A stretch of 64,000 nucleotides of DNA, taken from Gemmatimonadaceae bacterium. GTDB taxonomy: Bacteria; Gemmatimonadota; Gemmatimonadetes; Gemmatimonadales; Gemmatimonadaceae. The DNA lies in the NCBI GenBank assembly GCA_051859245.1, contig JBHYGA010000001.1, positions 512,001-576,000 of the forward strand, read 5' to 3'. Below the pieces are notes generated by a model, which saw only the letters and a list, made by a program, of their open reading frames with translations, ran no database searches and was not told where the DNA came from. Positions 1-64,000 of the stretch are shown here, piece after piece. A program made the translations under genes and the position numbers. Every line of letters starts with the position of its first letter. Within the stretch, counting starts at the first letter, position 1.

Positions 1-361
1 CCGTGGGCGTACTCCAGCGCGTCCGCTCGTGCGTGGTGACCCACGGTCCGAGGGCGCGCACATCCAGGAGCTCCGACTGGGCGGTGGGTACCTCACGAAA
101 GTAACCGGCCAGCAGGCGCCGAAAGGCGTCGACACCGCGTCCGCCGAGCGTGGTGGAGTCTCCCGCGACGTTCAACCAAACCATTCCAGGTGCAACGTGC
201 GCCATCATCGCGTCGAGGTCCTTGGCGTTGAACGCCGCCACGTACGCGCGCACCACAGCGGTCGGGCTGGTGTCTCTTGGCGAGACCGAAGCAACGGCCT
301 GGGCGGGCGCGTCCGTCGCGCCCAGCAGCAGCATCATGAGAAGCGTTGTGGCTCGGATCAT
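1..361 (-). CDS. NTF2/SnoaL-like secreted protein (runs off window edge)
   Basis: Manual minus-strand translation MIRATTLLMMLLLG...PTAVVRAYVAAFNAKDLDAMMAHVAPGMVW...GPWVTTHERTRW; signal peptide plus SnoaL-type motif. Confidence 0.7.
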   Translation of the reverse strand, partial: MIRATTLLMMLLLGATDAPAQAVASVSPRDTSPTAVVRAYVAAFNAKDLDAMMAHVAPGMVWLNVAGDSTTLGGRGVDAFRRLLAGYFREVPTAQSELLDVRALGPWVTTHERTRWSTPT

Positions 362-362
362 C

Positions 363-638
363 CTAGAGACGCCCCGAGCGCATGGCTTCTTGAACCCAGG
401 TGGCGTACTCCGCCTGCATGCATGTGCCACACGGTCGGTAGCCGGCCGCGATGGCGGTCGCCTCGTCCGCGAAGAAGACCCGATGCTTCGCGTATCCCGT
501 AGGCAGCGAGCCGACCGCGCTCCGGCAGTCGAGGCGCCCATAAATTTTCCGCCGGCGGTTCCCGCCAAGAGTACCTGGTACTGCACTCAGCACTTCCTGT
601 CCGTCTGGGCCGATCAGTTTGAATTGTTTTGCGGTCAT
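363..638 (-). CDS. Ada metal-binding domain protein
   Basis: KIYGRLDC...RVFFADEATAIAAGYRPCGTC motif; start taken at MTAKQ. Confidence 0.85.
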   Translation of the reverse strand: MTAKQFKLIGPDGQEVLSAVPGTLGGNRRRKIYGRLDCRSAVGSLPTGYAKHRVFFADEATAIAAGYRPCGTCMQAEYATWVQEAMRSGRL

Positions 639-793
639 GGCGGAAAGATGAGACAGTGCTCGTGAGATGTCGAACGACAAGTAGCAGCTGCAGTCTCATC
701 CTGCCAGGAGAGCGCAGCGTGCGTTACGAACCTCGTCGCCTCCGTAGCTCATTGCTCCGCGGTTAAGACTCGTGTCGGCGACCTGAATACGGC

Positions 794-2254
794 GTGGCTT
801 TGTCTGCAGGATATTGTTCATTGGTGATCACGTTCTCTCCCGCGCCAGCCGACGCCGAATACCCCACCCGCTTCCCGTCGCCATTCGACCGCGGTGCACT
901 GCACCCACTCGCGCGGCGCGCGGCCATGGAACTCGTCGACATGCTGCAGTCGCCGCACGCGAACTCGTGGCGACTGAACGAACCAGGTAACGGCAAGATG
1001 TTCGGCGTGCTTGTCGTCGCCGCACCCGACGGAACCGTCGGTTACCTGCGCGGCTTCTCCGGCATGGTGAACGGACAGTGGGAGATCGAGGGCTGGACGC
1101 CTCCCGCCTTCGATCGCACGATGCGCGACCTCGCGTGGATTCCAGGTGAAGCAGAAATGCTGGACTTCTCGGCGCGACGCGCAACGCTGCTCGCGAGTTT
1201 GCCCGAAAACGCGGATACGCCAGAGGCGCGACGAGTGACCGCTGCCGTACGCGCACTCGATGAAGCGCGCACCGCGCGTTCTCGCACGCTGATGGGACAG
1301 ATCCAGGACAGCTACCACTTCTCGAATGCGCGCGGTGAGGAGCGTTCGCTGCGGGCGATCTTCGCGCCCGCCGAACCACCTGCAGGAGCGGGTGATTGCG
1401 CAGCGCCGAAATTGCTGGCGCACGCGTATCGGCTTGCGCTCCGTCCGCTCGCACTCGCGGAATTCTGGTGGGGCGCTCCGTCGCCAACGGGTGATCGCCG
1501 CGCGGGCGTATTCTACGCCGCATGTCGCGGTAAGTGTCATCCTATTCTCACGCACATGCTTGGTGGACTTGAAGCAGATCCCGCACCGCTCTACGGGTCC
1601 GCCGCGGTCGATGCTGCCGAGCCGGTCGCAGTTTACGAAGACGAACACCTGCTGGTGGTGAACAAACCAAGTGGGCTGCTTACGGTGCCGGGCCGCAGCG
1701 CCTCGTTGCAGGATTGCGTCGTGACGCGACTCCGCGCGCGCTATCCTGACGCGACCGGTCCGATGGTGGTGCATCGTCTCGATCTCGATACGTCGGGATT
1801 GCTCCTCGTCGCGAAAACCCTCACGATTGCATCGGCACTGCAACGTCTTTTCTCACTGCGCCTGATCGACAAACAATACGTGGCATGGCTGGATGGTGAC
1901 GTCACGGGTGATCACGGCCACATCACGTTGCCGCTGCGAATCGATGTGGACGACCGGCCGCGAAACATTCACGATCCGATCTTCGGCAAGCCCGCAGATA
2001 CCGAATGGCGTGTGCTCGCGCGCGAACATGGATGTACGCGAGTGCAGTTCACACCGCACACCGGTCGCACGCACCAGTTGCGTGTGCACTCGGCACACCC
2101 TCAGGGGCTCGACGCGCCCATTGTCGGCGATCGGCTCTACGGGCGAACGGCACCACATGACGACGAACGCCTGTTGCTGCACGCCGAACGGCTGGCATTC
2201 GAACATCCGGTGTCCGGCGCGTCAGTGGTTGTCGAGCAGCCGGCACCGTTCTGA
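794..2254 (+). CDS. RluA-family pseudouridine synthase with N-terminal extension
   Basis: NKPSGLL, HRLDLDTSG, GRTHQLRVH and GDRLYG motifs; start uncertain. Confidence 0.9.
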   Translation: MALSAGYCSLVITFSPAPADAEYPTRFPSPFDRGALHPLARRAAMELVDMLQSPHANSWRLNEPGNGKMFGVLVVAAPDGTVGYLRGFSGMVNGQWEIEGWTPPAFDRTMRDLAWIPGEAEMLDFSARRATLLASLPENADTPEARRVTAAVRALDEARTARSRTLMGQIQDSYHFSNARGEERSLRAIFAPAEPPAGAGDCAAPKLLAHAYRLALRPLALAEFWWGAPSPTGDRRAGVFYAACRGKCHPILTHMLGGLEADPAPLYGSAAVDAAEPVAVYEDEHLLVVNKPSGLLTVPGRSASLQDCVVTRLRARYPDATGPMVVHRLDLDTSGLLLVAKTLTIASALQRLFSLRLIDKQYVAWLDGDVTGDHGHITLPLRIDVDDRPRNIHDPIFGKPADTEWRVLAREHGCTRVQFTPHTGRTHQLRVHSAHPQGLDAPIVGDRLYGRTAPHDDERLLLHAERLAFEHPVSGASVVVEQPAPF

Positions 2255-2271
2255 ATGCGATAGATTCCGAC

Positions 2272-3177
2272 ATGCTCGACTCCCCGCTTTCCGATGCACT
2301 ACGCGCAGCCGAATCTGTGTTGAGCACTTCCCAGTGGGAGGCACGCGCCGCTGCACATTTCGAGCGCGTGCAGCGGTGGACGCAACCGAATAGAGAGAGG
2401 CGATCACGTCGGGAGGTGCATCCCGTCTACGACTTTCTGTTTCAGTATTACAGCTATTCGGGTGGGAAGCTGGAGTCGTGGCATCCGGCACAGCACGAGA
2501 TGCTTGTCGATAGCGCGGAAGCGCGGGCGCGATTCAAGGGACCGGAGTATCATGTGACCGACGGCGTGATCCGTCGGAACACAAGCGCCCTTTCGTCTGC
2601 GGAGCGTGCGACGCTCGACGACGTGCTGCACTTACTGCGTGCGACACGAGATCGACCCGCGAACTTTGGATGCTTTGGCATGCACGAGTGGGCAATGGTG
2701 TATGGCGGTCACGACGTGCGGCATGCTGCGATCGCACCGCTCCGTCTACCGCAGCAACAGGTGGACGCGTTTGTGGAGAGTCGTCCTGTCGCGTGCAGTC
2801 ACTTCGACGCCTTCCGGTTTTTCGCGCCCGCCGCGAAGCCGATGAATCGCGTTGCGCTGTCGTGGTCAACGCGACATGACGTCGAGCAGCCAGGCTGCAT
2901 CCATGCCAACATGGACCTGTATCGCTGGGCGTACACGTCGATGCCGTGGATCGGGAGCGATCTGCTGTGGGATTGTTTTGCACTCGCGGTGGAACTGCGG
3001 GTGCTCGACATGCAGGCCGGTCCGTATGACCTTCGCTCCATCGGCTTCGCCCCAGTGTGTGTGGAGACGCCCGCAGGGAGAGACGAATACCAGCGACGTC
3101 AGCGGAGCCTGAGTGAACGTGCGAGCGTATTGCGGGCGCGGTTGATCGATGCGGTGGGGGGCATTCTCTCTGGTTGA
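2272..3177 (+). CDS. Protein of the family annotated as 3-methyladenine DNA glycosylase (actinobacterial type)
   Basis: HPVYDFLFQYYS, CFGMHEWAMVY, CSHFDAFRFF and EQPGCIHANMDLY motifs. Confidence 0.75.
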   Translation: MLDSPLSDALRAAESVLSTSQWEARAAAHFERVQRWTQPNRERRSRREVHPVYDFLFQYYSYSGGKLESWHPAQHEMLVDSAEARARFKGPEYHVTDGVIRRNTSALSSAERATLDDVLHLLRATRDRPANFGCFGMHEWAMVYGGHDVRHAAIAPLRLPQQQVDAFVESRPVACSHFDAFRFFAPAAKPMNRVALSWSTRHDVEQPGCIHANMDLYRWAYTSMPWIGSDLLWDCFALAVELRVLDMQAGPYDLRSIGFAPVCVETPAGRDEYQRRQRSLSERASVLRARLIDAVGGILSG

Positions 3178-3203
3178 CCGAACAGGCCACCGCGAACGTC
3201 GCA

Positions 3204-3734
3204 TTACTCAAATTGATCCGAATACACGACGACCGTATTTGCCACTCTATCGTGCAGTGTGCGGCGTGCCACGTCGCGCCATGCTGACAACCACGTGGCA
3301 AGTATCACGACCCACATAAGTATTCCGCATCCAATGGCCACAGCGGACCCCAGTGAGGTGGTCTGGCTATAGAAGAGTGCGATGTGATTCAGTTCGAATG
3401 GAAGCAACTTGATGGCATTACGCCCGAGCGCTCGCGGCCAGTTGAGTGGATCCGCACTGCGCGATACCACACGCAATCCCAGCCATGCGGCAGCAGGCGA
3501 CGCACCGCGAGGCCGTCTGTCGCACCACGCGAAGTAGACGCAGAGGGGCAGTGTCACCGTACTAAAGACCCACACGTGCAGCACCGTGGGCGTGGCATTG
3601 CTGCGCGCTGGATTGACGACGTAGAACAGTGCCTGCGTCGCTGCAATCGCCAGATAGGCCAGGGCCGAGTCGAGAACAAAGGCTGAGAGGCGACGGCGCA
3701 GTGATGCCGGTACGCCTGAGGAGTGTGAAGTCAT
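3204..3734 (-). CDS. RDD family membrane protein
   Basis: RRLSAFVLD...LGLRVV...RRTLHDRVANTVVV. Confidence 0.8.
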   Translation of the reverse strand: MTSHSSGVPASLRRRLSAFVLDSALAYLAIAATQALFYVVNPARSNATPTVLHVWVFSTVTLPLCVYFAWCDRRPRGASPAAAWLGLRVVSRSADPLNWPRALGRNAIKLLPFELNHIALFYSQTTSLGSAVAIGCGILMWVVILATWLSAWRDVARRTLHDRVANTVVVYSDQFE

Positions 3735-3819
3735 GCGGTCATGATGGCGCGTGCCCGTTCGCATGCCAACCAGCAACTAAGTGAAGCGTCATCTCGCTGC
3801 GGTGAACTGCAGTGACGAG

Positions 3820-4605
3820 CTAGAGAGTTTGCTCGCGGATACGCTTGGAGTGGGAACGGCTCGCCAGCACGGTGCTACCATCTCGCAGTTGTACCTGAAA
3901 TCGACTTCCGTCGTACGGGATGAACTGTTGAATGTGGCGCTGGTTCACGACATGCGAGCGGTGCACTCGAAGAAACATCCCTTCCGGCAGTCGCCGCTCA
4001 ATCTCGAACAGCGGCATGTGCACGAGAAATCGGCGCCCCTGCGCGTGAATAGCCACATAGATGTCATCGGCCTCAAGACGTACAATGTCCTGAATGCGAA
4101 GCGCGACAATGCGCGCGCCGTCACGCACAAACACGGTGTGTAGTGGCTCCGCCTGCAACACGGCGCGCACTCTGTCACGCGTTGATTCGCCGTCATCATC
4201 ACCGCGTCGTCGGAGGAACACTTGCTCGCGGGCGCGCTCGACAGCTTGGTGTATCCGTGACGAATCAAATGGCTTCAGCACGTAGTCGATTGCAGCGAGC
4301 TCAAACGCATGCGTTGCATGCTCCCCATGCGCTGTAACGAAGACCACGGCCGGCGGATGCGCGCAACGCGTCAGTACCTCCATACCCGAGTAGCCTGGCA
4401 ACTGGATGTCCAGGAGGACCACATCGACATCATGGAACGCAAGCATTGCTGATGCCGACGGACCGTCCGCTGCCGAGCCGACGACCACGACGTTCGACAT
4501 GCGAGCGAGCTCGTCGAGCAACGCACGCCGCGCCAGTGGTTCGTCTTCGACCACGAGCACGCGAATTGGTGTCGTGTGTTGGTGATCGCGATCGGCCGCA
4601 GTCAC
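3820..4605 (-). CDS. LytTR-family response regulator
   Basis: Receiver domain (VVEDE, LLDIQLPG, DYVLKP) plus LytTR (FLRVHRSHVVN). Confidence 0.92.
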   Translation of the reverse strand: MTAADRDHQHTTPIRVLVVEDEPLARRALLDELARMSNVVVVGSAADGPSASAMLAFHDVDVVLLDIQLPGYSGMEVLTRCAHPPAVVFVTAHGEHATHAFELAAIDYVLKPFDSSRIHQAVERAREQVFLRRRGDDDGESTRDRVRAVLQAEPLHTVFVRDGARIVALRIQDIVRLEADDIYVAIHAQGRRFLVHMPLFEIERRLPEGMFLRVHRSHVVNQRHIQQFIPYDGSRFQVQLRDGSTVLASRSHSKRIREQTL

Positions 4606-5726
4606 GATTCGCTCGAGTGCGCAGGCATTCGGAGCACGACGTGATACCCACCGTCGTTCCCGCTCGCAATCTGCATGCTTGCGTTCGTGCCGTACGCGCT
4701 TTGCAGGCGCTCCAACACGGCACGCTGACCAATGCCGATTCCGTTACCGAATCCGTTTGCTGAATGCGACGTCACGCCGATACCGTCATCGCGCACATCG
4801 ATGCGGAGCTGTCGATCGCGGACCACCGCCAGTATCTGCAGCGTGCTGGCGCCGAGTTTTGGAAAGATCCCATGGCGAACGGCGTTCTCCACCAGTGGTT
4901 GCAATGTGAGCGCGGGCAGCAGGCACTCACGCGCCTCCTCCGAGAGCGCAACGCGCACACTCAATCGATCCTGCATGCGCAGTTGCTCGATGTCGAGATA
5001 GTCGCGAACGAGTTGCCATTCTTCAGCGACCGTGACCAGATGATCGGCACGGCCGCCAAGCTCCAGCACGCGACGAAGCAATGTCCCGGTGCGAACCAGC
5101 ATCGCCCGCGCCGTGGCTGGATCGCGCTCCACCACCGCCGCAATGCTGTTGAGCGCATTGAACAGGAAGTGTGGATTCAAATGTGACCGAATCGTGCGCA
5201 ACTCCGCTTGTGCACGAAGCGCGTCTGCCCGGTGTGCTTCACCTACCGCCGTGCGCAGTGCCAAATCCTGTTCCCGTGCGCGACGCATGGACTGCACCAT
5301 GGTCATCGCGACCAGAGCGAGCGAAAAGAGCCAAAGTCCACCGAAGGCGTCCCATGCCACCGCGTCGACGACGGTATCGGTCTCGACCCCTGCGACCCGC
5401 AAGCCCAGTCCCCACACGGCCGCATGCGCGGTGGCGAGGAGCAGCACCGCGAGCGCGGCGCCCAGACGATGCCGCCAGCGTGCGAGGTGTTCCGACTGGA
5501 TACGTCTCGCCATCGGCCACAGCAACAGTGCCAGCGTTGCGGATAGCGCACAGTTTGCTGCGGCATACCATGCAGCCGCCGAGAGCGAACCTCCGGGGCC
5601 TGCGGCGAACCCGATGAAGTACATGGCGGTCACGGGAAGCCAAGCCGCCAGGTAGCTGAGCAGCCACAGTGTCCTCGTGACGCGTGAATGCGTGTCGATA
5701 GCCGAAGGCACCCCGGTCGTTTTCAT
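4602..5726 (-). CDS. LytS/YehU-type sensor histidine kinase
   Basis: TM helices, HLNPHFLFNALN, LQPLVENAVRHG, DDGIG. Confidence 0.92.
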   Translation of the reverse strand: MKTTGVPSAIDTHSRVTRTLWLLSYLAAWLPVTAMYFIGFAAGPGGSLSAAAWYAAANCALSATLALLLWPMARRIQSEHLARWRHRLGAALAVLLLATAHAAVWGLGLRVAGVETDTVVDAVAWDAFGGLWLFSLALVAMTMVQSMRRAREQDLALRTAVGEAHRADALRAQAELRTIRSHLNPHFLFNALNSIAAVVERDPATARAMLVRTGTLLRRVLELGGRADHLVTVAEEWQLVRDYLDIEQLRMQDRLSVRVALSEEARECLLPALTLQPLVENAVRHGIFPKLGASTLQILAVVRDRQLRIDVRDDGIGVTSHSANGFGNGIGIGQRAVLERLQSAYGTNASMQIASGNDGGYHVVLRMPAHSSES

Positions 5727-5833
5727 CGTGATCGAAGAGTAGCGTGGCGCTCACGTGCAGGCGCGCATCGCTGTGGCGAACGGGCATATGGATGAGGTGA
5801 GCCGTGAACCCATCGCGAACTCGAGACGGAGGA

Positions 5834-6130
5834 TCAGCACTTCCGTACGTCCTCCCGGGATTCCGCCCCGACTTGGGTCCAGTCTTCAGCTGACAATCGG
5901 GTGACTTCGACCGGAGCCGAAGAGGTGAGTCGAGCGGCGTACTCCGCCGACGTCAAGCCACCGAGGCTGCTGTGACTGTGTTCCGCGTGGTACTCGACGC
6001 GAAAGGCTTCGATCTTGACCTGCGCGTCCACCGGCGAGGTGAAGAAGTGCTCGTTCAGGCATTCGTCGCGCAGTCGACTGTTGAAGCTGTCGATGAACGC
6101 GTTGAAGTTGAGCTTGCCGGGCCGACTGGA
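5834..6130 (-). mobile_element. IS3-family transposase remnant (C-terminal integrase core only)
   Basis: Manual translation SRPGKLNFNAFIDSFNSRLRDECLNEHFFTS...HSSLGGLTSAEYA; 5' part missing. Confidence 0.85.
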
Positions 6131-6151
6131 GTCGAGTCATTGTGTAAGTCG

Positions 6152-6248
6152 ACCTAACGCCTACCGTTCAGCTGAAGCCGCATCAAATAGAAGCGCGCGA
6201 AGCGCGCCATCCATCGCGCGGCTGTCAGTCTGCAACGGCTTGTTAGGC
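6152..6248 (-). mobile_element. Integron attC site (attC-1)
   Basis: Minus strand GCCTAAC-N5-GTTGCAG...CTGAAC-N7-GTTAGGT; imperfect hairpin; the upstream ORF's TAA lies in the R'' box. Confidence 0.9.
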
Positions 6249-6812
6249 CGATTTCGTAATTGGTATTTTGCCGACGAAGTAGAGACCTTCGCCGAGTGAG
6301 CCGAGGTCAGACAGCGACGCGGCCGAGGGTTGAAGGCATCCGACGTTGGCATCGAAATGGTAGAACGTGACATCTCGGATGATCGAGATTGAATGCATGC
6401 CCGACAGACCGCCAAAACGGCTTGAGTTAACAAATGCCATCAGCGCGGATTCCGAGTACCCGAGTAGGTCTTGCTCAATCTTCGCAGCATTGGTGGTGAC
6501 GTCGGCATAGGATGTATGGCTCACGGCTGCCCTCGCTCGCACAAAGATCGAGTGATTCGACGTTTCATGTAATGATTGAATGACTTTGTAGCCGCTCATG
6601 CCGGGCTGGCTATACCTCACGACGAAGTCGGCGAGATACGTAGCCTCGGCACATCGAGGATCAGGCGACAACCCGAAGTGCTCACAGTACGCGACAAAGT
6701 ACGAGAGGGGCGTCGCCCGCAGCCACGGCCATAGTGCCGAGGCGTAGCTCGCCAACACGCAGTAATTCCCCGATTGCACGTATGCCAAGCTTTCGAAATT
6801 TCGTCGGTCCAC
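6243..6812 (-). CDS. Integron cassette hypothetical protein, possible papain-like fold
   Basis: 189-aa ORF between two attC sites; QSGNYC...MHSISI...HFDAN. Confidence 0.7.
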   Translation of the reverse strand: MDRRNFESLAYVQSGNYCVLASYASALWPWLRATPLSYFVAYCEHFGLSPDPRCAEATYLADFVVRYSQPGMSGYKVIQSLHETSNHSIFVRARAAVSHTSYADVTTNAAKIEQDLLGYSESALMAFVNSSRFGGLSGMHSISIIRDVTFYHFDANVGCLQPSAASLSDLGSLGEGLYFVGKIPITKSA

Positions 6813-6830
6813 ACTCCCTCCCTGTATTCG

Positions 6831-6922
6831 GCCTAACGCCAGCTGCTGCAGCGGGCGTTAAATGAAATGCGCGCGCAGCGCGCTACGGACAGTTCGCCCG
6901 ACTGCAGCAAGCATCGTTAGGT
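6831..6922 (-). mobile_element. Integron attC site (attC-2)
   Basis: Minus strand ACCTAAC...TGCTGCAG...CTGCAGCA...GTTAGGC; stop of the TIR ORF inside R''. Confidence 0.88.
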
Positions 6923-7885
6923 GCCGTCTAGTGGAAATGCAGCTCTGACAAGTGCAGCGACCAGCTCGTCCGCCAACTCCGTCGAGCTGAATGGGCGCCC
7001 GCGTCCGTCCTCGTGCCAGACCCATCGATCACCCTTGGCAAGCCGAGAGCGGAAATCTCTATCTACAAGTCGAGTGACCTGATGGCTATCATAGCCACGC
7101 GCGCCAGGAAACCGCATGTATCCGCGGATGATTCGAGCATGAAGTCCAGACTTCTCGAGCGTGTTACTCCAGTTGAGCCGGAATCCAATTGAAAGAGCGT
7201 GATCGCGAATCTGCACGACGACGTGCTCACCGTCGGCGCCGGATACTACTCGCTCACCTGGAGCGTTCTGAGCAATCAGCGCGACTGACCGCTCAACGTG
7301 CTCGAACATGACGATTAGCTCGGACTTGAGCATTCGAACTCCGGCGTCGCTCGACTCAATGCTCGCCCGTCTCTCCTCATCCTGGTGTGTCCTCAACAAT
7401 CGCTCGGCGAGCTCCGCAGGCGTCTCTATGCGCTCCTGCACCCCAATCTCGCGCGTACGCGCAAGAACGACCGCCGCGAGGCCGTCGACACCGAAGTCAG
7501 CGACACTCGCGTAGATGCGGCTCTGTGGTAGCCATTTAGGCGGCTTCTCGCCGGCTACCAAAGAAGCGAGCAGAACCGTCTCCCACCCGCCCTCGAGCGC
7601 TCGGTCTTTAATCGCTGCTGCTTCAACTCTGGTCCAAGGAGTCTGCTCGTAGCCCTCGCGGAAGAGGATCACATTTAGAGCGGACTCACTTCTAAACGGA
7701 CTGCGAAAGGTTTCGAGGCCGTCCGTGCCGGCCACTTCTTCTTGACTACGCTCGTACATAAAGACCTTTAGACGTGGCGCCAGCGCTGCGTAGAGCGCAC
7801 GGGCTATATCAATGTCGCGAGCGAGAAATGAGATGGCTACGTGATACTTGAACTCTGGCATCTTTAGTTGGACGTCCGTGGACAC
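6917..7885 (-). CDS. TIR-domain protein (integron cassette)
   Basis: YHVAISFLARD...VFMYE...GYEQTPWTRVEAAAI TIR pattern with conserved Glu; true start may be ATG 7861. Confidence 0.8.
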   Translation of the reverse strand: MSTDVQLKMPEFKYHVAISFLARDIDIARALYAALAPRLKVFMYERSQEEVAGTDGLETFRSPFRSESALNVILFREGYEQTPWTRVEAAAIKDRALEGGWETVLLASLVAGEKPPKWLPQSRIYASVADFGVDGLAAVVLARTREIGVQERIETPAELAERLLRTHQDEERRASIESSDAGVRMLKSELIVMFEHVERSVALIAQNAPGERVVSGADGEHVVVQIRDHALSIGFRLNWSNTLEKSGLHARIIRGYMRFPGARGYDSHQVTRLVDRDFRSRLAKGDRWVWHEDGRGRPFSSTELADELVAALVRAAFPLDGT

Positions 7886-7976
7886 CTAACGCCCAGCTTC
7901 TGTTGCGAGCGGACGGCAAGAGGCTTCATGCGACGCAGATGGTCGGTCCGCTCGGCAACAGCAAGCACCGTTAGGC
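7884..7976 (-). mobile_element. Integron attC site (attC-3)
   Basis: Minus strand GCCTAAC...CTGTTGCCGAGCGGAC...GTCCGCTCGCAACAG...GTTAGGT. Confidence 0.88.
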
Positions 7977-8082
7977 CGCGCCACGCAGATGTTGCGTCGA
8001 AACAGCCCGTCGCGCAACGAAACGGTGACGGTCACCGGCCGGGTCGGGCGTACGCTCGACGCTCCCCGGTCCCGAAGCGCGG

Positions 8083-8116
8083 TTGCCCCACGCGGCGCGC
8101 GCGCTAGAATTTCATC
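8083..8116 (+). promoter_or_regulatory. Sigma70-like leaderless promoter of the STAND gene
   Basis: TTGCCC-16nt-TAGAAT-6nt-ATG, no Shine-Dalgarno. Confidence 0.55.
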
Positions 8117-11100
8117 ATGCCAGCAAAGGGTGGAGCATCCGGGAAGTTTGGCGACCAGTACGAAGCGCTCTGGACAGTCGACGCATTGCTACGGGTCGTT
8201 GATGGCCAAGCAGATTCCGTCACGTATGAATCCCTCGACCCTGCGTTGTCCCGTGGTGTTGAGTTCAATCTACGGTCGTCAGCAGGGTACCTGGAGTTCT
8301 GGTCGATCAAGCGACAGACGGCCACGGCGGCCGGGTGGACTCTTGCAACGCTAGTGAAGCCGGACAATGCCGGTAGATCAATCCTTGGCGACCTTATTGC
8401 CCACGTAGAACGTAACGTCAGCAATATCGCCGTTTTTGCATCCACACTTGGAGCGGCAAAGCTTGAAGAACTTCGTTCCGCTTCAGCAACAGCTGATACC
8501 TTCAATGCACGCCTCGATCAATCCAAGGAACTCACCGCCGACTACAAAAGGTACCTCCTACCCCTCTTCGGTGGTGATCAAGAGCGTGCTCGCCAGTTCC
8601 TGACACGGGTCCAAATCCGAACATCGGATGAGACATCGCTCCGGACTAATATTGAATCGGCGATCTCTCGACTGTTCTATCGAGAGACGGGTGAAGCAAT
8701 CAATGCGTCCGGGATCCGCCGATTTCTGGCCGAATACCTGCTCAATCACATCCACGAGCAGATCGATCGGAGCATGCTATTTGACCACATCGCGGCGAAC
8801 GGCATCCGCCGAATGGATTGGAAGGTCGAGAAGACGATCCGCGAGAAAGTTTCGGCGCTCTGCGATGAGTATACCCAACCGCTACGTGAGCAGTTGATTC
8901 GCGGTGTGCTTCAGACATTGCCGGGGGCAGACAAGTTGCTCGGCCCTGACGGACTGCCGATTGCCCGACGGACGCTTCTTGCGGGTGGTGCTGGGGGAGG
9001 CAAGAGCACTGAACTTGCGCACATTGTGGAACGACTTCGCAAGGCGGAAATACCCACGCTTCCTATACGGCTGGACGTTGTCCCAGAGAGCATTCTCACG
9101 CCGACGAGATTGGGGAGCGATGTGCTGTCCCTTCACACATCCCCAGTGGCCTTACTTGCGGGTATCGCCGAAGGCGGGAACTGTGTTCTGGTCATCGATC
9201 AGCTCGACGCTGTAAGCCTTGCCTCTGGTCGCCGCACCGAGGTCTGGACGCTGTTCGAGCGGCTATTGGCCGAGGCGGACGGCTATCCGAACCTTAGGAT
9301 CGTAGTCGCCTGTCGAGCTTTCGACCTGGAGCACGATCATCGAATGCGGTCGCTGAAGGCAAAGTCGTCCGTATTCGAGGTCGTCGAGATCGGCTCATTC
9401 GACTCGAAAACGGTGAACGCCATTCTAGGGGATCGGAAGGTACATCCCAAGCTGAAGCCTCTACTAGTTGTTCCTCTCCATCTCGCCATGTTCCAATCGT
9501 TGGCGACAGGCGAGAGCGAACGCATCGAAACCCGTGATGAACTGTTTGCGGCCTTTTGGACCGACAAGCAGCGGAAGACGTCACATCGCCTTGGGAGAGA
9601 TTGCAACTTCGCCGGTGTGATCGATTGGCTGGCTACTTGGCTGAGTGATCATCAAGAGTTGTCGGCGCCTGCCAGCATGCTCCCGGACGAGAGGCGTGTG
9701 GATGCCGACGCCCTGACGTCAGAGCACGTGTTGGTGCTCGCGGACGGTCGATACCGATTCTTCCACGAGACGTTCTTCGACTATGCCTTCGCTCGCCGCT
9801 TCGTCCAGCGAGGCGAAACATTGATGGATCTGGTGCTACACGGAGAACAGCATCTGTTTCGTCGAGCACAGGTACGACAGATTCTCACGTTTCTGCGCGC
9901 GAATGATCGGGCGCGATACCTCGAAGAATTGCAGTCCATCCTCAGCGAGGATCGCGTCCGCTTTCACATAAAGCGAGTGTTGTTTCAATTCCTTTCAGCG
10001 CTCTCTGATCCGACGCACCCGGAGTGGGCCGTGCTGCACGAGCTTTCGTCTGTACAGCCGGATTTACTTGGCCAAGTAAATGGAGTTGTATCGAATCACG
10101 CCGGCTGGTTCGATGTGATGCGTGCGGACGGATTTTTCGACGCGGCGCTGTCGAGCAGGGAGGCGAAGCAAGAGGAACGCGCTATATGGCTCTGTGGAAT
10201 GCCAAGGGTAATGGAGCAGTGTTCCGCGCAAGTTGCCGGGCTATTGGTGAAGTACCGGCGCGATGATGAAGCGTGGCGAAAGTATCACCGACATATCTGT
10301 CGGACTGGAAATACATTCCACAGCCGCGAGATGTTCGACCTATTCCTCTACCTGATTCGGGATGGGACGCTTGATGGAGCACGGCCCGGTTTCGCAGTTA
10401 ATGACAACTGGTGGAGTATGCTTTACTCGGTAGCGGACAAGGCCCCTGCATTGGCTAGTGAGGCAATTGCGGCCTGGTTTGACCGAAAGCTAGAAATCTG
10501 GCGTGCGGAAACCTCGGAAAGAAACGCGCTCACGAATGGTGGAGACGACGCAGACGTAGGGGACGAAAACGCCCCTGTCACCGATGCTGTTGAGTCGTCG
10601 GCGCAGAACTTGCGACGACACGTTGAAGACGACGGAAATGACTGGGGCGTTATCCAAAAGGCCGCAGAAGCGTCGTTGGAATTCGCGCAGCATCTGTTAC
10701 CCCGAATCGCAGACGTCGCCGCTGAGCAAGCGAAGCCCTCCGGTGATGATTTGGCAATTGACCCGCTGTGGTCGTTTAGGATGTTCGGAGATAGCGGGCA
10801 TGGAGCGTCCGACTTAGTCCTCAGCAACGTCGCGCAAGCACTTGAGAGGCTCGCGCAGAAGTGCCCTGAAGAGCTGGACAAGATTCTCGCGCCATACACT
10901 GAACGCCCGCACGACGCCATTGCCTATCTTGTGCTCCGCTCATGGACAGCTGCTCCAACCACCTACGCAGAACGTTGTGCTCAATATCTGAGCGAAGACG
11001 CGCGGCGACTGAAGATCGGATACGCGTCGTGGGGCGGAGGTGCTGGGGCCGGAATGGCATCCGGATACCGATCGATTGAGGCAATACGCGCATCGTCGCC

Positions 11101-12769
11101 ACACTGCGCACCCGAGACGTTCGCCGCTCTGGAAACAGCAATCGTCAATCTAGCGGACAACTGGGAGACCAAGCATCCGAAGACGCGAGGATTGCGGCAA
11201 TTGCAGCTCCTCTCCGCCATGGATATGAGTCGGCTTGGAACTGCCGGTAGATCGAAGCTGGCTGAACTCAAGGCGAAATTCCCTGAAGTCACGCACGAGC
11301 CTCCCAAAGCGATGGAGGTCGTTTGGGTCGGATCACCGATCCCCGACGACGCTCAGGCGAAAATGACCGATGATCAATGGCTCTCGGCTCTGGCGAAGTA
11401 CGCTGGTGTTGAGCGCCGGCACGATAGAGACTTCGGAGCATCGGGTGGTGAATACCAACTCGCGCAATCGCTCGAAGCCAGAACAAAGGCTAATCCCAGT
11501 CGGTTTGCCGCGCTCAGCTCCAGAATGCCGACGACGTTTCCGTCTTCGTACTTCAACGCGGTACTCCGTGGCGTTGCCGGCTCATCGTCACTAGACGGTC
11601 CGGCCGCGCCTCCCGTGTCCGTGCCTGATGTAGTCGCACTAGTCGAGCAAGTTCACGCGCTGCCAGAACGTACTTGCGGACGATCGATCGCGCACCTTCT
11701 CGAAGGCTGGAGCAAGGTCGAGTGGCCGCCTTCGATCATTGAGGCGATTGCCTGGTATGCTATGGAGGATCCTGATCCCACGGAAGAAGTCTGGCGAACG
11801 CGTTCAGCCAGTGGCCAGTTCTACTACGGCGGCAAACCCGACTCGGCAGGGTTGAATTCGACCCGCGGAGCGGCCGCCAACGCAATTGCACGGTTGCTTC
11901 TCGAGAAGCGCGAACCGGGTGACGTGCTCAGAAAGGCAGTTGAACATCTCGCCCATGACACGTCGATCGCGGTGCGGTCTCAGGCGGTTTACCCCCTGCT
12001 TGCGTTGCTCGATACACATGCCGACCATGCCATCAGGTGGTTCGTTGAATGTGTCAGCCTTGACCCGATTCTGCTCAAGGCGCACTTCGTTGAGCAATTC
12101 CTTTATCATGCGGCGTTTCGTGACTATGCTGCCATTCGACCTGTACTCGAACGAATGACCGCAAGTGACGATGAGGAAGTAGTTGAGGCTGCCGCTCGAT
12201 TGTGCTGTGTGCTCGCATTTGGCTTTGAACCAGCCGACAAAGACGCCAAGAAGATTCGCGAGGGAGGTCCAGCAATGCGCAAGAGCGCTGCCAACGTCTA
12301 CGCTACCAACGTCGCGAACGAAGAAGTCGGGGCGAGTTCACGCGAACTGCTGCTGCCTTTTTTCTCAGACACTGAAGATGCGGTGAGGACACAAGCGGCA
12401 AGTGCATTCCACGAACTTGAAAAGCTTGATGCCGCCGAGCAGGCCAAGTTGCTCGGAGCATTCTTGGATGGCAAACCTACAGCCGAAGCGTTGGAACGCG
12501 TCATCCGCGCGATCGAAGACTCGCCGGTTCAATTGCCCGACCTCGTCATCCGCGTGGTCGAAGAGGGTATTGCGGCATTCAAGGCAGATGCGGGCGACAT
12601 ATCCAAAGCGGGAGCCATGGTCGCTGGCGACCTTTCGAAAATTGTCATTAGACTGTACTCGCAGTCGGATGGTGAGCAGATCAAGAAGCGGGCTCTTGAC
12701 GCGATTGATGACATGGAGCGGGCCGGATTCTTCGGATTGGCGGACGAATTAGGGAAGCTCGAACGCTGA
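8117..12769 (+). CDS. Nuclease-STAND NTPase-helical repeat protein, Avs4/AVAST-like anti-phage protein
   Basis: N-terminal PD-(D/E)xK-like region (GDQYEALW...GVEF...EFWSIKRQ), Walker A GGAGGGKS, Walker B LVIDQLD, VVACR, FFHETFFDY, long helical C-terminus; 1550 aa. Confidence 0.75.
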   Translation: MPAKGGASGKFGDQYEALWTVDALLRVVDGQADSVTYESLDPALSRGVEFNLRSSAGYLEFWSIKRQTATAAGWTLATLVKPDNAGRSILGDLIAHVERNVSNIAVFASTLGAAKLEELRSASATADTFNARLDQSKELTADYKRYLLPLFGGDQERARQFLTRVQIRTSDETSLRTNIESAISRLFYRETGEAINASGIRRFLAEYLLNHIHEQIDRSMLFDHIAANGIRRMDWKVEKTIREKVSALCDEYTQPLREQLIRGVLQTLPGADKLLGPDGLPIARRTLLAGGAGGGKSTELAHIVERLRKAEIPTLPIRLDVVPESILTPTRLGSDVLSLHTSPVALLAGIAEGGNCVLVIDQLDAVSLASGRRTEVWTLFERLLAEADGYPNLRIVVACRAFDLEHDHRMRSLKAKSSVFEVVEIGSFDSKTVNAILGDRKVHPKLKPLLVVPLHLAMFQSLATGESERIETRDELFAAFWTDKQRKTSHRLGRDCNFAGVIDWLATWLSDHQELSAPASMLPDERRVDADALTSEHVLVLADGRYRFFHETFFDYAFARRFVQRGETLMDLVLHGEQHLFRRAQVRQILTFLRANDRARYLEELQSILSEDRVRFHIKRVLFQFLSALSDPTHPEWAVLHELSSVQPDLLGQVNGVVSNHAGWFDVMRADGFFDAALSSREAKQEERAIWLCGMPRVMEQCSAQVAGLLVKYRRDDEAWRKYHRHICRTGNTFHSREMFDLFLYLIRDGTLDGARPGFAVNDNWWSMLYSVADKAPALASEAIAAWFDRKLEIWRAETSERNALTNGGDDADVGDENAPVTDAVESSAQNLRRHVEDDGNDWGVIQKAAEASLEFAQHLLPRIADVAAEQAKPSGDDLAIDPLWSFRMFGDSGHGASDLVLSNVAQALERLAQKCPEELDKILAPYTERPHDAIAYLVLRSWTAAPTTYAERCAQYLSEDARRLKIGYASWGGGAGAGMASGYRSIEAIRASSPHCAPETFAALETAIVNLADNWETKHPKTRGLRQLQLLSAMDMSRLGTAGRSKLAELKAKFPEVTHEPPKAMEVVWVGSPIPDDAQAKMTDDQWLSALAKYAGVERRHDRDFGASGGEYQLAQSLEARTKANPSRFAALSSRMPTTFPSSYFNAVLRGVAGSSSLDGPAAPPVSVPDVVALVEQVHALPERTCGRSIAHLLEGWSKVEWPPSIIEAIAWYAMEDPDPTEEVWRTRSASGQFYYGGKPDSAGLNSTRGAAANAIARLLLEKREPGDVLRKAVEHLAHDTSIAVRSQAVYPLLALLDTHADHAIRWFVECVSLDPILLKAHFVEQFLYHAAFRDYAAIRPVLERMTASDDEEVVEAAARLCCVLAFGFEPADKDAKKIREGGPAMRKSAANVYATNVANEEVGASSRELLLPFFSDTEDAVRTQAASAFHELEKLDAAEQAKLLGAFLDGKPTAEALERVIRAIEDSPVQLPDLVIRVVEEGIAAFKADAGDISKAGAMVAGDLSKIVIRLYSQSDGEQIKKRALDAIDDMERAGFFGLADELGKLER

Positions 12770-12778
12770 ATATCGGAA

Positions 12779-13095
12779 TCAGGCAAGGTCGACTTGCTCC
12801 ATCGCACAGTTGAGCAATTTTTCGGGGTTGATGTCGAGCACGCACTGCACGCCGTTGATGAACAGAATGACGTCGTAGGGTGTGATCCAAATGGTCGGCG
12901 TTGATGCGCACTTGGAGGACGACCTCGTAAGGTGTTCTTGCACCAGTCCTTGATGATCACCAGCGTGAAGTTCAGCGGCGTGTCGTCGTCGCGGGTGAAG
13001 CTGTTGGTTGTGCAGCGGGTCTGGCTGGACGTTGTAGACGTCGGGGGTGGTAGTCTCGTCCAGCAGGCGGACGAACCCGTGTAGTAGCATCAGCG
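12779..13095 (-). pseudogene. hsdR: Type I restriction subunit R N-terminal relic (frameshifted)
   Basis: Across three frames: RLLDETTTPDV / NSFTRDDDTPLNFTLVIIKDWCKNT / RINADHLDH / YDVILFING...AMEQV, matching HsdR N-terminal sequence from recall. Confidence 0.7.
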
Positions 13096-13177
13096 AACGG
13101 TGAGCTGCGCTGAGTTTCTCCCATCAGTGGGAATGCTTCGGATTGAACTTCGAAGGCCGTCTAGGTCTTTGGGGTTT

Positions 13178-13268
13178 GCCTTACGCTAGCGTTGTCCTGT
13201 GGCGGCCGAGCGCAGCGAGGAATAGCCACCCCTTTGTGGCGGCCGTCAGGACAAACGCGAGGTTAGGC
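13178..13268 (-). mobile_element. Integron attC site (attC-4), R' core mutated to GTAAGGC
   Basis: Minus strand GCCTAAC...GTTTGTCCTG..GGCCG...CGGCC..CAGGACAAC...GTAAGGC; ORF stop in R''. Confidence 0.82.
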
Positions 13269-14177
13269 CGGAGCGCCGAAGCCTGTTGGCAGGACGGTCG
13301 CGCGAATACGTCTGTCGAGCGCCTCAACGAGATCCTCCGGCGCCTTCCACAGGATGTGACTGTACTGCCTCGTGTCAAAGTGGGCGTCCTTGATAGCGTC
13401 CTCACGGCAGGTCCAAATCACCGGAATCCCGTGCCCCTGGGCGAGACCGGCTTCGAAGTAGACTCCGCCTCGATGACCCGTGAAATCCGCGACCAGCAGT
13501 CCGCTTCGCTTGACTTCGGCGACGATCTCGTCATCAATCTTGTTGTTGTGTTCCTTGCGGTCGATGCGGAGCGCGGAGAAGTACTTCGAGCGCTCGATAC
13601 CGGGCTTGAATCCGTGAGTCCACGCGTCATCGAGCGAAGAATCGAACCACATCGCGACGAACGCCTGCCGACTGTCACGGTTCACAGCTCGAAGTGCTTC
13701 AATGCGCTGCCAGCCGGCGGCAGTGATTCGCTTCGTCGTCTGGTCGAAGAAGCCCATCTCCGCAGCCATGAACACCAAGTCGCCATACTGCGACTCGTCA
13801 CGAACCGGTACGCGGACATAGTCGTATTCCGGCTGCAGATTGATTTGCTCGCTGTATCGACGTGCCTTGGTGGCAAGATGGAGCAGAATTAGATCGACAC
13901 CAGAAGCCAACGTGCTGGTAGATGGCGCTGTGGCCGCAAGCTGCGGAGTGTTCTCGACGGTCACGAACAGATGCTCACGTCGATCTGTGGCAGCGCGGAT
14001 CGCGAATGCAAGGCGAAAGCGATCTCGTCCGAGTATGCGTTCGATTGTGGATCCAGTTGCTAGACGATCAATGGAATAGCTTCCGCATCGAGGGCATGAG
14101 AGCGTGACGGCATCGCGTTCCGGGAACCGCACCTTTTCGGTCTGAGCACCGTCACGACCACAAATCGAGCATTGCAT
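13263..14177 (-). CDS. Zn-ribbon + nucleoside 2-deoxyribosyltransferase/TIR-like domain protein (first cassette)
   Basis: CSIC...CPRC; QAFVAMWF...KIDDEI...VADFTGHRGGVYFEAG...HFDTRQY. Confidence 0.8.
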   Translation of the reverse strand: MQCSICGRDGAQTEKVRFPERDAVTLSCPRCGSYSIDRLATGSTIERILGRDRFRLAFAIRAATDRREHLFVTVENTPQLAATAPSTSTLASGVDLILLHLATKARRYSEQINLQPEYDYVRVPVRDESQYGDLVFMAAEMGFFDQTTKRITAAGWQRIEALRAVNRDSRQAFVAMWFDSSLDDAWTHGFKPGIERSKYFSALRIDRKEHNNKIDDEIVAEVKRSGLLVADFTGHRGGVYFEAGLAQGHGIPVIWTCREDAIKDAHFDTRQYSHILWKAPEDLVEALDRRIRATVLPTGFGAPA

Positions 14178-14216
14178 GCGGAAAGTGCCCTCGAACAGGC
14201 AGGTGCTTGGTTGCTT

Positions 14217-14400
14217 GCCTAACGCGTATTGGACTGCAGGCGATCATTGCACAGTGAGATTTATGTCGCGGGTCAGCGCAGCATAATCGGCGGCGACAGT
14301 GAAGCCGTTGAACAGCTTAAACACATTCGCTCCAATAGTTTATTTGGTCAAGAGTACGCCGTGTGCGAAGCGGTTATGCTGCAGATATCGCAGCCTAACG
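14217..14400 (-). mobile_element. Putative attI region
   Basis: GTTAGGC core at 14217-14223 precedes the first cassette without an attC hairpin; second GTTAGGC at 14393-14399; directly downstream of the intI stop. Confidence 0.55.
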
Positions 14401-14445
14401 CGAGCCTCCGCCGAGCTGCGACCAAACGAACTCTGTCATGATCCG

Positions 14446-14760
14446 CTATGTCGGATCCATGTCGAGCGGGCTACGGACGCCAGGGCCACCGCGATTGAGG
14501 ACGTGCGTAAAGATCATCGTGGTCGACAAGTAGCGATGGCCGAGCAACTCTTGCACGGTGCGAATGTCATAACCGGCCTCAAGCAAGTGCGTCGCGAACG
14601 AGTGACGGAAAGTATGGCAACCCACACGCTGGTCTAGGCCGATACGTCGTCCTGCTTCACACACCGCACGCTGAAGCACGCTGGGGTGGATGTGATGCGT
14701 CAATCGTACCCGGTAGTCAGGTGATTCGAACTCGCGACTCGCAGGGAACAGCAAATTGTC
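14446..14760 (-). pseudogene. intI: Integron integrase, C-terminal fragment, catalytic Tyr->Phe
   Basis: FPAS...[12 protein letters not shown]...[50 protein letters not shown]. Confidence 0.9.
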
Positions 14761-14776
14761 CACGCTGATACGCCGT

Positions 14777-15067
14777 CTACTCACGAACAACGGGCATCAG
14801 ATGCATCTCCACTCCCAGCGCGCGAAGAAGCTTTAGCACCGTGTCATATCTTGGTTTGGCTCCAGGAGCCAACGCCTTGTAGAGGCTCTCTCGGCCGAGT
14901 CCCGTATCCTTGGCCACCTGCGCCATGCCACGAGCCTTCGCTACATCGGCAATCGCCTGCAAAAAGAGTTCCGGATGCTCGCTCGCAAGTGCGACGTTGA
15001 GATATTCGGCGATGACTTCTTCGCTATCGAGATAGTCAGCGGCATCGAATGCAACAGGCTTTTTCAC
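14777..15067 (-). CDS. Addiction module antidote protein (HI1420/HigA-like HTH antitoxin)
   Basis: [11 protein letters not shown]...[22 protein letters not shown]...PRYDTV. Confidence 0.9.
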
Positions 15068-15369
15068 AGGTCTTTCTCCAAGCGGGTGCGCAAGGCTTTC
15101 GCTTTGCCGATGTCTCGGCGCTGTGTCGATTTGTCGCCGCCACACAGCAGCCAATGGGTGTCGGTTCCGTGGCGCCAGTAATACACGCGATAGCCCGGCC
15201 CCACGTGAATACGGAGTTCAAAGACGCCGTCACCTACTGCCGTACTGTCAGCAAAGTGCCCCAGTTCCGCGGCGCGGATTCGAGCAAGAATGCGCGCTTT
15301 CCCAATTGGGTCTTTGAGTGCCTTTAGCCACTCGTCGAACTCGGGAGTGCGGAAGAAACCGGATGTCAT
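15064..15369 (-). CDS. RelE/ParE-family toxin (HI1419/HigB-like)
   Basis: FDEWLKALKD...VGDGVFELRIHVGPGYRVY...LLCGGDKSTQRRDI. Confidence 0.9.
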   Translation of the reverse strand: MTSGFFRTPEFDEWLKALKDPIGKARILARIRAAELGHFADSTAVGDGVFELRIHVGPGYRVYYWRHGTDTHWLLCGGDKSTQRRDIGKAKALRTRLEKDL

Positions 15370-15403
15370 TTTGAATGTATCCATTCGGATACAGCTCGTC
15401 AAG
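15370..15403 (-). promoter_or_regulatory. TA promoter with palindromic operator
   Basis: TTGACG-17nt-TACATT-4nt-ATG; TGTATCC-N4-GGATACA at 15376-15393. Confidence 0.7.
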
Positions 15404-15535
15404 CGCGGAAAACGCGTCTGCAAGCTGGCGTGAACTGCGTGGCTCGACACCCGTGCGTCTGCACGCTACTGGCGCCGCTACTAACCAGAGTACGCACCGG
15501 GCGAAACGCACGCGTCATCACAACACCGCCGCTCG

Positions 15536-16320
15536 CATCAATCAAACCACCCATGCACAAACCACCGTCCCATTTCCTGATACAACAACAAATCTCCCTC
15601 GCCATCGGCCACACACCGCCAGTAATCGCGCGCGAACGCATCCGCACGCCACCAGTCGCCGGTGAGTCGCTCGGGACCACTCGCGTGTGACACCACCACG
15701 CGGCGCTGCTGCCACGCCACCGCACTCGGCGCACCATGCACGCCACATTCCACCGTGACGGGATCCGGCGTCTCCAGTAAACGCAACGCGGCGTGATCGA
15801 GTGGCGACGCTGCACGCGGTGTTTCATCATCACGCGATGTCACATCAGCGCGCGCACGAACATCACGCGCTGTCGCACCACCCGACGTCACATCCTCACG
15901 CGTCGCACGCTCCGCTAACGTCCACGCATCCGCACGCACCCACACACCGGCGCGATCATACCGATGTGCATCTTGGCTTTCCGGATGCACCACCACATCA
16001 CCGCGTCCGTCCGGATCAAGCGCCGCCGCCAATCGCGCAATCGCCGCTTCAACACTCGCCGCGGCATCACGCCACGACGGTTCAAGCAAATCCCCTTGAT
16101 CTGCAGCAAGTGGTGCAGTGGCGGGAATGTGCACGGTCACACCAGTCACAGCCGCCGACCGTATCCATCGCTCAAGCAACGAGCGACACTGTTCAACAAG
16201 AGGTTCAACACGCGCAAGCGGACGAGCAGGACGCACTTCGCGCGTAATGCTGCGCGTCGCACGATCCCATCCGTCGAGACGCTGCGCATCGACGCCCACA
16301 ATCGCTTCGAGATGCGCGTC
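15536..16320 (-). repeat. Duplicated 3' end of imuB (copy A, no 5' part)
   Basis: Near-identical to 19240-19976, with SNPs and a 48-bp in-frame insertion. Confidence 0.92.
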
Positions 16321-16470
16321 GCTACTCTGAGTCTCGCTTGTACACCTTGCCTACGCCTTCGCAAAGATGTTTCGCAATCTGAAATCCGCGTTAGTTGCGC
16401 ACGCGGGAAATCGCGTATGTCCCGTTATCAATGATTCTCGCAAGGCGAGCTCGGCCGTATAAATGAAGAC

Positions 16471-16500
16471 TTGACAAAATGGAAGGGGGGGGGGCATCGT
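16471..16500 (+). promoter_or_regulatory. Promoter with G10 homopolymer in the spacer
   Basis: TTGACA at 16471, 18-nt spacer ending in G10 (16485-16494), CATCGT as a possible -10. Confidence 0.5.
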
Positions 16501-16548
16501 AGCACCAGATCAGTTTGTCGCGCTTGACTCTCTTCGGGGGTGCTTACT

Positions 16549-17223
16549 ATGCGTGCAGGCTCACTTGATCGGTTTGCTACTTGGGCAGTGATAGTAGCGG
16601 CGATCAGCGTTGCAGCGAGTTCGCTGCTGAGGGCGGTTGAGCGTGTCCCCGTAGACTCCGTAACGGATGACGCGCCCCAAACCCGGTTCGTCGATGATTG
16701 GAAGCTCTTGGTCGCCGACGGAATTTCTTCAGGCGATGCGAATGCCGACGTGACGCTTATCGAGTTCGCGGATTTTGAGTGCTCGTACTGTGCACGCGCG
16801 CACTTGGGGCTGCGCGAACAACTCGCTCAGCGCGGCTCGACAGTGCGACAGGTCTTTATGCATTTCCCGCTTAGGTCTCACCGCTTCTCTCTGCCATCTG
16901 CTCACGCCGCTGAATGCGCCAATGTGCAGGGCAGGTTTGGTGAGATGAAACACGCACTGTTCTCACGGCAAGATTCCCTCGGGCTCAAGTCCTTGCGAAG
17001 CTACGCCGAAGATGCAGGTGTAGCCAACTTGGATGCGTTCGATGAGTGCCTCAAGGGAAGCCCGAACGATTTTCCACGTATCGCAGCGGGTCTAGCCGCC
17101 GCCGAACGACTGCGACTTCAAGTAACGCCCACCTTCATCGTGAATGGGTGGCAGCACATAGGCCTTTCCGCCGATTCACTGGTTGCGCTCATCGATGCGG
17201 AGCTTCTCAGCCAGGGGCGTTGA
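16549..17223 (+). CDS. DsbA-family thiol-disulfide oxidoreductase
   Basis: N-terminal anchor, EFADFECSYC, HFPL, TPTFIVNG. Confidence 0.9.
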   Translation: MRAGSLDRFATWAVIVAAISVAASSLLRAVERVPVDSVTDDAPQTRFVDDWKLLVADGISSGDANADVTLIEFADFECSYCARAHLGLREQLAQRGSTVRQVFMHFPLRSHRFSLPSAHAAECANVQGRFGEMKHALFSRQDSLGLKSLRSYAEDAGVANLDAFDECLKGSPNDFPRIAAGLAAAERLRLQVTPTFIVNGWQHIGLSADSLVALIDAELLSQGR

Positions 17224-17284
17224 AAGCAGTAACGTTATGGTGTTGTGTTGCGGTTCGTTTTCATCTTTCAATCGGAGCCGGACG

Positions 17285-17560
17285 ATGTCGCGATCACTGT
17301 TGGCGAAGACTGCGTTTCTTGTTGCTCTTGCAACCGTCGAATTTGGCATCGCCCCCAAGTCAGCCGGTGCGACAGAGAGCTCTAAAGCAAGTTCCTGTTC
17401 GTTTTGCTGGCCGTTTGGTTGCCCATCGAACATGGTGTGGACGGATCTGTGCCACCATTTTTGTGGAAATCACACCTTGTTAGGATGGTGTGAGGAGATG
17501 ACTGACCAGTGCGGTATTTTTATGGATGGCAATGTCACGTGCGCTGGCAACATTACGTGA
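17285..17560 (+). CDS. Small secreted Cys-rich peptide (91 aa, 8 Cys)
   Basis: Signal-like N-terminus ending AGA, followed by a core with 8 Cys. Confidence 0.7.
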   Translation: MSRSLLAKTAFLVALATVEFGIAPKSAGATESSKASSCSFCWPFGCPSNMVWTDLCHHFCGNHTLLGWCEEMTDQCGIFMDGNVTCAGNIT

Positions 17561-17573
17561 GGGGGACCGCGAT

Positions 17574-18026
17574 ATGAGCGCGATTTCTCGGCAGCTCACT
17601 GCGCGCATTGTGGCGCCTTACCTCTTGTGCCTCTGCCTTCCGCTTTCTGTGGAGGCGCAGCGAACTGGGCATCCGCCGCTTCCGGCGGAGGTTCTGAAAC
17701 AGGCCGAGGGAGCGTACTATGCCCCACGAGATCAATCGCATCGACGAGCGTGCATGCTGAAGGCGGTCAGCCGGGGGCTGGAGTTAAAACCTGCACAGCT
17801 GGCAGGGTTTGTTGACGCGATCGCTGTATATGCCGACACGACCAGTTCCCCACGCTCCCGTGCTGAAGTCATGCAACGTACCCGAGTTCGCGATTCCTCT
17901 CTCTTCGCTCTGGTGGCGACGAGAAAGGACTCGTTGGCGCTCAAGCGAAGTATTGGAACTGAGGAGGCTTGGTGGCGTGCCGGCAACTGCAACGGAAGAC
18001 TCGTTTCGCGTGATGCGCCACCGTGA
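17574..18026 (+). CDS. Hypothetical secreted protein
   Basis: GGGGG RBS; signal peptide ending VEA-Q; operon position. Confidence 0.65.
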   Translation: MSAISRQLTARIVAPYLLCLCLPLSVEAQRTGHPPLPAEVLKQAEGAYYAPRDQSHRRACMLKAVSRGLELKPAQLAGFVDAIAVYADTTSSPRSRAEVMQRTRVRDSSLFALVATRKDSLALKRSIGTEEAWWRAGNCNGRLVSRDAPP

Positions 18027-18072
18027 TTTCAAGGCACGGCCCACATTGCATCGTGGCAGCCACTCTGTACTA

Positions 18073-19284
18073 GTGCGATGGTGTTCTATCACGCGTGGAT
18101 CTCGTGTTGTGCTGCTTGGTTCGCTGTTCTGGGGAGGCTGTGACGGGGCGTCTAGTGAATCGGGGTCTCTCCCGCTACTTCAGCTCGCGCCCGTTTCCGC
18201 AGAAAGTGTGGTCGGTTACACATCCATCACCAGCGTTCGAGAACTCGGTGACGGACGTGTTCTGGTGACTGACCCGCGCGAAGGACGCGTTGAAGTGCTG
18301 GACTTTTTTACTGGCACTGCCACTCCAGTCGGGCGGCGCGGCGCCGGTCCCGAAGAATGGTCGTCGGCAGTGGCGGTGTGGCCCTTGGGAACCGATTCGA
18401 GTCTACAGTCGGATCCGCTGGCTCGTCGCTGGGTGTTTTTTTCGGGAGACCGGGTAGCAGCAGTTCAAACTGGTGAGTCTCTGCCGAATGAGCTCGGGCG
18501 GATGCTGATATACGGCGCAGACTCGCTTGGGAATGTGCTGAGTTTTCATCAACCCGAGATTCGGGAGCTCGGTGCTTCTGCGGACTCAGCGTCAATCCTC
18601 ATCGTTCGTCGTGCTTCCGGTCGTGTCGATACCGTCGGTCGGCTTCTCAGCGCACCCGGCGTATTGGTCGGATCAAACGTTAGAGCTGTGAGTCGACCCG
18701 CGCTCGCGGTCGGTGAGCAAGCTGCAATGTTCGTCGACGGCTGGATCGCTATTCTGCGATTACGCCCGTATCGCGTTGATTGGAGATCTCCGGACGGCAG
18801 CGAGTTGCGTGGTGCCCCGGTTGAAGTCACCGATCCCCCACTCACAGAGTCCGATCGCAGTCTCTACATTCGCGACCATCAGACGTTTATTGCGTCAGTC
18901 GACAAGATGCCGCCCGGAATGCGTGACCTCGCGCGTCGGGCGGTCTCTGATTTCCCTTCGACGCTGCCTCCTGTGCAACCTTTCGCTTTGGTCGCCGGCG
19001 GAGACGGGCTGTTGTATGTTCGTCGGACTAAGTCCGCTGACCTGCCGATGCCGATTCTCGACGTCGTAGACCGATCAGGCGTTCGTTGTGCACGCATTCA
19101 GCTTGCTGTGGGGGAGCGGCTGCAGAGCGTGACCCAGCGTTGGATGTATGTAGTGGTTATTGATGAAGACAACGTCGAGCGTGTTCGTCGCTACGAAAAT
19201 GTTGCCTCGGCCGCCGCGAATAGTTCGCCGCTCACGAGTCATCAATCAAACCACCCATGCACAAACCACCGTCCCATCTCCTGA
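18073..19284 (+). CDS. Beta-propeller (6-bladed-like) lipoprotein
   Basis: Lipobox-like FWGGC, VRELGDGRVLVTD, GRRGAGPEEW; start uncertain; C-terminus overlaps the imuB stop region. Confidence 0.7.
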   Translation: MRWCSITRGSRVVLLGSLFWGGCDGASSESGSLPLLQLAPVSAESVVGYTSITSVRELGDGRVLVTDPREGRVEVLDFFTGTATPVGRRGAGPEEWSSAVAVWPLGTDSSLQSDPLARRWVFFSGDRVAAVQTGESLPNELGRMLIYGADSLGNVLSFHQPEIRELGASADSASILIVRRASGRVDTVGRLLSAPGVLVGSNVRAVSRPALAVGEQAAMFVDGWIAILRLRPYRVDWRSPDGSELRGAPVEVTDPPLTESDRSLYIRDHQTFIASVDKMPPGMRDLARRAVSDFPSTLPPVQPFALVAGGDGLLYVRRTKSADLPMPILDVVDRSGVRCARIQLAVGERLQSVTQRWMYVVVIDEDNVERVRRYENVASAAANSSPLTSHQSNHPCTNHRPIS

Positions 19285-19976
19285 TACAACAACAAGTCGC
19301 CTTCACCATCGGCCACACACCGCCAGTAATCGCGCGCGAACGCATCCGCACGCCACCAGTCGCCGGTGAGTCGCTCGGGACCACTCGCGTGTGACACCAC
19401 CACGCGGCGCTGCTGCCACGCCACCGCACTCGGCGCACCATGCACGCCACATTCTACCGTGACGGGATCCGGCGTCTCAAGTAAACGCAACGCGGCGTGA
19501 TCGAGTGACGATGCTGCACGCGGTGTCTCATCATCACGCGACGTCACATCCTCACGCGTCGCACGCTCGGCTAACGTCCACGCATCTGCGCGCGTCCACA
19601 CACCGGCGCGATCATACCGGTGCGCATCTTGGCTTTCCGGATGCACCACCACATCACCGCGTCCGTCCGGATCAAGCGCCGCCGCCAATCGCGCAATCGC
19701 CGCTTCAACACTCGCCGCGGCATCACGCCACGACGGTTCAAGCAAATCCCCTTGATCTGCAGCAAGTGGTGCAGTGGCGGGAATGTGCACGGTCACACCA
19801 GTCACAGCCGCCGACCGTATCCATCGCTCAAGCAACGAGCGACACTGTTCAACAAGAGGTTCAACACGCGCAAGCGGACGAGCAGGACGCACTTCGCGCG
19901 TAATGCTGCGCGTCGCACGATCCCATCCGTCGAGACGCTGCGCATCGGCGCCGACAATCGCTTCGAGATGCGCGTC
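19240..19976 (-). repeat. imuB 3' end (copy B, within the intact gene)
   Basis: Direct repeat of 15536-16320. Confidence 0.92.
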
Positions 19977-20963
19977 CGTATTCTGACGCGCCACATCAAG
20001 CTCCAGCGTAATCGCCACCGACGCCGCTGATCGTCCGTCACGCACGAGATCGTGCACCAGACGTTCAAGCGCCGCGCGCACAAGAAATCCAACTGGCGTC
20101 ACAGTCTGCGCCGGTGTCGCCAACTCGGCGTGCACCGCGCGTGGTGCATCAACACGCACAAGTCCCGGACGACGCGGATCAATACCGCGCGCGAGTTTCC
20201 AACTGGCTAGACCGGTGGCACCCCAACGCGCTTCTACATCACCAGACGCCAGCGCCGCAAACGCACCGAGTGTGCGAATGCCGAGTGCGCTCAGTGCAGT
20301 GCGCACATCCGCGTCCATGGGAATCAAACCCAGCGGAGCGGGAGCCAGATACGCCGCACACCCACCACTCGGCACAATCGTACTGGCACTGCCACGCGGA
20401 GGATTCCACGTCGCCGCGCGCGCTGACACACACGAATCCGCAATCGCCACACGCGCATCTGGATGCCAGCGGCGCGCAATTGTGAGCAACAACTCGAGCA
20501 ACGCGTCTTCACCACCGGGTCGATTGGCAAAACCATTCGCACCAATCCACCACGTGCCTGCGGCACCCGCGGCCGGCGTGACCTGCGGACTGGCCGCCAG
20601 AAATGACGCCGTGGTTTCGGTAATCGCACGCGTGATCGTGTCATGATCCCACTCGCGCACATCAAGCGTCGCACACCGCGCCCGCGCTTCGGTCACGCGC
20701 ATTCCCGCCGTGACGCCAGCCCGCGCCGCCGCCACCGACACGGCCTTGAGCCGCTGTCCCTCCATGAGCGCCCGCGGAGCCGTATCCCAATGGGCAGCCG
20801 GCGCCGCCAGCACCGTTTCCGCCGGCCCCATCGCCAGCGCCAACGTGAGCTGCACCGGCGCCGCACCCACCGGTACCGGCGCATTCCGCCACACCGCCCC
20901 AAGAGGGAAGCGCGGAATGCGAACACAGGCAATTCGCCAGGGGGAAGGGGCAGGGGAAGTCAT
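19242..20963 (-). CDS. imuB: ImuB, Y-family polymerase-like mutasome subunit
   Basis: IACVRIPRFPL, AARAGVTAGMRVTEARARC, LGIRTLGAFAAL, GPERLTGDWW...RDYW...HGWFD. Confidence 0.85.
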   Translation of the reverse strand: MTSPAPSPWRIACVRIPRFPLGAVWRNAPVPVGAAPVQLTLALAMGPAETVLAAPAAHWDTAPRALMEGQRLKAVSVAAARAGVTAGMRVTEARARCATLDVREWDHDTITRAITETTASFLAASPQVTPAAGAAGTWWIGANGFANRPGGEDALLELLLTIARRWHPDARVAIADSCVSARAATWNPPRGSASTIVPSGGCAAYLAPAPLGLIPMDADVRTALSALGIRTLGAFAALASGDVEARWGATGLASWKLARGIDPRRPGLVRVDAPRAVHAELATPAQTVTPVGFLVRAALERLVHDLVRDGRSAASVAITLELDVARQNTDAHLEAIVGADAQRLDGWDRATRSITREVRPARPLARVEPLVEQCRSLLERWIRSAAVTGVTVHIPATAPLAADQGDLLEPSWRDAAASVEAAIARLAAALDPDGRGDVVVHPESQDAHRYDRAGVWTRADAWTLAERATREDVTSRDDETPRAASSLDHAALRLLETPDPVTVECGVHGAPSAVAWQQRRVVVSHASGPERLTGDWWRADAFARDYWRCVADGEGDLLLYQEMGRWFVHGWFD

Positions 20964-20978
20964 TATCAGGTTCGTTAT

Positions 20979-20995
20979 ACCGAATAAATACCGAA
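20979..20995 (-). promoter_or_regulatory. Candidate SOS operator upstream of imuB
   Basis: TTCGGTATTTATTCGGT, 16/17 identical to the box upstream of imuA. Confidence 0.6.
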
Positions 20996-21112
20996 AACAA
21001 ACCCCGCCGTCCAGCACGCAGTTCCTCCGTGCCTCCGTGTCCCCGTGGTAAAAGCAGTTGCCGTTCGGATCTCTGTCTTGACATCTGATGCGTGATGCGT
21101 GATGTTTCCACC

Positions 21113-21340
21113 GTGCGCACCACGCTAACTCTGGACGACGACATTCTCGACGCGGCCAAAGCAATCGCCGCCGCCCGAGGCGTCTCCATTGGCGAGGTGA
21201 TCTCTGAACTGGTCCGTACGGCGCTGTCGACTCCCACCCAGCGGAGCACGCGCAACGGTATCACGCTTTTCCCGGCGCGAGCGGGCGCCGGACGCGTGAC
21301 GCCCGACATCGTACGCACCTTGCTCGATGAGTCCGCGTAA
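21113..21340 (+). CDS. VapB-like CopG/RHH antitoxin
   Basis: MRTTLTLDDDILDAAK...SIGEVISELVR; upstream TTGACA and TGATGCG tandem repeats. Confidence 0.85.
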   Translation: MRTTLTLDDDILDAAKAIAAARGVSIGEVISELVRTALSTPTQRSTRNGITLFPARAGAGRVTPDIVRTLLDESA

Positions 21341-21788
21341 GGGGCGGCATATTCGCCGCGCTCTGCTCGATGTAAACACGGTGCTGGCGCTGCTCGACCC
21401 GCAGCACGTGTTTCACGACGCCGCGCACAGCTGGGCCGCCTCCAATCCTGAGGCGCGCTGGCTCACTTGCCCACTGGTGCAAAACGGTGTGCTGCGCGTC
21501 GTCGGCAACCCCGCCTATCCCAACCACCTCGGCAGCGTTACCGCCGCGCGCGAAGTGCTCGCCGCGTTCTGCGCATCACCACGCCACGAGTTCGTGCCCG
21601 ACAACATTTCGTTGCTCGACGCCGATCGTGTGCGTGATGCGACCATGCTCACGCCATCGCGCGTGAACGATTTATATCTGCTCGCGCTGGCGATCGCGCA
21701 TGACGCGCAGCTCGCGACGTTTGATCGCAAGTTGCCGGCCGATGCGATTCACGGTGGACGTGAGGCGGTGCAGTTAATCGACGCGTGA
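21327..21788 (+). CDS. vapC: VapC-family PIN toxin
   Basis: LLDVNTVLALLD...CPLVQNG...DLYLLALA...LATFDR. Confidence 0.88.
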   Translation: MSPRKGRHIRRALLDVNTVLALLDPQHVFHDAAHSWAASNPEARWLTCPLVQNGVLRVVGNPAYPNHLGSVTAAREVLAAFCASPRHEFVPDNISLLDADRVRDATMLTPSRVNDLYLLALAIAHDAQLATFDRKLPADAIHGGREAVQLIDA

Positions 21789-21800
21789 GCTAACGCCGCA

Positions 21801-23096
21801 TTACCGAACAACGTCAAAGTGCGCCATCATGCCAGCGGCGTGGTGTTCGAGGATATGACAGTGGTACATCCAACCACCGGGTCGATCATCCGGGAGCCAG
21901 GCAATTCGCACGCTCCCGAATGATGGCACGTTTACTGTGTCCTCCCACGACAGTCTGTCGGTCGGTATGCCATTGACCGCCAACACCTGAAAGAAGAAGC
22001 CGTGCAAGTGGAACGGATGATGAATCGGTGAGCGATTCAACACATCCCAAACCTGCAACTCTCCGACCCGAACCGGATCGGCGTGGTGATGCTGCTCGCG
22101 ATTGATGTTGAACTCAGCGCCGTGCTTCATGCCGAGGCTGAAGCCGAGACGCACCTCGCGAGTAGGTGTGACAGGTCCCGTCACGAGCGGCTCGATCGTG
22201 CGCAGCGGATTCGGAACTTGCGCAAGCGAAGGCGCGCGCGCGCCAAGCTTCAGTGTAGCGAAGCGCTCCGGCCTGCGGTGAGACTTGAATGAACCGCGAT
22301 CGAACGGCAGCGTCTCGATGCGAAACGTGTCACCCTCTGCGAACGGGCCGACGGCGATCTCCGTACGATTCGCGGTGCAGAGGAGGACTTCGGTCGCGAT
22401 CACTGGCGAAGGAATCAATCCACCTCCGCTACCGATGATCTGGAACGGCTGGCCGCCCACCGAGAGCCGTACATAGCGTGCGCTGGAAGCATTCACGATT
22501 CTCCATCGCTCAATTTGGCCAGCCGCCATGTGGATCACCGGCTCGTGTTGGCCGTTCACAAGACGGGTGCTTCCCTCGCGTCCGTCATGCGATTCAAGCC
22601 ACCACCCGGGTGACTTGATGGCGCCGTCTTTCTCAAGCTCCACGTCGTCGAACACGAACGTCCGGTCGGCATCGAACACCGGTTCGTCGGCCGCACGCAC
22701 GATGACTGCGCCGTAGAGCCCGCGTTCCAACTGCACCGTTTCATTGAAGTGCGAGTGGTACCAGAACGTGCCGGCGTCAGGCACACGAAATCGGTACGTG
22801 AACGTCTCGCCCGGGAACACCGGGCGTTGGGACCGCTCCGTACCGTCCATGTCTGCCGGAATCCGGAGCCCGTGCCAATGCACCACCGTAGGCTCGGGAA
22901 GACGATTGACGAAGCGGATCTCAAGTACATCACCAACCTGCGCCTCGATGGTGGGGCCCGGCACCTGCCCGCCAAACGCCCAGGCCCGAGTTCGCTGACC
23001 GGGCACGAACTCCCAGTCGATTTCACAGGCCTCAAGCTCAACGATCACGACTTCGCGTCCCGCATCCGGCTCCGCAGACTCCAGTGCACTGTACAT
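21801..23096 (-). CDS. Multicopper oxidase
   Basis: HWHG, WYHSH, HPFHLHG and HCHILEH...M copper ligands. Confidence 0.93.
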   Translation of the reverse strand: MYSALESAEPDAGREVVIVELEACEIDWEFVPGQRTRAWAFGGQVPGPTIEAQVGDVLEIRFVNRLPEPTVVHWHGLRIPADMDGTERSQRPVFPGETFTYRFRVPDAGTFWYHSHFNETVQLERGLYGAVIVRAADEPVFDADRTFVFDDVELEKDGAIKSPGWWLESHDGREGSTRLVNGQHEPVIHMAAGQIERWRIVNASSARYVRLSVGGQPFQIIGSGGGLIPSPVIATEVLLCTANRTEIAVGPFAEGDTFRIETLPFDRGSFKSHRRPERFATLKLGARAPSLAQVPNPLRTIEPLVTGPVTPTREVRLGFSLGMKHGAEFNINREQHHHADPVRVGELQVWDVLNRSPIHHPFHLHGFFFQVLAVNGIPTDRLSWEDTVNVPSFGSVRIAWLPDDRPGGWMYHCHILEHHAAGMMAHFDVVR

Positions 23097-23097
23097 G

Positions 23098-23703
23098 CTA
23101 CAGTCCCACGCCGAAACGCAGACCCACGAACGTCGCGCTGAACTCCGAGAGTCCGCCCCGCTGCTTCTCACCGAAGACGTTGACCTGCTTCACGAACATG
23201 CCAATCTCGTACTGTCGCAACCGACGCCCCACGTCGACGTACGGCGCGAGAAACGCACCGTTGCCCTTGAAGAAGGAACCCGTCGCTGCTCCTTCCGTTG
23301 GCGCCGCACCTTCGCGAGCCATCGCGTTCACGATGAGCCCACCACCGTGTACGCCGCCCGAAATAAACCAGGACTTCCCGTACGAGAGTTCGATGACCGG
23401 GCCTGCGGCTTGATAGTTCATCGACGTGACGGCGTTCTTATCGGAGTTGGCAACGAGCGTCTCAACACCGATCCGCAGAAACGGCTTCACTTTGTACATC
23501 AAGAAAAACCCGGACATGTGCGGGCCCTCAGGGCCGTCCGGTGCGAGATCGTCGAACGCGGGATCGAGACCTGATAACTCCATCGTGCCCGTGATCAGCG
23601 CCGAACGAATTCCTGCGACGTACTTGCGATCGCGTTCCTGCGCCGCTGCCATCGACGGCAGCATGGCCGCCAGAATCACGAGCAAACCAATTTTCTTGAA
23701 CAT
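23098..23703 (-). CDS. Hypothetical outer-membrane beta-barrel-like protein
   Basis: Signal peptide, alternating beta strands, C-terminal VGLRFGVGL. Confidence 0.6.
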   Translation of the reverse strand: MFKKIGLLVILAAMLPSMAAAQERDRKYVAGIRSALITGTMELSGLDPAFDDLAPDGPEGPHMSGFFLMYKVKPFLRIGVETLVANSDKNAVTSMNYQAAGPVIELSYGKSWFISGGVHGGGLIVNAMAREGAAPTEGAATGSFFKGNGAFLAPYVDVGRRLRQYEIGMFVKQVNVFGEKQRGGLSEFSATFVGLRFGVGL

Positions 23704-23706
23704 GTT

Positions 23707-24756
23707 TCACCTTTTGATTGAGTGTGTACGATTGCCTGTTTGGCGAACCACTTCCTGCACTGCAAGCACTACTGCATCGGGTCGATCGAACTGCACGTAG
23801 TGCGACGCGTCCTGCAACAGCACATGCTGACCATTCGAGGACCACGTCGAACGCTCCTCCTGCATCGCGATCCATTCCATCCGCATTCGTTCTCCCTGGT
23901 CCGCGGTCATTCCCATGAGCTCGAGCGTGGCGCCCGAAGTCGGTGCTGCGGCGGTGAGCACCACGAGCGGGAGATCGCCAAGCGCGCGGAACGCGCGGGT
24001 GTCATCGAAGGTCGCACGCAATCCCTGCAACTCTGACGCGAGTGCCGAAAGCGACACGGGCAGATGTGCGTCCGCGATTCTGCGCACGAGTTTCGGCGCT
24101 GCGCGCGGATCTGTACTCGGCGGCAGCATTCGCAGAATGCCCGTTCGTGAAAGCCGCGCTCCGACAGAGACAGAACCCGTCGCTGGCATCATGCCGACGC
24201 CAGTGACGGTCTCAAGGCGAGTGATCTGATCTGGATGCGATGCGTCAACGAGTACGAGGCCCACAACATCCACACCGAACCGTCTGATGAACTCGGTCGC
24301 GTAGAGTCCACCGATCGAGTGCGCGACGAGCACGAAGGGTGCGCGCTCATGCGCGTTCTCGAGTGTTGCGCGAAGGTCAGACACAATCGCCGCGACACTG
24401 AGCTGTTTGTCAGACGGTTCGCTCCAGAGAATTCCCGCGCGGCTATACGCACAAACGCGCGTCGTCGCGGCCAACGAATCGTGAACCAGTGCCCAGGAGA
24501 GTGAGCCGAGCACGTCGAGACCGGATTCGAGAACAACTGTGGGAGAACCAGTGCCCCGGCAGTCGAGCTGGATGCTGCGTCCACCGATGTCCACGAGCCG
24601 ACCAGGCACCGGGAACTGATTGGCGACTCGCCGCCGGATCACTTCCTCTGATCCGGCTCCGACGAGGATCGCAAGGGCCACGAGTGCAACAAGACCCTGA
24701 ACCATATTTCGAAACCCGCGCATCAAGAGAACGGCTCTCGTTTGCGTTGCCGTCAC
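23707..24756 (-). CDS. Alpha/beta hydrolase
   Basis: PTVVLESG, AHSIGG nucleophile elbow, SHYVQFDRP. Confidence 0.88.
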   Translation of the reverse strand: MTATQTRAVLLMRGFRNMVQGLVALVALAILVGAGSEEVIRRRVANQFPVPGRLVDIGGRSIQLDCRGTGSPTVVLESGLDVLGSLSWALVHDSLAATTRVCAYSRAGILWSEPSDKQLSVAAIVSDLRATLENAHERAPFVLVAHSIGGLYATEFIRRFGVDVVGLVLVDASHPDQITRLETVTGVGMMPATGSVSVGARLSRTGILRMLPPSTDPRAAPKLVRRIADAHLPVSLSALASELQGLRATFDDTRAFRALGDLPLVVLTAAAPTSGATLELMGMTADQGERMRMEWIAMQEERSTWSSNGQHVLLQDASHYVQFDRPDAVVLAVQEVVRQTGNRTHSIKR

Positions 24757-25202
24757 GAGCCCGCCCTCGCGATCTGCTCAGCAATGCGAGACGCGTCACG
24801 ACCCGCGTCTTCGATCACGTAGAGGCCAGGGTCCCCTTCAACCCAGCGCAAGTCAAACGGCGTGTGAGCGCGACCCAGCGCGACGACGACGCTCGTCGCT
24901 TCGTATCGCAGCTCGTTAGCGAGGATCTCGAAGTGCTCGCCTGCGCGTCGCAGCGATTGCACCGTGACGCCGAGTCGCAGCGAGAGGTCGAAGTGTGCGA
25001 CATACGCAGCAAGCGATGCCGCGAGTTCGCGATTGTCCGCGACGAGTTCGGGTGCTGCCGGGAGCACTACGCCGGGGTCGAGCACGAGGTAGTCGACATC
25101 GCGCCCTTGCAACTCGTAGGCAGCGGCGAGTCCGGCTTGGCCACCGCCAATGATGATCGTTGCGTAGCGCTCGGTGCGCATGTTCGGAACGTCCTGCCGC
25201 AT
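24753..25202 (-). pseudogene. Shortened FAD-dependent oxidoreductase (probable internal deletions)
   Basis: IIIGGGQAGLAAAY dinucleotide motif but only 149 aa; second GxG motif absent. Confidence 0.55.
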
Positions 25203-25377
25203 TGCGATTCCCCGTTGAAGTGACGCAGGGATAGTCGCATTGAACAGTGACCTCGCGATTGAACGAGGGGGCTAACATTTGCGGCACGTCTGCCAGGTCA
25301 GCCGCTTCGTTCAAGCCACACAAGCGGGACGCTCGCATGCTTCAGCAGGGTAAAATGTCCTGCACAATGGAGACAAG

Positions 25378-26352
25378 ATGAAAGCTGCGATTTACGAGCG
25401 TTACGGCCCGCCTGAAGTGGTATCGATTCGCGATGTTGCGTCACCCTCACCGCGGCCGGGCGAAGTACTGATCAAGGTCCGCGCCACCACAGTATCCACC
25501 GGAGATTGGAGAGCGCGAAGCCTTGAAATGCCGCCAGGCTTCGGACCATTCGCACGTCTGGCGTTCGGTACTATCCGTCCGCGCCAGCCAATTCTCGGGA
25601 CGGAACTAGCAGGTGTGATCGATGCGATCGGAGATGGCGTCACTGCATTCAACGTTGGCGACGAAGTGTTCGCGTTCCTTGACGCGAAGATGGGGGCACA
25701 CGCGGAATATCGGTGCATCGCGGCAAACGGTCTTGTGGCGCACAAGCCAAAGAACCTCTCGTTTGAGCAGGCGGGCGCGCTCTCGTTTGGTGGAATGACT
25801 ATGATGAACTTTTTCCGGCGCGCCGCGCTCGCGCGTGGTGAGCGTGTACTCGTGAACGGCGCGTCGGGTAGCGTGGGCTCGGCCGCGGTGCAACTCGCGC
25901 GGCACTTCGGCGCAGACGTCACCGGAGTATGTAGCAACGTGAACGTCGAGCTGGTTCGCGCAATCGGTGCACATCACGTGATCGACTACACTGCGGAAGA
26001 CTTTGCGGGGAATGGCGAAACGTACGACGTGATTGTGGACACGGTCGGAAACGCGGCGTACCCACGGGCAAAACGATCGCTCGCGAAAGGTGGTCGTCTG
26101 CTGGGCGTGCTCGGATCATTCGGTGCGCTGCTTCGTGCTCCGCTTGCGGGAAAGGCTCGCGGGCATCGCGTGATCAACGGACCCGCCCTCGCGCGCGTTG
26201 ACGACTTCCATCGACTCGCCGCGATCGCAGCGCAGGGCGCGTTCACTCCGGTGATCGATCACGTCTTTCCGCTTGAACAGATCATTGACGCACACCACCG
26301 CGTCGAAACCGGTCGAAAGCGTGGCAGCGTCGTAGTAACCATCACGGCGTAG
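25378..26352 (+). CDS. NAD(P)-dependent alcohol dehydrogenase/quinone reductase (MDR family)
   Basis: YGPPEV, GTELAG, VLVNGASGSVG, VIDYT. Confidence 0.9.
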   Translation: MKAAIYERYGPPEVVSIRDVASPSPRPGEVLIKVRATTVSTGDWRARSLEMPPGFGPFARLAFGTIRPRQPILGTELAGVIDAIGDGVTAFNVGDEVFAFLDAKMGAHAEYRCIAANGLVAHKPKNLSFEQAGALSFGGMTMMNFFRRAALARGERVLVNGASGSVGSAAVQLARHFGADVTGVCSNVNVELVRAIGAHHVIDYTAEDFAGNGETYDVIVDTVGNAAYPRAKRSLAKGGRLLGVLGSFGALLRAPLAGKARGHRVINGPALARVDDFHRLAAIAAQGAFTPVIDHVFPLEQIIDAHHRVETGRKRGSVVVTITA

Positions 26353-27124
26353 TGGGTCCCGCCGCCACTTGCAGCAACGACGGAGGGAAGCCGAACATCT
26401 GATTTGATGTACGGGTGAAGTGTGCCGAGTCGGCAAAGCCTGCACGATGTGCGGCCGTCGAGATGGATTCACCTTGCGCTAGCAGGTCCCAGGCAAGGAT
26501 GAAACGACGCCAGAGCACGTAGGGTCGCACGCCCATTCCCGTCTGCGCCACGAAGAGGTGACGCAGCCGGCCTGGCGAGAGAAACACGTGCGCGGCGACA
26601 TCATCCAGCGCGACGCTCCCGTTGAGATGCGTGCGAATGTACTCGACGGCTCGCATGATGCGTTCGTCTGTCACGCTGGTCGGGGCGACGTCCGCCGCGA
26701 GCGCTCCGACGACGCGCGTTGCGCCCGCAATGAGGTGCTCCTTTGATGCGCCGCGTAACCAGCTTGCAAACAGATCCGCGCACGTAGCACGGACCTGTGT
26801 GTCATCGACTGAAGCGACGCCCTGCGTGATGTAGCGTTCAGTGAGTGCACGGCCAAGTGTCGCTTCGGGCTCCACGAAGATGACGGCGTTATAGGTAGCG
26901 GCAGTCGCGTCCATGGAGTGTGGCTGTCGCGACGCAACGATGCCGAGGGCATACGCGGTCCAGTCTTCCTGCTCACTTGTTCTCAGTGCGACGGGGCCCG
27001 CGTAGCCGAACGTCACCTGAATGGCTTGATGAGCGTGCGTGGGAATGACGCGATTCGCGCGTCCGATGAGCAGTACGCCTCCATCCCACGCGACGAGGTC
27101 GCCGACGCCGACGGGAGTGGTCAT
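26342..27124 (-). CDS. AraC-family regulator
   Basis: HAHQAIQ; LSPGRLRHLF...AGFADSAHFTRT. Confidence 0.9.
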   Translation of the reverse strand: MTTPVGVGDLVAWDGGVLLIGRANRVIPTHAHQAIQVTFGYAGPVALRTSEQEDWTAYALGIVASRQPHSMDATAATYNAVIFVEPEATLGRALTERYITQGVASVDDTQVRATCADLFASWLRGASKEHLIAGATRVVGALAADVAPTSVTDERIMRAVEYIRTHLNGSVALDDVAAHVFLSPGRLRHLFVAQTGMGVRPYVLWRRFILAWDLLAQGESISTAAHRAGFADSAHFTRTSNQMFGFPPSLLQVAAGPTTP

Positions 27125-27439
27125 CCGCCGAGACCGTCCCAGTCATGGTCGATATTCCGAACGCCTGCTCGGTACAGTGATCGCATCAAAAAGACTCCGC
27201 CGCTTCTGCCGAGGCTATTGTTGCCGTCGCAAAATTATCTGCTCGGCTGCTATGACGTTCACTCTCCAGCCCGTATCCATGAAGATCGCTCGTGGAATCT
27301 CGCCAGGCCAGTGCTCAGCAAGCAGGAACCAGGGAAGGTGCGTGAACACGCGCATGCCGGCACCAAGTCCGTTCGCGTACGCGCAATCATCCACTCGCCG
27401 TGTGCCAGGAACGAACGACGGCGGATCGCATCGACGCAT

Positions 27440-28460
27440 CCCGGCACGCTCCGCTGCCGCATTGGCACGCGAGATATCAGAACTGCGGGAGATCACCGTG
27501 AACGCGGCGCCCATCACCGATGCGCCAGTGAGCAGGCCGAGATTGCGCGAGAAGTTGAGCAGTCCAGCCGTCACACCGCGCCGCGCTGGACTGGCGCCCG
27601 ACATGACGACCGGGCTGTTCGCTGTCTGAAAGAGTCCGAATCCTGCCGTCATGATCGCAATCGCACCGAGGTAGCCACGCACGCCGAGTGTGGATGGCAA
27701 CACCCGATGTCGCGCTCAAGGCGAGCGAACGCGAGAGGTAGAATGGACCGATGACCCGCGTCGACATCAGGAGACTCGAGACGAGTACACGCATGGCGAG
27801 ACTCGATCGCAGCCCCCGATCGCGAAACATCGGCGAATAGATGAGTGGCGACGACACCACCGACTCAACCCGTCTCAGCAGTACTCCTCCACTAACCGCT
27901 GCAGCGAGCAGCATGGCATTGACCATGCCCACGTTTCCCCTGCCAACGGTCATGGCCATCGAATAGACCGCGAGTGTCAATGCCATCACCGTCGTGCCGA
28001 GGATGTCGAGTCCCTGCAGCGGCGACCTTCCGTCTCGCGCCGCTCCCGGAAAAGCTGGCAGGGAATAGCGCGCCAGTGAAAGTGCGACAATCCCCAGCGG
28101 GATGTTGACGAAGAAGATCGCGCGCCAATCGAACCACGCGATCAGGAAACCGCCTAACGATAGACCAAGCCCCGTTCCGACCGCAGACATGGTGCCCATC
28201 AATCCCATGGCGCTGCCCATCCGCGATGTCGCGACGGAATCGCTGATGAAGGGATGCGTGCGCGTCATCATGATGGCTGCGCCCACGCCCTGTGCCGCAC
28301 GAGCAACGAAGAGCTGCGACAGCGTGATGGCACGTCCGCAGCGCATGGACAACAGGGTGAAGAGCGCAATGCCAGCACACAATACGCGCCGGCGGCCAAG
28401 GATATCTCCAAGCCGTCCGGCGGCGACGAGAAGCGAGGTGAAGGAAAGCACGCTGTGACG
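27440..28460 (-). pseudogene. DHA2-type MFS transporter pseudogene
   Basis: GRLGDILGRRR, ARAAQGVGAA, WRAIFFVNIPLG; N-terminus missing; frameshift near 27700. Confidence 0.8.
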
Positions 28461-28940
28461 AGATGGCGCGGTTGATCTCGAAACGAGAGTGGTCGAGGCG
28501 AGCACAAGCCCCGAGCATCGCGTGCATGCGCTGATTCGAGACCGATACGCAGGCGTGGTGCGACAAGGCCATCCGCTCGCCAAGGGGAAGATCACGCCTT
28601 TGATATGCCCGCGGCTTGCATAGCTCAGTTTCCCGTCGCGGGCCTGACGAGGATCCGATCGATGCGGCGCTTGCAGCGTTTGATGTGAAGCGTCAGGTCG
28701 TTGTCGCGATTCTTGGCGGATTCTCTTCGGCACTCGCTCTCGCGCGCGCATCCGATCTAGTCGAAACAGTACCGGAGCGCCATTCCGGCACGCTGCGTGC
28801 AGGGACGCATACATTTCCGCTTCCGTTCGCTACGGAGCCGTTTGCGATATCGATGCTGTGGCACCCGCGCTTGGACGCGGATCCGGCTCATCGGTGGTAG
28901 CGCACGTGTGTGTAGAAGGCCTGCGTCACCGAGCGCGCAC
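28440..28940 (+). pseudogene. LysR substrate-binding-domain relic
   Basis: RDGAVDL...VVRQGHPLA / LARASDLV...WHPRLDADPAHRW with stops and frameshift; no HTH. Confidence 0.75.
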
Positions 28941-29095
28941 CAAGCGCTCGTGTGAACATGCCCGGAACAGCTGACCGCCAACGCCGACCGCGCAAGTGAC
29001 GCTGGACGGAGGCGCACAATTCGTGTGCCTCGTCCAGCGTTCACTGCACTTCAGGTCTTCGAACCGACGAATGCTTCGCCAGCCAACCGTCAGCG

Positions 29096-29629
29096 TTACG
29101 GGACGAGGGTTACCTGTCCACGAATTTCTCCACCCGTGTTCGCGTCGGTGTGCAAGTTCACATAGATATTGCCCGCACGCATCTGGTCGATGAGCGCCGA
29201 AAGCGGCTGGTTGGCAAGCGTACCACTCAGGTTCGCTGCAGTAATGAACTGCTTGCCAATGCGCCCGTTCTGCACACCGGTCAACGTGGGCGGATCAACG
29301 AGAAACGCGACGACACCACCGTTTGCACCACGTGCACCCGCATGGAAATGGCCGAAGCGTACGTTCGTCAACCCGTTCACGGTCACGTTCACAAAGAGCG
29401 TGTCGTTCGTGCGGCTGAGCGTGAACTCGCTGGTGCCAGAGGCAGTGGTCGTCACCGGCGGCACTTCTTCACTGCCAGCCAACGTCGCGCGGAAGCGCAC
29501 AAGCGGGGTCGGTGTCGCTTCTGCCGGAGTGTCTTCACTGCAGCCTGCGATCGCAACCGATGCCGCGATAGCAAAGCTGCAGGACAGCATGAGGCGCGCG
29601 AGGCGCTGACCGCGAGGATGGATATTCAT
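29096..29629 (-). CDS. CHRD-domain lipoprotein
   Basis: IAGC lipobox; LAGSEEVPPV...YVNLHT...GEIRGQ. Confidence 0.9.
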   Translation of the reverse strand: MNIHPRGQRLARLMLSCSFAIAASVAIAGCSEDTPAEATPTPLVRFRATLAGSEEVPPVTTTASGTSEFTLSRTNDTLFVNVTVNGLTNVRFGHFHAGARGANGGVVAFLVDPPTLTGVQNGRIGKQFITAANLSGTLANQPLSALIDQMRAGNIYVNLHTDANTGGEIRGQVTLVP

Positions 29630-29748
29630 TGAGAAGTCCCGAAAGTGGAAGGAAGTTGAACCGTTCGGAATCCGAACAGTCAGCAGCCTAATCGCGTTCC
29701 GTGGAACATCTCTGGCCACATCGGGGTTTCGGCGCGGATCGTACGATG

Positions 29749-30693
29749 CTAGTGCACGCCCATCGTGCTTCTGGCACACGCAGCGCGCCATTGTCCGTTC
29801 CGCGTTGAGTCTCGTTGCACAACGCAGTGATACGTACCAACCATCGTGGCGTGTTTCATCGCAACATCGATAAGCACGGTCGCGTCATCAACACGCTGCG
29901 GCACGAGCGGTGTGAAGATCCATGGATCTTCGCCCGGTGGATCCGGCTCGGGCCGGCGAAACATCGACCCGAAAGTTTTCGGACACCGCCGCGATGCGAC
30001 CACCGTGTACGTGGAACGTGACAAGCGACGCAGCAGGTGAAGCGGTGGTTCTTGGGGTGTGCCTGTCATTCCGAGCGCCAAACACGCGATGCGCGCAGGA
30101 TAGGCAGTATCAACCTGCAGGGACGCAAGAATTGTGTCCATCGCGGCGGCGGCGACCGGTAGATGCAGAGAATCGGCAACCGGGCCGAGAGGTGGCATCT
30201 GCACTGGTCCACCAATGACCGTGCGCCAACGCCGAGGTCCCATCGCTTCACGCGCGAGCGCGCGTGCCGGCAGGAACTGGAGTGCCTCCGCCGGTGGTGG
30301 CACAAACTCGAACAGTTGCTCAACTGTATCCGCTACCTGGCGCCCGGCGCGAATCGCAGGAGCGAATCGCCAACGCGGAATTGCATTTGTCACTGCGCGG
30401 GTGAACAACTCGTGCGCCGACTCGCGTACCATGTAGCTCGCCATGTCGGGGCGTCCGGTTGAATCCACAACGAACGTTACGCGCACCACGCCCCCGAGTG
30501 TCGCAGAGCGCAGCATGGTGGGATACACGGGGACGGAGTTCGCGCTGTCTGGCAACGCCGCGCGATTTGCGGGAGCGCGCTGCGCCGCGAGTGGTACGGT
30601 CAGCAGTGCGCACAACAGCAGCGGTGCGAACGCGTTCGGAATTGCTATCGGCATAGTACGATATGACGTGTCAGCATCGCGAATGTCGGGCAC
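29749..30693 (-). CDS. TonB C-terminal domain protein
   Basis: YPTMLR...GVVRVTFVVDSTGR...WRFAPA. Confidence 0.75.
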   Translation of the reverse strand: MPDIRDADTSYRTMPIAIPNAFAPLLLCALLTVPLAAQRAPANRAALPDSANSVPVYPTMLRSATLGGVVRVTFVVDSTGRPDMASYMVRESAHELFTRAVTNAIPRWRFAPAIRAGRQVADTVEQLFEFVPPPAEALQFLPARALAREAMGPRRWRTVIGGPVQMPPLGPVADSLHLPVAAAAMDTILASLQVDTAYPARIACLALGMTGTPQEPPLHLLRRLSRSTYTVVASRRCPKTFGSMFRRPEPDPPGEDPWIFTPLVPQRVDDATVLIDVAMKHATMVGTYHCVVQRDSTRNGQWRAACARSTMGVH

Positions 30694-30700
30694 ATGAATT

Positions 30701-32284
30701 TTACTGGATTGCTGCGCGCGCTGCCACGGGAATCGAGCCCGCGAACACCCATTCCACCACTACGAGCTCTGCTGCCTGGAGCCACTCACGGTCAAACGGT
30801 ATGGCGGACATGTTGATCTGTTGTGAGCCGCCTGGTGTGAGTCCATAGGTTTCAGGACGCAACAGGCCGTACGTCCTTCCTGAAATGGTCGGTGCGAGCA
30901 GCCACGATCCTGGCGAGTAGTTGGTTTCAAACCACTCCAAGCGCAGTACTTCATTGCGCTGCGTGTTCACCAGCAGAAATGTATAGTGCTCAAGATCCTC
31001 CCATCCGTCACCTGGCAGACGCTCAAACTCCACGCTCAGCTCAGGCTGTGCCGGCAGTGAAAAACTGCGCACCGTGATCGTGCGGCCATTCCGCACCAGA
31101 CGCGCGTTCGTACTAAGCGGCAGTCGACCTAGTAGCAGTGGTTCGCGAAGTTCCATGCTGCCGCGAACAGAAACGTGGGTGATGTTGTGGATGATTTCAT
31201 TATTGATCACCGCCGCGACACCAGTTTCTGACCGGCGCAGGATGACGTTTGCTGATCCAAGCATGCTGCCGATCGTATCCCCAGTCAACGTGCGAACGAC
31301 GCGACGAGGCGAGGCACCGAGCCACGCCAGGTTTGATGGCAGCGGGAGCAAAGGAGCGTTGAGAATCTGCCGTAGAGAAACGGACGACAGCGTACGTGCC
31401 TCTGCGCCGGCAATTCCCAACTGCACGGATGCTGGCTTCCACTGTACACGCTGAGTCGGAGTGAGGCCACTGAAGTTCGGTGCGATCACCAGTCGCTTAT
31501 CGTCGCGCAGTTCACCACCAACCCGCTGCACGAGCTCAGCGGTTACAGTGACATTTTCGGCGTTCACTCGTACGTGCGCGGCATTCACGCTCGGCGTCGC
31601 GAAATGCAGACCGATCAGAATGATGACACTGCCGAACACGCTCGCCCGCGTGGGTAGAGTAGCGCGACGCGCACGGAACATGTGCACCACACCCACGAGT
31701 CCAGCCACTCCTATCAAGATCAACAGGACAGCGGGACCGGACGTATTTCCCACACGGTTGGGCAGCAAACGAGTGGCGACCATGCCGATCAGGAAGAGGG
31801 CAGGTAGCGCGCAAAGCAGCACGAGCAATGCCGCCCGTAGGCTGCTTACAACGGTAGCGGTTAGCGCCGCTGCAGACAGCAGTGCCGCGAGCGGCAGAGT
31901 GCCACGCATTAGCGGCCGCAGCATCAGCGACATTTGCACGTCGAGTGCGCGCAGGAAGATCACCGTTGCAGACGCCGTGAACAACAAGAGTATGCCGATC
32001 ATTACACACTTCGCGGCGAGCACTGCGGACCGCGCGTATGGCAGGCTGGCCCACTGTGCGCGCGGACTAAACAGCGAGTCAGCCAGCATCACTTCCGTCA
32101 CGATCACGACTGCGAGCAGACGGAACACCATTGATCCCAACGGGAGCAGTTCAGTCGATAGCGAAAGGGCAGTGACCGCTTCAGCGATTCCAATCGTGAG
32201 CAGTACTGCATACGCCAGCAGCAACCAGCGCACCGCGCGAACGTCTTTCAGGAATACGTGTGTCACTTGCTGTGTCCAGGACAT
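30701..32284 (-). CDS. Membrane protein, ABC permease-like
   Basis: Multiple TM helices; N-terminus paralogous to the next gene (HVFLKDVR). Confidence 0.7.
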   Translation of the reverse strand: MSWTQQVTHVFLKDVRAVRWLLLAYAVLLTIGIAEAVTALSLSTELLPLGSMVFRLLAVVIVTEVMLADSLFSPRAQWASLPYARSAVLAAKCVMIGILLLFTASATVIFLRALDVQMSLMLRPLMRGTLPLAALLSAAALTATVVSSLRAALLVLLCALPALFLIGMVATRLLPNRVGNTSGPAVLLILIGVAGLVGVVHMFRARRATLPTRASVFGSVIILIGLHFATPSVNAAHVRVNAENVTVTAELVQRVGGELRDDKRLVIAPNFSGLTPTQRVQWKPASVQLGIAGAEARTLSSVSLRQILNAPLLPLPSNLAWLGASPRRVVRTLTGDTIGSMLGSANVILRRSETGVAAVINNEIIHNITHVSVRGSMELREPLLLGRLPLSTNARLVRNGRTITVRSFSLPAQPELSVEFERLPGDGWEDLEHYTFLLVNTQRNEVLRLEWFETNYSPGSWLLAPTISGRTYGLLRPETYGLTPGGSQQINMSAIPFDREWLQAAELVVVEWVFAGSIPVAARAAIQ

Positions 32285-32296
32285 GGCGCTGGGCCC

Positions 32297-33994
32297 TCAC
32301 TCAGACGTTGGGACAACCATCGCGTTCGCCCGAGACTGCCAGTCAATGACCATGAGCTGTGCATCGCTAAGCCAGGCGGCGGATTCATCCATCGAATCAC
32401 GGCCCATGGCTTTCCACGCGATAGCCTGTCCGTCTCCAGTCGCCAGCGTCAAGACAAACCGGTATGCGCAAATGCGAGCACCGTATGATCCTGCGAAGGT
32501 CGTCTTTAGCAGTACCGCTTCGCCTAGCCTGCGATTGATCAACACGAAGGTGGGAAGTCCGCTGCCACACAGCGCTCCTTTGTGTACGTTCTGAACGAGG
32601 ACGCTGGCCACATGAGGCGAACCATTTGGCGTGGCGTCGCGGATAACCACGCGTTGCCCAGCGTGGGTAAACTGCGCGCGTGTCTTCAGTGGAATGTCCG
32701 CGAAGACCACCGGCTCCGAAAACTCAAACTGTGCGCGCAATGTTCGCGCTACGCAACTGGCGGCGATCAGGCGACCACCTGCAGGCACTGCCACCTCTGC
32801 GAATGACAACGAATCTATCTTTCTCGGCGCGCCCACCGGCCAGCGAAGCGAGTGGTCAACTGGCAGCAATGGGAACTGCAGCACGCGGTGTGGAGGAATA
32901 CGAATACTGAGTTCTTGCGGTACGCAGTCGGCGGAGGGATTCCGTTCAAAGAGACCAAGGACCTGTTGCTCGACGCGAAGGTTCGCCGGAATGCCGGTGC
33001 TGCGCACGTGCCATACAGTCGCCAACGAATCACTTTCAGTGTCACGCTGCGCACCAACGCGCGACGAAATCTGAGCCCCGGGAATCAACTGTGAGAGGCT
33101 TGGTCGTTCCGGGAGTGGCGGCGTGAGCTGCAACGTCTCTGGCGCGAACATCAAGCCAGCAAAGGCGAATGACGCGAGTCGTACACCTCGGCCAACAGGG
33201 CGCTGTCGATACAGCACGTACAACCACCACGCGGCGGCGACAATCAGTGTTGGCCGTGCGATGAGCAGCATCGCTGCAGGCACCTTTATCTCGCCGTCAA
33301 TCAGCGTGAACACGACGCCACCTAGCAACGCTGCGATCAGCAGCACTGCAAGTAGCAGCACAACACCGGTCAGGTCGCGAGAGGCCGCGGCAAGCAGCAG
33401 CGCCGCCACGCAGAACGTGATCAAGCCGGTCATCGACTCAAACAGGTGCCCCGGGATGTGCAAGGCCGGCAGCTGTAGCACCAACATTGGAATCGCCCAC
33501 GTGACCGCCGCAAGCATGACCATCGCGAAGGTGAACAACAGCTTCGCTCCCCAAATGGCCGAACGGCTATACGGAAGTGACGGCCAGAGAGCGCGGGGCT
33601 GCGTTGGGTGATCCGCCAGCACAATGAGTCCGCAGATCAACACGGCGATAAACGGCGCGACAATATCCGCGAGTGACGTTCCCACCGGCGTAAGACTTAT
33701 CGCGAAATCACCGCTTCCCGCGTGGTAGGATGTTGGTGCCGGTGTGTTCAGTCTTTCGGGTGTATTGCCTTCTGCCACACGTCCGTCTGGTCTAGCAGCC
33801 TCGAATGTGACTCGGCTCATCGAGTTATCCACGGGCGTGTTTGCAGCGAACTGCGCCAAATCACCAGCTCTTCCCACAGCGAGCGACTGGATCGCCCCAA
33901 TCGCGAGCATGGCGACAAACGCGGCCAGCAACCACCGCTGCGACCGCACATCCTTCGCGAACACATGTCGCACCTGTTCCAACCACGTCATCAT
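32297..33994 (-). CDS. Membrane protein, ABC permease-like
   Basis: HVFAKDVR, WPSLPYSR...AKL; coupled to the ATPase gene. Confidence 0.7.
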   Translation of the reverse strand: MMTWLEQVRHVFAKDVRSQRWLLAAFVAMLAIGAIQSLAVGRAGDLAQFAANTPVDNSMSRVTFEAARPDGRVAEGNTPERLNTPAPTSYHAGSGDFAISLTPVGTSLADIVAPFIAVLICGLIVLADHPTQPRALWPSLPYSRSAIWGAKLLFTFAMVMLAAVTWAIPMLVLQLPALHIPGHLFESMTGLITFCVAALLLAAASRDLTGVVLLLAVLLIAALLGGVVFTLIDGEIKVPAAMLLIARPTLIVAAAWWLYVLYRQRPVGRGVRLASFAFAGLMFAPETLQLTPPLPERPSLSQLIPGAQISSRVGAQRDTESDSLATVWHVRSTGIPANLRVEQQVLGLFERNPSADCVPQELSIRIPPHRVLQFPLLPVDHSLRWPVGAPRKIDSLSFAEVAVPAGGRLIAASCVARTLRAQFEFSEPVVFADIPLKTRAQFTHAGQRVVIRDATPNGSPHVASVLVQNVHKGALCGSGLPTFVLINRRLGEAVLLKTTFAGSYGARICAYRFVLTLATGDGQAIAWKAMGRDSMDESAAWLSDAQLMVIDWQSRANAMVVPTSE

Positions 33995-34914
33995 CGCACC
34001 CCCGCCGTTTCCCGCACGCCGCTGTCCGCACGCGTAAGTGCCACGAATACATCGCGAAGCGACGCATCACTCACGTCCACACGTACTGCGTCCGAGTACC
34101 ACGCACGCGCGGCCGCCTGCAGCACCGCTTCGTTCGGCTCACTCACCAACACCCGCACGCGCGCACCCGCAGCCTCCGCCCACACCCATTCGCGCGGTCG
34201 CACGGCCGGCAACTGCGCACTCGATAGCGACGTCACAATGTCCACCCACCGATAGCGCGCACGCAGCACATCCATCGGCTCATGCAATTGCAGCGTACCA
34301 TTCTTCAGAAACCCAACCCAATCAGCGAGCAGTTCCAACTCCGCCAGATCATGCGACGCAATGATCACCGTCCACCCTTCACGCCCCGACATCTCCAGTA
34401 CGCCACGCACCAGATCATCCTTTACGGCGGCGTCCATGCCCGTGAATGGCTCGTCCATAATGAGCAACTCCGGACGCGGCGCCAGCGCACACAACAACGC
34501 CGCTTTCATATGCTCACCGCGCGAGAGCGTGCGCAACTTGCGTGATGCGTCAAGCTGAAAACGCTCGCGCAGTGAAGTGGCCAGCGCGTGATCCCACGTG
34601 GGATAGAGTGGCGCCACGTAGCGCTCGAGCTGGGCAAGTGTCATGCCGGTAGGCAACTCCATACCTTCGGCCACGTACCCGATGCGCGCGCGATGCGCCG
34701 TAGTGAGTTGCGCCACCGGTGTGTTGAAGACTCGCACCTCACCAGAGGTTGGTGGCAACATCCCCATCAACACTTGCAACAACGTGGTTTTGCCGGAGCC
34801 GTTCGGGCCGAGCAACGCGTACACGGTGCCGGACGGAATGCTCAGTGACACATCACTAAGCGCGACCTGCTTTCCATACCGGTGCGAGAGATGCTGAATC
34901 TCAACAATCGACAT
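33991..34914 (-). CDS. ABC transporter ATP-binding protein (YtrB-like)
   Basis: GPNGSGKT, LSRGE, LLIMDEP. Confidence 0.93.
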   Translation of the reverse strand: MSIVEIQHLSHRYGKQVALSDVSLSIPSGTVYALLGPNGSGKTTLLQVLMGMLPPTSGEVRVFNTPVAQLTTAHRARIGYVAEGMELPTGMTLAQLERYVAPLYPTWDHALATSLRERFQLDASRKLRTLSRGEHMKAALLCALAPRPELLIMDEPFTGMDAAVKDDLVRGVLEMSGREGWTVIIASHDLAELELLADWVGFLKNGTLQLHEPMDVLRARYRWVDIVTSLSSAQLPAVRPREWVWAEAAGARVRVLVSEPNEAVLQAAARAWYSDAVRVDVSDASLRDVFVALTRADSGVRETAGVR

Positions 34915-34928
34915 GCGTAGGGCTCCGT

Positions 34929-35330
34929 TCAGCAGTTGGAAGAATCGTCGCGATGAAAGAGCGCGTCCCAGCGGGCGTTTACGGCGTCGAGCACCGTGCG
35001 CCGATCGAGGCCGAGTCGTCGTGCTTCAACGAGCAGTTGTTCGATGTCGGCGGAGAGCAGCTGTTGGCGCTCTTCTTCGCTCGCTCGCCACCCGGTGGAG
35101 ACCACGGTACCCACGCCGGGCATGACTTCCAGCAGTCCGGTGCGAATCAGCTCGGCCACCACTTTATGGGCGGTGTTCGGATTGATCTTGAGCGCCTGGC
35201 TCAGCTCGCGGACTGATGGGAACGGGGCGCCGGGCGCCATTTCGCCGGAGACCACGGCGCGCGTGGCGGCGTAGACGATCTGGCGGAACGGCGAGTCGCC
35301 GCTGGCGAGGGAAACGTGGAAGGGGAGCAC
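34929..35330 (-). CDS. GntR/YtrA-family regulator
   Basis: PSVRELSQALKINPNTAHKV...PGVGTVV. Confidence 0.92.
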   Translation of the reverse strand: MLPFHVSLASGDSPFRQIVYAATRAVVSGEMAPGAPFPSVRELSQALKINPNTAHKVVAELIRTGLLEVMPGVGTVVSTGWRASEEERQQLLSADIEQLLVEARRLGLDRRTVLDAVNARWDALFHRDDSSNC

Positions 35331-35365
35331 AAGTGTACTATGCGTACTAGTACACCTAACGTCAA
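35331..35365 (-). promoter_or_regulatory. YtrA-type operator and leaderless promoter
   Basis: GTGTACTA-N7-TAGTACAC (35333-35355); TTGACG-17nt-CATAGT-6nt-GTG. Confidence 0.78.
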
Positions 35366-35476
35366 GCCCGGAACCGGACCGGCGGGAGTGGACTAGCTGT
35401 TGGCTGGTACGGGGCGCGTACGATGCGCGCCTGCGCTCCTTCGCTGCGCATTGGCCACTCACTTCTTCTCTGCGTC

Positions 35477-36241
35477 ATGGCAATCGCTGTCCGAATCTTT
35501 CTTGCGTGCGTGCTCGGCGCCCGGCTGCTGTCGGCGCAATCTGTCGACCACAGTCCGTTCTCGACGCTGTTGCAACAGCACGTCCGCGATGGCATGGTGG
35601 ACTACGATGCGTTTCAACGCGCACCGGGTTTCTCGGCCTATCTCAAGACACTCGCGACCACCGATCCTGCCGCGCTCCCACGCCTCGAGCAGCTGGCCTT
35701 CTGGATCAATGCGTACAACGCATACACGATCGCCCAGATCAACGCGCATGGCGAACGGCAATCCATCAAGAATATCAATAAGGCGCTTGGCTTCCTGAAA
35801 ACCGGCGGTCCGTGGCGCGAAAAGATGGCGACGGTTGGAGGCACGGTGTATACGCTCGATGAAATTGAGCATGAGCGTATTCGCCCGGTGTTTAACGAGC
35901 CGCGCGTGCATTTTGCGTTGGTGTGCGCGGCGATCAGTTGTCCGCCACTGCGCAATGAAGCCTACACCGGCGCGCGATTGAACACGCAGCTGGATGATCA
36001 GGCGCGACTGTTCCTGTTGCGTTCGCCCGAGAAGAATCGTGTTGATGTGGCTGGCAAGCGCGTGTACCTGAGCCGCATCTTTGATTGGTACGGCAGTGAT
36101 TTCGCGCCAGATCAGTCCGGGCTGCTGCAGTGGCTCAGCCGATACTGGCCCGCAGGCGCTGAGCGGAATGCGCTGACGGACCGCCGCGTTCGTGTGATCT
36201 GGACGGAATACGACTGGAGTCTGAATGCACAAACGAAATAG
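35477..36241 (+). CDS. DUF547 domain protein
   Basis: LAFWINAYNA, PRVHFALVCAAISCPPL, IFDWYGSDF. Confidence 0.9.
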   Translation: MAIAVRIFLACVLGARLLSAQSVDHSPFSTLLQQHVRDGMVDYDAFQRAPGFSAYLKTLATTDPAALPRLEQLAFWINAYNAYTIAQINAHGERQSIKNINKALGFLKTGGPWREKMATVGGTVYTLDEIEHERIRPVFNEPRVHFALVCAAISCPPLRNEAYTGARLNTQLDDQARLFLLRSPEKNRVDVAGKRVYLSRIFDWYGSDFAPDQSGLLQWLSRYWPAGAERNALTDRRVRVIWTEYDWSLNAQTK

Positions 36242-36857
36242 CCAACGCCATCACGGCGATGGCCGTTGGCTCCTGGTCGCGCTCGCACTGTCCTCGTTGC
36301 TCACGGCCTGCGTTGACGATCCTGGTCGGAATGTGACGCGGCTCGCGGTACCAGGTTCAGGCTCAGTCGCCACACAAGATACCGCGATCCTGCCGATTGC
36401 CGATGTGCGCAAGAGTCAGGCGGCGTCCGTCTCGCAGCGTGTTGCCAATACCGAAATCGCGGTGACGTACAGTCGGCCAGTCGCGCGTGGTCGAGAAATA
36501 TTTGGAGGCATCGTGCCATTCGGCGAGGTGTGGAATCCCGGCGCAGATCAAGCAAGTGCCATCACGTTCAGCCGCGATGTGCGAGTGAACGACAACCCAC
36601 TGCCCGCCGGCACGTACAGTATCTGGGGTAAACCCAATCCGACCGAGTGGACGCTGATTCTGAGTACGGCGGGGAACGTGTATCACACACCGTATCCTGG
36701 CGAGTCAGCCGACGCGTTACGTCTTCAGGTTCCCACGGAAGCGAGCGCGTATGCAGATGTACTCACGTTCGACTTTCCGATGGTGGAAGGCAAACAAACC
36801 ACATTGCGATTGCGCTGGGCAACGACGTCACTGTCGCTCCGCATCGACGTGCCGTAG
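36225..36857 (+). CDS. DUF2911 domain lipoprotein
   Basis: YSRPVARGREIFGGIVPFGEVW, LPAGTYS. Confidence 0.88.
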   Translation: MHKRNSQRHHGDGRWLLVALALSSLLTACVDDPGRNVTRLAVPGSGSVATQDTAILPIADVRKSQAASVSQRVANTEIAVTYSRPVARGREIFGGIVPFGEVWNPGADQASAITFSRDVRVNDNPLPAGTYSIWGKPNPTEWTLILSTAGNVYHTPYPGESADALRLQVPTEASAYADVLTFDFPMVEGKQTTLRLRWATTSLSLRIDVP

Positions 36858-36875
36858 CGCACCACGAGCTGTGCG

Positions 36876-37325
36876 CTACGGCGTGCCAGTTGGCGGTATA
36901 ACAACCTCCGCCATCGCGACGTTGAATGGGTCGCACCAGATGATGATGCGCGTGTACCGCACACCCGCAGGTATCTGAAAGAGGTACGACTGCGCTCCCT
37001 GACGGTTCCGCAGTGCGCCAATACGCAGCGCCTGTCCCGTGTTGGGATTGCTGGTGGTATTGAGATACACCACGGGACCGGGCGTCTGCGCAATCGAAAA
37101 GTCGCTCGAGAAATCGAGTCGCGCAGTCGTGCCTTCGATCGCGAGTGTGGCGCGGCCCGTCACGGCGTAACCGGTGCGCACCCAGGCACCAGAGACGCCG
37201 GCGCCAGTTGGCGCCGTTGTTCCCGGAGTGACTGGGGCCGCATCGGGCGCCGTGGGGGGCGTTGCGCTGTTGCAGCCGACGAGCAACAGCAACACCACGA
37301 CGCTACGAGCTGAACGACGGAGCAT
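36876..37325 (-). CDS. DM13 domain lipoprotein
   Basis: LVGC lipobox; PGPVVYL...GAQSY...IIWCDPF. Confidence 0.8.
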   Translation of the reverse strand: MLRRSARSVVVLLLLVGCNSATPPTAPDAAPVTPGTTAPTGAGVSGAWVRTGYAVTGRATLAIEGTTARLDFSSDFSIAQTPGPVVYLNTTSNPNTGQALRIGALRNRQGAQSYLFQIPAGVRYTRIIIWCDPFNVAMAEVVIPPTGTP

Positions 37326-37372
37326 CTCGTGTTGAGCAGAAGGGAAAGTATGAACAGCGATTCCCGTGATGG

Positions 37373-38179
37373 TCAGGAAGAAACCCGGCGGCCGCGACGA
37401 CGCGATGTGACGCCAAGCATTACCAGGCCAGTCAGTACCATCATCCACGTACCGGGCTCAGGCACCACCGAGACGTCGAAGCGAACAACCTGATATCCAG
37501 CCTGTGTGAAATCGGCGTCTCGAAATCGATCTGACGACAAAATGCGTCCATCGGGATTGAATCCGGGGTGCAGGGCAACCACGCCATTCTCATCGACGCC
37601 GGTGTTCGGCATGGATTGTCCGAAGAACGCGGTGCTGTTCTCAAGTTCGTCGTTGAGTTCCGTACCAGCGTCCCACACCTGCGAGCCCATCACCGTAAAG
37701 GAGAAGTTGCGAAAATTGCCAAGGCCGTCGGTGAGATCGCGCGCTGTGGGGTTCATCGTGGCAATGAACGCATCGTTGCTGGGCACAACCATCGATGCAT
37801 AGCTGAGATAGCGGTGCATGGGATTCGACGCGTCCAGCATGAACGTGTGCGTGGCGGACTCTCCGCCGAGGAATACTCCGGACGGTCCAGGCAGCGTGGT
37901 CTGAGTGGTGAAGCCCGCGCTTCCGAACGTCTCGGCGAGCACGGCGGTGTTGCCATCTTCAGCAATCGCTTCAAGACCGGCGCTGGCTGCGCTGCCGGCG
38001 GTGAAGACGCGGAACGTACCGTTGTGTACACCAAGCCACATGGGCGTGAGTGCTGTGCCGTTTGCTGGAGACAGCGCGGTGACGCGAATCCGTACCGCAG
38101 TTTGCGCGCCTGCAACGGAGGTACCCGTGATGAGCGAGAGCGCAAGAGCGGCGGCGAGGCGATGGATAGAACGAGACAT
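37373..38179 (-). CDS. Spondin-domain PEP-CTERM protein
   Basis: AEDG, ASMVVPSNDAF, WDAGTELNDE; C-terminal VPEPGTW-TM-RRR. Confidence 0.88.
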   Translation of the reverse strand: MSRSIHRLAAALALSLITGTSVAGAQTAVRIRVTALSPANGTALTPMWLGVHNGTFRVFTAGSAASAGLEAIAEDGNTAVLAETFGSAGFTTQTTLPGPSGVFLGGESATHTFMLDASNPMHRYLSYASMVVPSNDAFIATMNPTARDLTDGLGNFRNFSFTVMGSQVWDAGTELNDELENSTAFFGQSMPNTGVDENGVVALHPGFNPDGRILSSDRFRDADFTQAGYQVVRFDVSVVPEPGTWMMVLTGLVMLGVTSRRRGRRVSS

Positions 38180-38355
38180 TCGGAATGCTCCGGGACAGTG
38201 GATAGGCTCGGGTTGAGCACGAACAGCGGCTCACCGCAATGGAGAACCCGGAATGCCGACAAACCGGATCATTGGCGTTGGGCCTGCGGCGTCGGCCCTT
38301 GCGCCGTTCGCTATCGAGGCGCAACTCTTCGCTCGACGATTTCTGGGGAGTGCCG

Positions 38356-38958
38356 GTGCATCAGACGGAAGACACGATCACGGACCTTCTGCGCGAATGG
38401 GCGCGCGGAGACGCACCGGCCGGTGATCGATTGTTCGGGATTGTGTACGACGAGTTGCGCGCGATCGCGCGACGGCAGCGCCGTCGCTGGCGCGGTGATG
38501 ACACGCTCGATACAACGGCGCTGGCGCATGAGGTGTACCTTCGACTTCGCGGTTCGGCGGCGTTCAGTCCGCGCGACCGCGCGCATTTTTTTGCGATCGC
38601 TGCCCGCGCCACTCGGCAGATTCTCAGCAACTACGCGCGCCGCCAGCATGCTGACAAGCGCGGCGCCGGCGAACCCACGGTTGCACTCGAGGAGTTCGAC
38701 ATGCGTGCACCAGCCTGGTCGAGTCTCGAGTGGTCTGCGATTGATCGGTTATGGGACCTTGAAGTGGCGCTTCGACAACTTGAAACGATCTATCCGCGCG
38801 CGTGTCAGGTGGTCGAGTGCCGATACTTTGGTGGATTGTCGATCCCCGGAACCGCCGCCGCATTGGATATCTCGGAAGCCACTGTGAAACGTGATTGGGC
38901 GCTGGCACAAGCCTGGCTCTTCCGCGCGCTTCGTGAGCATGGACCCGATGACGCCTGA
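38356..38958 (+). CDS. ECF sigma factor, Ser/Thr-kinase-associated type
   Basis: ITDLL...VYDELRAIA...TTALAHEVYLRL...VECRYFGGL...TVKRDWALAQAWL. Confidence 0.9.
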   Translation: MHQTEDTITDLLREWARGDAPAGDRLFGIVYDELRAIARRQRRRWRGDDTLDTTALAHEVYLRLRGSAAFSPRDRAHFFAIAARATRQILSNYARRQHADKRGAGEPTVALEEFDMRAPAWSSLEWSAIDRLWDLEVALRQLETIYPRACQVVECRYFGGLSIPGTAAALDISEATVKRDWALAQAWLFRALREHGPDDA

Positions 38959-41900
38959 CCACGAACACGCGCACTCGAGCGTAGACTGGGAACGCCTGTC
39001 TGCACTCTTTGAAACCACGATGTCACTGCCGTTGGCACAGCGGCAGGCGCACATCGATGCGCTGCGCACTGAGGAGCCAGTGTTGTGCCGCGAGCTGGTG
39101 GAGTTGGTTGCGGTGGCCGACGACGCGGGCGCGTATTTCGAAGAGCTGTCGCGCGACGTGGTCGCGCCGGTCTTTGAAGCCGCGCTGGCCTCGGTCAGTG
39201 GCGACCCCGATGCCGCCTCGTCGCCGTCACAACCGCCGCTGACGCGCATTCGTCACTACGACGTGCAGGAGTGCCTCGGCGCAGGAGGCATGGGCGTGGT
39301 GTACCGCGGGTGGGACAACAAGCTGGCGCGCGCCGTCGCACTCAAGTTCGTCAGTCCCGACCGATTGATTGATCCGTCGTCGAGGTTGCGGTTGTTGCGT
39401 GAGGCGCAGGCCGCGTCTTCGCTTTCACACGCGAACGTTTGCGCGATTCATGCTGTGGAAGATCTGACAGACGGTGGCCTCTGTGTGATCATGGGCTACT
39501 GCGCAGGTGGAACGCTGCGAGACCGGCTGCGCGCTGGCCCACTCACGGTTGCGGAAGCACTTGCCGTCGCCACGCAGGTAGCCAGTGGTCTGGCGAGCGC
39601 GCATGGCGAGGGCATCGTACACCGCGACATCAAGCCTGCGAATATCGGCTTTGATGCCGATGGCACCGCGCGCATTCTCGATTTTGGTATCGCGACCCGC
39701 GCCGGTGATCGCGCGCGAACCGTTGGTTCACCGTTTGTTGGCTCACTGCCCTACCTTGCGCCAGAGCAGCTCGGTGGCGCTGAGCCTGACGCACGCGCCG
39801 ACGTGTGGGCCTTGGGCGTCATGCTGTACGAGATGTTGTGCGGTCGACGTCCGTTCGGTGAACAGTCGGAGGCGCCGCTCGCGCACGAAATTCTGCACGC
39901 ACCCACACCGGCGCTTATTCGAAGTGACGGGGCCGCGATTCCGCGCGAGGTCGCCAACCTGGTCGGTGCGTTGCTCAGTAAAGCACCGAGTGGCCGCCCC
40001 GAAACGGGCGCCGTTGTGCTGACCATGCTTCGCGACGTTGTCTCGGTGAGCGCCTCATCGGTCCACGTGACGCAAACCATCTCGACGCCCGCCACGCCGC
40101 GTGCGCCAACGCGCCGAGGTGTGCGTGTTGGTGCATTGCTGCTGGGTGCCTTGACGATTGCGGCGGTGTTCGTGTGGCGAGGGGCTCGCGACACGGACCG
40201 CGCGTTTGAGGCGTCTGATTCGCCGCTTGAAGTTGCTCGCAGCACTCAACCACTGCCAACGATCGCCGTGCTGCCATTCAGTGTTGAGGGAAGCCGCGAC
40301 CTCGAATATTTGCGCAACGGACTCGTCGATTTGCTGACGCCTGCCTTCGACGGAACCGGGTTGGTGCGCGGCATCGACCCCAACGTGGTCATTGGTGCGG
40401 CGTCTGAGTTGACTGGCGCGCGATTCGACTCGTCGACTGCACGTGCTTTGGCTTCGCGGATCGGAGCGAGTCGGTACGTGATCGGCAACCTGGTGGGCGT
40501 GGGCAATACAGTGACAATCCGCGCCACACTGTATCGCGCGAGTGGTGAAGAATCCGGACGTGCGCAACTGGTGGGGGCGCTCCCGGCCGATCTCACATCG
40601 GGCGTCGACCGTCTCGTATATGGACTTGTCGCAACGGAACTGCGTTCGCCCGGTGACACGGTGGCTGGCCTCGCAGCGAGCACTTCGCATTCCGCTCCTG
40701 CGTTGCGCGCGTACCTCGACGGCGAACGGGAACTTCGCGACGCGAGACCGGCAGCGGCGTTGGCACATTTTCAACGTGCGGTTGAGCTGGACTCGCTGTT
40801 TGCGCTGGCGTGGTATCGACTGGCGCGGGCGGCGAAGTGGAACGACGTAGACTCACTCAATGCGCTGGCCACGGAGCGCGCGTACACTCTCAGAGCATCG
40901 CTGCCGTTGCGTTTGCAAGAGATTGTACGCGGTTACTACGCGTTCCGCTTCGGCAATCCCAGTGACGCGGAGCGCATTCTGAAGCAAGTGACCGTCGACT
41001 ATCCCACGGCGATTGATGCCTGGATGTTGCTGGGCGAGTCACGCTTTGAGCAAAATCCGTACTATGGACGACCGTTGGATGATGCGCGGGATGCGTTTCG
41101 CCGTGTGATGGAGCTCGATCCGCGCAATCGGGAAGTGAACGTTTACCTCATGGATCTCGCCGCGCGTGCGAACCGTGTTGGTGAACTTGACACACTGTTC
41201 CGTATGTACTTTAGCCCGAACAGCGCGGGCGAGCAGCCAGGTATTCGACAAACGTACATCGCGCTGCACGCGCGACGTACTCGTGCACCAGACGCGCAGG
41301 AAAGTGCCTCGGACCGCATCGATGAACCGGTGGCCGCGCACATTGCGCTGCAACGGGTGCAGGGCGATCCCCGCGACCTGCGAGCCGCTCGCGCGTATGC
41401 GACGGTGCTCGCCACAGCGGGCAACGATCCGGTGCTGCGTCTCGAGGGACTGCTGGCGCTTGCCAGTCTCGATGCGGTGGGGGGACGGCTCGGGTCAGCG
41501 AGCGCCAGGTGGCAGCAAGCGGAAGAAATCGATGCACCCGTCGCGACGCTGCATCGCGCGGTCCTCGCTATCGCGCCAGGCACGCAGGCGGATTCGACGC
41601 AACTGCTGGCGCTGCGACGGGCGCTCCTCGCTGCACCAATCGCTGGCGTCGTCGCGCGTGATGCACTCGGTGAATTGGAACTCGCTGACTTGCGTCAGTA
41701 CGTGATTGGTTTGCTGAGTCTTCGAATGCGTGACCTTGCCGCTGTGGAAAATGCTCGGCAACAACTCATCCGCGCCGCTCGTTCATCACGGCTGGCTGCA
41801 CCGCTTGCCGCCGCTTTGCGCGGACATCTGGCATTCGTGGCGGGCAACTACGATGAGGCGCAGCGTGTCTTTGCAGGGAGTGTGGTGGATGTGCCGATTC

Positions 41901-42100
41901 ACGTTCGACGGCGGTTCCCGCTGCTCGAACAACACGCTGACCGTCTCGCTCGGGCAGATGCGCTGCGTGCCATTGGAAAATGGGATGAGGCGAAACGCTG
42001 GTACGCGTCGTTGCTCGAAGGTCCCGCACTCACAGCGGCACCGTACGTAGCAAGTGCCCGCACAGGCTTGGACGCGGTGGCGGCGCAGCGCGCGCGTTAG
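38939..42100 (+). CDS. Ser/Thr protein kinase with TM and TolB_N/TPR-like region
   Basis: GAGGMGVVY, VALK, HRDIKPAN, DFGIA, APE. Confidence 0.92.
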   Translation: MDPMTPDHEHAHSSVDWERLSALFETTMSLPLAQRQAHIDALRTEEPVLCRELVELVAVADDAGAYFEELSRDVVAPVFEAALASVSGDPDAASSPSQPPLTRIRHYDVQECLGAGGMGVVYRGWDNKLARAVALKFVSPDRLIDPSSRLRLLREAQAASSLSHANVCAIHAVEDLTDGGLCVIMGYCAGGTLRDRLRAGPLTVAEALAVATQVASGLASAHGEGIVHRDIKPANIGFDADGTARILDFGIATRAGDRARTVGSPFVGSLPYLAPEQLGGAEPDARADVWALGVMLYEMLCGRRPFGEQSEAPLAHEILHAPTPALIRSDGAAIPREVANLVGALLSKAPSGRPETGAVVLTMLRDVVSVSASSVHVTQTISTPATPRAPTRRGVRVGALLLGALTIAAVFVWRGARDTDRAFEASDSPLEVARSTQPLPTIAVLPFSVEGSRDLEYLRNGLVDLLTPAFDGTGLVRGIDPNVVIGAASELTGARFDSSTARALASRIGASRYVIGNLVGVGNTVTIRATLYRASGEESGRAQLVGALPADLTSGVDRLVYGLVATELRSPGDTVAGLAASTSHSAPALRAYLDGERELRDARPAAALAHFQRAVELDSLFALAWYRLARAAKWNDVDSLNALATERAYTLRASLPLRLQEIVRGYYAFRFGNPSDAERILKQVTVDYPTAIDAWMLLGESRFEQNPYYGRPLDDARDAFRRVMELDPRNREVNVYLMDLAARANRVGELDTLFRMYFSPNSAGEQPGIRQTYIALHARRTRAPDAQESASDRIDEPVAAHIALQRVQGDPRDLRAARAYATVLATAGNDPVLRLEGLLALASLDAVGGRLGSASARWQQAEEIDAPVATLHRAVLAIAPGTQADSTQLLALRRALLAAPIAGVVARDALGELELADLRQYVIGLLSLRMRDLAAVENARQQLIRAARSSRLAAPLAAALRGHLAFVAGNYDEAQRVFAGSVVDVPIHVRRRFPLLEQHADRLARADALRAIGKWDEAKRWYASLLEGPALTAAPYVASARTGLDAVAAQRAR

Positions 42101-42120
42101 GGCGGCGCTGCTTCTTCGCG

Positions 42121-43404
42121 CTACCCAATATCCGGCTTCTTCTCATGCCGGCTCCCCAACCACGCACCCACACCCGCCCAGGTGAGCGCGGCACCAGCAC
42201 CAATGAGCGCCACCGTCGCACCGGTCATACCACTCGCACGCACCGCGTTCTGCAACTGCGCCACGAGCGCGTCGGCACCACGATACACGGGCACGTCAAT
42301 GAGGTTCTTGGCCTTGTACTTGGATTCCGTATCAAGCTTGCTGAACAACATCTCTCGGCCCGGACGAATAAACGCGTACTCGCCCCAGCGACGCACCACG
42401 AGCACCACCGCCAGCACCGCAAAGCTGCCGGTCATGGAGAGCGTGATAAATCCAACCATCACGATGAGCGGCACGGCTACGAGCAACGCGGTCACGCCAA
42501 GGCGTGCAGCAATGCGTCCGGTGAGAAAAAACTGCGACAGAATCGTGAGCGTTTGCACGATGTAGTCAATGCGTGCGAACACCTGCGTGCGCTGATCATT
42601 GTCGGTGAATGTCGCTTTTACGATTTCGAGCTGCTCAAAGTACAGCAGCGTATTCGCCGTCGAGAGCAACACCACGAACAGCGCGATCATGAGCAGGTAC
42701 GGTGACTTGAGCACCAGGCTCACACCAGCAAATGGATTGCCACCAATTGGGCGATTCGTATGTTCGCCCGCACCACCAGGCGCCGTCCACACATTGATCA
42801 GAATACGCTGACAGATGATTGCGCCGGTGAACAGCGCGGCACCAATAAAGAGCACACCACTCGTGCCAACACGTTGCACCGAGAGATCGGTAATCAGCGG
42901 ACCCACCAGCGCGCCCAGCGTTCCACCCGTGGCAATCACACCAAAGAGTCGCTTCGCTTGCGGACTGCTGAACAACTCCAGCAGAAAGCTCCAGAACACC
43001 GACACCAGCATGAGATTGAGCACGCTGATCCCCACGTAAAACGTGGAGCCGAGTGTTTCGTTTTCCGCGTCGCGTCCAAAGAGCACACCAAACACGACGA
43101 ACGCCACCACGACCGCCATGTAAATCGCCGGCAGCAACACGGAACGTCTGATCTTGCCTACAAGCCACCCGTAGAGCGGCACAATCACCACGGCGCCGAT
43201 CGATGTGAGAATCCACAGATCGCTCACGCGATCGCTGCCCAGAATCGTGCCGATCGTTTCGCGCACCGGGCGCACCGCGAAGTAGCCACCGAGCACACAG
43301 AAGAACAAACAGAATGCCGCAATCACGGCGGGTGCTTCGTCGGGCTCAACTTTCGCGTATCGCGCGAGCAGGCGGGCGAATAGCGACGGAGGGGCAGCGG
43401 TCAC
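42121..43404 (-). CDS. NTT/ATP-ADP translocase-like MFS transporter
   Basis: RPVRETIG, SVFWSF...AKRLFG, RPGREMLF...KYKAKNLIDVPVYRG. Confidence 0.85.
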   Translation of the reverse strand: MTAAPPSLFARLLARYAKVEPDEAPAVIAAFCLFFCVLGGYFAVRPVRETIGTILGSDRVSDLWILTSIGAVVIVPLYGWLVGKIRRSVLLPAIYMAVVVAFVVFGVLFGRDAENETLGSTFYVGISVLNLMLVSVFWSFLLELFSSPQAKRLFGVIATGGTLGALVGPLITDLSVQRVGTSGVLFIGAALFTGAIICQRILINVWTAPGGAGEHTNRPIGGNPFAGVSLVLKSPYLLMIALFVVLLSTANTLLYFEQLEIVKATFTDNDQRTQVFARIDYIVQTLTILSQFFLTGRIAARLGVTALLVAVPLIVMVGFITLSMTGSFAVLAVVLVVRRWGEYAFIRPGREMLFSKLDTESKYKAKNLIDVPVYRGADALVAQLQNAVRASGMTGATVALIGAGAALTWAGVGAWLGSRHEKKPDIG

Positions 43405-43589
43405 GGGACTCGGGCAGGGGGGAGTGTGGCGGGCGTGGTGCGTCTTCGCGCGTCACGCACACGCGGAATGCAGAAACGCGTCACGTTGCAGCGCGTAGCT
43501 TGGCCGCCGTGCATGCGGAGGGCAAGTCATTCGTGCTAATACCGCTTCGCACGCCCAAGCGTTGAACGCACGTGACTCGTTTCGTCCCG

Positions 43590-44342
43590 CTACGACTTCA
43601 CCACACGCTTGCGTGCCGCGCCGCGCCGATCTGCTGCCGAGACACGCACCAGTCGCACCACCACGGCCATCACACGCGGGACCTCCACCTGTGCGGGCGT
43701 GGCGCCCTTGTCGACCATCACGGTACATGGTGTGTTCTTGGCGCGCGCGGGGCCACGAGCGCGTCTACTCAATGAAGGTGGTGCATGGCGCGCCACAAGC
43801 GACAGGGCCGTTGCCGTTGGAGCCGGTGGGACAACCCGCAACCGCACACCCGCGCCACCGGCCGTCGCTGCATTGCCCATCCCCACTACCAGCAACGCCG
43901 CATCACGGTCGCGCGCCAGCTGACTGAGGCGCACCGTGATCTGCCGCGACAACAGCGGCGCGCCGTCCAGCACCACCAGGCCGAACATACCGCTGCGCAG
44001 CAGACGATCAGCGCACCACGCCGCGCGCCCCGGATCCTTGGGACGCACCACCACCAGCCGCGACCCGAGACCGGCCCAGCATTGCGCTGCCAGCGTGCGT
44101 GTGGCGTCGATAATGGCCACCCAGCGCCCTGCGCCCAGGACCTGGGCCACCACACGACGCGCCAGCGTGGTGCGCCCCATGGCCCGCGGACCCACCAGCT
44201 CCGTGAGCCGGCCACGCGGAATCCCTCCGCCCAGCGCGGCATCGAGTGCGGCAATGCCAGTGGGCCAGGCCGGACCGGCCGGTGGTAGCGAGGGGACAAG
44301 TGCTTCGAGACTGGCCCGAATGGAGGCAATGGCAGGGCGCAT
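43590..44342 (-). CDS. imuA: ImuA-like RecA-fold protein
   Basis: TGIAALDAALGGGIPRGRLTELVG, degenerate Walker A GPRAMGRTT, LLRSGMFGLVVLD. Confidence 0.78.
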   Translation of the reverse strand: MRPAIASIRASLEALVPSLPPAGPAWPTGIAALDAALGGGIPRGRLTELVGPRAMGRTTLARRVVAQVLGAGRWVAIIDATRTLAAQCWAGLGSRLVVVRPKDPGRAAWCADRLLRSGMFGLVVLDGAPLLSRQITVRLSQLARDRDAALLVVGMGNAATAGGAGVRLRVVPPAPTATALSLVARHAPPSLSRRARGPARAKNTPCTVMVDKGATPAQVEVPRVMAVVVRLVRVSAADRRGAARKRVVKS

Positions 44343-44343
44343 A

Positions 44344-44360
44344 ACCGAATATATACCGAA
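44344..44360 (-). promoter_or_regulatory. Candidate SOS operator upstream of imuA
   Basis: TTCGGTATATATTCGGT overlapping the -10 TATATT, 1 nt before the ATG. Confidence 0.6.
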
Positions 44361-44417
44361 GACAGCCAGTGCACGAAAGCACTGGCGAGAGCTGTGGGCC
44401 GCGGCTACCCTATCCCC

Positions 44418-44720
44418 ATGCGGCCACTCTCCGATATCGAAATCCAGCGCGCACTCGGCACCCTGTCCGGCTGGTCGCGTAAGGGCGACATGCTCACGCG
44501 CACATTCCAGTTCGCCGCGTTCCCGGATGGTATCGAGTTTCTGCGTCGGGTGGCCGATGAAGCCGAAGCGCAGGCGCATCATCCGGATGTTGACATCCGC
44601 TACACCAAAGTGACGTTCTGTTTAAGTACGCACGACGCAGGTGGCATTACAGAAAAAGACTTTGCACTCGCGCGTTCAATCGACGCGCTCTACGACAACG
44701 GCGCGCCCATCGTAAGTTGA
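44418..44720 (+). CDS. phhB: Pterin-4a-carbinolamine dehydratase
   Basis: AEAQAHHPDVDIRY...THDAGGITEKDFALA. Confidence 0.92.
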   Translation: MRPLSDIEIQRALGTLSGWSRKGDMLTRTFQFAAFPDGIEFLRRVADEAEAQAHHPDVDIRYTKVTFCLSTHDAGGITEKDFALARSIDALYDNGAPIVS

Positions 44721-44761
44721 TGAGCGCGCCGTGTGCGTGTGTGATGGTGTCCTGATACGGA

Positions 44762-45577
44762 TTATCGCTCGCCGCCGCGCACCAGATTGACACTGCCGTT
44801 CACGGTGCTCGCCTTGAGTGAGCGTCCGCCGGAACCAATCGATCCGCGCAACTTGCGACGACTGATCGACCCTTGCACGGTGACTGGGAAATCGGTGTTC
44901 ACCGAGCCGTTCACGGTGGAAATATCGAGATCCACATTCGAGTTCGCCGGCAAGGTGAGCGTAATGGAACCGTTCACTGTTTCGTATTCAAGATTTTCAC
45001 TGCCGAGCGACGCCATGGTGGCCTTGATGCTGCCATTCACGGTTTTCGCGTGAACCGGACCACCGGTGCTGCGCGCTTCCACCGATCCGTTGACAGTGCT
45101 CGCGTCAATCATGCCGGAGATCGCGTCCACCGTCACAGCGCCATTCACCGTGCTCATGTTGACATGCACACCGTCTGGTACGCGCACGGTAAAGTGCACG
45201 GACACATCGTTGCGATCGTTCCACGTTTGACGACGCGGACTGCGAATGCCACTCTCGGTGCACTCGGCGTCGTTCCAGAGGGCGCACACCATGATGTCGC
45301 CATTGCGACCGGGAACCTGCACAATGCGCACGTCTTCGGGATCACCACGACGCCAGCGCTTTTCGGCCGTGATCTCCACCTGATTGGAGCGTGAACGTTC
45401 CACGCTGATGGCACCGTTCACATTGCGCACATTCACGGTGCGACCGGCAGAGAGGGAGGCGTTGTAGTTGAATGCATTACGCTCCACTTCCTGCGACTGC
45501 GCGGTGCTGATGGCGCCGAGCGACGCGAACACTGCCAGGGCAGCGAGCGTCTGTTTGACTACATGAGTGTATGACAT
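44762..45577 (-). CDS. DUF4097 beta-strand repeat protein
   Basis: Repeated TVNGS motifs; signal peptide. Confidence 0.88.
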   Translation of the reverse strand: MSYTHVVKQTLAALAVFASLGAISTAQSQEVERNAFNYNASLSAGRTVNVRNVNGAISVERSRSNQVEITAEKRWRRGDPEDVRIVQVPGRNGDIMVCALWNDAECTESGIRSPRRQTWNDRNDVSVHFTVRVPDGVHVNMSTVNGAVTVDAISGMIDASTVNGSVEARSTGGPVHAKTVNGSIKATMASLGSENLEYETVNGSITLTLPANSNVDLDISTVNGSVNTDFPVTVQGSISRRKLRGSIGSGGRSLKASTVNGSVNLVRGGER

Positions 45578-45611
45578 GGTGTGAGTTCCGAGGTGAAAGA
45601 CGGCGGGTGAT

Positions 45612-46739
45612 TCAACGACGATCGTTTGGTTCGTTGGAGCGCAGTGTCACGCTGCCGCTGAACGTGGAGACAAACACGAGTGGTCCACCGCTCTCACCGA
45701 GCTGCATGCGCTGTGAGCGTCCGCCACGCGGCAAGCCATCGAACTGCAGCGCCAGCGATTCCATGGTGCGACCAATGGACCCCATCACCGACTCCACCAG
45801 ACGTTCTACCGAGCGTTCAAAATCGCGCTCGAAGTTTCCGGTATCACGATTGCGGCGCTGCGCCTCGCGTCGTACGGAATCCGCAATCTGACGGCGAATG
45901 GAATCACGCTCCCGGTCACGACGGTCAAGGGCATCGGTTTGCACGACGGCGCGTGATGTGGCGCCGGGTTCCGGTAACAGCGTCAGCGGCAGATTACGCG
46001 ACGTGACATCGCCATTGAACGACTGCAGTTCGAGTGTGGCACGCGAATCGCGAGGGAGTGAGAGCTGCACATCGCCGGAATGGGTACTGAAGTCGTAGCG
46101 CCCTGATTCTGAGAGCGCACCGCTGTAGGTGATGTCGCCGCTCACGACCTTCACCTGCACACGACGCGATTTGATATCACGAAGCGTGACCTCCGTCGAC
46201 GTACCCGAGATCTCAAGATTGCCACTGACGTTGTTCGCGGTGATATCGCCCGTGGTGGTGTTCACTCGTGCGCCATCGGCAATGTCGGCGAGGTTGATAT
46301 CGCTGCTCACGCTTTCGATGAACACCTGCGTGGCATCGGTTACGTTGATATCGCCCGACGTGGTGCGCACCTCGACATCCCCACCCGTGTTGCTGATGTT
46401 GATGTCACCACCCTGCGTGCGCACGAGCAACGCAGTGCCACGCGGCACGTCAAGCACCAGGTCCGCACCGCCTGATCCGCGCAGATGTGAGCCGTTCAGG
46501 CGCAGCGCGCGGCCGTCACCAGAGACTTCAAAGCCACGATCGTCCATGTTGCGCACACGCAGCGTGCGCCCGGACACACCGCGAATCGTGAAGTCGCCGG
46601 ACCAGCCCACCACTTCAACGGTGGCCGACGCGTCCATGGTAATCGTGGTATCGCGCGATTCTTGCGCGTGCAACGTTGCGGGAACCGCAACGCCCGCAAC
46701 GAGGGCAACGGCAGTCAGAGTCTGAAACAGAGCACGCAT
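45612..46739 (-). CDS. DUF4097 beta-strand repeat protein
   Basis: Repeated (T/S)SGD motifs; signal peptide. Confidence 0.85.
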   Translation of the reverse strand: MRALFQTLTAVALVAGVAVPATLHAQESRDTTITMDASATVEVVGWSGDFTIRGVSGRTLRVRNMDDRGFEVSGDGRALRLNGSHLRGSGGADLVLDVPRGTALLVRTQGGDINISNTGGDVEVRTTSGDINVTDATQVFIESVSSDINLADIADGARVNTTTGDITANNVSGNLEISGTSTEVTLRDIKSRRVQVKVVSGDITYSGALSESGRYDFSTHSGDVQLSLPRDSRATLELQSFNGDVTSRNLPLTLLPEPGATSRAVVQTDALDRRDRERDSIRRQIADSVRREAQRRNRDTGNFERDFERSVERLVESVMGSIGRTMESLALQFDGLPRGGRSQRMQLGESGGPLVFVSTFSGSVTLRSNEPNDRR

Positions 46740-46758
46740 GACAGAACCAGAAAAAGGG

Positions 46759-47610
46759 TTACAACAGCGCCAGGCGGCGCAGTAAATCAACTTTGCGTTC
46801 GTACGCGCGATCGAGTTGTTCGAGCAGGAATCCGCTGTTCGGATCAGACGCGAGCGCCGCGCGGCTTTCCCGGATCGCGTTGTCAATGATGTCGAGATTC
46901 TTGCGCACTACCGACACCGTGGTGGAGTCGAGCAGGCCAAGCTGCGTTTCGGCTACCGTGCGCAGCATGGCGATTTCGCGTCCGTAGAGCGTGTCGAGCG
47001 CCACGGCGCGCGGGCCCACGTTCGATGCGGCCACCACGCGTGTTGGTGCAACACGTGGTGCGCTGGCGACGTAGCCCGTACTGCGATTGTCCGGCGTTAC
47101 CACGCCGCCCAATGTGGACGGCGGCATGGTGTTGGCGCCGTCTACGTCAATCGCGCGCGGCGCTGGGGTGTTCGCCTCTGGTGCGGGTGAGGAAACGGCT
47201 GGTGCGCTGTCGGTGGACGCAAGGGTGGCGCTGCTCGCCGCCGGTGCGCGGCGTGCGACGTTCCACGTCACACCGGCACTGACCGTTACCAGCACGGCCG
47301 CAGCGGCCGCGAGCTGACGCCACGGCAGCACGCTGCGCGTCACCGTGTGTGTTGCTGTCACAGGCAACACCCGCACAGGTGTCGCCAGTCGCGCTTCAAT
47401 ATCAGGCCACAGATCCCGTGAAGGCGTTGGCAACGGCAACGACTGTGCCGCAAGCACCAGGCTATCCAGATCCGCCACCAGTGCCGCACACGCCGCGCAC
47501 TCCGCGCGATGCCCGTCGGCGCGACGTTGTGTGGTGTGATCGAGTCCACGCTCGAGATACGCCTCGAGCTGTGCGTCGAACTCTTCACAGGTCATGGGAA
47601 TGTCACTCAT
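46759..47610 (-). CDS. zf-HC2 anti-sigma factor
   Basis: C...HRAECAAC zinc motif plus TM; follows an ECF sigma gene. Confidence 0.85.
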   Translation of the reverse strand: MSDIPMTCEEFDAQLEAYLERGLDHTTQRRADGHRAECAACAALVADLDSLVLAAQSLPLPTPSRDLWPDIEARLATPVRVLPVTATHTVTRSVLPWRQLAAAAAVLVTVSAGVTWNVARRAPAASSATLASTDSAPAVSSPAPEANTPAPRAIDVDGANTMPPSTLGGVVTPDNRSTGYVASAPRVAPTRVVAASNVGPRAVALDTLYGREIAMLRTVAETQLGLLDSTTVSVVRKNLDIIDNAIRESRAALASDPNSGFLLEQLDRAYERKVDLLRRLALL

Positions 47611-48305
47611 GTGGACAGGACCTCGCGCAGCAGCAATCGAGCGCGATGCAGCTGCGCTTTACTGCCACCAGATGTAATGCCAAGTAGTTCACCGATTTCT
47701 TCATGCGTGTAGCCTTCAACGTCATGCAACACAAAGATTCGTCGCGCACCCGCCGGCAGTGTGGCAATGGCCGCTTCAAGATCCATGCGATCGCCGACAC
47801 TCACTGATCGCGCCGGCACGACATGCACCGCATCGTCGTCGGCCACGGTTCGGTCGCGCGTTCTTCCGTCCTGCTTGCGACGCGACAACACAATGTTCAC
47901 CGCCACCCGATGCAACCACGTACTGAACGCGGCATCACCACGAAACGACTCCAGCTTTTGCCACGCGCGCACGAACACATCCTGCACCAACTCTTCAGCC
48001 AGTCCACGTTCCCCGCACATGCGCAGACAGAGCGCAAACACCCGTTGTCCATGCGTGCGGTACAGCCGTTCAAAGGCCCGTCGGTCGCCGGCGGTGGCGG
48101 CTTCAACGTCAGCGCGCTCCGCCTGAGCCGCCGCACGCTGCGCGGCATCGCTCAGAGCAGCGTCGCCGAGAGCAGCGTCGCCACTGGCCGATTCGTCCGG
48201 GACCGCTGTCGACCGCTCAGCGCCGACGAGTCGGCTCGTCGGGCGTGATGACGACAGGTTGTCAGGGATGAATCCGGTCACAGTCAGTGCGTGCATGGCC
48301 CCCAC
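47607..48305 (-). CDS. ECF RNA polymerase sigma factor
   Basis: AFERLY, QDVFVRAW, FSTWLHRV, HDVEGYTHEEI...SKAQLHRAR. Confidence 0.93.
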   Translation of the reverse strand: MGAMHALTVTGFIPDNLSSSRPTSRLVGAERSTAVPDESASGDAALGDAALSDAAQRAAAQAERADVEAATAGDRRAFERLYRTHGQRVFALCLRMCGERGLAEELVQDVFVRAWQKLESFRGDAAFSTWLHRVAVNIVLSRRKQDGRTRDRTVADDDAVHVVPARSVSVGDRMDLEAAIATLPAGARRIFVLHDVEGYTHEEIGELLGITSGGSKAQLHRARLLLREVLST

Positions 48306-48508
48306 ATGGTTACGCCGGGTTGGATAGCGTAGGGGCGCGGATGGTTTGAACCCGTTTTGAATTCGTACGGCGCCGGGCGGCCCGGGATTCGGGCGGCGGG
48401 GGATTCGGGGGCCGGGGATTCGGGCGACCGTCGATCTCCCCGTTGCGTCCTCAAAAACGTGACGAAAGTCGAGGTCCGTCCACGTGCGCAGCCATCCAGA
48501 TTGGGGGC

Positions 48509-49774
48509 ATGGATAACATGACCCACGCCCTCGCCGGCCTGCTGATGGCCGACGCGACCATCTCCAGTATTGAACGCCGAACCGGGGCGCCGATCACCCG
48601 CGGCGTGCGCGCCACCGCCGTCGTGCTCGGCATTGTGGCCGCCGAGTTTCCCGACGCCGATCTGGTGTACTCCGGAGAAGTGCTCGGCATTGGCCCACTC
48701 GGTTACATGCTGCATCACCGCGGTCACACGCACACCATCGTGTTCGCGCTGATCATGGCGTTCGCCTTGTGGGGCGTGGTGCAACTTGTGCGGCGTGACA
48801 CGCGCGATCCTGCGGTGCGCACGCCGATGTTATGGCTGGCGTTGGGCGGCACACTCTCGCACATCGTACTTGACTACACCAACAGTTACGGCGTGCATCC
48901 GTTCTGGCCGTTTGAAAACAGTTGGTATTACGGCGACGCGATATTCATTGTCGAACCGTGGCTGTGGGTGGCGGCGATTCCAGCCCTGCTGTTTGGTCCG
49001 CGTCGCCTCGTGGGGCGTGTCGTGTTGTCGCTCGCGCTGGTTGGCGTGCTGGTGCTCGCGTGGTTGGTGGACATGGTTCCACGGGATGTGGCCACGGTGC
49101 TTACCGGAGGTGCGGTTTTGTCACTGCTCGCCGCACGTTTCACCGCGTCCGCGTACAGAGTGGCACTCGCCAGTGGATTGTGGCTCGCCGTGGAAGCATT
49201 CGGTTTTGCCATGTCGAGTGCGGCCAACAGGCGGGTTGCCGACGAAATGCGAGCCCGCGTACCTAACGCCACGCTCGTCGACGTGGTTCTCACATCAGCG
49301 GCGGCGAACCCATTGTGTCAGAGCGCAATTGTGATTGATGTGGAAAACGACGCGTATCGTGTGCACACCGCGACGGTGGCTGCACTGCCGGGAGTTCGCA
49401 ACGCACTGCGATGCGACGACAACATTCAGGACGTCTCTGCGGGTAGCTCTGATGGATTGGCCCGTTCATCGCGAGCGGAAAGTCTGAGCGAGACGTCAGC
49501 TGCGTCGGTGCGGTGGCGTGAAGAATGGACAGGCTCGAGATCAGAACTGCGGTCGTTCGCTGTGACACACTGCGAGTTCGCAGCCGCGCTGGAGTTCATG
49601 CGCGTGCCCGTCTGGCGTCGTGATGGGTCCGGAGGCGTGCTGCTATCCGACTTGCGGTACGGGCTGTACGGCAGTGGGTTCGCATCGGTCCGTTTTGAAG
49701 CGGTGCCGCGAGAGTGTCCCGCATTTGTGCCCGGGTGGCGGATGCCGAGGGCGGATGTGATTGTCGGGGGGTGA
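48509..49774 (+). CDS. Inner-membrane metal-dependent hydrolase (YdjM-like)
   Basis: MDNMTHAL, PDAD, HHRGHTHT, SHIVLDYTNSYGVHPFWP. Confidence 0.88.
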   Translation: MDNMTHALAGLLMADATISSIERRTGAPITRGVRATAVVLGIVAAEFPDADLVYSGEVLGIGPLGYMLHHRGHTHTIVFALIMAFALWGVVQLVRRDTRDPAVRTPMLWLALGGTLSHIVLDYTNSYGVHPFWPFENSWYYGDAIFIVEPWLWVAAIPALLFGPRRLVGRVVLSLALVGVLVLAWLVDMVPRDVATVLTGGAVLSLLAARFTASAYRVALASGLWLAVEAFGFAMSSAANRRVADEMRARVPNATLVDVVLTSAAANPLCQSAIVIDVENDAYRVHTATVAALPGVRNALRCDDNIQDVSAGSSDGLARSSRAESLSETSAASVRWREEWTGSRSELRSFAVTHCEFAAALEFMRVPVWRRDGSGGVLLSDLRYGLYGSGFASVRFEAVPRECPAFVPGWRMPRADVIVGG

Positions 49775-49837
49775 TGGCTCGGCGAACCTGTTTCGAAAGC
49801 CCGCACGGAACGCATCACGCTCTGTTCGCACCCCAGG

Positions 49838-50509
49838 TCAGACCATCACCCCAGCCCGCAACCGCTCAACCAGCCCCACGACCTCCGCAACATCTTCCAG
49901 CCAGTACGAGGGCGACGCGACCTCCAGCTGCCCCCGCGAGAACGGCCCCCAGAGCGCCGCGCCGGTGGTCGTTCCCGCCGCCCGCCCGGATACCATATCG
50001 TGCGTGGAATCCCCGACAAACAGCGCGCGATCTGGCGTCAGCTCCAGTGCATACAGCGCGTGCTCGACCGGAAGTGGATCGGGTTTATGCCGTGTGGTGT
50101 CATCGGCGGTCACCACGATATCAAAAGCGTCGGCGAGTCCAACATGCGCGAGGGATCGCAGCGTCATGCCGCGTCCTTTGCTGGTCACAACGCCCGTTTT
50201 TACCCCGGAGGCGCGCAGTGTGTGCACCACGTCGTAGGCGCCCGGAAACAAGGTGGTCATCCGCTCGAGATTGGCATGCTGATGCGTGCGATAGCGTTCG
50301 ACCACCGACTCAATCTCGTGTTCCGCAACGGAAAAATCGCGCATTTGTACGCGGAGCGGTGTGCCGATGCCGGCGGTCCACAGTTCACGAGACGGCACCA
50401 CCGCTCGCCCGGCAAATGCAAACTCCATGCACTCGAGCAACAGGCCAATCGAATCGAGCAGTGTGCCATCAAGGTCGAACAGAACGGCAAAGTGTTTCGA
50501 ATCAGTCAT
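49838..50509 (-). CDS. HAD-IA hydrolase (PpaX-like)
   Basis: FDLDGTLLDS, VVTSK, HKPDP, VGDSTHD. Confidence 0.9.
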   Translation of the reverse strand: MTDSKHFAVLFDLDGTLLDSIGLLLECMEFAFAGRAVVPSRELWTAGIGTPLRVQMRDFSVAEHEIESVVERYRTHQHANLERMTTLFPGAYDVVHTLRASGVKTGVVTSKGRGMTLRSLAHVGLADAFDIVVTADDTTRHKPDPLPVEHALYALELTPDRALFVGDSTHDMVSGRAAGTTTGAALWGPFSRGQLEVASPSYWLEDVAEVVGLVERLRAGVMV

Positions 50510-50562
50510 GCACAATTGTAGTCACGCCACGCACCGCTCGTGAGCTCGCGGTTGCGCAGTCT

Positions 50563-52890
50563 TTACGGCAACAGGAGCAAGAGCGCCGAGCATGGTAAAA
50601 GCGATTCCTGAGTTGGCGAGCTTGTTCGATCACCCGTAACTCGCGTAGCGGGTGCAAGCGCGATCACGGCATCGAGCCAGTCGAGTGAAGCCTGCATGTT
50701 ATCGTCACGTGTCACCGATTCCATCAACCGAGCCAGCGCGCGCTCGTCGCCCGCGCCACGCAGCTGCTGCAGTGCACGCAGCGCCACGGACGCGCGCGAC
50801 GCGAGTACCAGTCGATGGCTGATGGAAGCGCGGGCCAACAGCGCCCGTATTGCCAGCTGCGCGCGACGCACGGGCAATGCGACATCGGGCACCAGCTGTT
50901 GCGCCTGCCGTTGACGGAGGTACTGCCGAATCGCGCGATGCACCGCAGCTTCCGCGAGATGCACAGACGTCAGTGCAAACGCCGCGTCACCTGCGGCGCG
51001 TACCTGATCTGCACGCACCACAATCCGCAATAGTTGTTTCGGGTCGAGTGTGACACGAGTCCGTCGCACCCCGTTTGTGAAGGTGCCGCCAATCAGGATC
51101 TGCACCTCAGACGGCGATTCCTGTAGCGCTTCCGGATTCGTCATCACCGCGAGCCACGAGGCCTGTGCATGTCGCGCCACATGTCGCGCCACATGTCGCG
51201 TGACGCCGGTCAAACCGTTCATGGTCTCATCTGACAGCCATTCGCGAAACACACGCGCCAGTGGTGACGACAGTGTTGGCACAGCCACCAGCGTTCGTGC
51301 TGATGGTGCCACGTGCTCTGGCGAAATCGCCACCGCGGCCGCACGCGCCTTTACGCGCAACCGTTCAGCCAGGCGCATGAGCGCAGCGCCGCCGCCTGGT
51401 GGTGACATCGAATACGCGTGCACGGTGTCATGCAGCGACCCGAGTCGCGCAATGCGCCCCTCACGCTGCGCGACGGCGGCGGGTGTCCATGGCATATCGA
51501 GGTGCACCACCACCGCCGCATCTTGCAGATTGACGCCTTCGGCGAGCAAGTCAGTGGTGATTAGCAGGAACACGCGCTCGTGCGCCGGCGGCAGCGGTGC
51601 GCCGTAGGCCCGAGGAGCAACACGCGCGAGCAGCTCATCGCGAGACAGCTTTCCTCCCGCCACTTTGCCGCCGAGCGAGGTGAGTGTGGCCACGCCCTGA
51701 TCCCAGCGTAACAGGCGCCCAATACCGCGCACCGTTTCGGCAAACTGCGAGAACGCCACCACGGCCACACCGCGATGTGAGGCGCGCACTTTCCGCAGCG
51801 ACTCCACGCGCACGCGGTCGAGCGTGGTCGCGATCTGCTGCACGAGTTGCTCAAGTTCGGCAAGCGCCGATGCATGCGTATCCAGCTGCACGCGCGCCTC
51901 CCTCCAGGACGCATCGGCACGCACCGTTGATGCATCATCAAGCAGCAGTTCGGTGAAGCCAAGCTGTACGGTATCTTCCGAAATCGTCCACGCTCGCAGT
52001 TCCTGATTTGTGGGCAAGCGCTGTTCGGCCAGAATCTGCGCCAGCGCAACGGCACGCGCTCGGCGTTTTCGAATCATGGACAGACATGCCGCGCCGCTCG
52101 AGCACCAGGCGCGCACCAGACCCAGTGCGATGAGCGCACCTGCCGCTCGACCATCGCGAGTGGGGAGCGGTGGTGGCAGTGTGGCGAGCGCTCGCGTGAC
52201 GGCGGGCGCGTCGCCAATGGCAAATGGAGCATGCGCCACGAGCGGCGGCGGCTGTACCGCGTGCGCGTTCGCCAGATCCTCGGTATTGCGGCGAACGATC
52301 AGCCGCTGGCGCTGGGCGTGACTGAGTGATTCGGCCCGTGCGCCAAGGAACAGCGCCAGCAGGTGTTGTAAATCCTCCGGGCGATTGTGCACTGGTGTGG
52401 CGGTCAACAACAGCACGTGCGCGCCACGACACCATTGGGCCACGTTCGCGTACCGCAGCGTGGACGGAGTGCGCAGGTGGTGCGCTTCGTCAATGACGAC
52501 AAGGCGCGGTACTTCGCACGCGTGCTGACGCAACGCGGGATCGCGTGAGAACGCATGCAGCGAGTACACAACGGGTCGTGGCTGGATTTGTGTGCGAACA
52601 ATCGTACTGCGCCACATGTGCAGCAGCGCGGCTGGCGCGATGACATGTACTCTTGCATAAGACGCGCCGAGCGCCAGGGCCACGTGTGTCTTGCCCAGTC
52701 CCACGGTGTCGGCGAGCAGCGCACCGTGATATTCGCGGAGCAACGGCGTAAGACGAAGCACGGCCTCCACCTGATGTGCATGCAGGGTTTCCGTTCCCGC
52801 GTACTTCGCCGTGTGCGTGGTCTCGGGCGGCAATCCGAGTCCGGCGCGCGCGAGCACGTTGAAGACAGCGTGTGGCCTGTTTTCACGCAT
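50563..52890 (-). CDS. SNF2-like SF2 helicase
   Basis: LADTVGLGKT, IDEAH, TATPVHN, EGVNLQ, QREGRIARLG. Confidence 0.88.
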   Translation of the reverse strand: MRENRPHAVFNVLARAGLGLPPETTHTAKYAGTETLHAHQVEAVLRLTPLLREYHGALLADTVGLGKTHVALALGASYARVHVIAPAALLHMWRSTIVRTQIQPRPVVYSLHAFSRDPALRQHACEVPRLVVIDEAHHLRTPSTLRYANVAQWCRGAHVLLLTATPVHNRPEDLQHLLALFLGARAESLSHAQRQRLIVRRNTEDLANAHAVQPPPLVAHAPFAIGDAPAVTRALATLPPPLPTRDGRAAGALIALGLVRAWCSSGAACLSMIRKRRARAVALAQILAEQRLPTNQELRAWTISEDTVQLGFTELLLDDASTVRADASWREARVQLDTHASALAELEQLVQQIATTLDRVRVESLRKVRASHRGVAVVAFSQFAETVRGIGRLLRWDQGVATLTSLGGKVAGGKLSRDELLARVAPRAYGAPLPPAHERVFLLITTDLLAEGVNLQDAAVVVHLDMPWTPAAVAQREGRIARLGSLHDTVHAYSMSPPGGGAALMRLAERLRVKARAAAVAISPEHVAPSARTLVAVPTLSSPLARVFREWLSDETMNGLTGVTRHVARHVARHAQASWLAVMTNPEALQESPSEVQILIGGTFTNGVRRTRVTLDPKQLLRIVVRADQVRAAGDAAFALTSVHLAEAAVHRAIRQYLRQRQAQQLVPDVALPVRRAQLAIRALLARASISHRLVLASRASVALRALQQLRGAGDERALARLMESVTRDDNMQASLDWLDAVIALAPATRVTGDRTSSPTQESLLPCSALLLLLP

Positions 52891-55800
52891 GTTGCCAATC
52901 CATGAGCGATTGCAGCACGCGCGGATCCAGTCCGTAGGCGGACGCAACCACGTGAATGTGCTCGTCCGGTGACGGAGGGTCGCCGAGTGCGCGTCGACGG
53001 CCAAGTGGCGCGAGCAGGACACGGGCTCGCAGCCAGTCGTTTGGTACGGGCAGCGCGGAGACGGTCCAGCCGAGGAATCGTCGCCACCCGCCACGTGCCG
53101 GTTCGGCGATGGCATCGAGCCAGGCGGAGGCAACGGGCGATGACAACAACGCATCCAGCGCATACGCGTCCTCTATGGCGGGCGTGCGCAGCACGTAGCA
53201 CGTGTTCAGCGGCACGGTCGGATCACCGGCGTCGAGGACACGTGTGCGCAACGTGCGACCAAAGTCGGCCCAGACGAGCCGTGGCGTTTCGAGGCGTGCC
53301 GCTTCGGTGCGAAAGAGTGCCCACCACGGCATGCGATGGCGTGCATCGCTCCGCCCTTCGAGGCGCGGCCGCCACCGTTGCAGCCAGCGCGCAGCCCGGG
53401 GTGGCAACGATGTGAGCGGACGACCATCCAGGCCGTGTGTCCAGACAATACGCAGGTCGACGCGATGTGTGCGATTACTGGCTGACTCCGTGCTTGCCAG
53501 GGCGTGTCCGAGCAGTGCAGGGCGAAGCACAGTGCGCTCGATCGTTCCGGAACGATCGCCGGCGACAACGGTGGCCAGCAAATCATCGTGCTCTCGCGCG
53601 TCGACCAGAAACGCTTCGTTGCAACCACATTTCACGCCCAATGTTGGTCGGCCAAGGCCCGCGTCGCCGAGTGCTGGTCCGCTGCGTCGCAATCGTTCAA
53701 AGGCCGCGCGTACGTCTGGTGGCAGCAGCAGCCACGGTGCCGCGGGTTCAGCGCCAAGCGGGAGGGACACGGCAGGGAGCGCAAACGCATGATCGCGTGC
53801 GCCGCGCATGACGTGGACTTGCACGCGTTCCGTGGCACTGCTGGCCACTGGTGCGCTGGTGCGTTCGGCGACCACGAGTGACGGATACGTGGCCGCATCA
53901 AAAAGTGCGGGTGCGTCGCTCCAGTCGATCACCGTGTGCAAGCGGGTATCGTCGGCGAGTAATCGACGCACGCCGCCGCCGGCCAGTGAACGCCAGAGTT
54001 TGGCGGGCACGAGGAGTGCAAGTACGCCGCCTTCGCGTAGCAGTGAGACGCTGCGTTCAACAAAGGCGGCCGACAGATCGGCCTGCGCGCCAAAGCCTGC
54101 GCCGGCACCGGCGCGCACGGCACCCGCTCGCCATGACGCATCGCGCATGCTGCGGAAGTCGCGTCGCAGATTCAGCCGCTCCGGCATCGTGAGCATGTGC
54201 GGCCGCACCCAGGGCGGATTACCGACAACGAGGTGGAAACCACCGCTCGCGCCGACATCCGCGAGGTGCGCCGCAAAGCGAAAGGGGAGAGCGCCGCCGA
54301 GTGTGAGGCGACGTTCGCGTGACTGCAGTTCGCGCAAGCGGGTGCGTAGTGCGAGGAGTCGGGCTGTATCGGCGCGCGAAGGTTTGGTGCGTTCGCCAAA
54401 GAGATCGCGCGTGCGCAGTTGCGTGATCAACGCTTTTCGTGCGCGACGGGCACTGTCAATCGTGACCGCAAGCTCCGCCAGGGCGCGATTGCGTTCCTCG
54501 CGGTCAAGCGATTTCGCCAGCGATTGTTTGCGCGCACCGACCGCCTGCACGTACCGCCCGCGCAGCTGCGCGAGTCGCCTTCCCGAGGCCGGTGTGTACC
54601 GGAAGTCACCGCCGCTGAGCGAATCGCCGGCGCGGACATGGTGATCAAGGTTGGGAAGGGGCGGTACGCGCAGGGGATCAGTTTCGTGGCAGTCGATCAC
54701 CACCGCGAGCCAGAGGCGCAGTTCACAGAGCCACACCGCGACCGGATTCCGGTCCACGCCGAAAATCGATTCGGCGAGCACATCGCGACGTATCTGATGT
54801 TCATCGCGAGTGTCACCTGCGGCGACACGGAGTCGTGTGAGTTTCTCGAGCAGGTGTACAAGGAACGCGCCCGATCCGCAGGCGGGGTCGAGACATCGCA
54901 GCGCGCGCAACTGCTCCAGACGATCCGGGGCTGCGATCTGATGGCGCAGAGCGGCGTGCAGCGCTTCGGAGACGACCCGTTCCACCAGTGCCGGCGGCGT
55001 GTAAAAGGTGCCGCTGCCGCGACGCTCCGACGGGACCATGAGTGATTCAAAGGCGCGCCCGAGCATTTCCGGATCAACGGCGGACTCGGACCAGCTGGTA
55101 GAGTCTTCCTGTGCCGTAAAGCGATAGCGATCGAGCAGTTCGCCGACGATCGCCACGATGGCGTCGTCGGTAAATCGCACGTGCGAGCGCAGTCGCTCGA
55201 CGGGTGCTGGTGAGAAGAGCCCACCATTCAGAAACGGCACCTTGCCAAAGCGACGTGCGACGGGTGCACGTTGTGCGTACGGTGTGTTGAGCGTGCCGAA
55301 GAACAGGGGGCGCAACCAGCGCTGGTGCAGGTTCCCGCCGCGTTCGAGTGCCGCGGTGCACTCGCGCATGAGAAAGCCGTGATCTTGATCGAGCCAGCCT
55401 TTGGCTTCGAGAAAGGCCAGGAACAACAGGCGCGATGTGGTGAGCAGTGCGAGCGTGTGTCGTTCGTGCGCGGTGGCCGTTCCAACGGCCGTAGTTGCGA
55501 GATTGCGCACAAGTTTGTCGAGCGTGCGATAGAATCGGCCGCAGAGTGCATCGCGCCCGAGCACATCAGTCCAGCGTGCGTACGCGAGCGCGGCGTCGGT
55601 ACGCGGCACACTCGCCATGGCGCGTAGTGTGTCGGCGTCACTGTCCGTAACACGCCGGCGGTCTACGCGAAGTGCGATGACTTTACGGGACGAGCCGCCA
55701 GGTGCGAGCACCGCGAGTGTAATGGAATGCGTTGGCTCATGCAGCAGGCACAACAACCACGACTGCGCGGCGGCGTGCCGGTCCAATGCGGCGGCAATCG

Positions 55801-56059
55801 CACGTGATGCGCTGCGCACATCGCTGTCTGGTGGAACGATGGCCAGCAGCGCACGCAGCGATCCTTCGCCGGCGAATAGTCGTGCGCGCGTAATGCTGGC
55901 GGTCAGGCCGAGTGCGGCGCGGAGCCCCGCGTGCACGACGTGCGCGTTGGCGGTGAAGCCCAGCGCTCGCAGCAGCGGACGCGTGCTGTCGAGGGAATCG
56001 GCGCGGGCGAGCAGGGTGGCGGAAGCGCGTATGGTGAGCACGGGCGCATCATGCGCCAA
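52883..56059 (-). CDS. Large N6-adenine DNA methyltransferase (Eco57I/TaqI-like)
   Basis: PFLNGGLF, GTFYTP, DPACGSGAFL, GNPPW, C-terminal TRD-like region. Confidence 0.88.
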   Translation of the reverse strand: MAHDAPVLTIRASATLLARADSLDSTRPLLRALGFTANAHVVHAGLRAALGLTASITRARLFAGEGSLRALLAIVPPDSDVRSASRAIAAALDRHAAAQSWLLCLLHEPTHSITLAVLAPGGSSRKVIALRVDRRRVTDSDADTLRAMASVPRTDAALAYARWTDVLGRDALCGRFYRTLDKLVRNLATTAVGTATAHERHTLALLTTSRLLFLAFLEAKGWLDQDHGFLMRECTAALERGGNLHQRWLRPLFFGTLNTPYAQRAPVARRFGKVPFLNGGLFSPAPVERLRSHVRFTDDAIVAIVGELLDRYRFTAQEDSTSWSESAVDPEMLGRAFESLMVPSERRGSGTFYTPPALVERVVSEALHAALRHQIAAPDRLEQLRALRCLDPACGSGAFLVHLLEKLTRLRVAAGDTRDEHQIRRDVLAESIFGVDRNPVAVWLCELRLWLAVVIDCHETDPLRVPPLPNLDHHVRAGDSLSGGDFRYTPASGRRLAQLRGRYVQAVGARKQSLAKSLDREERNRALAELAVTIDSARRARKALITQLRTRDLFGERTKPSRADTARLLALRTRLRELQSRERRLTLGGALPFRFAAHLADVGASGGFHLVVGNPPWVRPHMLTMPERLNLRRDFRSMRDASWRAGAVRAGAGAGFGAQADLSAAFVERSVSLLREGGVLALLVPAKLWRSLAGGGVRRLLADDTRLHTVIDWSDAPALFDAATYPSLVVAERTSAPVASSATERVQVHVMRGARDHAFALPAVSLPLGAEPAAPWLLLPPDVRAAFERLRRSGPALGDAGLGRPTLGVKCGCNEAFLVDAREHDDLLATVVAGDRSGTIERTVLRPALLGHALASTESASNRTHRVDLRIVWTHGLDGRPLTSLPPRAARWLQRWRPRLEGRSDARHRMPWWALFRTEAARLETPRLVWADFGRTLRTRVLDAGDPTVPLNTCYVLRTPAIEDAYALDALLSSPVASAWLDAIAEPARGGWRRFLGWTVSALPVPNDWLRARVLLAPLGRRRALGDPPSPDEHIHVVASAYGLDPRVLQSLMDWQHA

Positions 56060-56110
56060 CGTCCCGCGCGGTGCGTCACCGAAAAACTGCGCGACGTATC
56101 GTGAGCGTGC

Positions 56111-57271
56111 CTACCGACTCTGATACTGGCGGCCCTTCCACTCCACGTTCTGACCGCGCGCAATGGCCGACGCGCAGATCCAGGCAAACGCCAAGGCGCC
56201 TACCGGTGCCAGCGCGGTGCGCCACAACGGTGTGCGTGAGAACGCCGCGGCCCCGGCAAAACAGAAGACCATGCTGGCCGCGGCCATCGCACTCCACGGA
56301 AGCAGCACCGCGTGCCTGGAAAGGTACGCGAGCGGCACCACAACAAACGGCGCCGCAATCGCGAGCGGAAATCCAACCAGCGCCAGGGGAAACAATACGC
56401 GACCGATTACACCACCACGCATTGCCATGCGTCCACCCGCGTACACATTCTTGCGCCAACCGCGCACCAGCGAATCCCACCCGTCGTACATGCGCGTGGA
56501 CAAGTGCGATTGTCCGAGTGCCAGCGACACACGTCGTCCGGATTGCACGATGCGCTGCGCCATCATCAGGTCTTCCGCCACGGTGTCGCGCACTGCTTCA
56601 TGGCCGCCAATGGCGTCGTACACTGCGCGCGACATGAGAAAACACTGACCGTTCGCGACGACATCTTCCGGTCGGCGCGCTGCTTCGAGCGAACGGGCGC
56701 CACCAAAGCGCGCCAGAATCAGCGCGAACACCACCGGCTGCACCGCGCGCTCCCAGAAGGTGACCATCTCCTGCGTCCCAGAAACCGACAGCAGATCAGC
56801 GTTTCGTTCGCCGCGGACGCGCATCATGCGCGCGATCAACTCGGGCGCGTGACGGGTATCAGCGTCGGTAAACAACAACCATTCGCCGCGTGCCACCTGC
56901 ATGGCAGTGTGACACGCCCACTGTTTGCCGAACCATCCGGCGGCCAGCGGTGGTGCATCGATCACGCGCACACGCGGATCACTTGCCGCCGACGCGCGTG
57001 CCAACGCACCCGTGTCATCGGTGGACCCGTCGTTCACCACGATCAGTTCCCAGTTGGGCCACGTGGTGTTGCGCAGCGCCGCCATACACGCACTGATGTG
57101 CGCGGCTTCGTTGCGTGCTGGCAATACCACCGACACCAGTGGCGCCGGCGCAGGCGGAACGGGCGACGCGTTTTCCAGCCGGGGCGTACCACGCAGTCGC
57201 CACAACACGAACATGGGCACCACGAACCACGGGCTGGCCAGCGCGAGCGCAAGCAGCAGGGATGAGTTCAC
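56111..57271 (-). CDS. GT2 glycosyltransferase (CrtQ/HpnB-like)
   Basis: PARNE, NDGSTD, GWFGKQWAC, FTDAD, AEDL. Confidence 0.88.
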   Translation of the reverse strand: MNSSLLLALALASPWFVVPMFVLWRLRGTPRLENASPVPPAPAPLVSVVLPARNEAAHISACMAALRNTTWPNWELIVVNDGSTDDTGALARASAASDPRVRVIDAPPLAAGWFGKQWACHTAMQVARGEWLLFTDADTRHAPELIARMMRVRGERNADLLSVSGTQEMVTFWERAVQPVVFALILARFGGARSLEAARRPEDVVANGQCFLMSRAVYDAIGGHEAVRDTVAEDLMMAQRIVQSGRRVSLALGQSHLSTRMYDGWDSLVRGWRKNVYAGGRMAMRGGVIGRVLFPLALVGFPLAIAAPFVVVPLAYLSRHAVLLPWSAMAAASMVFCFAGAAAFSRTPLWRTALAPVGALAFAWICASAIARGQNVEWKGRQYQSR

Positions 57272-57347
57272 AGAAAGCAGGCCAAAGAGTTCATGAGCTG
57301 AACAATGCGCAGATTGCTCAGTTGGTGCCGCGTCCGTACGTTCACAG

Positions 57348-58280
57348 ATGCATCAAGGCCTCGATTCCGCCGCAGCATTGTTGGAACCAACGCCGCTCAA
57401 GGCTGGCGCACGCGTTGCGCTCGTCTCGCCCGCCGGACCACTACTCGGCGCACACGAAGTGGAGCGCGCAGAAGAGACGGCGCGTTCGCTCGGATGGGAA
57501 CCGGTGGTCGGGGTGCACGCTCTGGCACGCAGCGGATATTTCGCCGGCACTGACGCGGAGCGCGCCGCGGATCTCAATCACGCGCTCGCCGATCACACCA
57601 TTGATGGTATCTGGTGTTTGCGTGGCGGATACGGCGCCATGCGGGTGCTCCCCGATATCAGCATCGAGCTCCTGCGGGAACGCGCGATGCCGTTGATCGG
57701 CTACTCCGACATCACGGCATTGCACGCGGCGTGGCAACGCGCGGGCGTGGTGTCGTATCATGGTCCAACGGCGCGGGCACTGCTCACACCATTCAGTCGC
57801 GAGTCATTGGAAAACGCGGTGCACTATACACGCGGCTCAGCCGGCGTGGCTCCGGACGCACGCACCGTTCGACTGGGGCGCGTGACCGCGAGGCTGACGG
57901 GTGGTAATCTGGCCCTTGTGGCCGCTCTTGCCGGCACGCCTTGGGCGGTGTCCTTCCGGGACAGCATCGCGGTGCTGGAAGACGTGAACGAGGCGACGTA
58001 TCGCGTGGATCGCATGCTGGTACAGCTCAGGCTGGCAGGCGCCTTTGACGGCTGCCGGGGCATTCTCTTCGGACACTGCACCGATTGCCCCGAAAGCAAC
58101 GACGATGGACGGCGTTCGCTCGCTGAACTGGTGCGCGAGTTGGCCGATTCGTTGCAGGTGCCCGCCCTCTTGGGCGTGCCCGTCGGCCATATTTCAGATC
58201 AATGGACGCTTCCATTCGGCGCGCTGGCCACGCTCGACACTGAGGCCCGCATGCTCGACATTCACCGTGACCCGACGTGA
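57348..58280 (+). CDS. LD-carboxypeptidase (S66)
   Basis: RGGYG, GYSDITAL, GGNL, LEDVNE, VGH. Confidence 0.92.
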   Translation: MHQGLDSAAALLEPTPLKAGARVALVSPAGPLLGAHEVERAEETARSLGWEPVVGVHALARSGYFAGTDAERAADLNHALADHTIDGIWCLRGGYGAMRVLPDISIELLRERAMPLIGYSDITALHAAWQRAGVVSYHGPTARALLTPFSRESLENAVHYTRGSAGVAPDARTVRLGRVTARLTGGNLALVAALAGTPWAVSFRDSIAVLEDVNEATYRVDRMLVQLRLAGAFDGCRGILFGHCTDCPESNDDGRRSLAELVRELADSLQVPALLGVPVGHISDQWTLPFGALATLDTEARMLDIHRDPT

Positions 58281-58285
58281 CTATC

Positions 58286-58648
58286 ATGGCGCACAAAACC
58301 GCGCAGCAACTGATCGCTGAAGCAAAGCAGCAGGTTCCGGAAATGACCGTGCACGAACTGCGCGAACTGCAGGCGCAGGGTACGGACTTCATTCTCGTTG
58401 ACGTGCGTGAACAGAACGAGTGGAATCTCGGACACATTCCAGGCGCGGTGTACATCGGTCGCGGCGTGCTGGAGAGCAACGTGGAACAGCGCATTCCACG
58501 CGAAGCGCAAGTGGTGTTGTATTGCCAGTCGGGCAATCGCTCGGCGCTCGCTGGTTATACCATGCAGCAGTTGGGGTACGACAACGTGACCTCGTTGGCC
58601 GGTGGCTGGCGCGATTGGGTGGGAACGGGCGGAGAGGTCGCCGACTGA
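58286..58648 (+). CDS. Rhodanese-like domain protein
   Basis: DVRE..EW..GHIPGA, YCQSGNRS, LAGG. Confidence 0.92.
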   Translation: MAHKTAQQLIAEAKQQVPEMTVHELRELQAQGTDFILVDVREQNEWNLGHIPGAVYIGRGVLESNVEQRIPREAQVVLYCQSGNRSALAGYTMQQLGYDNVTSLAGGWRDWVGTGGEVAD

Positions 58649-58650
58649 CC

Positions 58651-59274
58651 ATGACGCACGCCGCGGGCGACGCGCTCGACGTTGCACTGCAGCATCCGGT
58701 GATGGTTCGGTTGGTGCAGCGCCTGTCGCAGCACTCGGCACACGAGGCGCCAACTGAAGCCACCGTGCGACTCGCGGCGGTGGCGGCCGTGTTGCGCGTG
58801 TCGCATGAACCCGAGTTGTTGTTCATCAAACGCGCGGAAGCGGTGGGCGACCCATGGAGCGGTCACATGGCGTTTCCGGGCGGTCGGCATGATCCGTCGG
58901 ATCGGGACCTCGTGGATACCGCAGTGCGGGAAACACGCGAAGAAACGTCAATCGATTTGCTCACGAACGGACGCTTGATCGGTGTGCTCGACGATCTCGC
59001 ACCCCGCAGTCCCTCGTTGCCGCGCATCAACATTCGTCCGTACGTGGCGATTGTGCACGCCGATGTGCAGATCGTGCCGAGCTACGAAGTGGCCGCACAT
59101 TTCTGGGTGCCGCTCGCGCAGCTGGCCGAGCCGCTCGCGCAAGCCGAACACGCCATGGAGTTTGACGGTGCGACGCTCAAGTTTCCTGGGTATCGCATTG
59201 GGCCGCACATTGCGTGGGGGTTGACGGAGCGCATTGTGCGGCAGCTGCTGGGAATGTTGCACGACGAGCGTTAG
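58651..59274 (+). CDS. Nudix CoA pyrophosphatase
   Basis: WSGHMAFPGG...TAVRETREE, WGLTERI. Confidence 0.9.
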   Translation: MTHAAGDALDVALQHPVMVRLVQRLSQHSAHEAPTEATVRLAAVAAVLRVSHEPELLFIKRAEAVGDPWSGHMAFPGGRHDPSDRDLVDTAVRETREETSIDLLTNGRLIGVLDDLAPRSPSLPRINIRPYVAIVHADVQIVPSYEVAAHFWVPLAQLAEPLAQAEHAMEFDGATLKFPGYRIGPHIAWGLTERIVRQLLGMLHDER

Positions 59275-59319
59275 CTCGCGACCGCCGCACGCGCGTGTGC
59301 TGCACTGCAGGCTATAGGG

Positions 59320-60489
59320 CTACTTGCTGAGCGCGTAGTGCACGATGGAGACGAGATCATCGTCGTCGATCACTGCGAGCCAGAGGGACATGCCGCGCGC
59401 TTTGACCGGCATGCCGTACGTGAGTTTTCCCGGAATCGTCACGCGTGCAACATGCGCACCTTTCGCGTCATGGACATCAAATACGGTTGTGTTGAGACCG
59501 AAGACGGCGGTGTGCTGTATCCAGAGTCTGCCGTCGTCGTCAACCGAAAGACCGGCAATGCCGGGTTTCTGCACAGGAATCTTGGCTGGGTCGAAGTCTG
59601 ATGTTTTGTAGGTCGACAAGCGTTGCCGAATTAACGCTATCTGCTCATCGCGCTCCGCTTTGCTAACCGGCAGGGGCGGTATGCGCACGCTGGTTCGCGC
59701 CAGTGTATCGCGCTTACCGAACGGCAGTAATGCTACGAAGGTAGACTGCGGACCAGCGCACCAGATCGCGCTTTGCCCGTTCGCGGCCACACCGCCGCCG
59801 GTAGTGAACGGATACTGGCCCCCAGTTGAGCCAACGCCAGGTGTCTCCGCCCGGTAAATGCTTCGCACGGCGGGCTCACTGCACGTGGGTGCGTCGAAGC
59901 TCCCGCGGTCCACGCCGGTCGCATCAACACGACGCCACACTCGCCCGTCTGAACCACCTTCTGCGACGATTGTGGCATCGATCATTTCGCGTGTTGCGGC
60001 GTTGTAGAAGCCGCCCCATCGATACGAGTATCCGGCGATCGGCAGCACGTGTTGTCGAGCAAAGGTACCGCTGGTGTTGAATACCGTGAGTCGACCGTTC
60101 GATGGATCATTCACCCACACGGTACCATCGCCTGCTACCGCCATGCCGTTGGCGTTGCGAAGCTCGCCCGGCCCACTGCCTCTGCGACTCACCTTGCCAA
60201 GCGGCGCGCCACTCGACGAGTAGCGCCAGATCTGTTGCTCTTTGAAATCCAGCACCCAGAGCGATTGATCGCGCAGCACGACGAAATCACGAACCTGACC
60301 AAAACCCTCGCCGGCCTCCGTGCCGTCCACGCGCCATCGTTCGGTTGCTTTCCAGCTGGCCAACGCGGACTGCACCGAAGCAATGGTGCTCATTGAAAAC
60401 ACGGCCGCAGCAAGCGGCAGTGTATACATCGCGAGAAACCTTGCAGCGACTCGTCGTGCGGATTGGTAGCGCGCACTGCGATCAATCAC
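59320..60489 (-). CDS. 6-bladed beta-propeller protein
   Basis: RRGSGPGEL, VWVNDPSNGRL, VDDDGRLWI. Confidence 0.78.
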   Translation of the reverse strand: MIDRSARYQSARRVAARFLAMYTLPLAAAVFSMSTIASVQSALASWKATERWRVDGTEAGEGFGQVRDFVVLRDQSLWVLDFKEQQIWRYSSSGAPLGKVSRRGSGPGELRNANGMAVAGDGTVWVNDPSNGRLTVFNTSGTFARQHVLPIAGYSYRWGGFYNAATREMIDATIVAEGGSDGRVWRRVDATGVDRGSFDAPTCSEPAVRSIYRAETPGVGSTGGQYPFTTGGGVAANGQSAIWCAGPQSTFVALLPFGKRDTLARTSVRIPPLPVSKAERDEQIALIRQRLSTYKTSDFDPAKIPVQKPGIAGLSVDDDGRLWIQHTAVFGLNTTVFDVHDAKGAHVARVTIPGKLTYGMPVKARGMSLWLAVIDDDDLVSIVHYALSK

Positions 60490-60683
60490 GGTAGCCTCCG
60501 GGGCAAGAAAGTCTCGAGGCTCGCGCGATGGCAGAGCCGAAGTGGCGTGCTACGGATTCTTCCGTATCCTGCCGATTCGCACGCGCGCTGTCAACACAAT
60601 TGGAGACGGTGCCGCGCAGAAGTTTTGCGTGCGAGCCTCGGTTGAGATAACTCTCAGATACGACCTCCCACAATCACTTGATC

Positions 60684-62513
60684 ATGCGCCTGCCAACGTC
60701 CGTTTGTTTTCTCGCCGCCGCGATGCTTTCCGCCGCGTGTGCGCGCCCTGCCGCTTCTCCGTCCATTCCGCTCTCGGGCAAGCGCGCCGAGGGACGCACT
60801 GGTATGGTGTCGTCATCACAGCAGCAAGCAACCATGGCGGGCGTGACTGTGTTGCGCGCCGGTGGCAACGCCGTGGACGCCGCGGTTGCGACCGCGTTTG
60901 CACTCTCTGTTGTTGACCCATCACAAACCGGACTCGGCGGAGGCGGCGCGGCCACGGTGTGGATGGCGCGCGATCGACGCGTTGACCATCTCTCATTTTA
61001 CGGTCGCGCCGGTGAACGCGAGGAATGGGCAAAACCCGACACCGGCGGGCGCGGACCGGAGAGTGCGGGACGCGGCGCTGCAACACCCGGCATGGTGAGT
61101 GGACTGCTCACGTTGCATGCGAAGTACGGCAAACTGTCGCGCAGCGATGTAATCGCACCGGCGCTCGCGTTGGCACGCAACGGATTTGAGGTGTCACCGC
61201 TGTTATCGCGCACGATCACCTCGGCGCGCGATCGTGTGAAAGACGAACCGCACGCGGCGGCGCGTTTCATGCCCAACGGCGAGCCACTCCGCCCTGGTGA
61301 ACTATTGGTGCAACCCGAACTCGCCGCACTGCTTGAGCTCATTGCGGTGGCCGGTGAAGACGCGTTCTATCGCAGTGCGTTTGCGGAACGTCTGGCCTAT
61401 CACGTGCAGGAACGTGGTGGACTGATCACCGAGAAGGATATGGCGGACTACAAGAGCACCTGGATGCGTCCATTGTGCACGGTGTGGCGCGGCTACACGG
61501 TGCTCGGCGCACCGCCGCCAATGGGTGGCGCCGCGGTGCTCGCCATGTTGCACCTTGCCGAACAGAGTGGCCTCACACGCGGCAGCGGTTATACCGAAAC
61601 ACCCGCAACGGCCGCGAGTTTAGCGCAGGTCATTCGCATTGCGCAGGTTGACGCCAATCGGTGGCGCGGTGATCCCGCTGTCATGAGTGTTCCGGCACGT
61701 GGCACCAGCAGTGCGGCGTATGCGGCGCAGCGCGCGTCGCTGCTCAACGCACCGGTAACTGACACGTTGCGCGCCGGCGATCCGTGGAGCGCAGATGCAG
61801 CGCCCACGCCAGCGGAGTGTTCGGCGCTCGATGCGTATGCGGCGTCAGCGCGACCGGCGGGCGGCACAAACGGTGCGCTCTCGTTGACCGGTGCACGCAA
61901 CACCACAGCGCCTGAACACGGCGATGTCGCGTTGAACGGCGCGCAGGTGTCGTTCGTGGAATCACCGTCAGACGACAGCAGCTTCACGTCACATCTCAGC
62001 GTTGTTGACGAAGACGGCAACGCCGTGGCTATGACCACAACGGTTGGTGTGCTGTTTGGCTCGGGTGTGTGGTCTGACGGTGTGTGGCTCAACTCGGTGG
62101 GTCGCAACTTCGATGCGCGCACACGCGGCACGAATCGCTACAGCAACTCCACGATGGCGCCTACCATTTTGCTGGACGGCAACAACGTGCGCCTGGTGGT
62201 CGGAGCCGCCGGTTCGCAGTACATCCAGCCGGCCACCACGCAGGTCACCATCCGCATGCTGGCATTTGGCGAAGACGCCGGAATGGCCCTCTCGGCGCCA
62301 CGCATTCACCCCACCTACACCTCGCGCGAAGTCGAGGTGGAGCCAGGGTTCTCGCCGGCCGTGTACGGGGCGCTCGTGCAGCGTGGCTTCAAGCCGCTGT
62401 CGCGCGTGGGTGACATTCTGTTCGGCGGCGTGCACGCCGTGTACGTGGCCCCGGACGGCCGTCGCATTGGCGCCGCCGACATCCGGCGCGACGGATTTAC
62501 GGCCAGCCAATAA
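60684..62513 (+). CDS. ggt: Gamma-glutamyltransferase family protein
   Basis: GGNAVDAAVATAFAL, GLGGGG, TSHLSVVDEDGN, GAADIRR. Confidence 0.88.
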   Translation: MRLPTSVCFLAAAMLSAACARPAASPSIPLSGKRAEGRTGMVSSSQQQATMAGVTVLRAGGNAVDAAVATAFALSVVDPSQTGLGGGGAATVWMARDRRVDHLSFYGRAGEREEWAKPDTGGRGPESAGRGAATPGMVSGLLTLHAKYGKLSRSDVIAPALALARNGFEVSPLLSRTITSARDRVKDEPHAAARFMPNGEPLRPGELLVQPELAALLELIAVAGEDAFYRSAFAERLAYHVQERGGLITEKDMADYKSTWMRPLCTVWRGYTVLGAPPPMGGAAVLAMLHLAEQSGLTRGSGYTETPATAASLAQVIRIAQVDANRWRGDPAVMSVPARGTSSAAYAAQRASLLNAPVTDTLRAGDPWSADAAPTPAECSALDAYAASARPAGGTNGALSLTGARNTTAPEHGDVALNGAQVSFVESPSDDSSFTSHLSVVDEDGNAVAMTTTVGVLFGSGVWSDGVWLNSVGRNFDARTRGTNRYSNSTMAPTILLDGNNVRLVVGAAGSQYIQPATTQVTIRMLAFGEDAGMALSAPRIHPTYTSREVEVEPGFSPAVYGALVQRGFKPLSRVGDILFGGVHAVYVAPDGRRIGAADIRRDGFTASQ

Positions 62514-62530
62514 TCTGATTTGGGTCAGGG

Positions 62531-62565
62531 TTGACTTTATTTTTAGTCCCTGCTAAAAATCTGGG
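62531..62565 (+). promoter_or_regulatory. mntH promoter with MntR/DtxR-type palindrome
   Basis: TTGACT at 62531; ATTTTTAG-N6-CTAAAAAT at 62539-62560; GTG start at 62566. Confidence 0.78.
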
Positions 62566-63987
62566 GTGACTAAACCACAAGACTCCGACCCAGTCGTACC
62601 ACTCGCGCCACCATCGCCGCCGCCGGGCACACCGGCGGCCCCGCCGCTGGCGGTCGGCAGCCCGGATGCCGGATGGCAGCGCGCCCGCATTGCACCGTCC
62701 CTCGCCGAGGTCTATCGCTCGGTTCCGGTCAACAAGGCCACAGCGTTTCGTAAACTGCTCGCCTTCGCCGGACCGGGTTACCTGGTGGCTGTGGGCTACA
62801 TGGACCCGGGCAACTGGGCCACAGGCATCGCCGGCGGTTCACGATTCGGCTATGCGCTGCTGAGCGTGATCCTGTTGTCGAACCTGATGGCGGTGTTGCT
62901 GCAGGGACTCGCGGCGAAACTCGGCATCGTAACGGGGCGAGATCTCGCACAGGCCTGTCGCGATCACTACTCCAAGCCCGTTGCCATGGCGCTTTGGGTG
63001 TTGTGCGAAATCGCCATCGCAGCGTGCGACCTGGCCGAGGTGATTGGTTCCGCCATCGCCATCAACTTGTTGTTCGGCATACCGCTCCCCTGGGGCATCG
63101 CGATTACGGCGCTCGATGTGCTGCTTGTGTTGTACTTGCAGAATCGGGGCTTCCGCTATCTCGAAGCGCTGGTGATTTCGCTGGTGGCGGTGATCGGTGG
63201 ATGTTTCGCCTTTGAGTTGTTTGCGTCGCGCCCCGACGCGCTGCTCGTGGCCAAGGGATTCATTCCGAGTACGGACATCATCAGCAATCCCACCATGTTG
63301 TATCTCGCGATGGGCATTCTGGGTGCCACGGTGATGCCGCACAACTTGTATCTGCATTCGTCGGTGGTGCAGACGCGCAAGTACGAACTGAACGCCGAAG
63401 GGAAGCGCGAGGCCGTACGCTTTGCGTTTCTCGACAGCACGATCGCATTGACGGTCGCGCTGTTTATCAATGCATCCATTCTGATTGTTGCCGCGGCCAC
63501 ATTTCATACCACCGGCAACACGGAAGTCGCCGAAATTCAGGACGCGTACAAGCTGCTCACGCCGCTGCTCGGCGTTGGTGCGGCCAGCACGGTGTTTGCA
63601 CTCGCGCTGCTCGCGTCCGGCCAGAGCTCCACCCTCACCGGCACCCTCGCTGGCCAGATTGTGATGGAGGGCTTTCTTGAGCTGCGTATTCGTCCGTGGC
63701 TACGCCGACTCATCACACGCATGATTGCGATTGTGCCGGCCGCAACCGTGGCGATATTGTATGGAGAGAGCGGCACGGCGAAGTTGCTGGTGTTCAGTCA
63801 GGTCGTGCTCAGCTTACAGCTGTCGTTTGCCGTGTTCCCGCTGGTTCGGTTTACCTCGGACAAGCAAAAAATGGGCGAGTTTGTGAACTCAACTCTGCTC
63901 AAGGGGACCGCGTATGTCGTGGCGACGTTGATCGCCGCACTCAATGTGTGGTTGCTCATTCAGACGTTCAATGAAATACGCGGCTGA
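62566..63987 (+). CDS. mntH: Nramp-family Mn2+/Fe2+ transporter
   Basis: [32 protein letters not shown]. Confidence 0.95.
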
Positions 63988-64000
63988 CCTTTCTCCCGTG

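Follow-up and report, generated by a model that had tools for sequence, protein, structure and literature searches.

The window analysed here, a 64,000-nucleotide stretch of a Gemmatimonadaceae chromosome, holds a broken integron in which the gene of an Avs7-related candidate antiphage receptor occupies one cassette slot, antisense to the array. The favoured account, to which a probability of roughly 65% is assigned, is that chromosomal defence DNA was grafted into this slot through or into an IS91-family element, and that the array has since been fixed by a dead integrase. The origin of new cassettes is largely unknown (PMC5371416), and this broken array may reveal one way in which integrons acquire new genes, as the slot still displays scraps of an hsdR donor and a transposon stump lying against an attC site, which suggests a testable DNA-based cassette route. 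The locus would also extend the defence cargo of integrons beyond streamlined genes, to an Avs7-type receptor of full size, and it offers three candidate effectors, including a near-orphan peptidase.

The attC sites and the broken integrase

Four bottom-strand hairpins of 97, 92, 93 and 91 bp mark the array, namely attC_a (6152-6248), attC_b (6831-6922), attC_c (7884-7976) and the degenerate attC_d (13178-13268), all on the minus strand. Compared with 200 dinucleotide shuffles, their bottom-strand folds give z-scores of -4.0, -5.8, -5.0 and -3.1, and a covariance model trained on 24 attC sites from related genomes, with the window sequence excluded, scores them at 55.4, 54.8, 46.0 and 28.7 bits, against 11.8 bits for the runner-up within the 64 kb. 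The four sites of 91-97 bp reported in the initial annotation, which had called for such a model check, are confirmed both by folding and by this relatives-only model (29-55 bits, all clear of background). The covariance model was preferred for attC calling because a regular-expression scanner recovered three of the four window sites; a genome-wide search with the model scored 150 of 8403 candidates, and three of the four window sites are among those listed. R and L boxes accompany the bottom-strand hairpin, as in the attC sites of a complete integron, and, as also described earlier, the TAA of the preceding ORF (6243-6812, 6917-7885 and 13263-14177) sits inside the RYYYAAC box at three sites, while both pairs of complementary cassette ends were located in the sequence. 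The core of attC_d reads GTAAGGC, not GTT. The array is closed at 5937-6124 (minus strand) by an insertion-sequence transposase remnant, presumably of the IS3 family, which is 69% identical in blastn to plasmid genes annotated as 'integrase / insertion element protein' (E 6e-9). An Rfam search of the 64 kb returned zero matches, and a single Logan contig covers 5500-15565 with zero differences; it serves as an assembly check only, because it probably derives from the source run.

The integrase gene survives as a 3' remnant of about 100 codons at 14446-14752 (minus strand), and the fragment noted earlier is thereby confirmed with a span that does not extend to 14790. It covers positions 216-313 of TIGR02249 (E 9.5e-39, under the 265-bit cut-off) and is 92% identical to residues 229-328 of the 329-residue IntI frame of the genus relative G002, so that some 70% of the gene has been lost. 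The catalytic tyrosine, kept in 20 of 20 relatives, is a phenylalanine in the window, and no full-length IntI was found across the 99.87%-complete assembly. The full-length integrase with catalytic tyrosine that defines a complete integron is lacking, and the earlier description of the array as frozen holds because of these three observations together: the deletion, the Tyr-to-Phe replacement and the absence of a full IntI from the assembly.

The region at the intI 3' end (14217-14445, minus strand; core GTTAGGC at 14223-14217) is a probable attI adjoining intI, judged by homology to relatives. Together with the intI tail it is 89% identical to the equivalent region of G002, where the same locus carries an intact intI and different cargo, and similar sequence lies behind intI in other relatives too. 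It shows no attC-like folding (z +0.7). Two candidates for a fifth attC, at 14217-14314 and 14393-14470, were rejected (z +0.7 and -0.2, no model match); both are part of the attI region. On its other side, the intI remnant is joined at a 4-bp microhomology to a 21-nt remnant (14749-14769, minus strand; 18 of 21 identical, by eye, with Pfam support) of a DUF2442 gene; in G002 this gene is found upstream of intI, and the same two points are 812 bp apart there. The place of the intI 5' region is taken by a RelE/ParE-HTH toxin-antitoxin pair of the HI1419/HI1420 type (14777-15450, minus strand; TIGR02683 and TIGR02684 above cut-off), which lacks an attC; G005 and G008 carry 79-80% homologues of it as true cassettes.

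The initial annotation regarded the co-orientation of intI and array as the rarer arrangement, which does not apply in this lineage: in all eight wide relative loci, as in the window, attC sites are confined to the 3' side of intI on the same strand. Arrays at the intI 3' end are already a known arrangement (PMC3607928, PMC3575428, in the sections available). In Treponema-type inverted-integrase chromosomal integrons, intI is likewise read toward attI and the cassettes, according to the available text of PMC3607928 (the group is named in PMC3575428); the present integrase differs in being deleted and Tyr-to-Phe altered, and the likeness is one of array orientation. Large intI deletions also stabilise the arrays of Xanthomonas integrons with an inactivated intI, as partial text of 10.1101/2025.06.18.660453 reports, in another lineage and another orientation. 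Neither a dead integrase nor co-orientation is out of the ordinary, and the sequence shows the locus to be a sedentary chromosomal integron with a 3'-end array, no longer able to recombine on its own.

The receptor slot and its IS91-family element

The slot between attC_d and attC_c measures 5294 bp. In seven relatives, 40 such spacings have a median of 757 bp and reach at most 3529 bp. The slot departs from a canonical cassette in its GTA core, hsdR scrap, IS91 stump and antisense gene. The hsdR scrap (12838-13079, minus strand) is a frameshifted remnant of a type I restriction subunit R gene, 75% identical to annotated hsdR in blastn (E 6e-30), with pieces spread over three frames and matches of 72-77% in 3 of 200 family genomes; tblastn of these frames against the loci of receptor homologues returned nothing, whereas blastn did match hsdR. 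At the opposite end, 7977-8103 (plus strand) is the stump of an attC-abutting IS91-family element, consisting of the leader and decayed first transposase codons and recognised from family-genome matches. It is matched in 15 of 200 family genomes, runs on into transposase sequence at 13 of 14 distinct loci and belongs to an element that stands beside an attC in 11 of the 14. The attC_c type travels with this element in relatives, being matched jointly with the stump at 68-85% identity. In its anatomy, the slot is a stretch of chromosomal defence-island DNA attached to what is left of the 5' end of an IS91-family element.

A full-length copy of the element in G456 (locus L157) carries both Zn_Tnp_IS91 and Y2_Tnp, with PF04986 and PF14319 above cut-off, and there the element and its attC head the array beside non-cassette DNA; the window retains only the leader and first codons, and copies in relatives are mostly internally deleted. 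At two loci (L154 and L161) the element separates a cassette ORF from its attC. Group IIC-attC introns, in the descriptions available, are likewise mobile elements lodged between the gene of a cassette and the attC, and IS1111-attC takes the same position. Both differ from the present element, which has an HUH/Y2 transposase instead of a reverse transcriptase or an IS110-family recombinase. ISCR1 and IS91-like elements of complex class 1 integrons similarly place an IS91-family rolling-circle element by non-cassette genes, but ISCR1 sits at the 3'-CS, as far as the accessible part of PMC8876359 describes it, whereas the present element adjoins the attC R'' box, antisense, within or heading chromosomal arrays. 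No report of IS91 elements at attC was found among the papers listed by a literature search whose coverage leaves out most subscription journals.

Under the favoured account, the incoming piece would have comprised the Avs7-type receptor gene, its own leaderless -10 box and the hsdR scrap. This DNA most likely came through or into the IS91-family element by rearrangement, displacing the transposase body, and the intI deletion would then have fixed the arrangement, in an order of events that is a proposal. The element's far end carries a sharp conserved motif at 7 of 12 loci, which we take to resemble oriIS; this motif was sought in the window slot and is absent, and for that reason the element's part in the capture remains a proposal.

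The earlier description of an integron-built island stands for the three small cassettes. It fails for the receptor (STAND) gene because its slot is antisense and contains the hsdR remnant and IS91-family stump, and because none of the 82 homologue loci checked had an attC or an intI. That the slot is a true giant cassette formed in the usual way, which the annotation implied, is accordingly very improbable. It is bounded by attC sites, 6 of 7 bases at its ends are complementary and length limits on cassettes are said to be non-stringent (PMC5371416), yet the stump, the scrap, the antisense gene and the 82 homologue loci speak against such a route, and cassette-borne defence genes are smaller than usual in the part of 10.1101/2024.07.02.601686 consulted.

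A real possibility, with the odds somewhat against it, is passive insertion by illegitimate recombination of incoming DNA into a cassette already holding the IS91-family element, with transposase and integrase uninvolved and the stump a mere junction. Such slots evidently decay often: the element is mostly deleted internally and is lodged between ORF and attC at the two loci mentioned above; no repeat longer than 8 bp is shared by the slot ends, and the intI deletion demonstrates microhomology joining at the locus. Such an origin would nevertheless leave as coincidence the parallel 3.76-kb slot of G122, where an antisense esterase gene lies beside the same IS91-family element, and no sign of a previous cassette ORF was found at the slot 5' end. 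The first ~105 bp there are unmatched in the 200 family genomes searched, which, with the non-canonical core at that end, suits a different sequence of events: the element carried attC_c beside the receptor gene at the donor locus, its body was deleted, and the integrase excised receptor, stump and attC_c via a secondary site in the hsdR-flanking DNA, whereupon the circle inserted at attI. The L157 arrangement, in which element and attC head an array next to non-cassette DNA, and the ability of genome-inserted cassettes to excise at nearby genomic sites (10.1101/2022.09.11.507474, available in part) are in keeping with this series of steps. It is nonetheless improbable, since the core is GTA, not the GWT consensus given for attG sites in the same partial source, and is one base from the ideal GTTAGGC, as plain decay predicts, with attC_d decayed elsewhere too; long cassettes can also recombine less well (PMC5371416). 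A broader generalisation, decidedly speculative, is that the lineage's IS91-type rolling-circle family is specialised on attC and makes cassettes at the DNA level by setting attC beside chromosomal genes, with the result that a capsid-sensing receptor of full size can also become cargo, in which case the locus would be a snapshot of the process.

The Avs7-related receptor

The gene at 8117-12769 (plus strand) encodes 1550 amino acids arranged as a putative Cap4-like nuclease, a STAND NTPase and a helical-repeat sensor. Profile searches of the PDB gave significance to one entry only, SeAvs7 (9N00; E 3.6e-21 and 7.1e-31), with which all three modules are collinear; the sensor alone matches SeAvs7 at E 5.4e-19 (next match 1e-3), and the N-terminus alone matches the SeAvs7 N-terminus at E 7.4e-4. 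Walker A, Walker B D361, R400 and H550 align with the nucleotide-binding residues of SeAvs7, and K296, S297, D361, R400 and H550 are invariant in 26 of 26 sequences. These STAND NTPase residues, together with a sensor homologous to the Avs7/Dsr1 sensor, characterise Avs7. The predicted order of Cap4, NTPase and bilobed sensor corresponds to that of SeAvs7 (PDB 9N00/9N01/9YIX; 10.64898/2026.01.04.697583), the length is close to its 1523 amino acids, and equivalents of N1204 and Y1289 align. The sequence is distant, with low identity, and the nuclease motif has Ser (S-x-K; Ser in 22 of 31 aligned rows) where SeAvs7 has Gln; by eye in the profile alignment, 0 of 5 EF-Tu contact residues are identical. 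Pfam Cap4 matches 10 of 31 homologues, the window protein not among them.

In the PADLOC check proposed earlier, none of the Avs models (Avs1-5, PADLOC 2.0) matched the receptor at E 0.01, and the only match was PDC-M54A (1.4e-10). Among Avs proteins, Avs4 came out best (TMq 0.37) in a fold search conducted with a model of pLDDT 90.9; SeAvs7 is missing from the fold-search lists, whose libraries may not include it, and structure searches with a 1160-residue model returned mostly generic HEAT/ARM proteins. Assignment to Avs4 was dropped in favour of Avs7 on the PDB-profile evidence.

By homology, the receptor would probably resemble SeAvs7 in binding the phage major capsid protein and oligomerising on ATP; once activated, it would degrade DNA via its Cap4-like domain and kill the infected cell. 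No PF05065 capsid gene was found in its own genome. Homologues of 28-33% identity occur in 3 of 400 phylum genomes. A type I hsdR gene neighbours 4 of 23 homologue loci and some PADLOC hit 8 of 23, as raw counts without background control, and the two closest loci (59-60%) have no PADLOC neighbours. A probable hybrid promoter (8083-8110, plus strand) combines a -35-like TTGCCC of the stump with a TAGAAT -10 box of the incoming gene, which lies 6 nt before the ATG and would yield a leaderless transcript. Its 9/12 consensus match is at chance level alone (4 found, 4.0 expected), and TAnnnT occurs at -16 to -4 in 16 of 35 receptor-homologue loci against a background of 3.4%. The receptor would be expressed regardless of its array position. 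No Avs inside a cassette was found among the papers listed by the literature search, most subscription journals lying outside its coverage, and the word 'integron' is absent from the main text of 10.64898/2026.01.04.697583.

Three small cassettes

The remaining slots are ordinary single-gene cassettes. In first position, cassette 1 (1039 bp; gene at 13263-14177, minus strand) encodes a 304-residue protein with a CxxC zinc ribbon and a putative NDT fold (PF05014 at 18 bits, below cut-off), and has weak DNPH1/Rcl matches (E 0.2-0.7). Its family comprises 7750 homologue clusters and includes homologues annotated as NDT; all 50 members aligned match the PADLOC effector model PDLC00733 and keep E242; an attC follows the gene in one of three family loci. 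Cassette 3 (1053 bp) encodes a putative TIR-domain protein with a C-terminal domain of no assigned type (6917-7861, minus strand), the ATG at 7861 being a likelier start than 7885, from which the ORF was called. The domain was assigned from the Atlas and from homologues: the protein scores 0.98 to clusters in which 10-17% of the members carry TIR_2 and 0.96 to clusters in which 82-100% do, PF13676 is found in 6 of 22 homologues, and the Glu of WTxVE is invariant in 18 of 18. The protein itself has no Pfam, PADLOC or PDB match, and its homologues, present in 3 of 300 phylum genomes, have no attC within ~1.5 kb.

Cassette 4 (679 bp; gene at 6243-6812, minus strand) encodes a near-orphan of 189 residues, a candidate papain-fold cysteine peptidase on the strength of its fold and invariant residues. 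Four homologues were found among 5.8 billion sequences, and Q13, C18, H140 and D154, invariant in 5 of 5, would supply the oxyanion Gln and the Cys-His-Asp triad of papain-like peptidases in the predicted model (pLDDT 77). Foldseek with this model gave no match at E 0.001; its structural match list is nearly all papain-like, led by PeiR at a modest Z of 8.9 (rmsd 3.3, 137 residues aligned). Homologues were absent from viral contigs and from 400 phylum genomes, and no tie to defence islands or other cassettes was found at the loci of TIR and papain-fold homologues.

The defence-like cargo described in the initial annotation is well supported for the STAND gene, and the three small genes are plausible candidates. 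Effectors of abortive infection commonly have TIR or NDT folds, and all three proteins may act as such effectors. That the STAND gene alone is defensive, the small cassettes being ordinary enzymes of other use and the locus no defence island, is rather unlikely, given the putative catalytic Glu invariant in both the TIR and NDT families, even though no curated system was called for the TIR and papain-fold genes, the NDT match is to a weak effector model, and the arrays of relatives, inspected by eye, are dominated by toxin-antitoxin pairs and by genes of small proteins that are secreted or in the membrane. Defence systems are 2.2-fold enriched in integron cassettes, according to the accessible part of 10.1101/2024.07.02.601686. 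The small single-gene candidates recall the Vibrio SCI anti-phage biobanks presented there, and the 4.65-kb NLR-type gene is the opposite of their streamlined systems. Defence genes make up 1.8% of Xanthomonas cassette orthologues in the partial text of 10.1101/2025.06.18.660453, whereas in the present array each of the four slots is defence-like, judged by fold.

A dead platform with three cassettes and one composite slot

The locus consists of a dead integron platform, three cassettes and one composite slot. The four attC hairpins described in the initial annotation are real, as judged by bottom-strand folding and by scores under an attC model built from relatives only. Folding of the bottom strand, here the plus strand, gave z-scores of -4.0 (6152-6248), -5.8 (6831-6922), -5.0 (7884-7976) and -3.1 (13178-13268). 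Under the model, the minus-strand scores of the four sites were 55.4, 54.8, 46.0 and 28.7 bits, and the best score elsewhere in the window was 11.8 bits. The model derives from 33 attC calls in related genomes, with no window sequence included, and 24 of these were aligned; of the other nine, one was dropped as doubtful and eight for their similarity to calls that were retained. Its 23 pairs were set by hand, with 91% of cells paired and 93 two-sided changes, statistics that lean towards structure because the scanner had pre-selected for pairing. Inspection of the sequence also recovered the stop codons inside the R'' boxes and both pairs of complementary cassette ends, as originally described. 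The core-to-core slot lengths are 1039, 5294, 1053 and 679 bp.

The reported intI fragment was borne out by a match to TIGR02249 positions 216-313, and it aligns at 92% identity with residues 229-328 of the integrase frame of G002, a genus relative in which that frame is intact and whose integron occupies the same locus with different cargo. The remnant reads TTMIFTH, with Phe at the position where 20/20 relatives keep the Tyr. The 21 nt upstream correspond (18/21 identical) to a DUF2442 gene located 5' of intI in G002, and the junction shares GCTG between two points that lie 812 bp apart in G002. Beyond this DUF2442 remnant, upstream of intI, stands a RelE/ParE-HTH toxin-antitoxin pair (14777-15450) in the position of the G002 DUF4160/DUF2442 pair; it has no cassette ends, whereas G005 and G008 carry the pair as a genuine cassette (L031, L032). 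No second IntI was found in the assembly (11 contigs, 99.87% complete), where the remaining matches score weakly and resemble Xer recombinases. With the remnant and no other IntI, the description of the integron as frozen therefore holds for this assembly.

Co-orientation of intI and array had been regarded as the rarer arrangement, which does not apply to this lineage. IntI matches at E <= 1e-40 were found in 30 of 40 relatives, one of them the unpublished genome G021, and 26 were above the cut-off. In 8/8 wide relative loci all top-strand attC lie 3' of intI, with none 5' of it within 4-11 kb, so co-orientation is the lineage norm. A co-oriented intI and array are described for Treponema (PMC3607928), and co-orientation is described as an inverted-integrase group (PMC3575428). 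Co-orientation is already known, as are defence cassettes and dead integrases.

Small cassettes and surrounding genes

Cassettes 1, 3 and 4 have candidate roles in defence. Cassette 1 (13263-14177, minus strand) encodes a CxxC plus probable NDT-fold protein from a family of 7750 clusters, with a weak match to one PADLOC effector model in 50/50 aligned members and an attC immediately 3' of the gene in one of three family-level loci. Cassette 3 (6917-7861, minus) encodes a probable TIR protein by Atlas and homologue annotation, with an invariant Glu. The protein of cassette 4 (6243-6812, minus) has four homologues, with which it shares an invariant Gln/Cys/His/Asp set, and its fold is papain-like (best Z 8.9, rmsd 3.3, 137 aligned); Foldseek returned nothing for it at E 0.001.

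Two further integron remnants without integrase occur in the same assembly, on contigs C6 and C4. The former (G000:C6:208120-210761; L128, L131, L132) keeps a region resembling attI and, on the top strand, three attC of 74.5, 44.5 and 35.5 bits; it lacks intI upstream and includes a cassette presumably of HigBA type. The latter (G000:C4:523500-523760) is a third attI-like region; only a few codons of an intI tail stand before it, and ORFs of cassette size come after it. Adjoining the integron in the window is a partial duplication (15536-16330 and 19240-19986, 91% identical) of a gene that may encode a Y-family polymerase accessory. Beside the array end lie a two-component pair of LytTR type and the gene of a membrane protein (3204-5726), neither of which is matched in the G002 stretch; there, the flank common to both genomes reaches almost to the array.

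The receptor slot and its IS91-family stump

The initial annotation called the whole island integron-built, which fails for the slot that holds the 1550-aa STAND receptor gene (8117-12769, plus strand), since it is not an ordinary cassette. The slot exceeds all attC spacings in relatives (median 757, maximum 3529; n=40, 7 relatives), its gene is antisense to the array, a frameshifted hsdR scrap (12838-13079, minus) lies 3' of that gene, the stump of an IS91-family element (7977-8103, plus) lies 5', and neither attC nor intI occurs in any of 82 receptor homologue loci (864 kb). Among 23 examined homologue loci, a type I hsdR gene lies near the receptor homologue in four and some PADLOC match in eight, counts that stand without a background control; the two closest homologue loci have no PADLOC neighbours.

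The 120 bp between the attC at 7884-7976 and the receptor matched 25 places in 15 of 200 family genomes, out of 19 genomes matched in all, four of them via attC alone. The match extends into the transposase start in 13/14 distinct loci, and one locus (L157 in G456, 3705-5220) holds a full-length element with PF14319 and PF04986 above cut-off. The element, widespread in the family, is abutted by attC in 11/14 distinct loci, although the query included the window's attC and is biased accordingly. It runs antisense where it meets the attC R'' box, and most other copies (L152-L163) have internal deletions. In L154 and L161 a remnant separates a cassette ORF from its attC. A far-end motif conserved in 7/12 element loci is absent from the window. 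A parallel to the receptor slot is found in G122 (L155:692-4621), where two attC bound a 3.76-kb slot containing a cassette ORF, an IS91 remnant and, in antisense, a BD-FAE esterase.

Decay has turned the transposase start codon of the window's stump into a -35-like hexamer, and the receptor -10 lies within the next 20 bp. A TAnnnT box just upstream of the start occurs in 16/35 hand-listed homologue loci, some of them near duplicates, versus 3.4% of random places, so the receptor gene probably comes with a leaderless -10 of its own. Upstream of the start codon, at a distance of 5-7 nt, distant STAND homologues (L037-L063) retain a TAGAAT-like box, which suggests that leaderless transcripts are common to the family.

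An IS91-family element linked to an attC would have had its body replaced by chromosomal defence DNA, a hybrid promoter would transcribe the receptor, and the receptor would abort infection upon sensing capsid. The element may be the cause of capture or a mere junction marker. A neo-cassette route via a genomic site is also possible, because cassettes inserted in the genome are described as able to excise at nearby sites, but the core of the large slot reads GTA against the GWT consensus given in the same source (10.1101/2022.09.11.507474). Mobile elements in integrons have precedents in ISCR1 and group IIC-attC introns (PMC8876359). The literature searched contained neither an attC-abutting IS91 family nor an Avs in a cassette, and the system list of 10.1101/2024.07.02.601686 may bear on the latter.

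Relation of the receptor to Avs7

The receptor, which has 104 homologues of similar length, is Avs7-related and probably a member of Avs7. In the PDB, 9N00 is its sole significant match; this is the Avs7 of Salmonella, described as a Cap4-STAND receptor triggered by phage major capsid protein (10.64898/2026.01.04.697583). Module by module, the match to 9N00 has E 7.4e-4 for the N-terminus and 4.5e-20 for the NTPase, and a sensor-only search gave 5.4e-19, with the runner-up at 1e-3. In alignments read by eye, D361, R400 and H550 align with SeAvs7 D358, R395 and H545, and N1247 and Y1330 with the capsid-contact residues N1204 and Y1289; 0/5 of the EF-Tu contact residues are identical. Three observations count against membership: fold searches with the receptor model did not have SeAvs7 among the matches listed and ranked Avs4 at TMq 0.37, no PADLOC Avs model matched the receptor, and Ser replaces the Gln of the nuclease motif in 22/31 aligned rows, the window protein included. 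At one homologue locus (L069:10786-14340), a Dsr1-like protein directly follows the STAND homologue, which is notable because Avs7 and Dsr1 are described as sharing a sensor domain (10.64898/2026.01.04.697583).

Follow-up and report, generated by a model that had tools for sequence, protein, structure and literature searches.

Four tightly packed, co-oriented genes occupy positions 16549–19284 of the + strand in a 64,000-nucleotide stretch of Gemmatimonadaceae DNA (hereafter the window). They raise the question of whether a DsbA-like thiol oxidase, a small cysteine-rich secreted peptide and a β-propeller protein constitute a dedicated system and, if so, what that system produces. The answer that we favour, with reasonable if incomplete confidence, is that a horizontally mobile Gemmatimonadota module makes an exported four-disulfide peptide, which would leave the cytoplasm via Sec, be oxidized by DsbA, be bound by the propeller and act outside the cytoplasm. 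The genes are arranged as follows.

16549–17223, + strand: DsbA-like thiol oxidase gene, starting at ATG 16549 or GTG 16540.
17285–17560, + strand: precursor gene of the eight-cysteine peptide (91 amino acids), starting at ATG 17285 with GGAG 8 nt upstream.
17574–18026, + strand: g3 (150 amino acids), starting at ATG 17574 with a GAGGGGG ribosome-binding site; the product has a signal-like N terminus.
18013–19284, + strand: gene for a predicted NHL-type six-bladed β-propeller, starting at ATG 18013 or GTG 18073.

The first two intergenic gaps measure 61 nt and 13 nt; at the third junction the genes overlap by 14 nt or stand 46 nt apart, depending on the propeller start. A search of the + strand ahead of the module found no σ70-like promoter. 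A previous sequence-only reading of this DNA had described four same-direction genes, and all four open reading frames (ORFs) are present where it placed them. The host is a soil-type bacterium.

An unnamed family of eight-cysteine peptides

The 91-amino-acid product carries a predicted leader that ends in KSAGA and a mature part of roughly 60 residues, wherein eight cysteines fall within a 54-residue core. The sequence-only reading had reported the same length, a leader ending in AGA and an eight-cysteine core, which is exactly as quoted there. Given the share of cysteine in the 11 long ORFs of the window (1.0% of residues), the probability of at least eight cysteines in 54 amino acids is about 8e-8.

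An exhaustive HMMER search recovered three full-length relatives of about 90 amino acids among 1.84 billion representatives (P0043, P0045 and P0048, with E values of 4e-8 to 1e-4). Seven of the 11 HMMER matches were dropped as repeat or low-complexity hits, a judgement made from P0044 and P0046; these seven are repetitive proteins of 492–2337 amino acids with 5–17 matched stretches each. A word-index search with the peptide returned its self-match only. Eight further members came from the loci described below and from a profile search, and pairwise BLAST joins the window-type peptides to those linked to DsbA (for example, P0045–L035 at 8e-6 and P0045–P0052 at 1e-5). All 12 members are 84–91 amino acids long, with a signal-like N terminus and eight cysteines. 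The window peptide and the 11 others share the framework C-x2-3-C-x4-8-C-x6-10-C-x3-C-x6-9-C-x5-9-C-x7-11-C, with a C4–C5 spacing of 3 in 11 of the 12. These relatives and the conserved cysteine framework rule out the possibility that the small ORF is not a gene. As judged from sequence comparison, it is a real gene and the founding member of an unnamed 12-member family.

No fitting family was found for these peptides in Pfam, NCBIfam, the PDB or the Atlas (best Atlas score 0.79, below threshold), in agreement with the sequence-only reading, which had recognized no named family. The peptide likewise gave no match to known antimicrobial families. The cores of all 12 members are anionic, with charges of −1 to −7.

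The AlphaFold2 (AF2) model of the peptide has a β-α-β-β arrangement, with a core pLDDT of 66–79 and a mean of only 59.5. Cysteines C56 and C60 form a CxxxC pair that is placed in a helix spanning residues 49–60, within a block of pLDDT about 77–79; a helix of 12 residues is atypical of knottins. A Foldseek comparison of this model, at its mean pLDDT of 59.5, with the PDB returned no match at E < 2, and Psd1, VrD2, brazzein and SCR9, plant defensins among them, came up only at E values of 4–8 with probabilities of at most 0.1. The Pfam Gamma-thionin model matched one of nine family members, at E = 0.35. The sequence-only reading had suggested a defensin- or knottin-like fold. The Foldseek result and the core pLDDT do not establish either. 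In favour of a defensin-like fold is the CxxxC pair on a predicted helix; against it is the lack of a CXC motif in all 12 members, there being no Cys–Cys spacing of 1 anywhere in the family. Because the CXC motif is absent, we treat the defensin-like fold as a lead only.

The DsbA-like protein, the propeller and g3

The protein encoded ahead of the peptide matches the Pfam families Thioredoxin_4 (8.3e-23) and DSBA (8.4e-9). Its active site reads CSYC and its cis-Pro loop TPT; it also has a second conserved cysteine pair and an N-terminal membrane anchor or signal. The closest solved structures are 4pwp and 4pwo (2e-11), whose chains were deposited as DsbA. When aligned with six DsbA proteins from related loci, the window protein is 30–38% identical to them; the CxxC, TPT and C123/C167 positions are invariant in all seven, and the N-terminal hydrophobic anchor is kept in all seven. 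By these family features the window protein is a DsbA-type thiol oxidase, with predicted oxidase activity, and the CSYC-type DsbA that the sequence-only reading had placed directly ahead of the peptide gene is indeed there, 61 nt away. Neither the module nor the window carries a DsbB, VKOR or MauE gene for DsbA reoxidation. The propellers contain 0–2 cysteines and would therefore be poor DsbA clients, which leaves the peptide as the obvious one.

The fourth gene had been read from sequence as encoding a β-propeller, and modelling agrees: the AF2 model has all-β blades, a mean pLDDT of 88.4 and a pTM of 0.86. Foldseek matches it to NHL domains at 5e-8 to 1e-6 (TMq about 0.4), and a profile of the propeller family matches the NHL regions of TRIM71 and Thin at 2e-11. 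A helical insert lies at about residues 259–292. DUF5128 matches occur in 14 of 30 propeller family members (best 1.2e-4). The window propeller itself gave no DUF5128 match at E ≤ 0.05 and falls below every Pfam and NCBIfam threshold. Thus the fold and the blade sequence motifs agree with those of DUF5128/NHL propellers, whereas the sub-threshold scores and the helical insert set the window protein apart; on the strength of the model, it is an NHL-type six-bladed propeller distantly related to DUF5128. DUF5128 is without known function, and therefore this relationship explains nothing about mechanism.

The consensus lipobox is [LVI][ASTVI][GAS]C after the signal h-region. The lipoprotein label given to the propeller in the sequence-only reading depends on the N-terminal stretch VVLLGSLFWGG-C, a possible but non-canonical lipobox with an unusual W at −3; in the majority of relatives the signal peptide is of the ordinary kind and lacks this cysteine. 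At the other end, the final 25 or so residues (from about position 19200) are a non-native tail: relatives stop at RLRRHPWP, and the window frame reads on past this end, with its last 15 codons lying inside an imuB repeat described below.

The 150-amino-acid product of g3 matches no Pfam or NCBIfam family, its best Atlas score (0.81) is below threshold and serves as a lead only, and none of the 79 loci compared contains a homologue. It is, from its sequence, a predicted secreted or periplasmic orphan, an accessory specific to the window locus among those loci; its inclusion as a part of the system in the sequence-only reading is not borne out.

Recurrence of the trio in other genomes

All 79 Gemmatimonadota loci were sampled through the propeller, with retrieval by alignment of 11 closer propeller sequences. 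Clustering of the ORFs that lie up to about 3 kb from the propeller yielded one recurrent neighbour family, which is DsbA-like and lies on the same strand at a median of 686 nt upstream. An intact stand-alone DsbA of the window type is present in six of the 79 loci. In all six a signal-peptide ORF with eight cysteines adjoins the DsbA gene, and five of these ORFs belong to the peptide family of the window. No credible eight-cysteine ORF occurs in the remaining 73 loci (two of 73 if dubious candidates are counted), and the association of cysteine-rich ORF with DsbA has a Fisher p of 3.6e-9, or 1e-7 with the two dubious candidates. Blind screening of 766,557 bp in all six frames returned seven candidates, comprising five DsbA-linked ORFs and two that are seemingly spurious; the eight-cysteine ORF of L038 was missed by this screen and found on direct inspection. 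The sequence-only reading had proposed surveying DsbA and propeller neighbourhoods for cysteine-rich ORFs, whose lack in homologous loci would count against it; the survey gave the opposite result, with one such ORF in each of the six DsbA-plus-propeller loci.

The usual order is peptide–DsbA–propeller, on the same strand and closely spaced, as observed in five independent genomes; L053 and the window show variants. Module proteins are only 30–50% identical between loci, and the flanks differ. At the nucleotide level, the module has no similarity to any of the loci beyond 60 nt within the propeller gene. The trio recurs in related genomes, and therefore probably represents a working unit, a conserved and often mobile module as far as comparison of these loci can tell.

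The propeller family as a whole is abundant (257 genome matches, several per genome, with tandem arrays of up to five paralogues) and occurs mostly without the peptide: 71 of the 79 loci have no DsbA-like sequence near the propeller. In L067, a larger protein that includes a DsbA-like domain is encoded downstream of the propeller; its N-terminal membrane part looks VKOR-like by eye, and this locus has no cysteine-rich ORF. In L023, only a C-terminal remnant of DsbA is seen, upstream of the propeller and behind a toxin–antitoxin-like pair (MNT/HEPN by eye). A quick IQ-TREE tree does not place the DsbA-linked propellers in one clade (seven changes for seven rows, compared with a shuffled mean of 6.8). 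These propellers may still share a single origin, because the deep forks of this quick tree are not resolved.

No shared upstream regulator was detected, and four candidate upstream ORFs gave no cross-matches. A GerE-type HTH protein is encoded upstream of the module in L038, and a σ70 region-4 protein in L053. No radical-SAM, cyclodehydratase, lanthionine synthetase or similar enzyme is present in the module or among the annotated neighbours in the window and the six other modules. Neither the propeller nor the peptide has a match in 72,556 plasmid records. Our literature search, which covered texts other than supplements, found no description of the peptide family or the module.

A repeat-bounded module in a mobile setting

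The surroundings of the four genes carry the following features.

14446–14790, − strand: C-terminal fragment of an integron integrase, the last 98 of about 315 residues (TIGR02249, 9.5e-39, model positions 216–313 of 315).
14777–15450, − strand: HigB/HigA-like toxin–antitoxin pair with a Gp49-type toxin and an HI1420-type antidote (Pfam dnstrm_HI1420, 9.5e-38; Gp49, 6.3e-6).
15536–16330, − strand: copy A of the direct repeat, 253 codons from the 3′ end of an imuB-like gene (found by blastn to copy B; ORF 15538–16299).
19240–19986, − strand: copy B of the direct repeat, forming the 3′ end of a full imuB-like Y-family polymerase gene (19242–21164; Pfam IMS, 1.1e-5).

The four-gene module sits exactly between the two imuB repeat copies, which are 96.2–96.5% identical by blastn; copy A carries 48 nt, inserted in frame, that copy B lacks. 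The GC content at third codon positions (GC3) is 0.57–0.61 in the module and 0.65–0.75 in the flanking genes. Other modules adjoin HicAB, an IS110 transposase, or a tyrosine integrase with a PIN gene. Comparison of the window flanking genes with the 79 loci gave two weak partial matches (imuB to L041, 4e-5 over 88 amino acids; the integrase fragment to L053, 3e-4 over 42 amino acids), and no HigA homologue was found in these loci.

The integrase remnant is 1.5 kb away from the module, and three canonical attC sites (6152–6248, 6831–6922 and 7884–7976, identified by a heuristic R″/R′ and hairpin scan) are 8 kb away. The module encodes secreted orphans, as many integron cassettes do. Unlike such cassettes, it is bounded by homologous repeats of 0.75–0.8 kb instead of attC. 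The same heuristic scan, under strict or relaxed criteria, found no attC flanking or within the four genes and none in the 12–23-kb interval. An arrangement as separate integron cassettes was thus ruled out, both by this lack of attC in and around the module and by the tight coupling of the genes.

Comparison with known peptide systems

Bacterial cis-defensins (CS-αβ) fall into five classes, of which class V has four disulfides and three strands, according to the main text of the survey (PMC11561630). Like the cis-defensins of that text, the window peptide is a small precursor with a Sec-type signal and a disulfide-rich mature domain, its CxxxC lies on a predicted helix that is followed by β-strands, and a GxC motif occurs in seven of the 12 family members. 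Unlike them, the family lacks CXC in all 12 members and shows no significant fold or sequence match. Gemmatimonadota lie outside the three phyla surveyed in PMC11561630, the main text of which does not mention DsbA. Classical defensins are cationic, in contrast to the anionic cores of this family.

The gene cluster for sublancin lies on a mobile element, where sunA is accompanied by its own bdbA/bdbB. Sublancin comes from a Gram-positive bacterium, its leader is cut by an ABC transporter, and it has S-glycosylation, two disulfides and a small membrane immunity protein. Sublancin and the glycocins pair a disulfide-containing, ribosomally made, exported peptide with thiol-disulfide oxidoreductases, as described in reports such as PMC4336743 and PMC6391423. 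The likeness on this description is that of an exported disulfide peptide encoded with a dedicated disulfide-forming enzyme in a mobile setting. The module differs in having eight cysteines (four predicted disulfides) and a propeller, and there is no sequence relationship.

Proposed mechanism and alternatives

In the mechanism that we favour, the 91-amino-acid precursor would be exported unfolded via Sec and would lose a leader of roughly 30 residues at the predicted cleavage site. The co-encoded, membrane-anchored DsbA, of the actinobacterial type, would then turn the eight cysteines into four disulfides, whose number and pairing are predicted, giving a compact anionic β-α-β-β domain of about 60 residues. 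The NHL-type propeller, either periplasmic or tethered to the outer membrane, would bind this oxidized peptide, perhaps as a receptor, immunity or carrier protein. Free or propeller-bound, the peptide would most likely act outside the cytoplasm, in bacterial antagonism or signalling.

The peptide might instead never be released, and serve as a small disulfide-knotted subunit of a periplasmic propeller complex that is matured by the thioredoxin-fold protein, as in methylamine dehydrogenase (MADH). MauB is a β-propeller. In the bioRxiv account at 10.64898/2026.03.05.709764, MauA is the light chain partnered with MauB, and the six MADH disulfides depend on MauD, a CXXC protein of thioredoxin fold. 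The module likewise co-encodes, tightly packed, the three types of part found in mau (a small secreted polypeptide rich in cysteine, a propeller and a CXXC protein of thioredoxin fold), and its anionic, Trp-containing peptide cores suit a structural subunit no less than a toxin. However, Pfam and NCBIfam assign none of the three proteins to MauA, MauB or MauD; no MauG-like, MauE-like or amicyanin gene occurs among the window ORFs; the peptide is half the size of MauA, with eight cysteines compared with 12; and the module propeller is NHL-type. Moreover, nine aligned peptides share no invariant Trp, and most propellers of the family occur without a peptide. We consider such a complex unlikely.

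We regard as distinctly improbable a locus with no dedicated system, wherein DsbA is a general envelope oxidase with the peptide as one client, the propeller is a common secreted protein and their adjacency reflects island mosaicism. The abundance of the propeller, the mosaic, mobile regions in which the modules reside, the scatter of DsbA-linked propellers in the tree and a window gene order unlike that of other loci are consistent with this view. It does not readily accommodate the same-strand order kept in five independent genomes despite 30–50% identity and differing flanks, nor the distribution of the cysteine-rich ORF (with DsbA in six of six loci, compared with 0–2 of 73), nor DsbA being the only recurrent neighbour family found. 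A periplasmic metal-binding or redox-active Cys/His protein, such as a copper buffer tied to the multicopper oxidase gene at 21804–23171, is suggested by a CHHFC motif and three histidines in the window peptide. This is highly improbable: 11 of the 12 family cores have 0–1 His, the oxidase gene lies outside the repeat-bounded module, past imuB and a VapBC pair, and the annotated genes around the six other modules include no multicopper oxidase. The linkage to an oxidizing DsbA also favours disulfides.

Implications of a probable exported four-disulfide peptide

A more specific version of the exported-peptide reading, which we consider quite unlikely, would make these peptides a deep-branching bacterial offshoot of the cysteine-stabilized α/β peptides, eight-cysteine and CXC-free, each served by a private oxidase and matched to its own NHL propeller as receptor or immunity protein. 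If true, the module would be a portable, diversifying peptide–receptor pair for recognition or killing among Gemmatimonadota, and a bacterial counterpart of plant defensin-like ligand–receptor pairs such as SCR/SRK.

Four-disulfide exported peptides are rare in bacteria, and no description of one is known for Gemmatimonadota, a soil phylum that is abundant yet hardly cultured. Compact and self-contained (precursor, oxidase and likely partner), the trio can serve as it stands as an expression cassette for a new disulfide-rich scaffold. If the peptide has its receptor or immunity protein in the propeller, the module would represent a kind of interbacterial peptide system not seen before. The finding also supplies a first testable ligand for the DUF5128/NHL propellers, a large family in this phylum that has no known function. 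More typical DUF5128-like paralogues adjoin the modules in L038, L057 and L053.

Four-gene module

Four co-oriented genes had been proposed from the sequence alone as a disulfide-rich peptide system, and all are present at 16549–19284 on the + strand:

16549 (ATG) or 16540 (GTG) to 17223, +: DsbA-like protein (Pfam Thioredoxin_4, 8.3e-23; DSBA, 8.4e-9)
17285–17560, +: 91-aa ORF; GGAG 8 nt upstream, signal-like leader ending KSAGA, 8 Cys in a 54-residue core
17574–18026, +: g3, 150-aa ORF; separate ribosome-binding site, signal-like N-terminus
18013 or 18073 to 19284, +: propeller protein, by fold model and NHL-domain matches

The first two gaps measure 61 nt and 13 nt; at the third, depending on the start codon, the genes overlap by 14 nt or lie 46 nt apart. 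This spacing would fit a single operon; a simple scan of the + strand upstream found no sigma-70-like promoter. The DsbA-like protein begins with a hydrophobic anchor and carries the active site CSYC, a cis-Pro loop reading TPT and, besides, a second Cys pair; the nearest solved structures are 4pwp and 4pwo, chains deposited as DsbA (2e-11). The g3 product matches no Pfam or NCBIfam family, and no counterpart was found in 79 Gemmatimonadota loci fetched through the propeller (L-handles).

An AlphaFold2 model of the propeller protein (30-sequence alignment) reaches a pLDDT of 88.4 and a pTM of 0.86 and shows a helical insert spanning residues ~259–292. Its best Foldseek matches are the NHL domains of Thin, TRIM2/3 and Brat (5e-8 to 1e-6, TMq only ~0.4), and the family profile matches the NHL regions of TRIM71 and Thin at 2e-11. 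Pfam DUF5128 (‘6-bladed beta-propeller’) gives weak matches in 14 of 30 relatives (best 1.2e-4) and none with the window's own protein. The model and the NHL and DUF5128 matches therefore uphold the beta-propeller half of the original label, ‘beta-propeller lipoprotein’, whereas ‘lipoprotein’ rests on an atypical lipobox. The window belongs to a member of Gemmatimonadota, and all named relatives of this gene come from Gemmatimonadales, Gemmatimonadaceae or Longimicrobiales genomes. The relatives end in ...RLRRHPWP, from which the window protein departs with ~25 extra residues (from ~19200 to 19284) that are disordered in the model; its last 15 codons are antisense to a duplicated imuB 3′ end, inside a repeat.

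A family of eight-cysteine peptides

The chance of finding 8 Cys in 54 residues is ~8e-8, given a background of 1.0% estimated from 11 long ORFs of the window. A word-index search with the 91-aa peptide returned only the peptide itself. An exhaustive HMMER search (1.84 billion representatives, E ≤ 1e-3) gave 11 matches, comprising the query, three full-length proteins of 89–90 aa (database relatives P0043, P0045 and P0048; E 3.8e-8 to 1e-4; 33–44% identity) and seven long repetitive proteins, which were excluded as repeat matches after inspection of two of the seven. The propeller loci supplied five further members. A profile search then rediscovered two of them (P0050 and P0051, ORFs already called as genes in public records) and added three proteins, P0052–P0054, bringing the family to 12 distinct proteins of 84–91 aa.

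All 12 have a basic and then hydrophobic N-terminus followed by exactly 8 Cys, with successive spacings of 2–3, 4–8, 6–10, 3 (in 11 of 12), 6–9, 5–9 and 7–11 residues, and their cores carry net charges of −1 to −7. Pairwise BLAST connects window-type peptides to the DsbA-linked ones, and the 91-aa peptide belongs to no family in Pfam, NCBIfam, the PDB sequence profile or Atlas. By these comparisons the ORF is a real gene, of a family without a name. Between loci, peptide cores share 14–44% identity with Cys left out, DsbAs 32–50% and propellers 32–41%; the peptides have diverged at least as far as their partners, although ‘hypervariable’ would overstate this.

The AlphaFold2 model of the window peptide, from an alignment of 4 sequences, has a mean pLDDT of 59.5 (core 66–79, leader disordered). 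It consists of a strand (37–42), a helix (49–60) bearing the CxxxC pair C56 and C60, and two further strands (65–71 and 81–87), a predicted topology that resembles the cysteine-stabilised alpha/beta arrangement. The CXC that is a defining feature of cis-defensins is absent from 12 of 12 family peptides, and Foldseek gives no match below E = 2, with plant defensins, brazzein and SCR9 appearing only at E 4–8 and a probability of 0.1 or less; the peptide is therefore not filed as a defensin, and ‘defensin-like’ serves as a lead. In the accessible portion of a bacterial defensin survey (PMC11561630), the 74 listed peptides come from three phyla other than Gemmatimonadota, and DsbA does not occur in the main text.

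The peptide gene accompanies DsbA

Scanning genomes with the propeller profile confirmed 257 relatives, from which 79 loci (766,557 bp) were kept; every locus was sampled through the propeller, and the linkage counts refer to propeller-bearing loci. Clustering of all ORFs yielded one recurrent neighbour family within about 3 kb, a DsbA-like protein on the propeller's strand at a median of 686 nt upstream. An HMM of this protein detects an intact stand-alone copy in six loci (L049, L038, L057, L027, L035 and L053) and a second, truncated copy at the end of L038, whereas 71 of 79 loci have no DsbA-like sequence near the propeller.

Homologous loci without Cys-rich small ORFs would have counted against the sequence-only reading, and the neighbourhood survey found the reverse: in all six loci with an intact DsbA, an 8-Cys ORF with a signal peptide abuts it. 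In five, this ORF has the window's framework and lies directly upstream, giving the order peptide–DsbA–propeller; in L053, the ORF directly downstream of DsbA encodes an 8-Cys secreted protein of another kind (about 106–122 aa), and two propellers come next. A blind six-frame screen of the 79 loci (signal-like start, 50–130 aa, at least 6 Cys) gave seven candidates, five of them DsbA-adjacent 8-Cys ORFs. The L038 ORF falls below the screen's hydrophobicity cut-off and was seen by HMM and by eye; the other two candidates (L007 and L026) are dubious, being on the opposite strand and lacking the framework. Fisher's exact test for the association of Cys-rich ORFs with DsbA gives 3.6e-9, or 1e-7 with the dubious pair counted.

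A quick IQ-TREE analysis of 82 propellers does not group the seven DsbA-linked ones as a single clade, and linkage requires 7 changes versus a shuffled mean of 6.8; a single origin could still apply, the deep forks being open. The propellers of L049, L038 and L057 fall within one weakly supported group of six. The L023 propeller is sister to that of L049 and retains only a DsbA remnant, so module loss does happen, and L023 is a decayed module. Its remnant (5748–5894) comprises 49 C-terminal residues directly upstream of the propeller, behind an apparent nucleotidyltransferase/HEPN (MNT/HEPN) toxin–antitoxin pair, named by eye, in place of the remaining DsbA.

Some genomes show strong expansion of the propeller family. 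Tandem paralogues are common, with five in L009 (3648–8584) and three in L028 (3706–6916), both arrays lacking DsbA and Cys-rich ORFs. More divergent DUF5128-like propeller genes adjoin modules in L053 (3195–5203), L038 (3542–4825) and L057 (1950–3167). L067 encodes a DsbA-like domain (HMM E 1.5e-11) in a 429-residue frame (416-aa ORF, 7394–8680) ~350 nt downstream of the propeller; the N-terminal membrane part is VKOR-like by eye, no Cys-rich small ORF is present, and the protein may be the phylum's housekeeping oxidase.

Proposed function

The best-supported reading is that the precursor would be exported by Sec, that the co-encoded, membrane-anchored DsbA would oxidise its eight cysteines, and that the NHL propeller would bind the folded anionic domain of ~60 residues. 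Because the propellers contain only 0–2 Cys, the peptide would be the obvious client of DsbA. No DsbB, VKOR or MauE gene lies within the window, so DsbA reoxidation must use a gene elsewhere.

The peptide may act in antagonism or in signalling, or it may join the propeller as its small subunit. This last role would parallel methylamine dehydrogenase, with its Cys-rich light chain and the CXXC protein MauD, which is needed for the light-chain disulfides according to the part of a preprint accessible to us (bioRxiv 10.64898/2026.03.05.709764); neither the peptide, DsbA nor the propeller belongs to a mau family in Pfam or NCBIfam. A disulfide-rich, exported ribosomal peptide with its own oxidoreductase is already known from sublancin clusters (for example PMC4336743 and PMC6391423). 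New here are the peptide family with its Cys framework, its occurrence in this phylum and the conserved propeller as a partner; we found no published description of the peptide family or module.

Genomic setting

Two direct repeats enclose the module exactly, with integron remnants nearby:

6152–6248, 6831–6922 and 7884–7976: three canonical attC sites (GCCTAAC...GTTAGGY, 92–97-nt hairpins)
14446–14790, −: integron integrase remnant (TIGR02249, 9.5e-39, model positions 216–313 of 315)
15536–16330 and 19240–19986: direct repeats, 96% identity, one 48-nt in-frame indel
19242–21164: full imuB-like gene (Pfam IMS), to which the right repeat copy belongs

Each repeat copy corresponds to the 3′ end, stop codon included, of a Y-family polymerase gene of imuB-like type, the left copy being a 253-codon fragment. 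The arrangement looks like the trace of a single-crossover (Campbell-type) integration of circular DNA carrying a homologous segment, and from the 96% identity we infer that the donor was probably a related strain. A HigB/HigA-like pair lies left of the module. Only the C-terminal third of the integrase survives, the HigA-like gene beginning where the remainder is expected. The attC hairpins fold as DNA at −26 to −33 kcal/mol and bound two orphan − strand cassettes (ORFs 6243–6812 and 6917–7885, neither with a Pfam family), forming a small cassette array that lacks an adjacent intact integrase; an attC scan found no site flanking the module. G+C content is 57–58% over 6 to 18 kb versus 61–66% across most other window DNA, and GC3 is 0.57–0.61 in module genes versus 0.65–0.75 in flanking genes. 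Other modules adjoin HicAB in L049, an IS110 transposase in L057 and both a tyrosine integrase and a PIN gene in L053. Together, the repeats, integron remnants, low GC and GC3, and mobile neighbours elsewhere place the module in the flexible genome.

The low-GC island also holds, right of the attC array and left of the integrase remnant, a 1550-aa ORF (8117–12769, +) whose only match is a marginal one to HEAT repeats (E 3.5e-4). A 304-aa ORF (13263–14177, −) whose translation has an N-terminal CxxC...CxxC pattern gives a weak, below-threshold nucleoside 2-deoxyribosyltransferase-like match (E 0.003) and is possibly a defence-type gene of the island. Directly past the imuB-like gene lie an RHH antitoxin and its PIN toxin, a pair of VapBC type (21092–21788, +), and then a multicopper oxidase gene (21801–23171). 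The stretch 50563–56059 (−) is likely a locus for restriction or defence, in which a 1058-aa Eco57I/MmeI-type N6-adenine methylase–restriction fusion overlaps the beginning of the gene for an 866-aa SNF2-family helicase.
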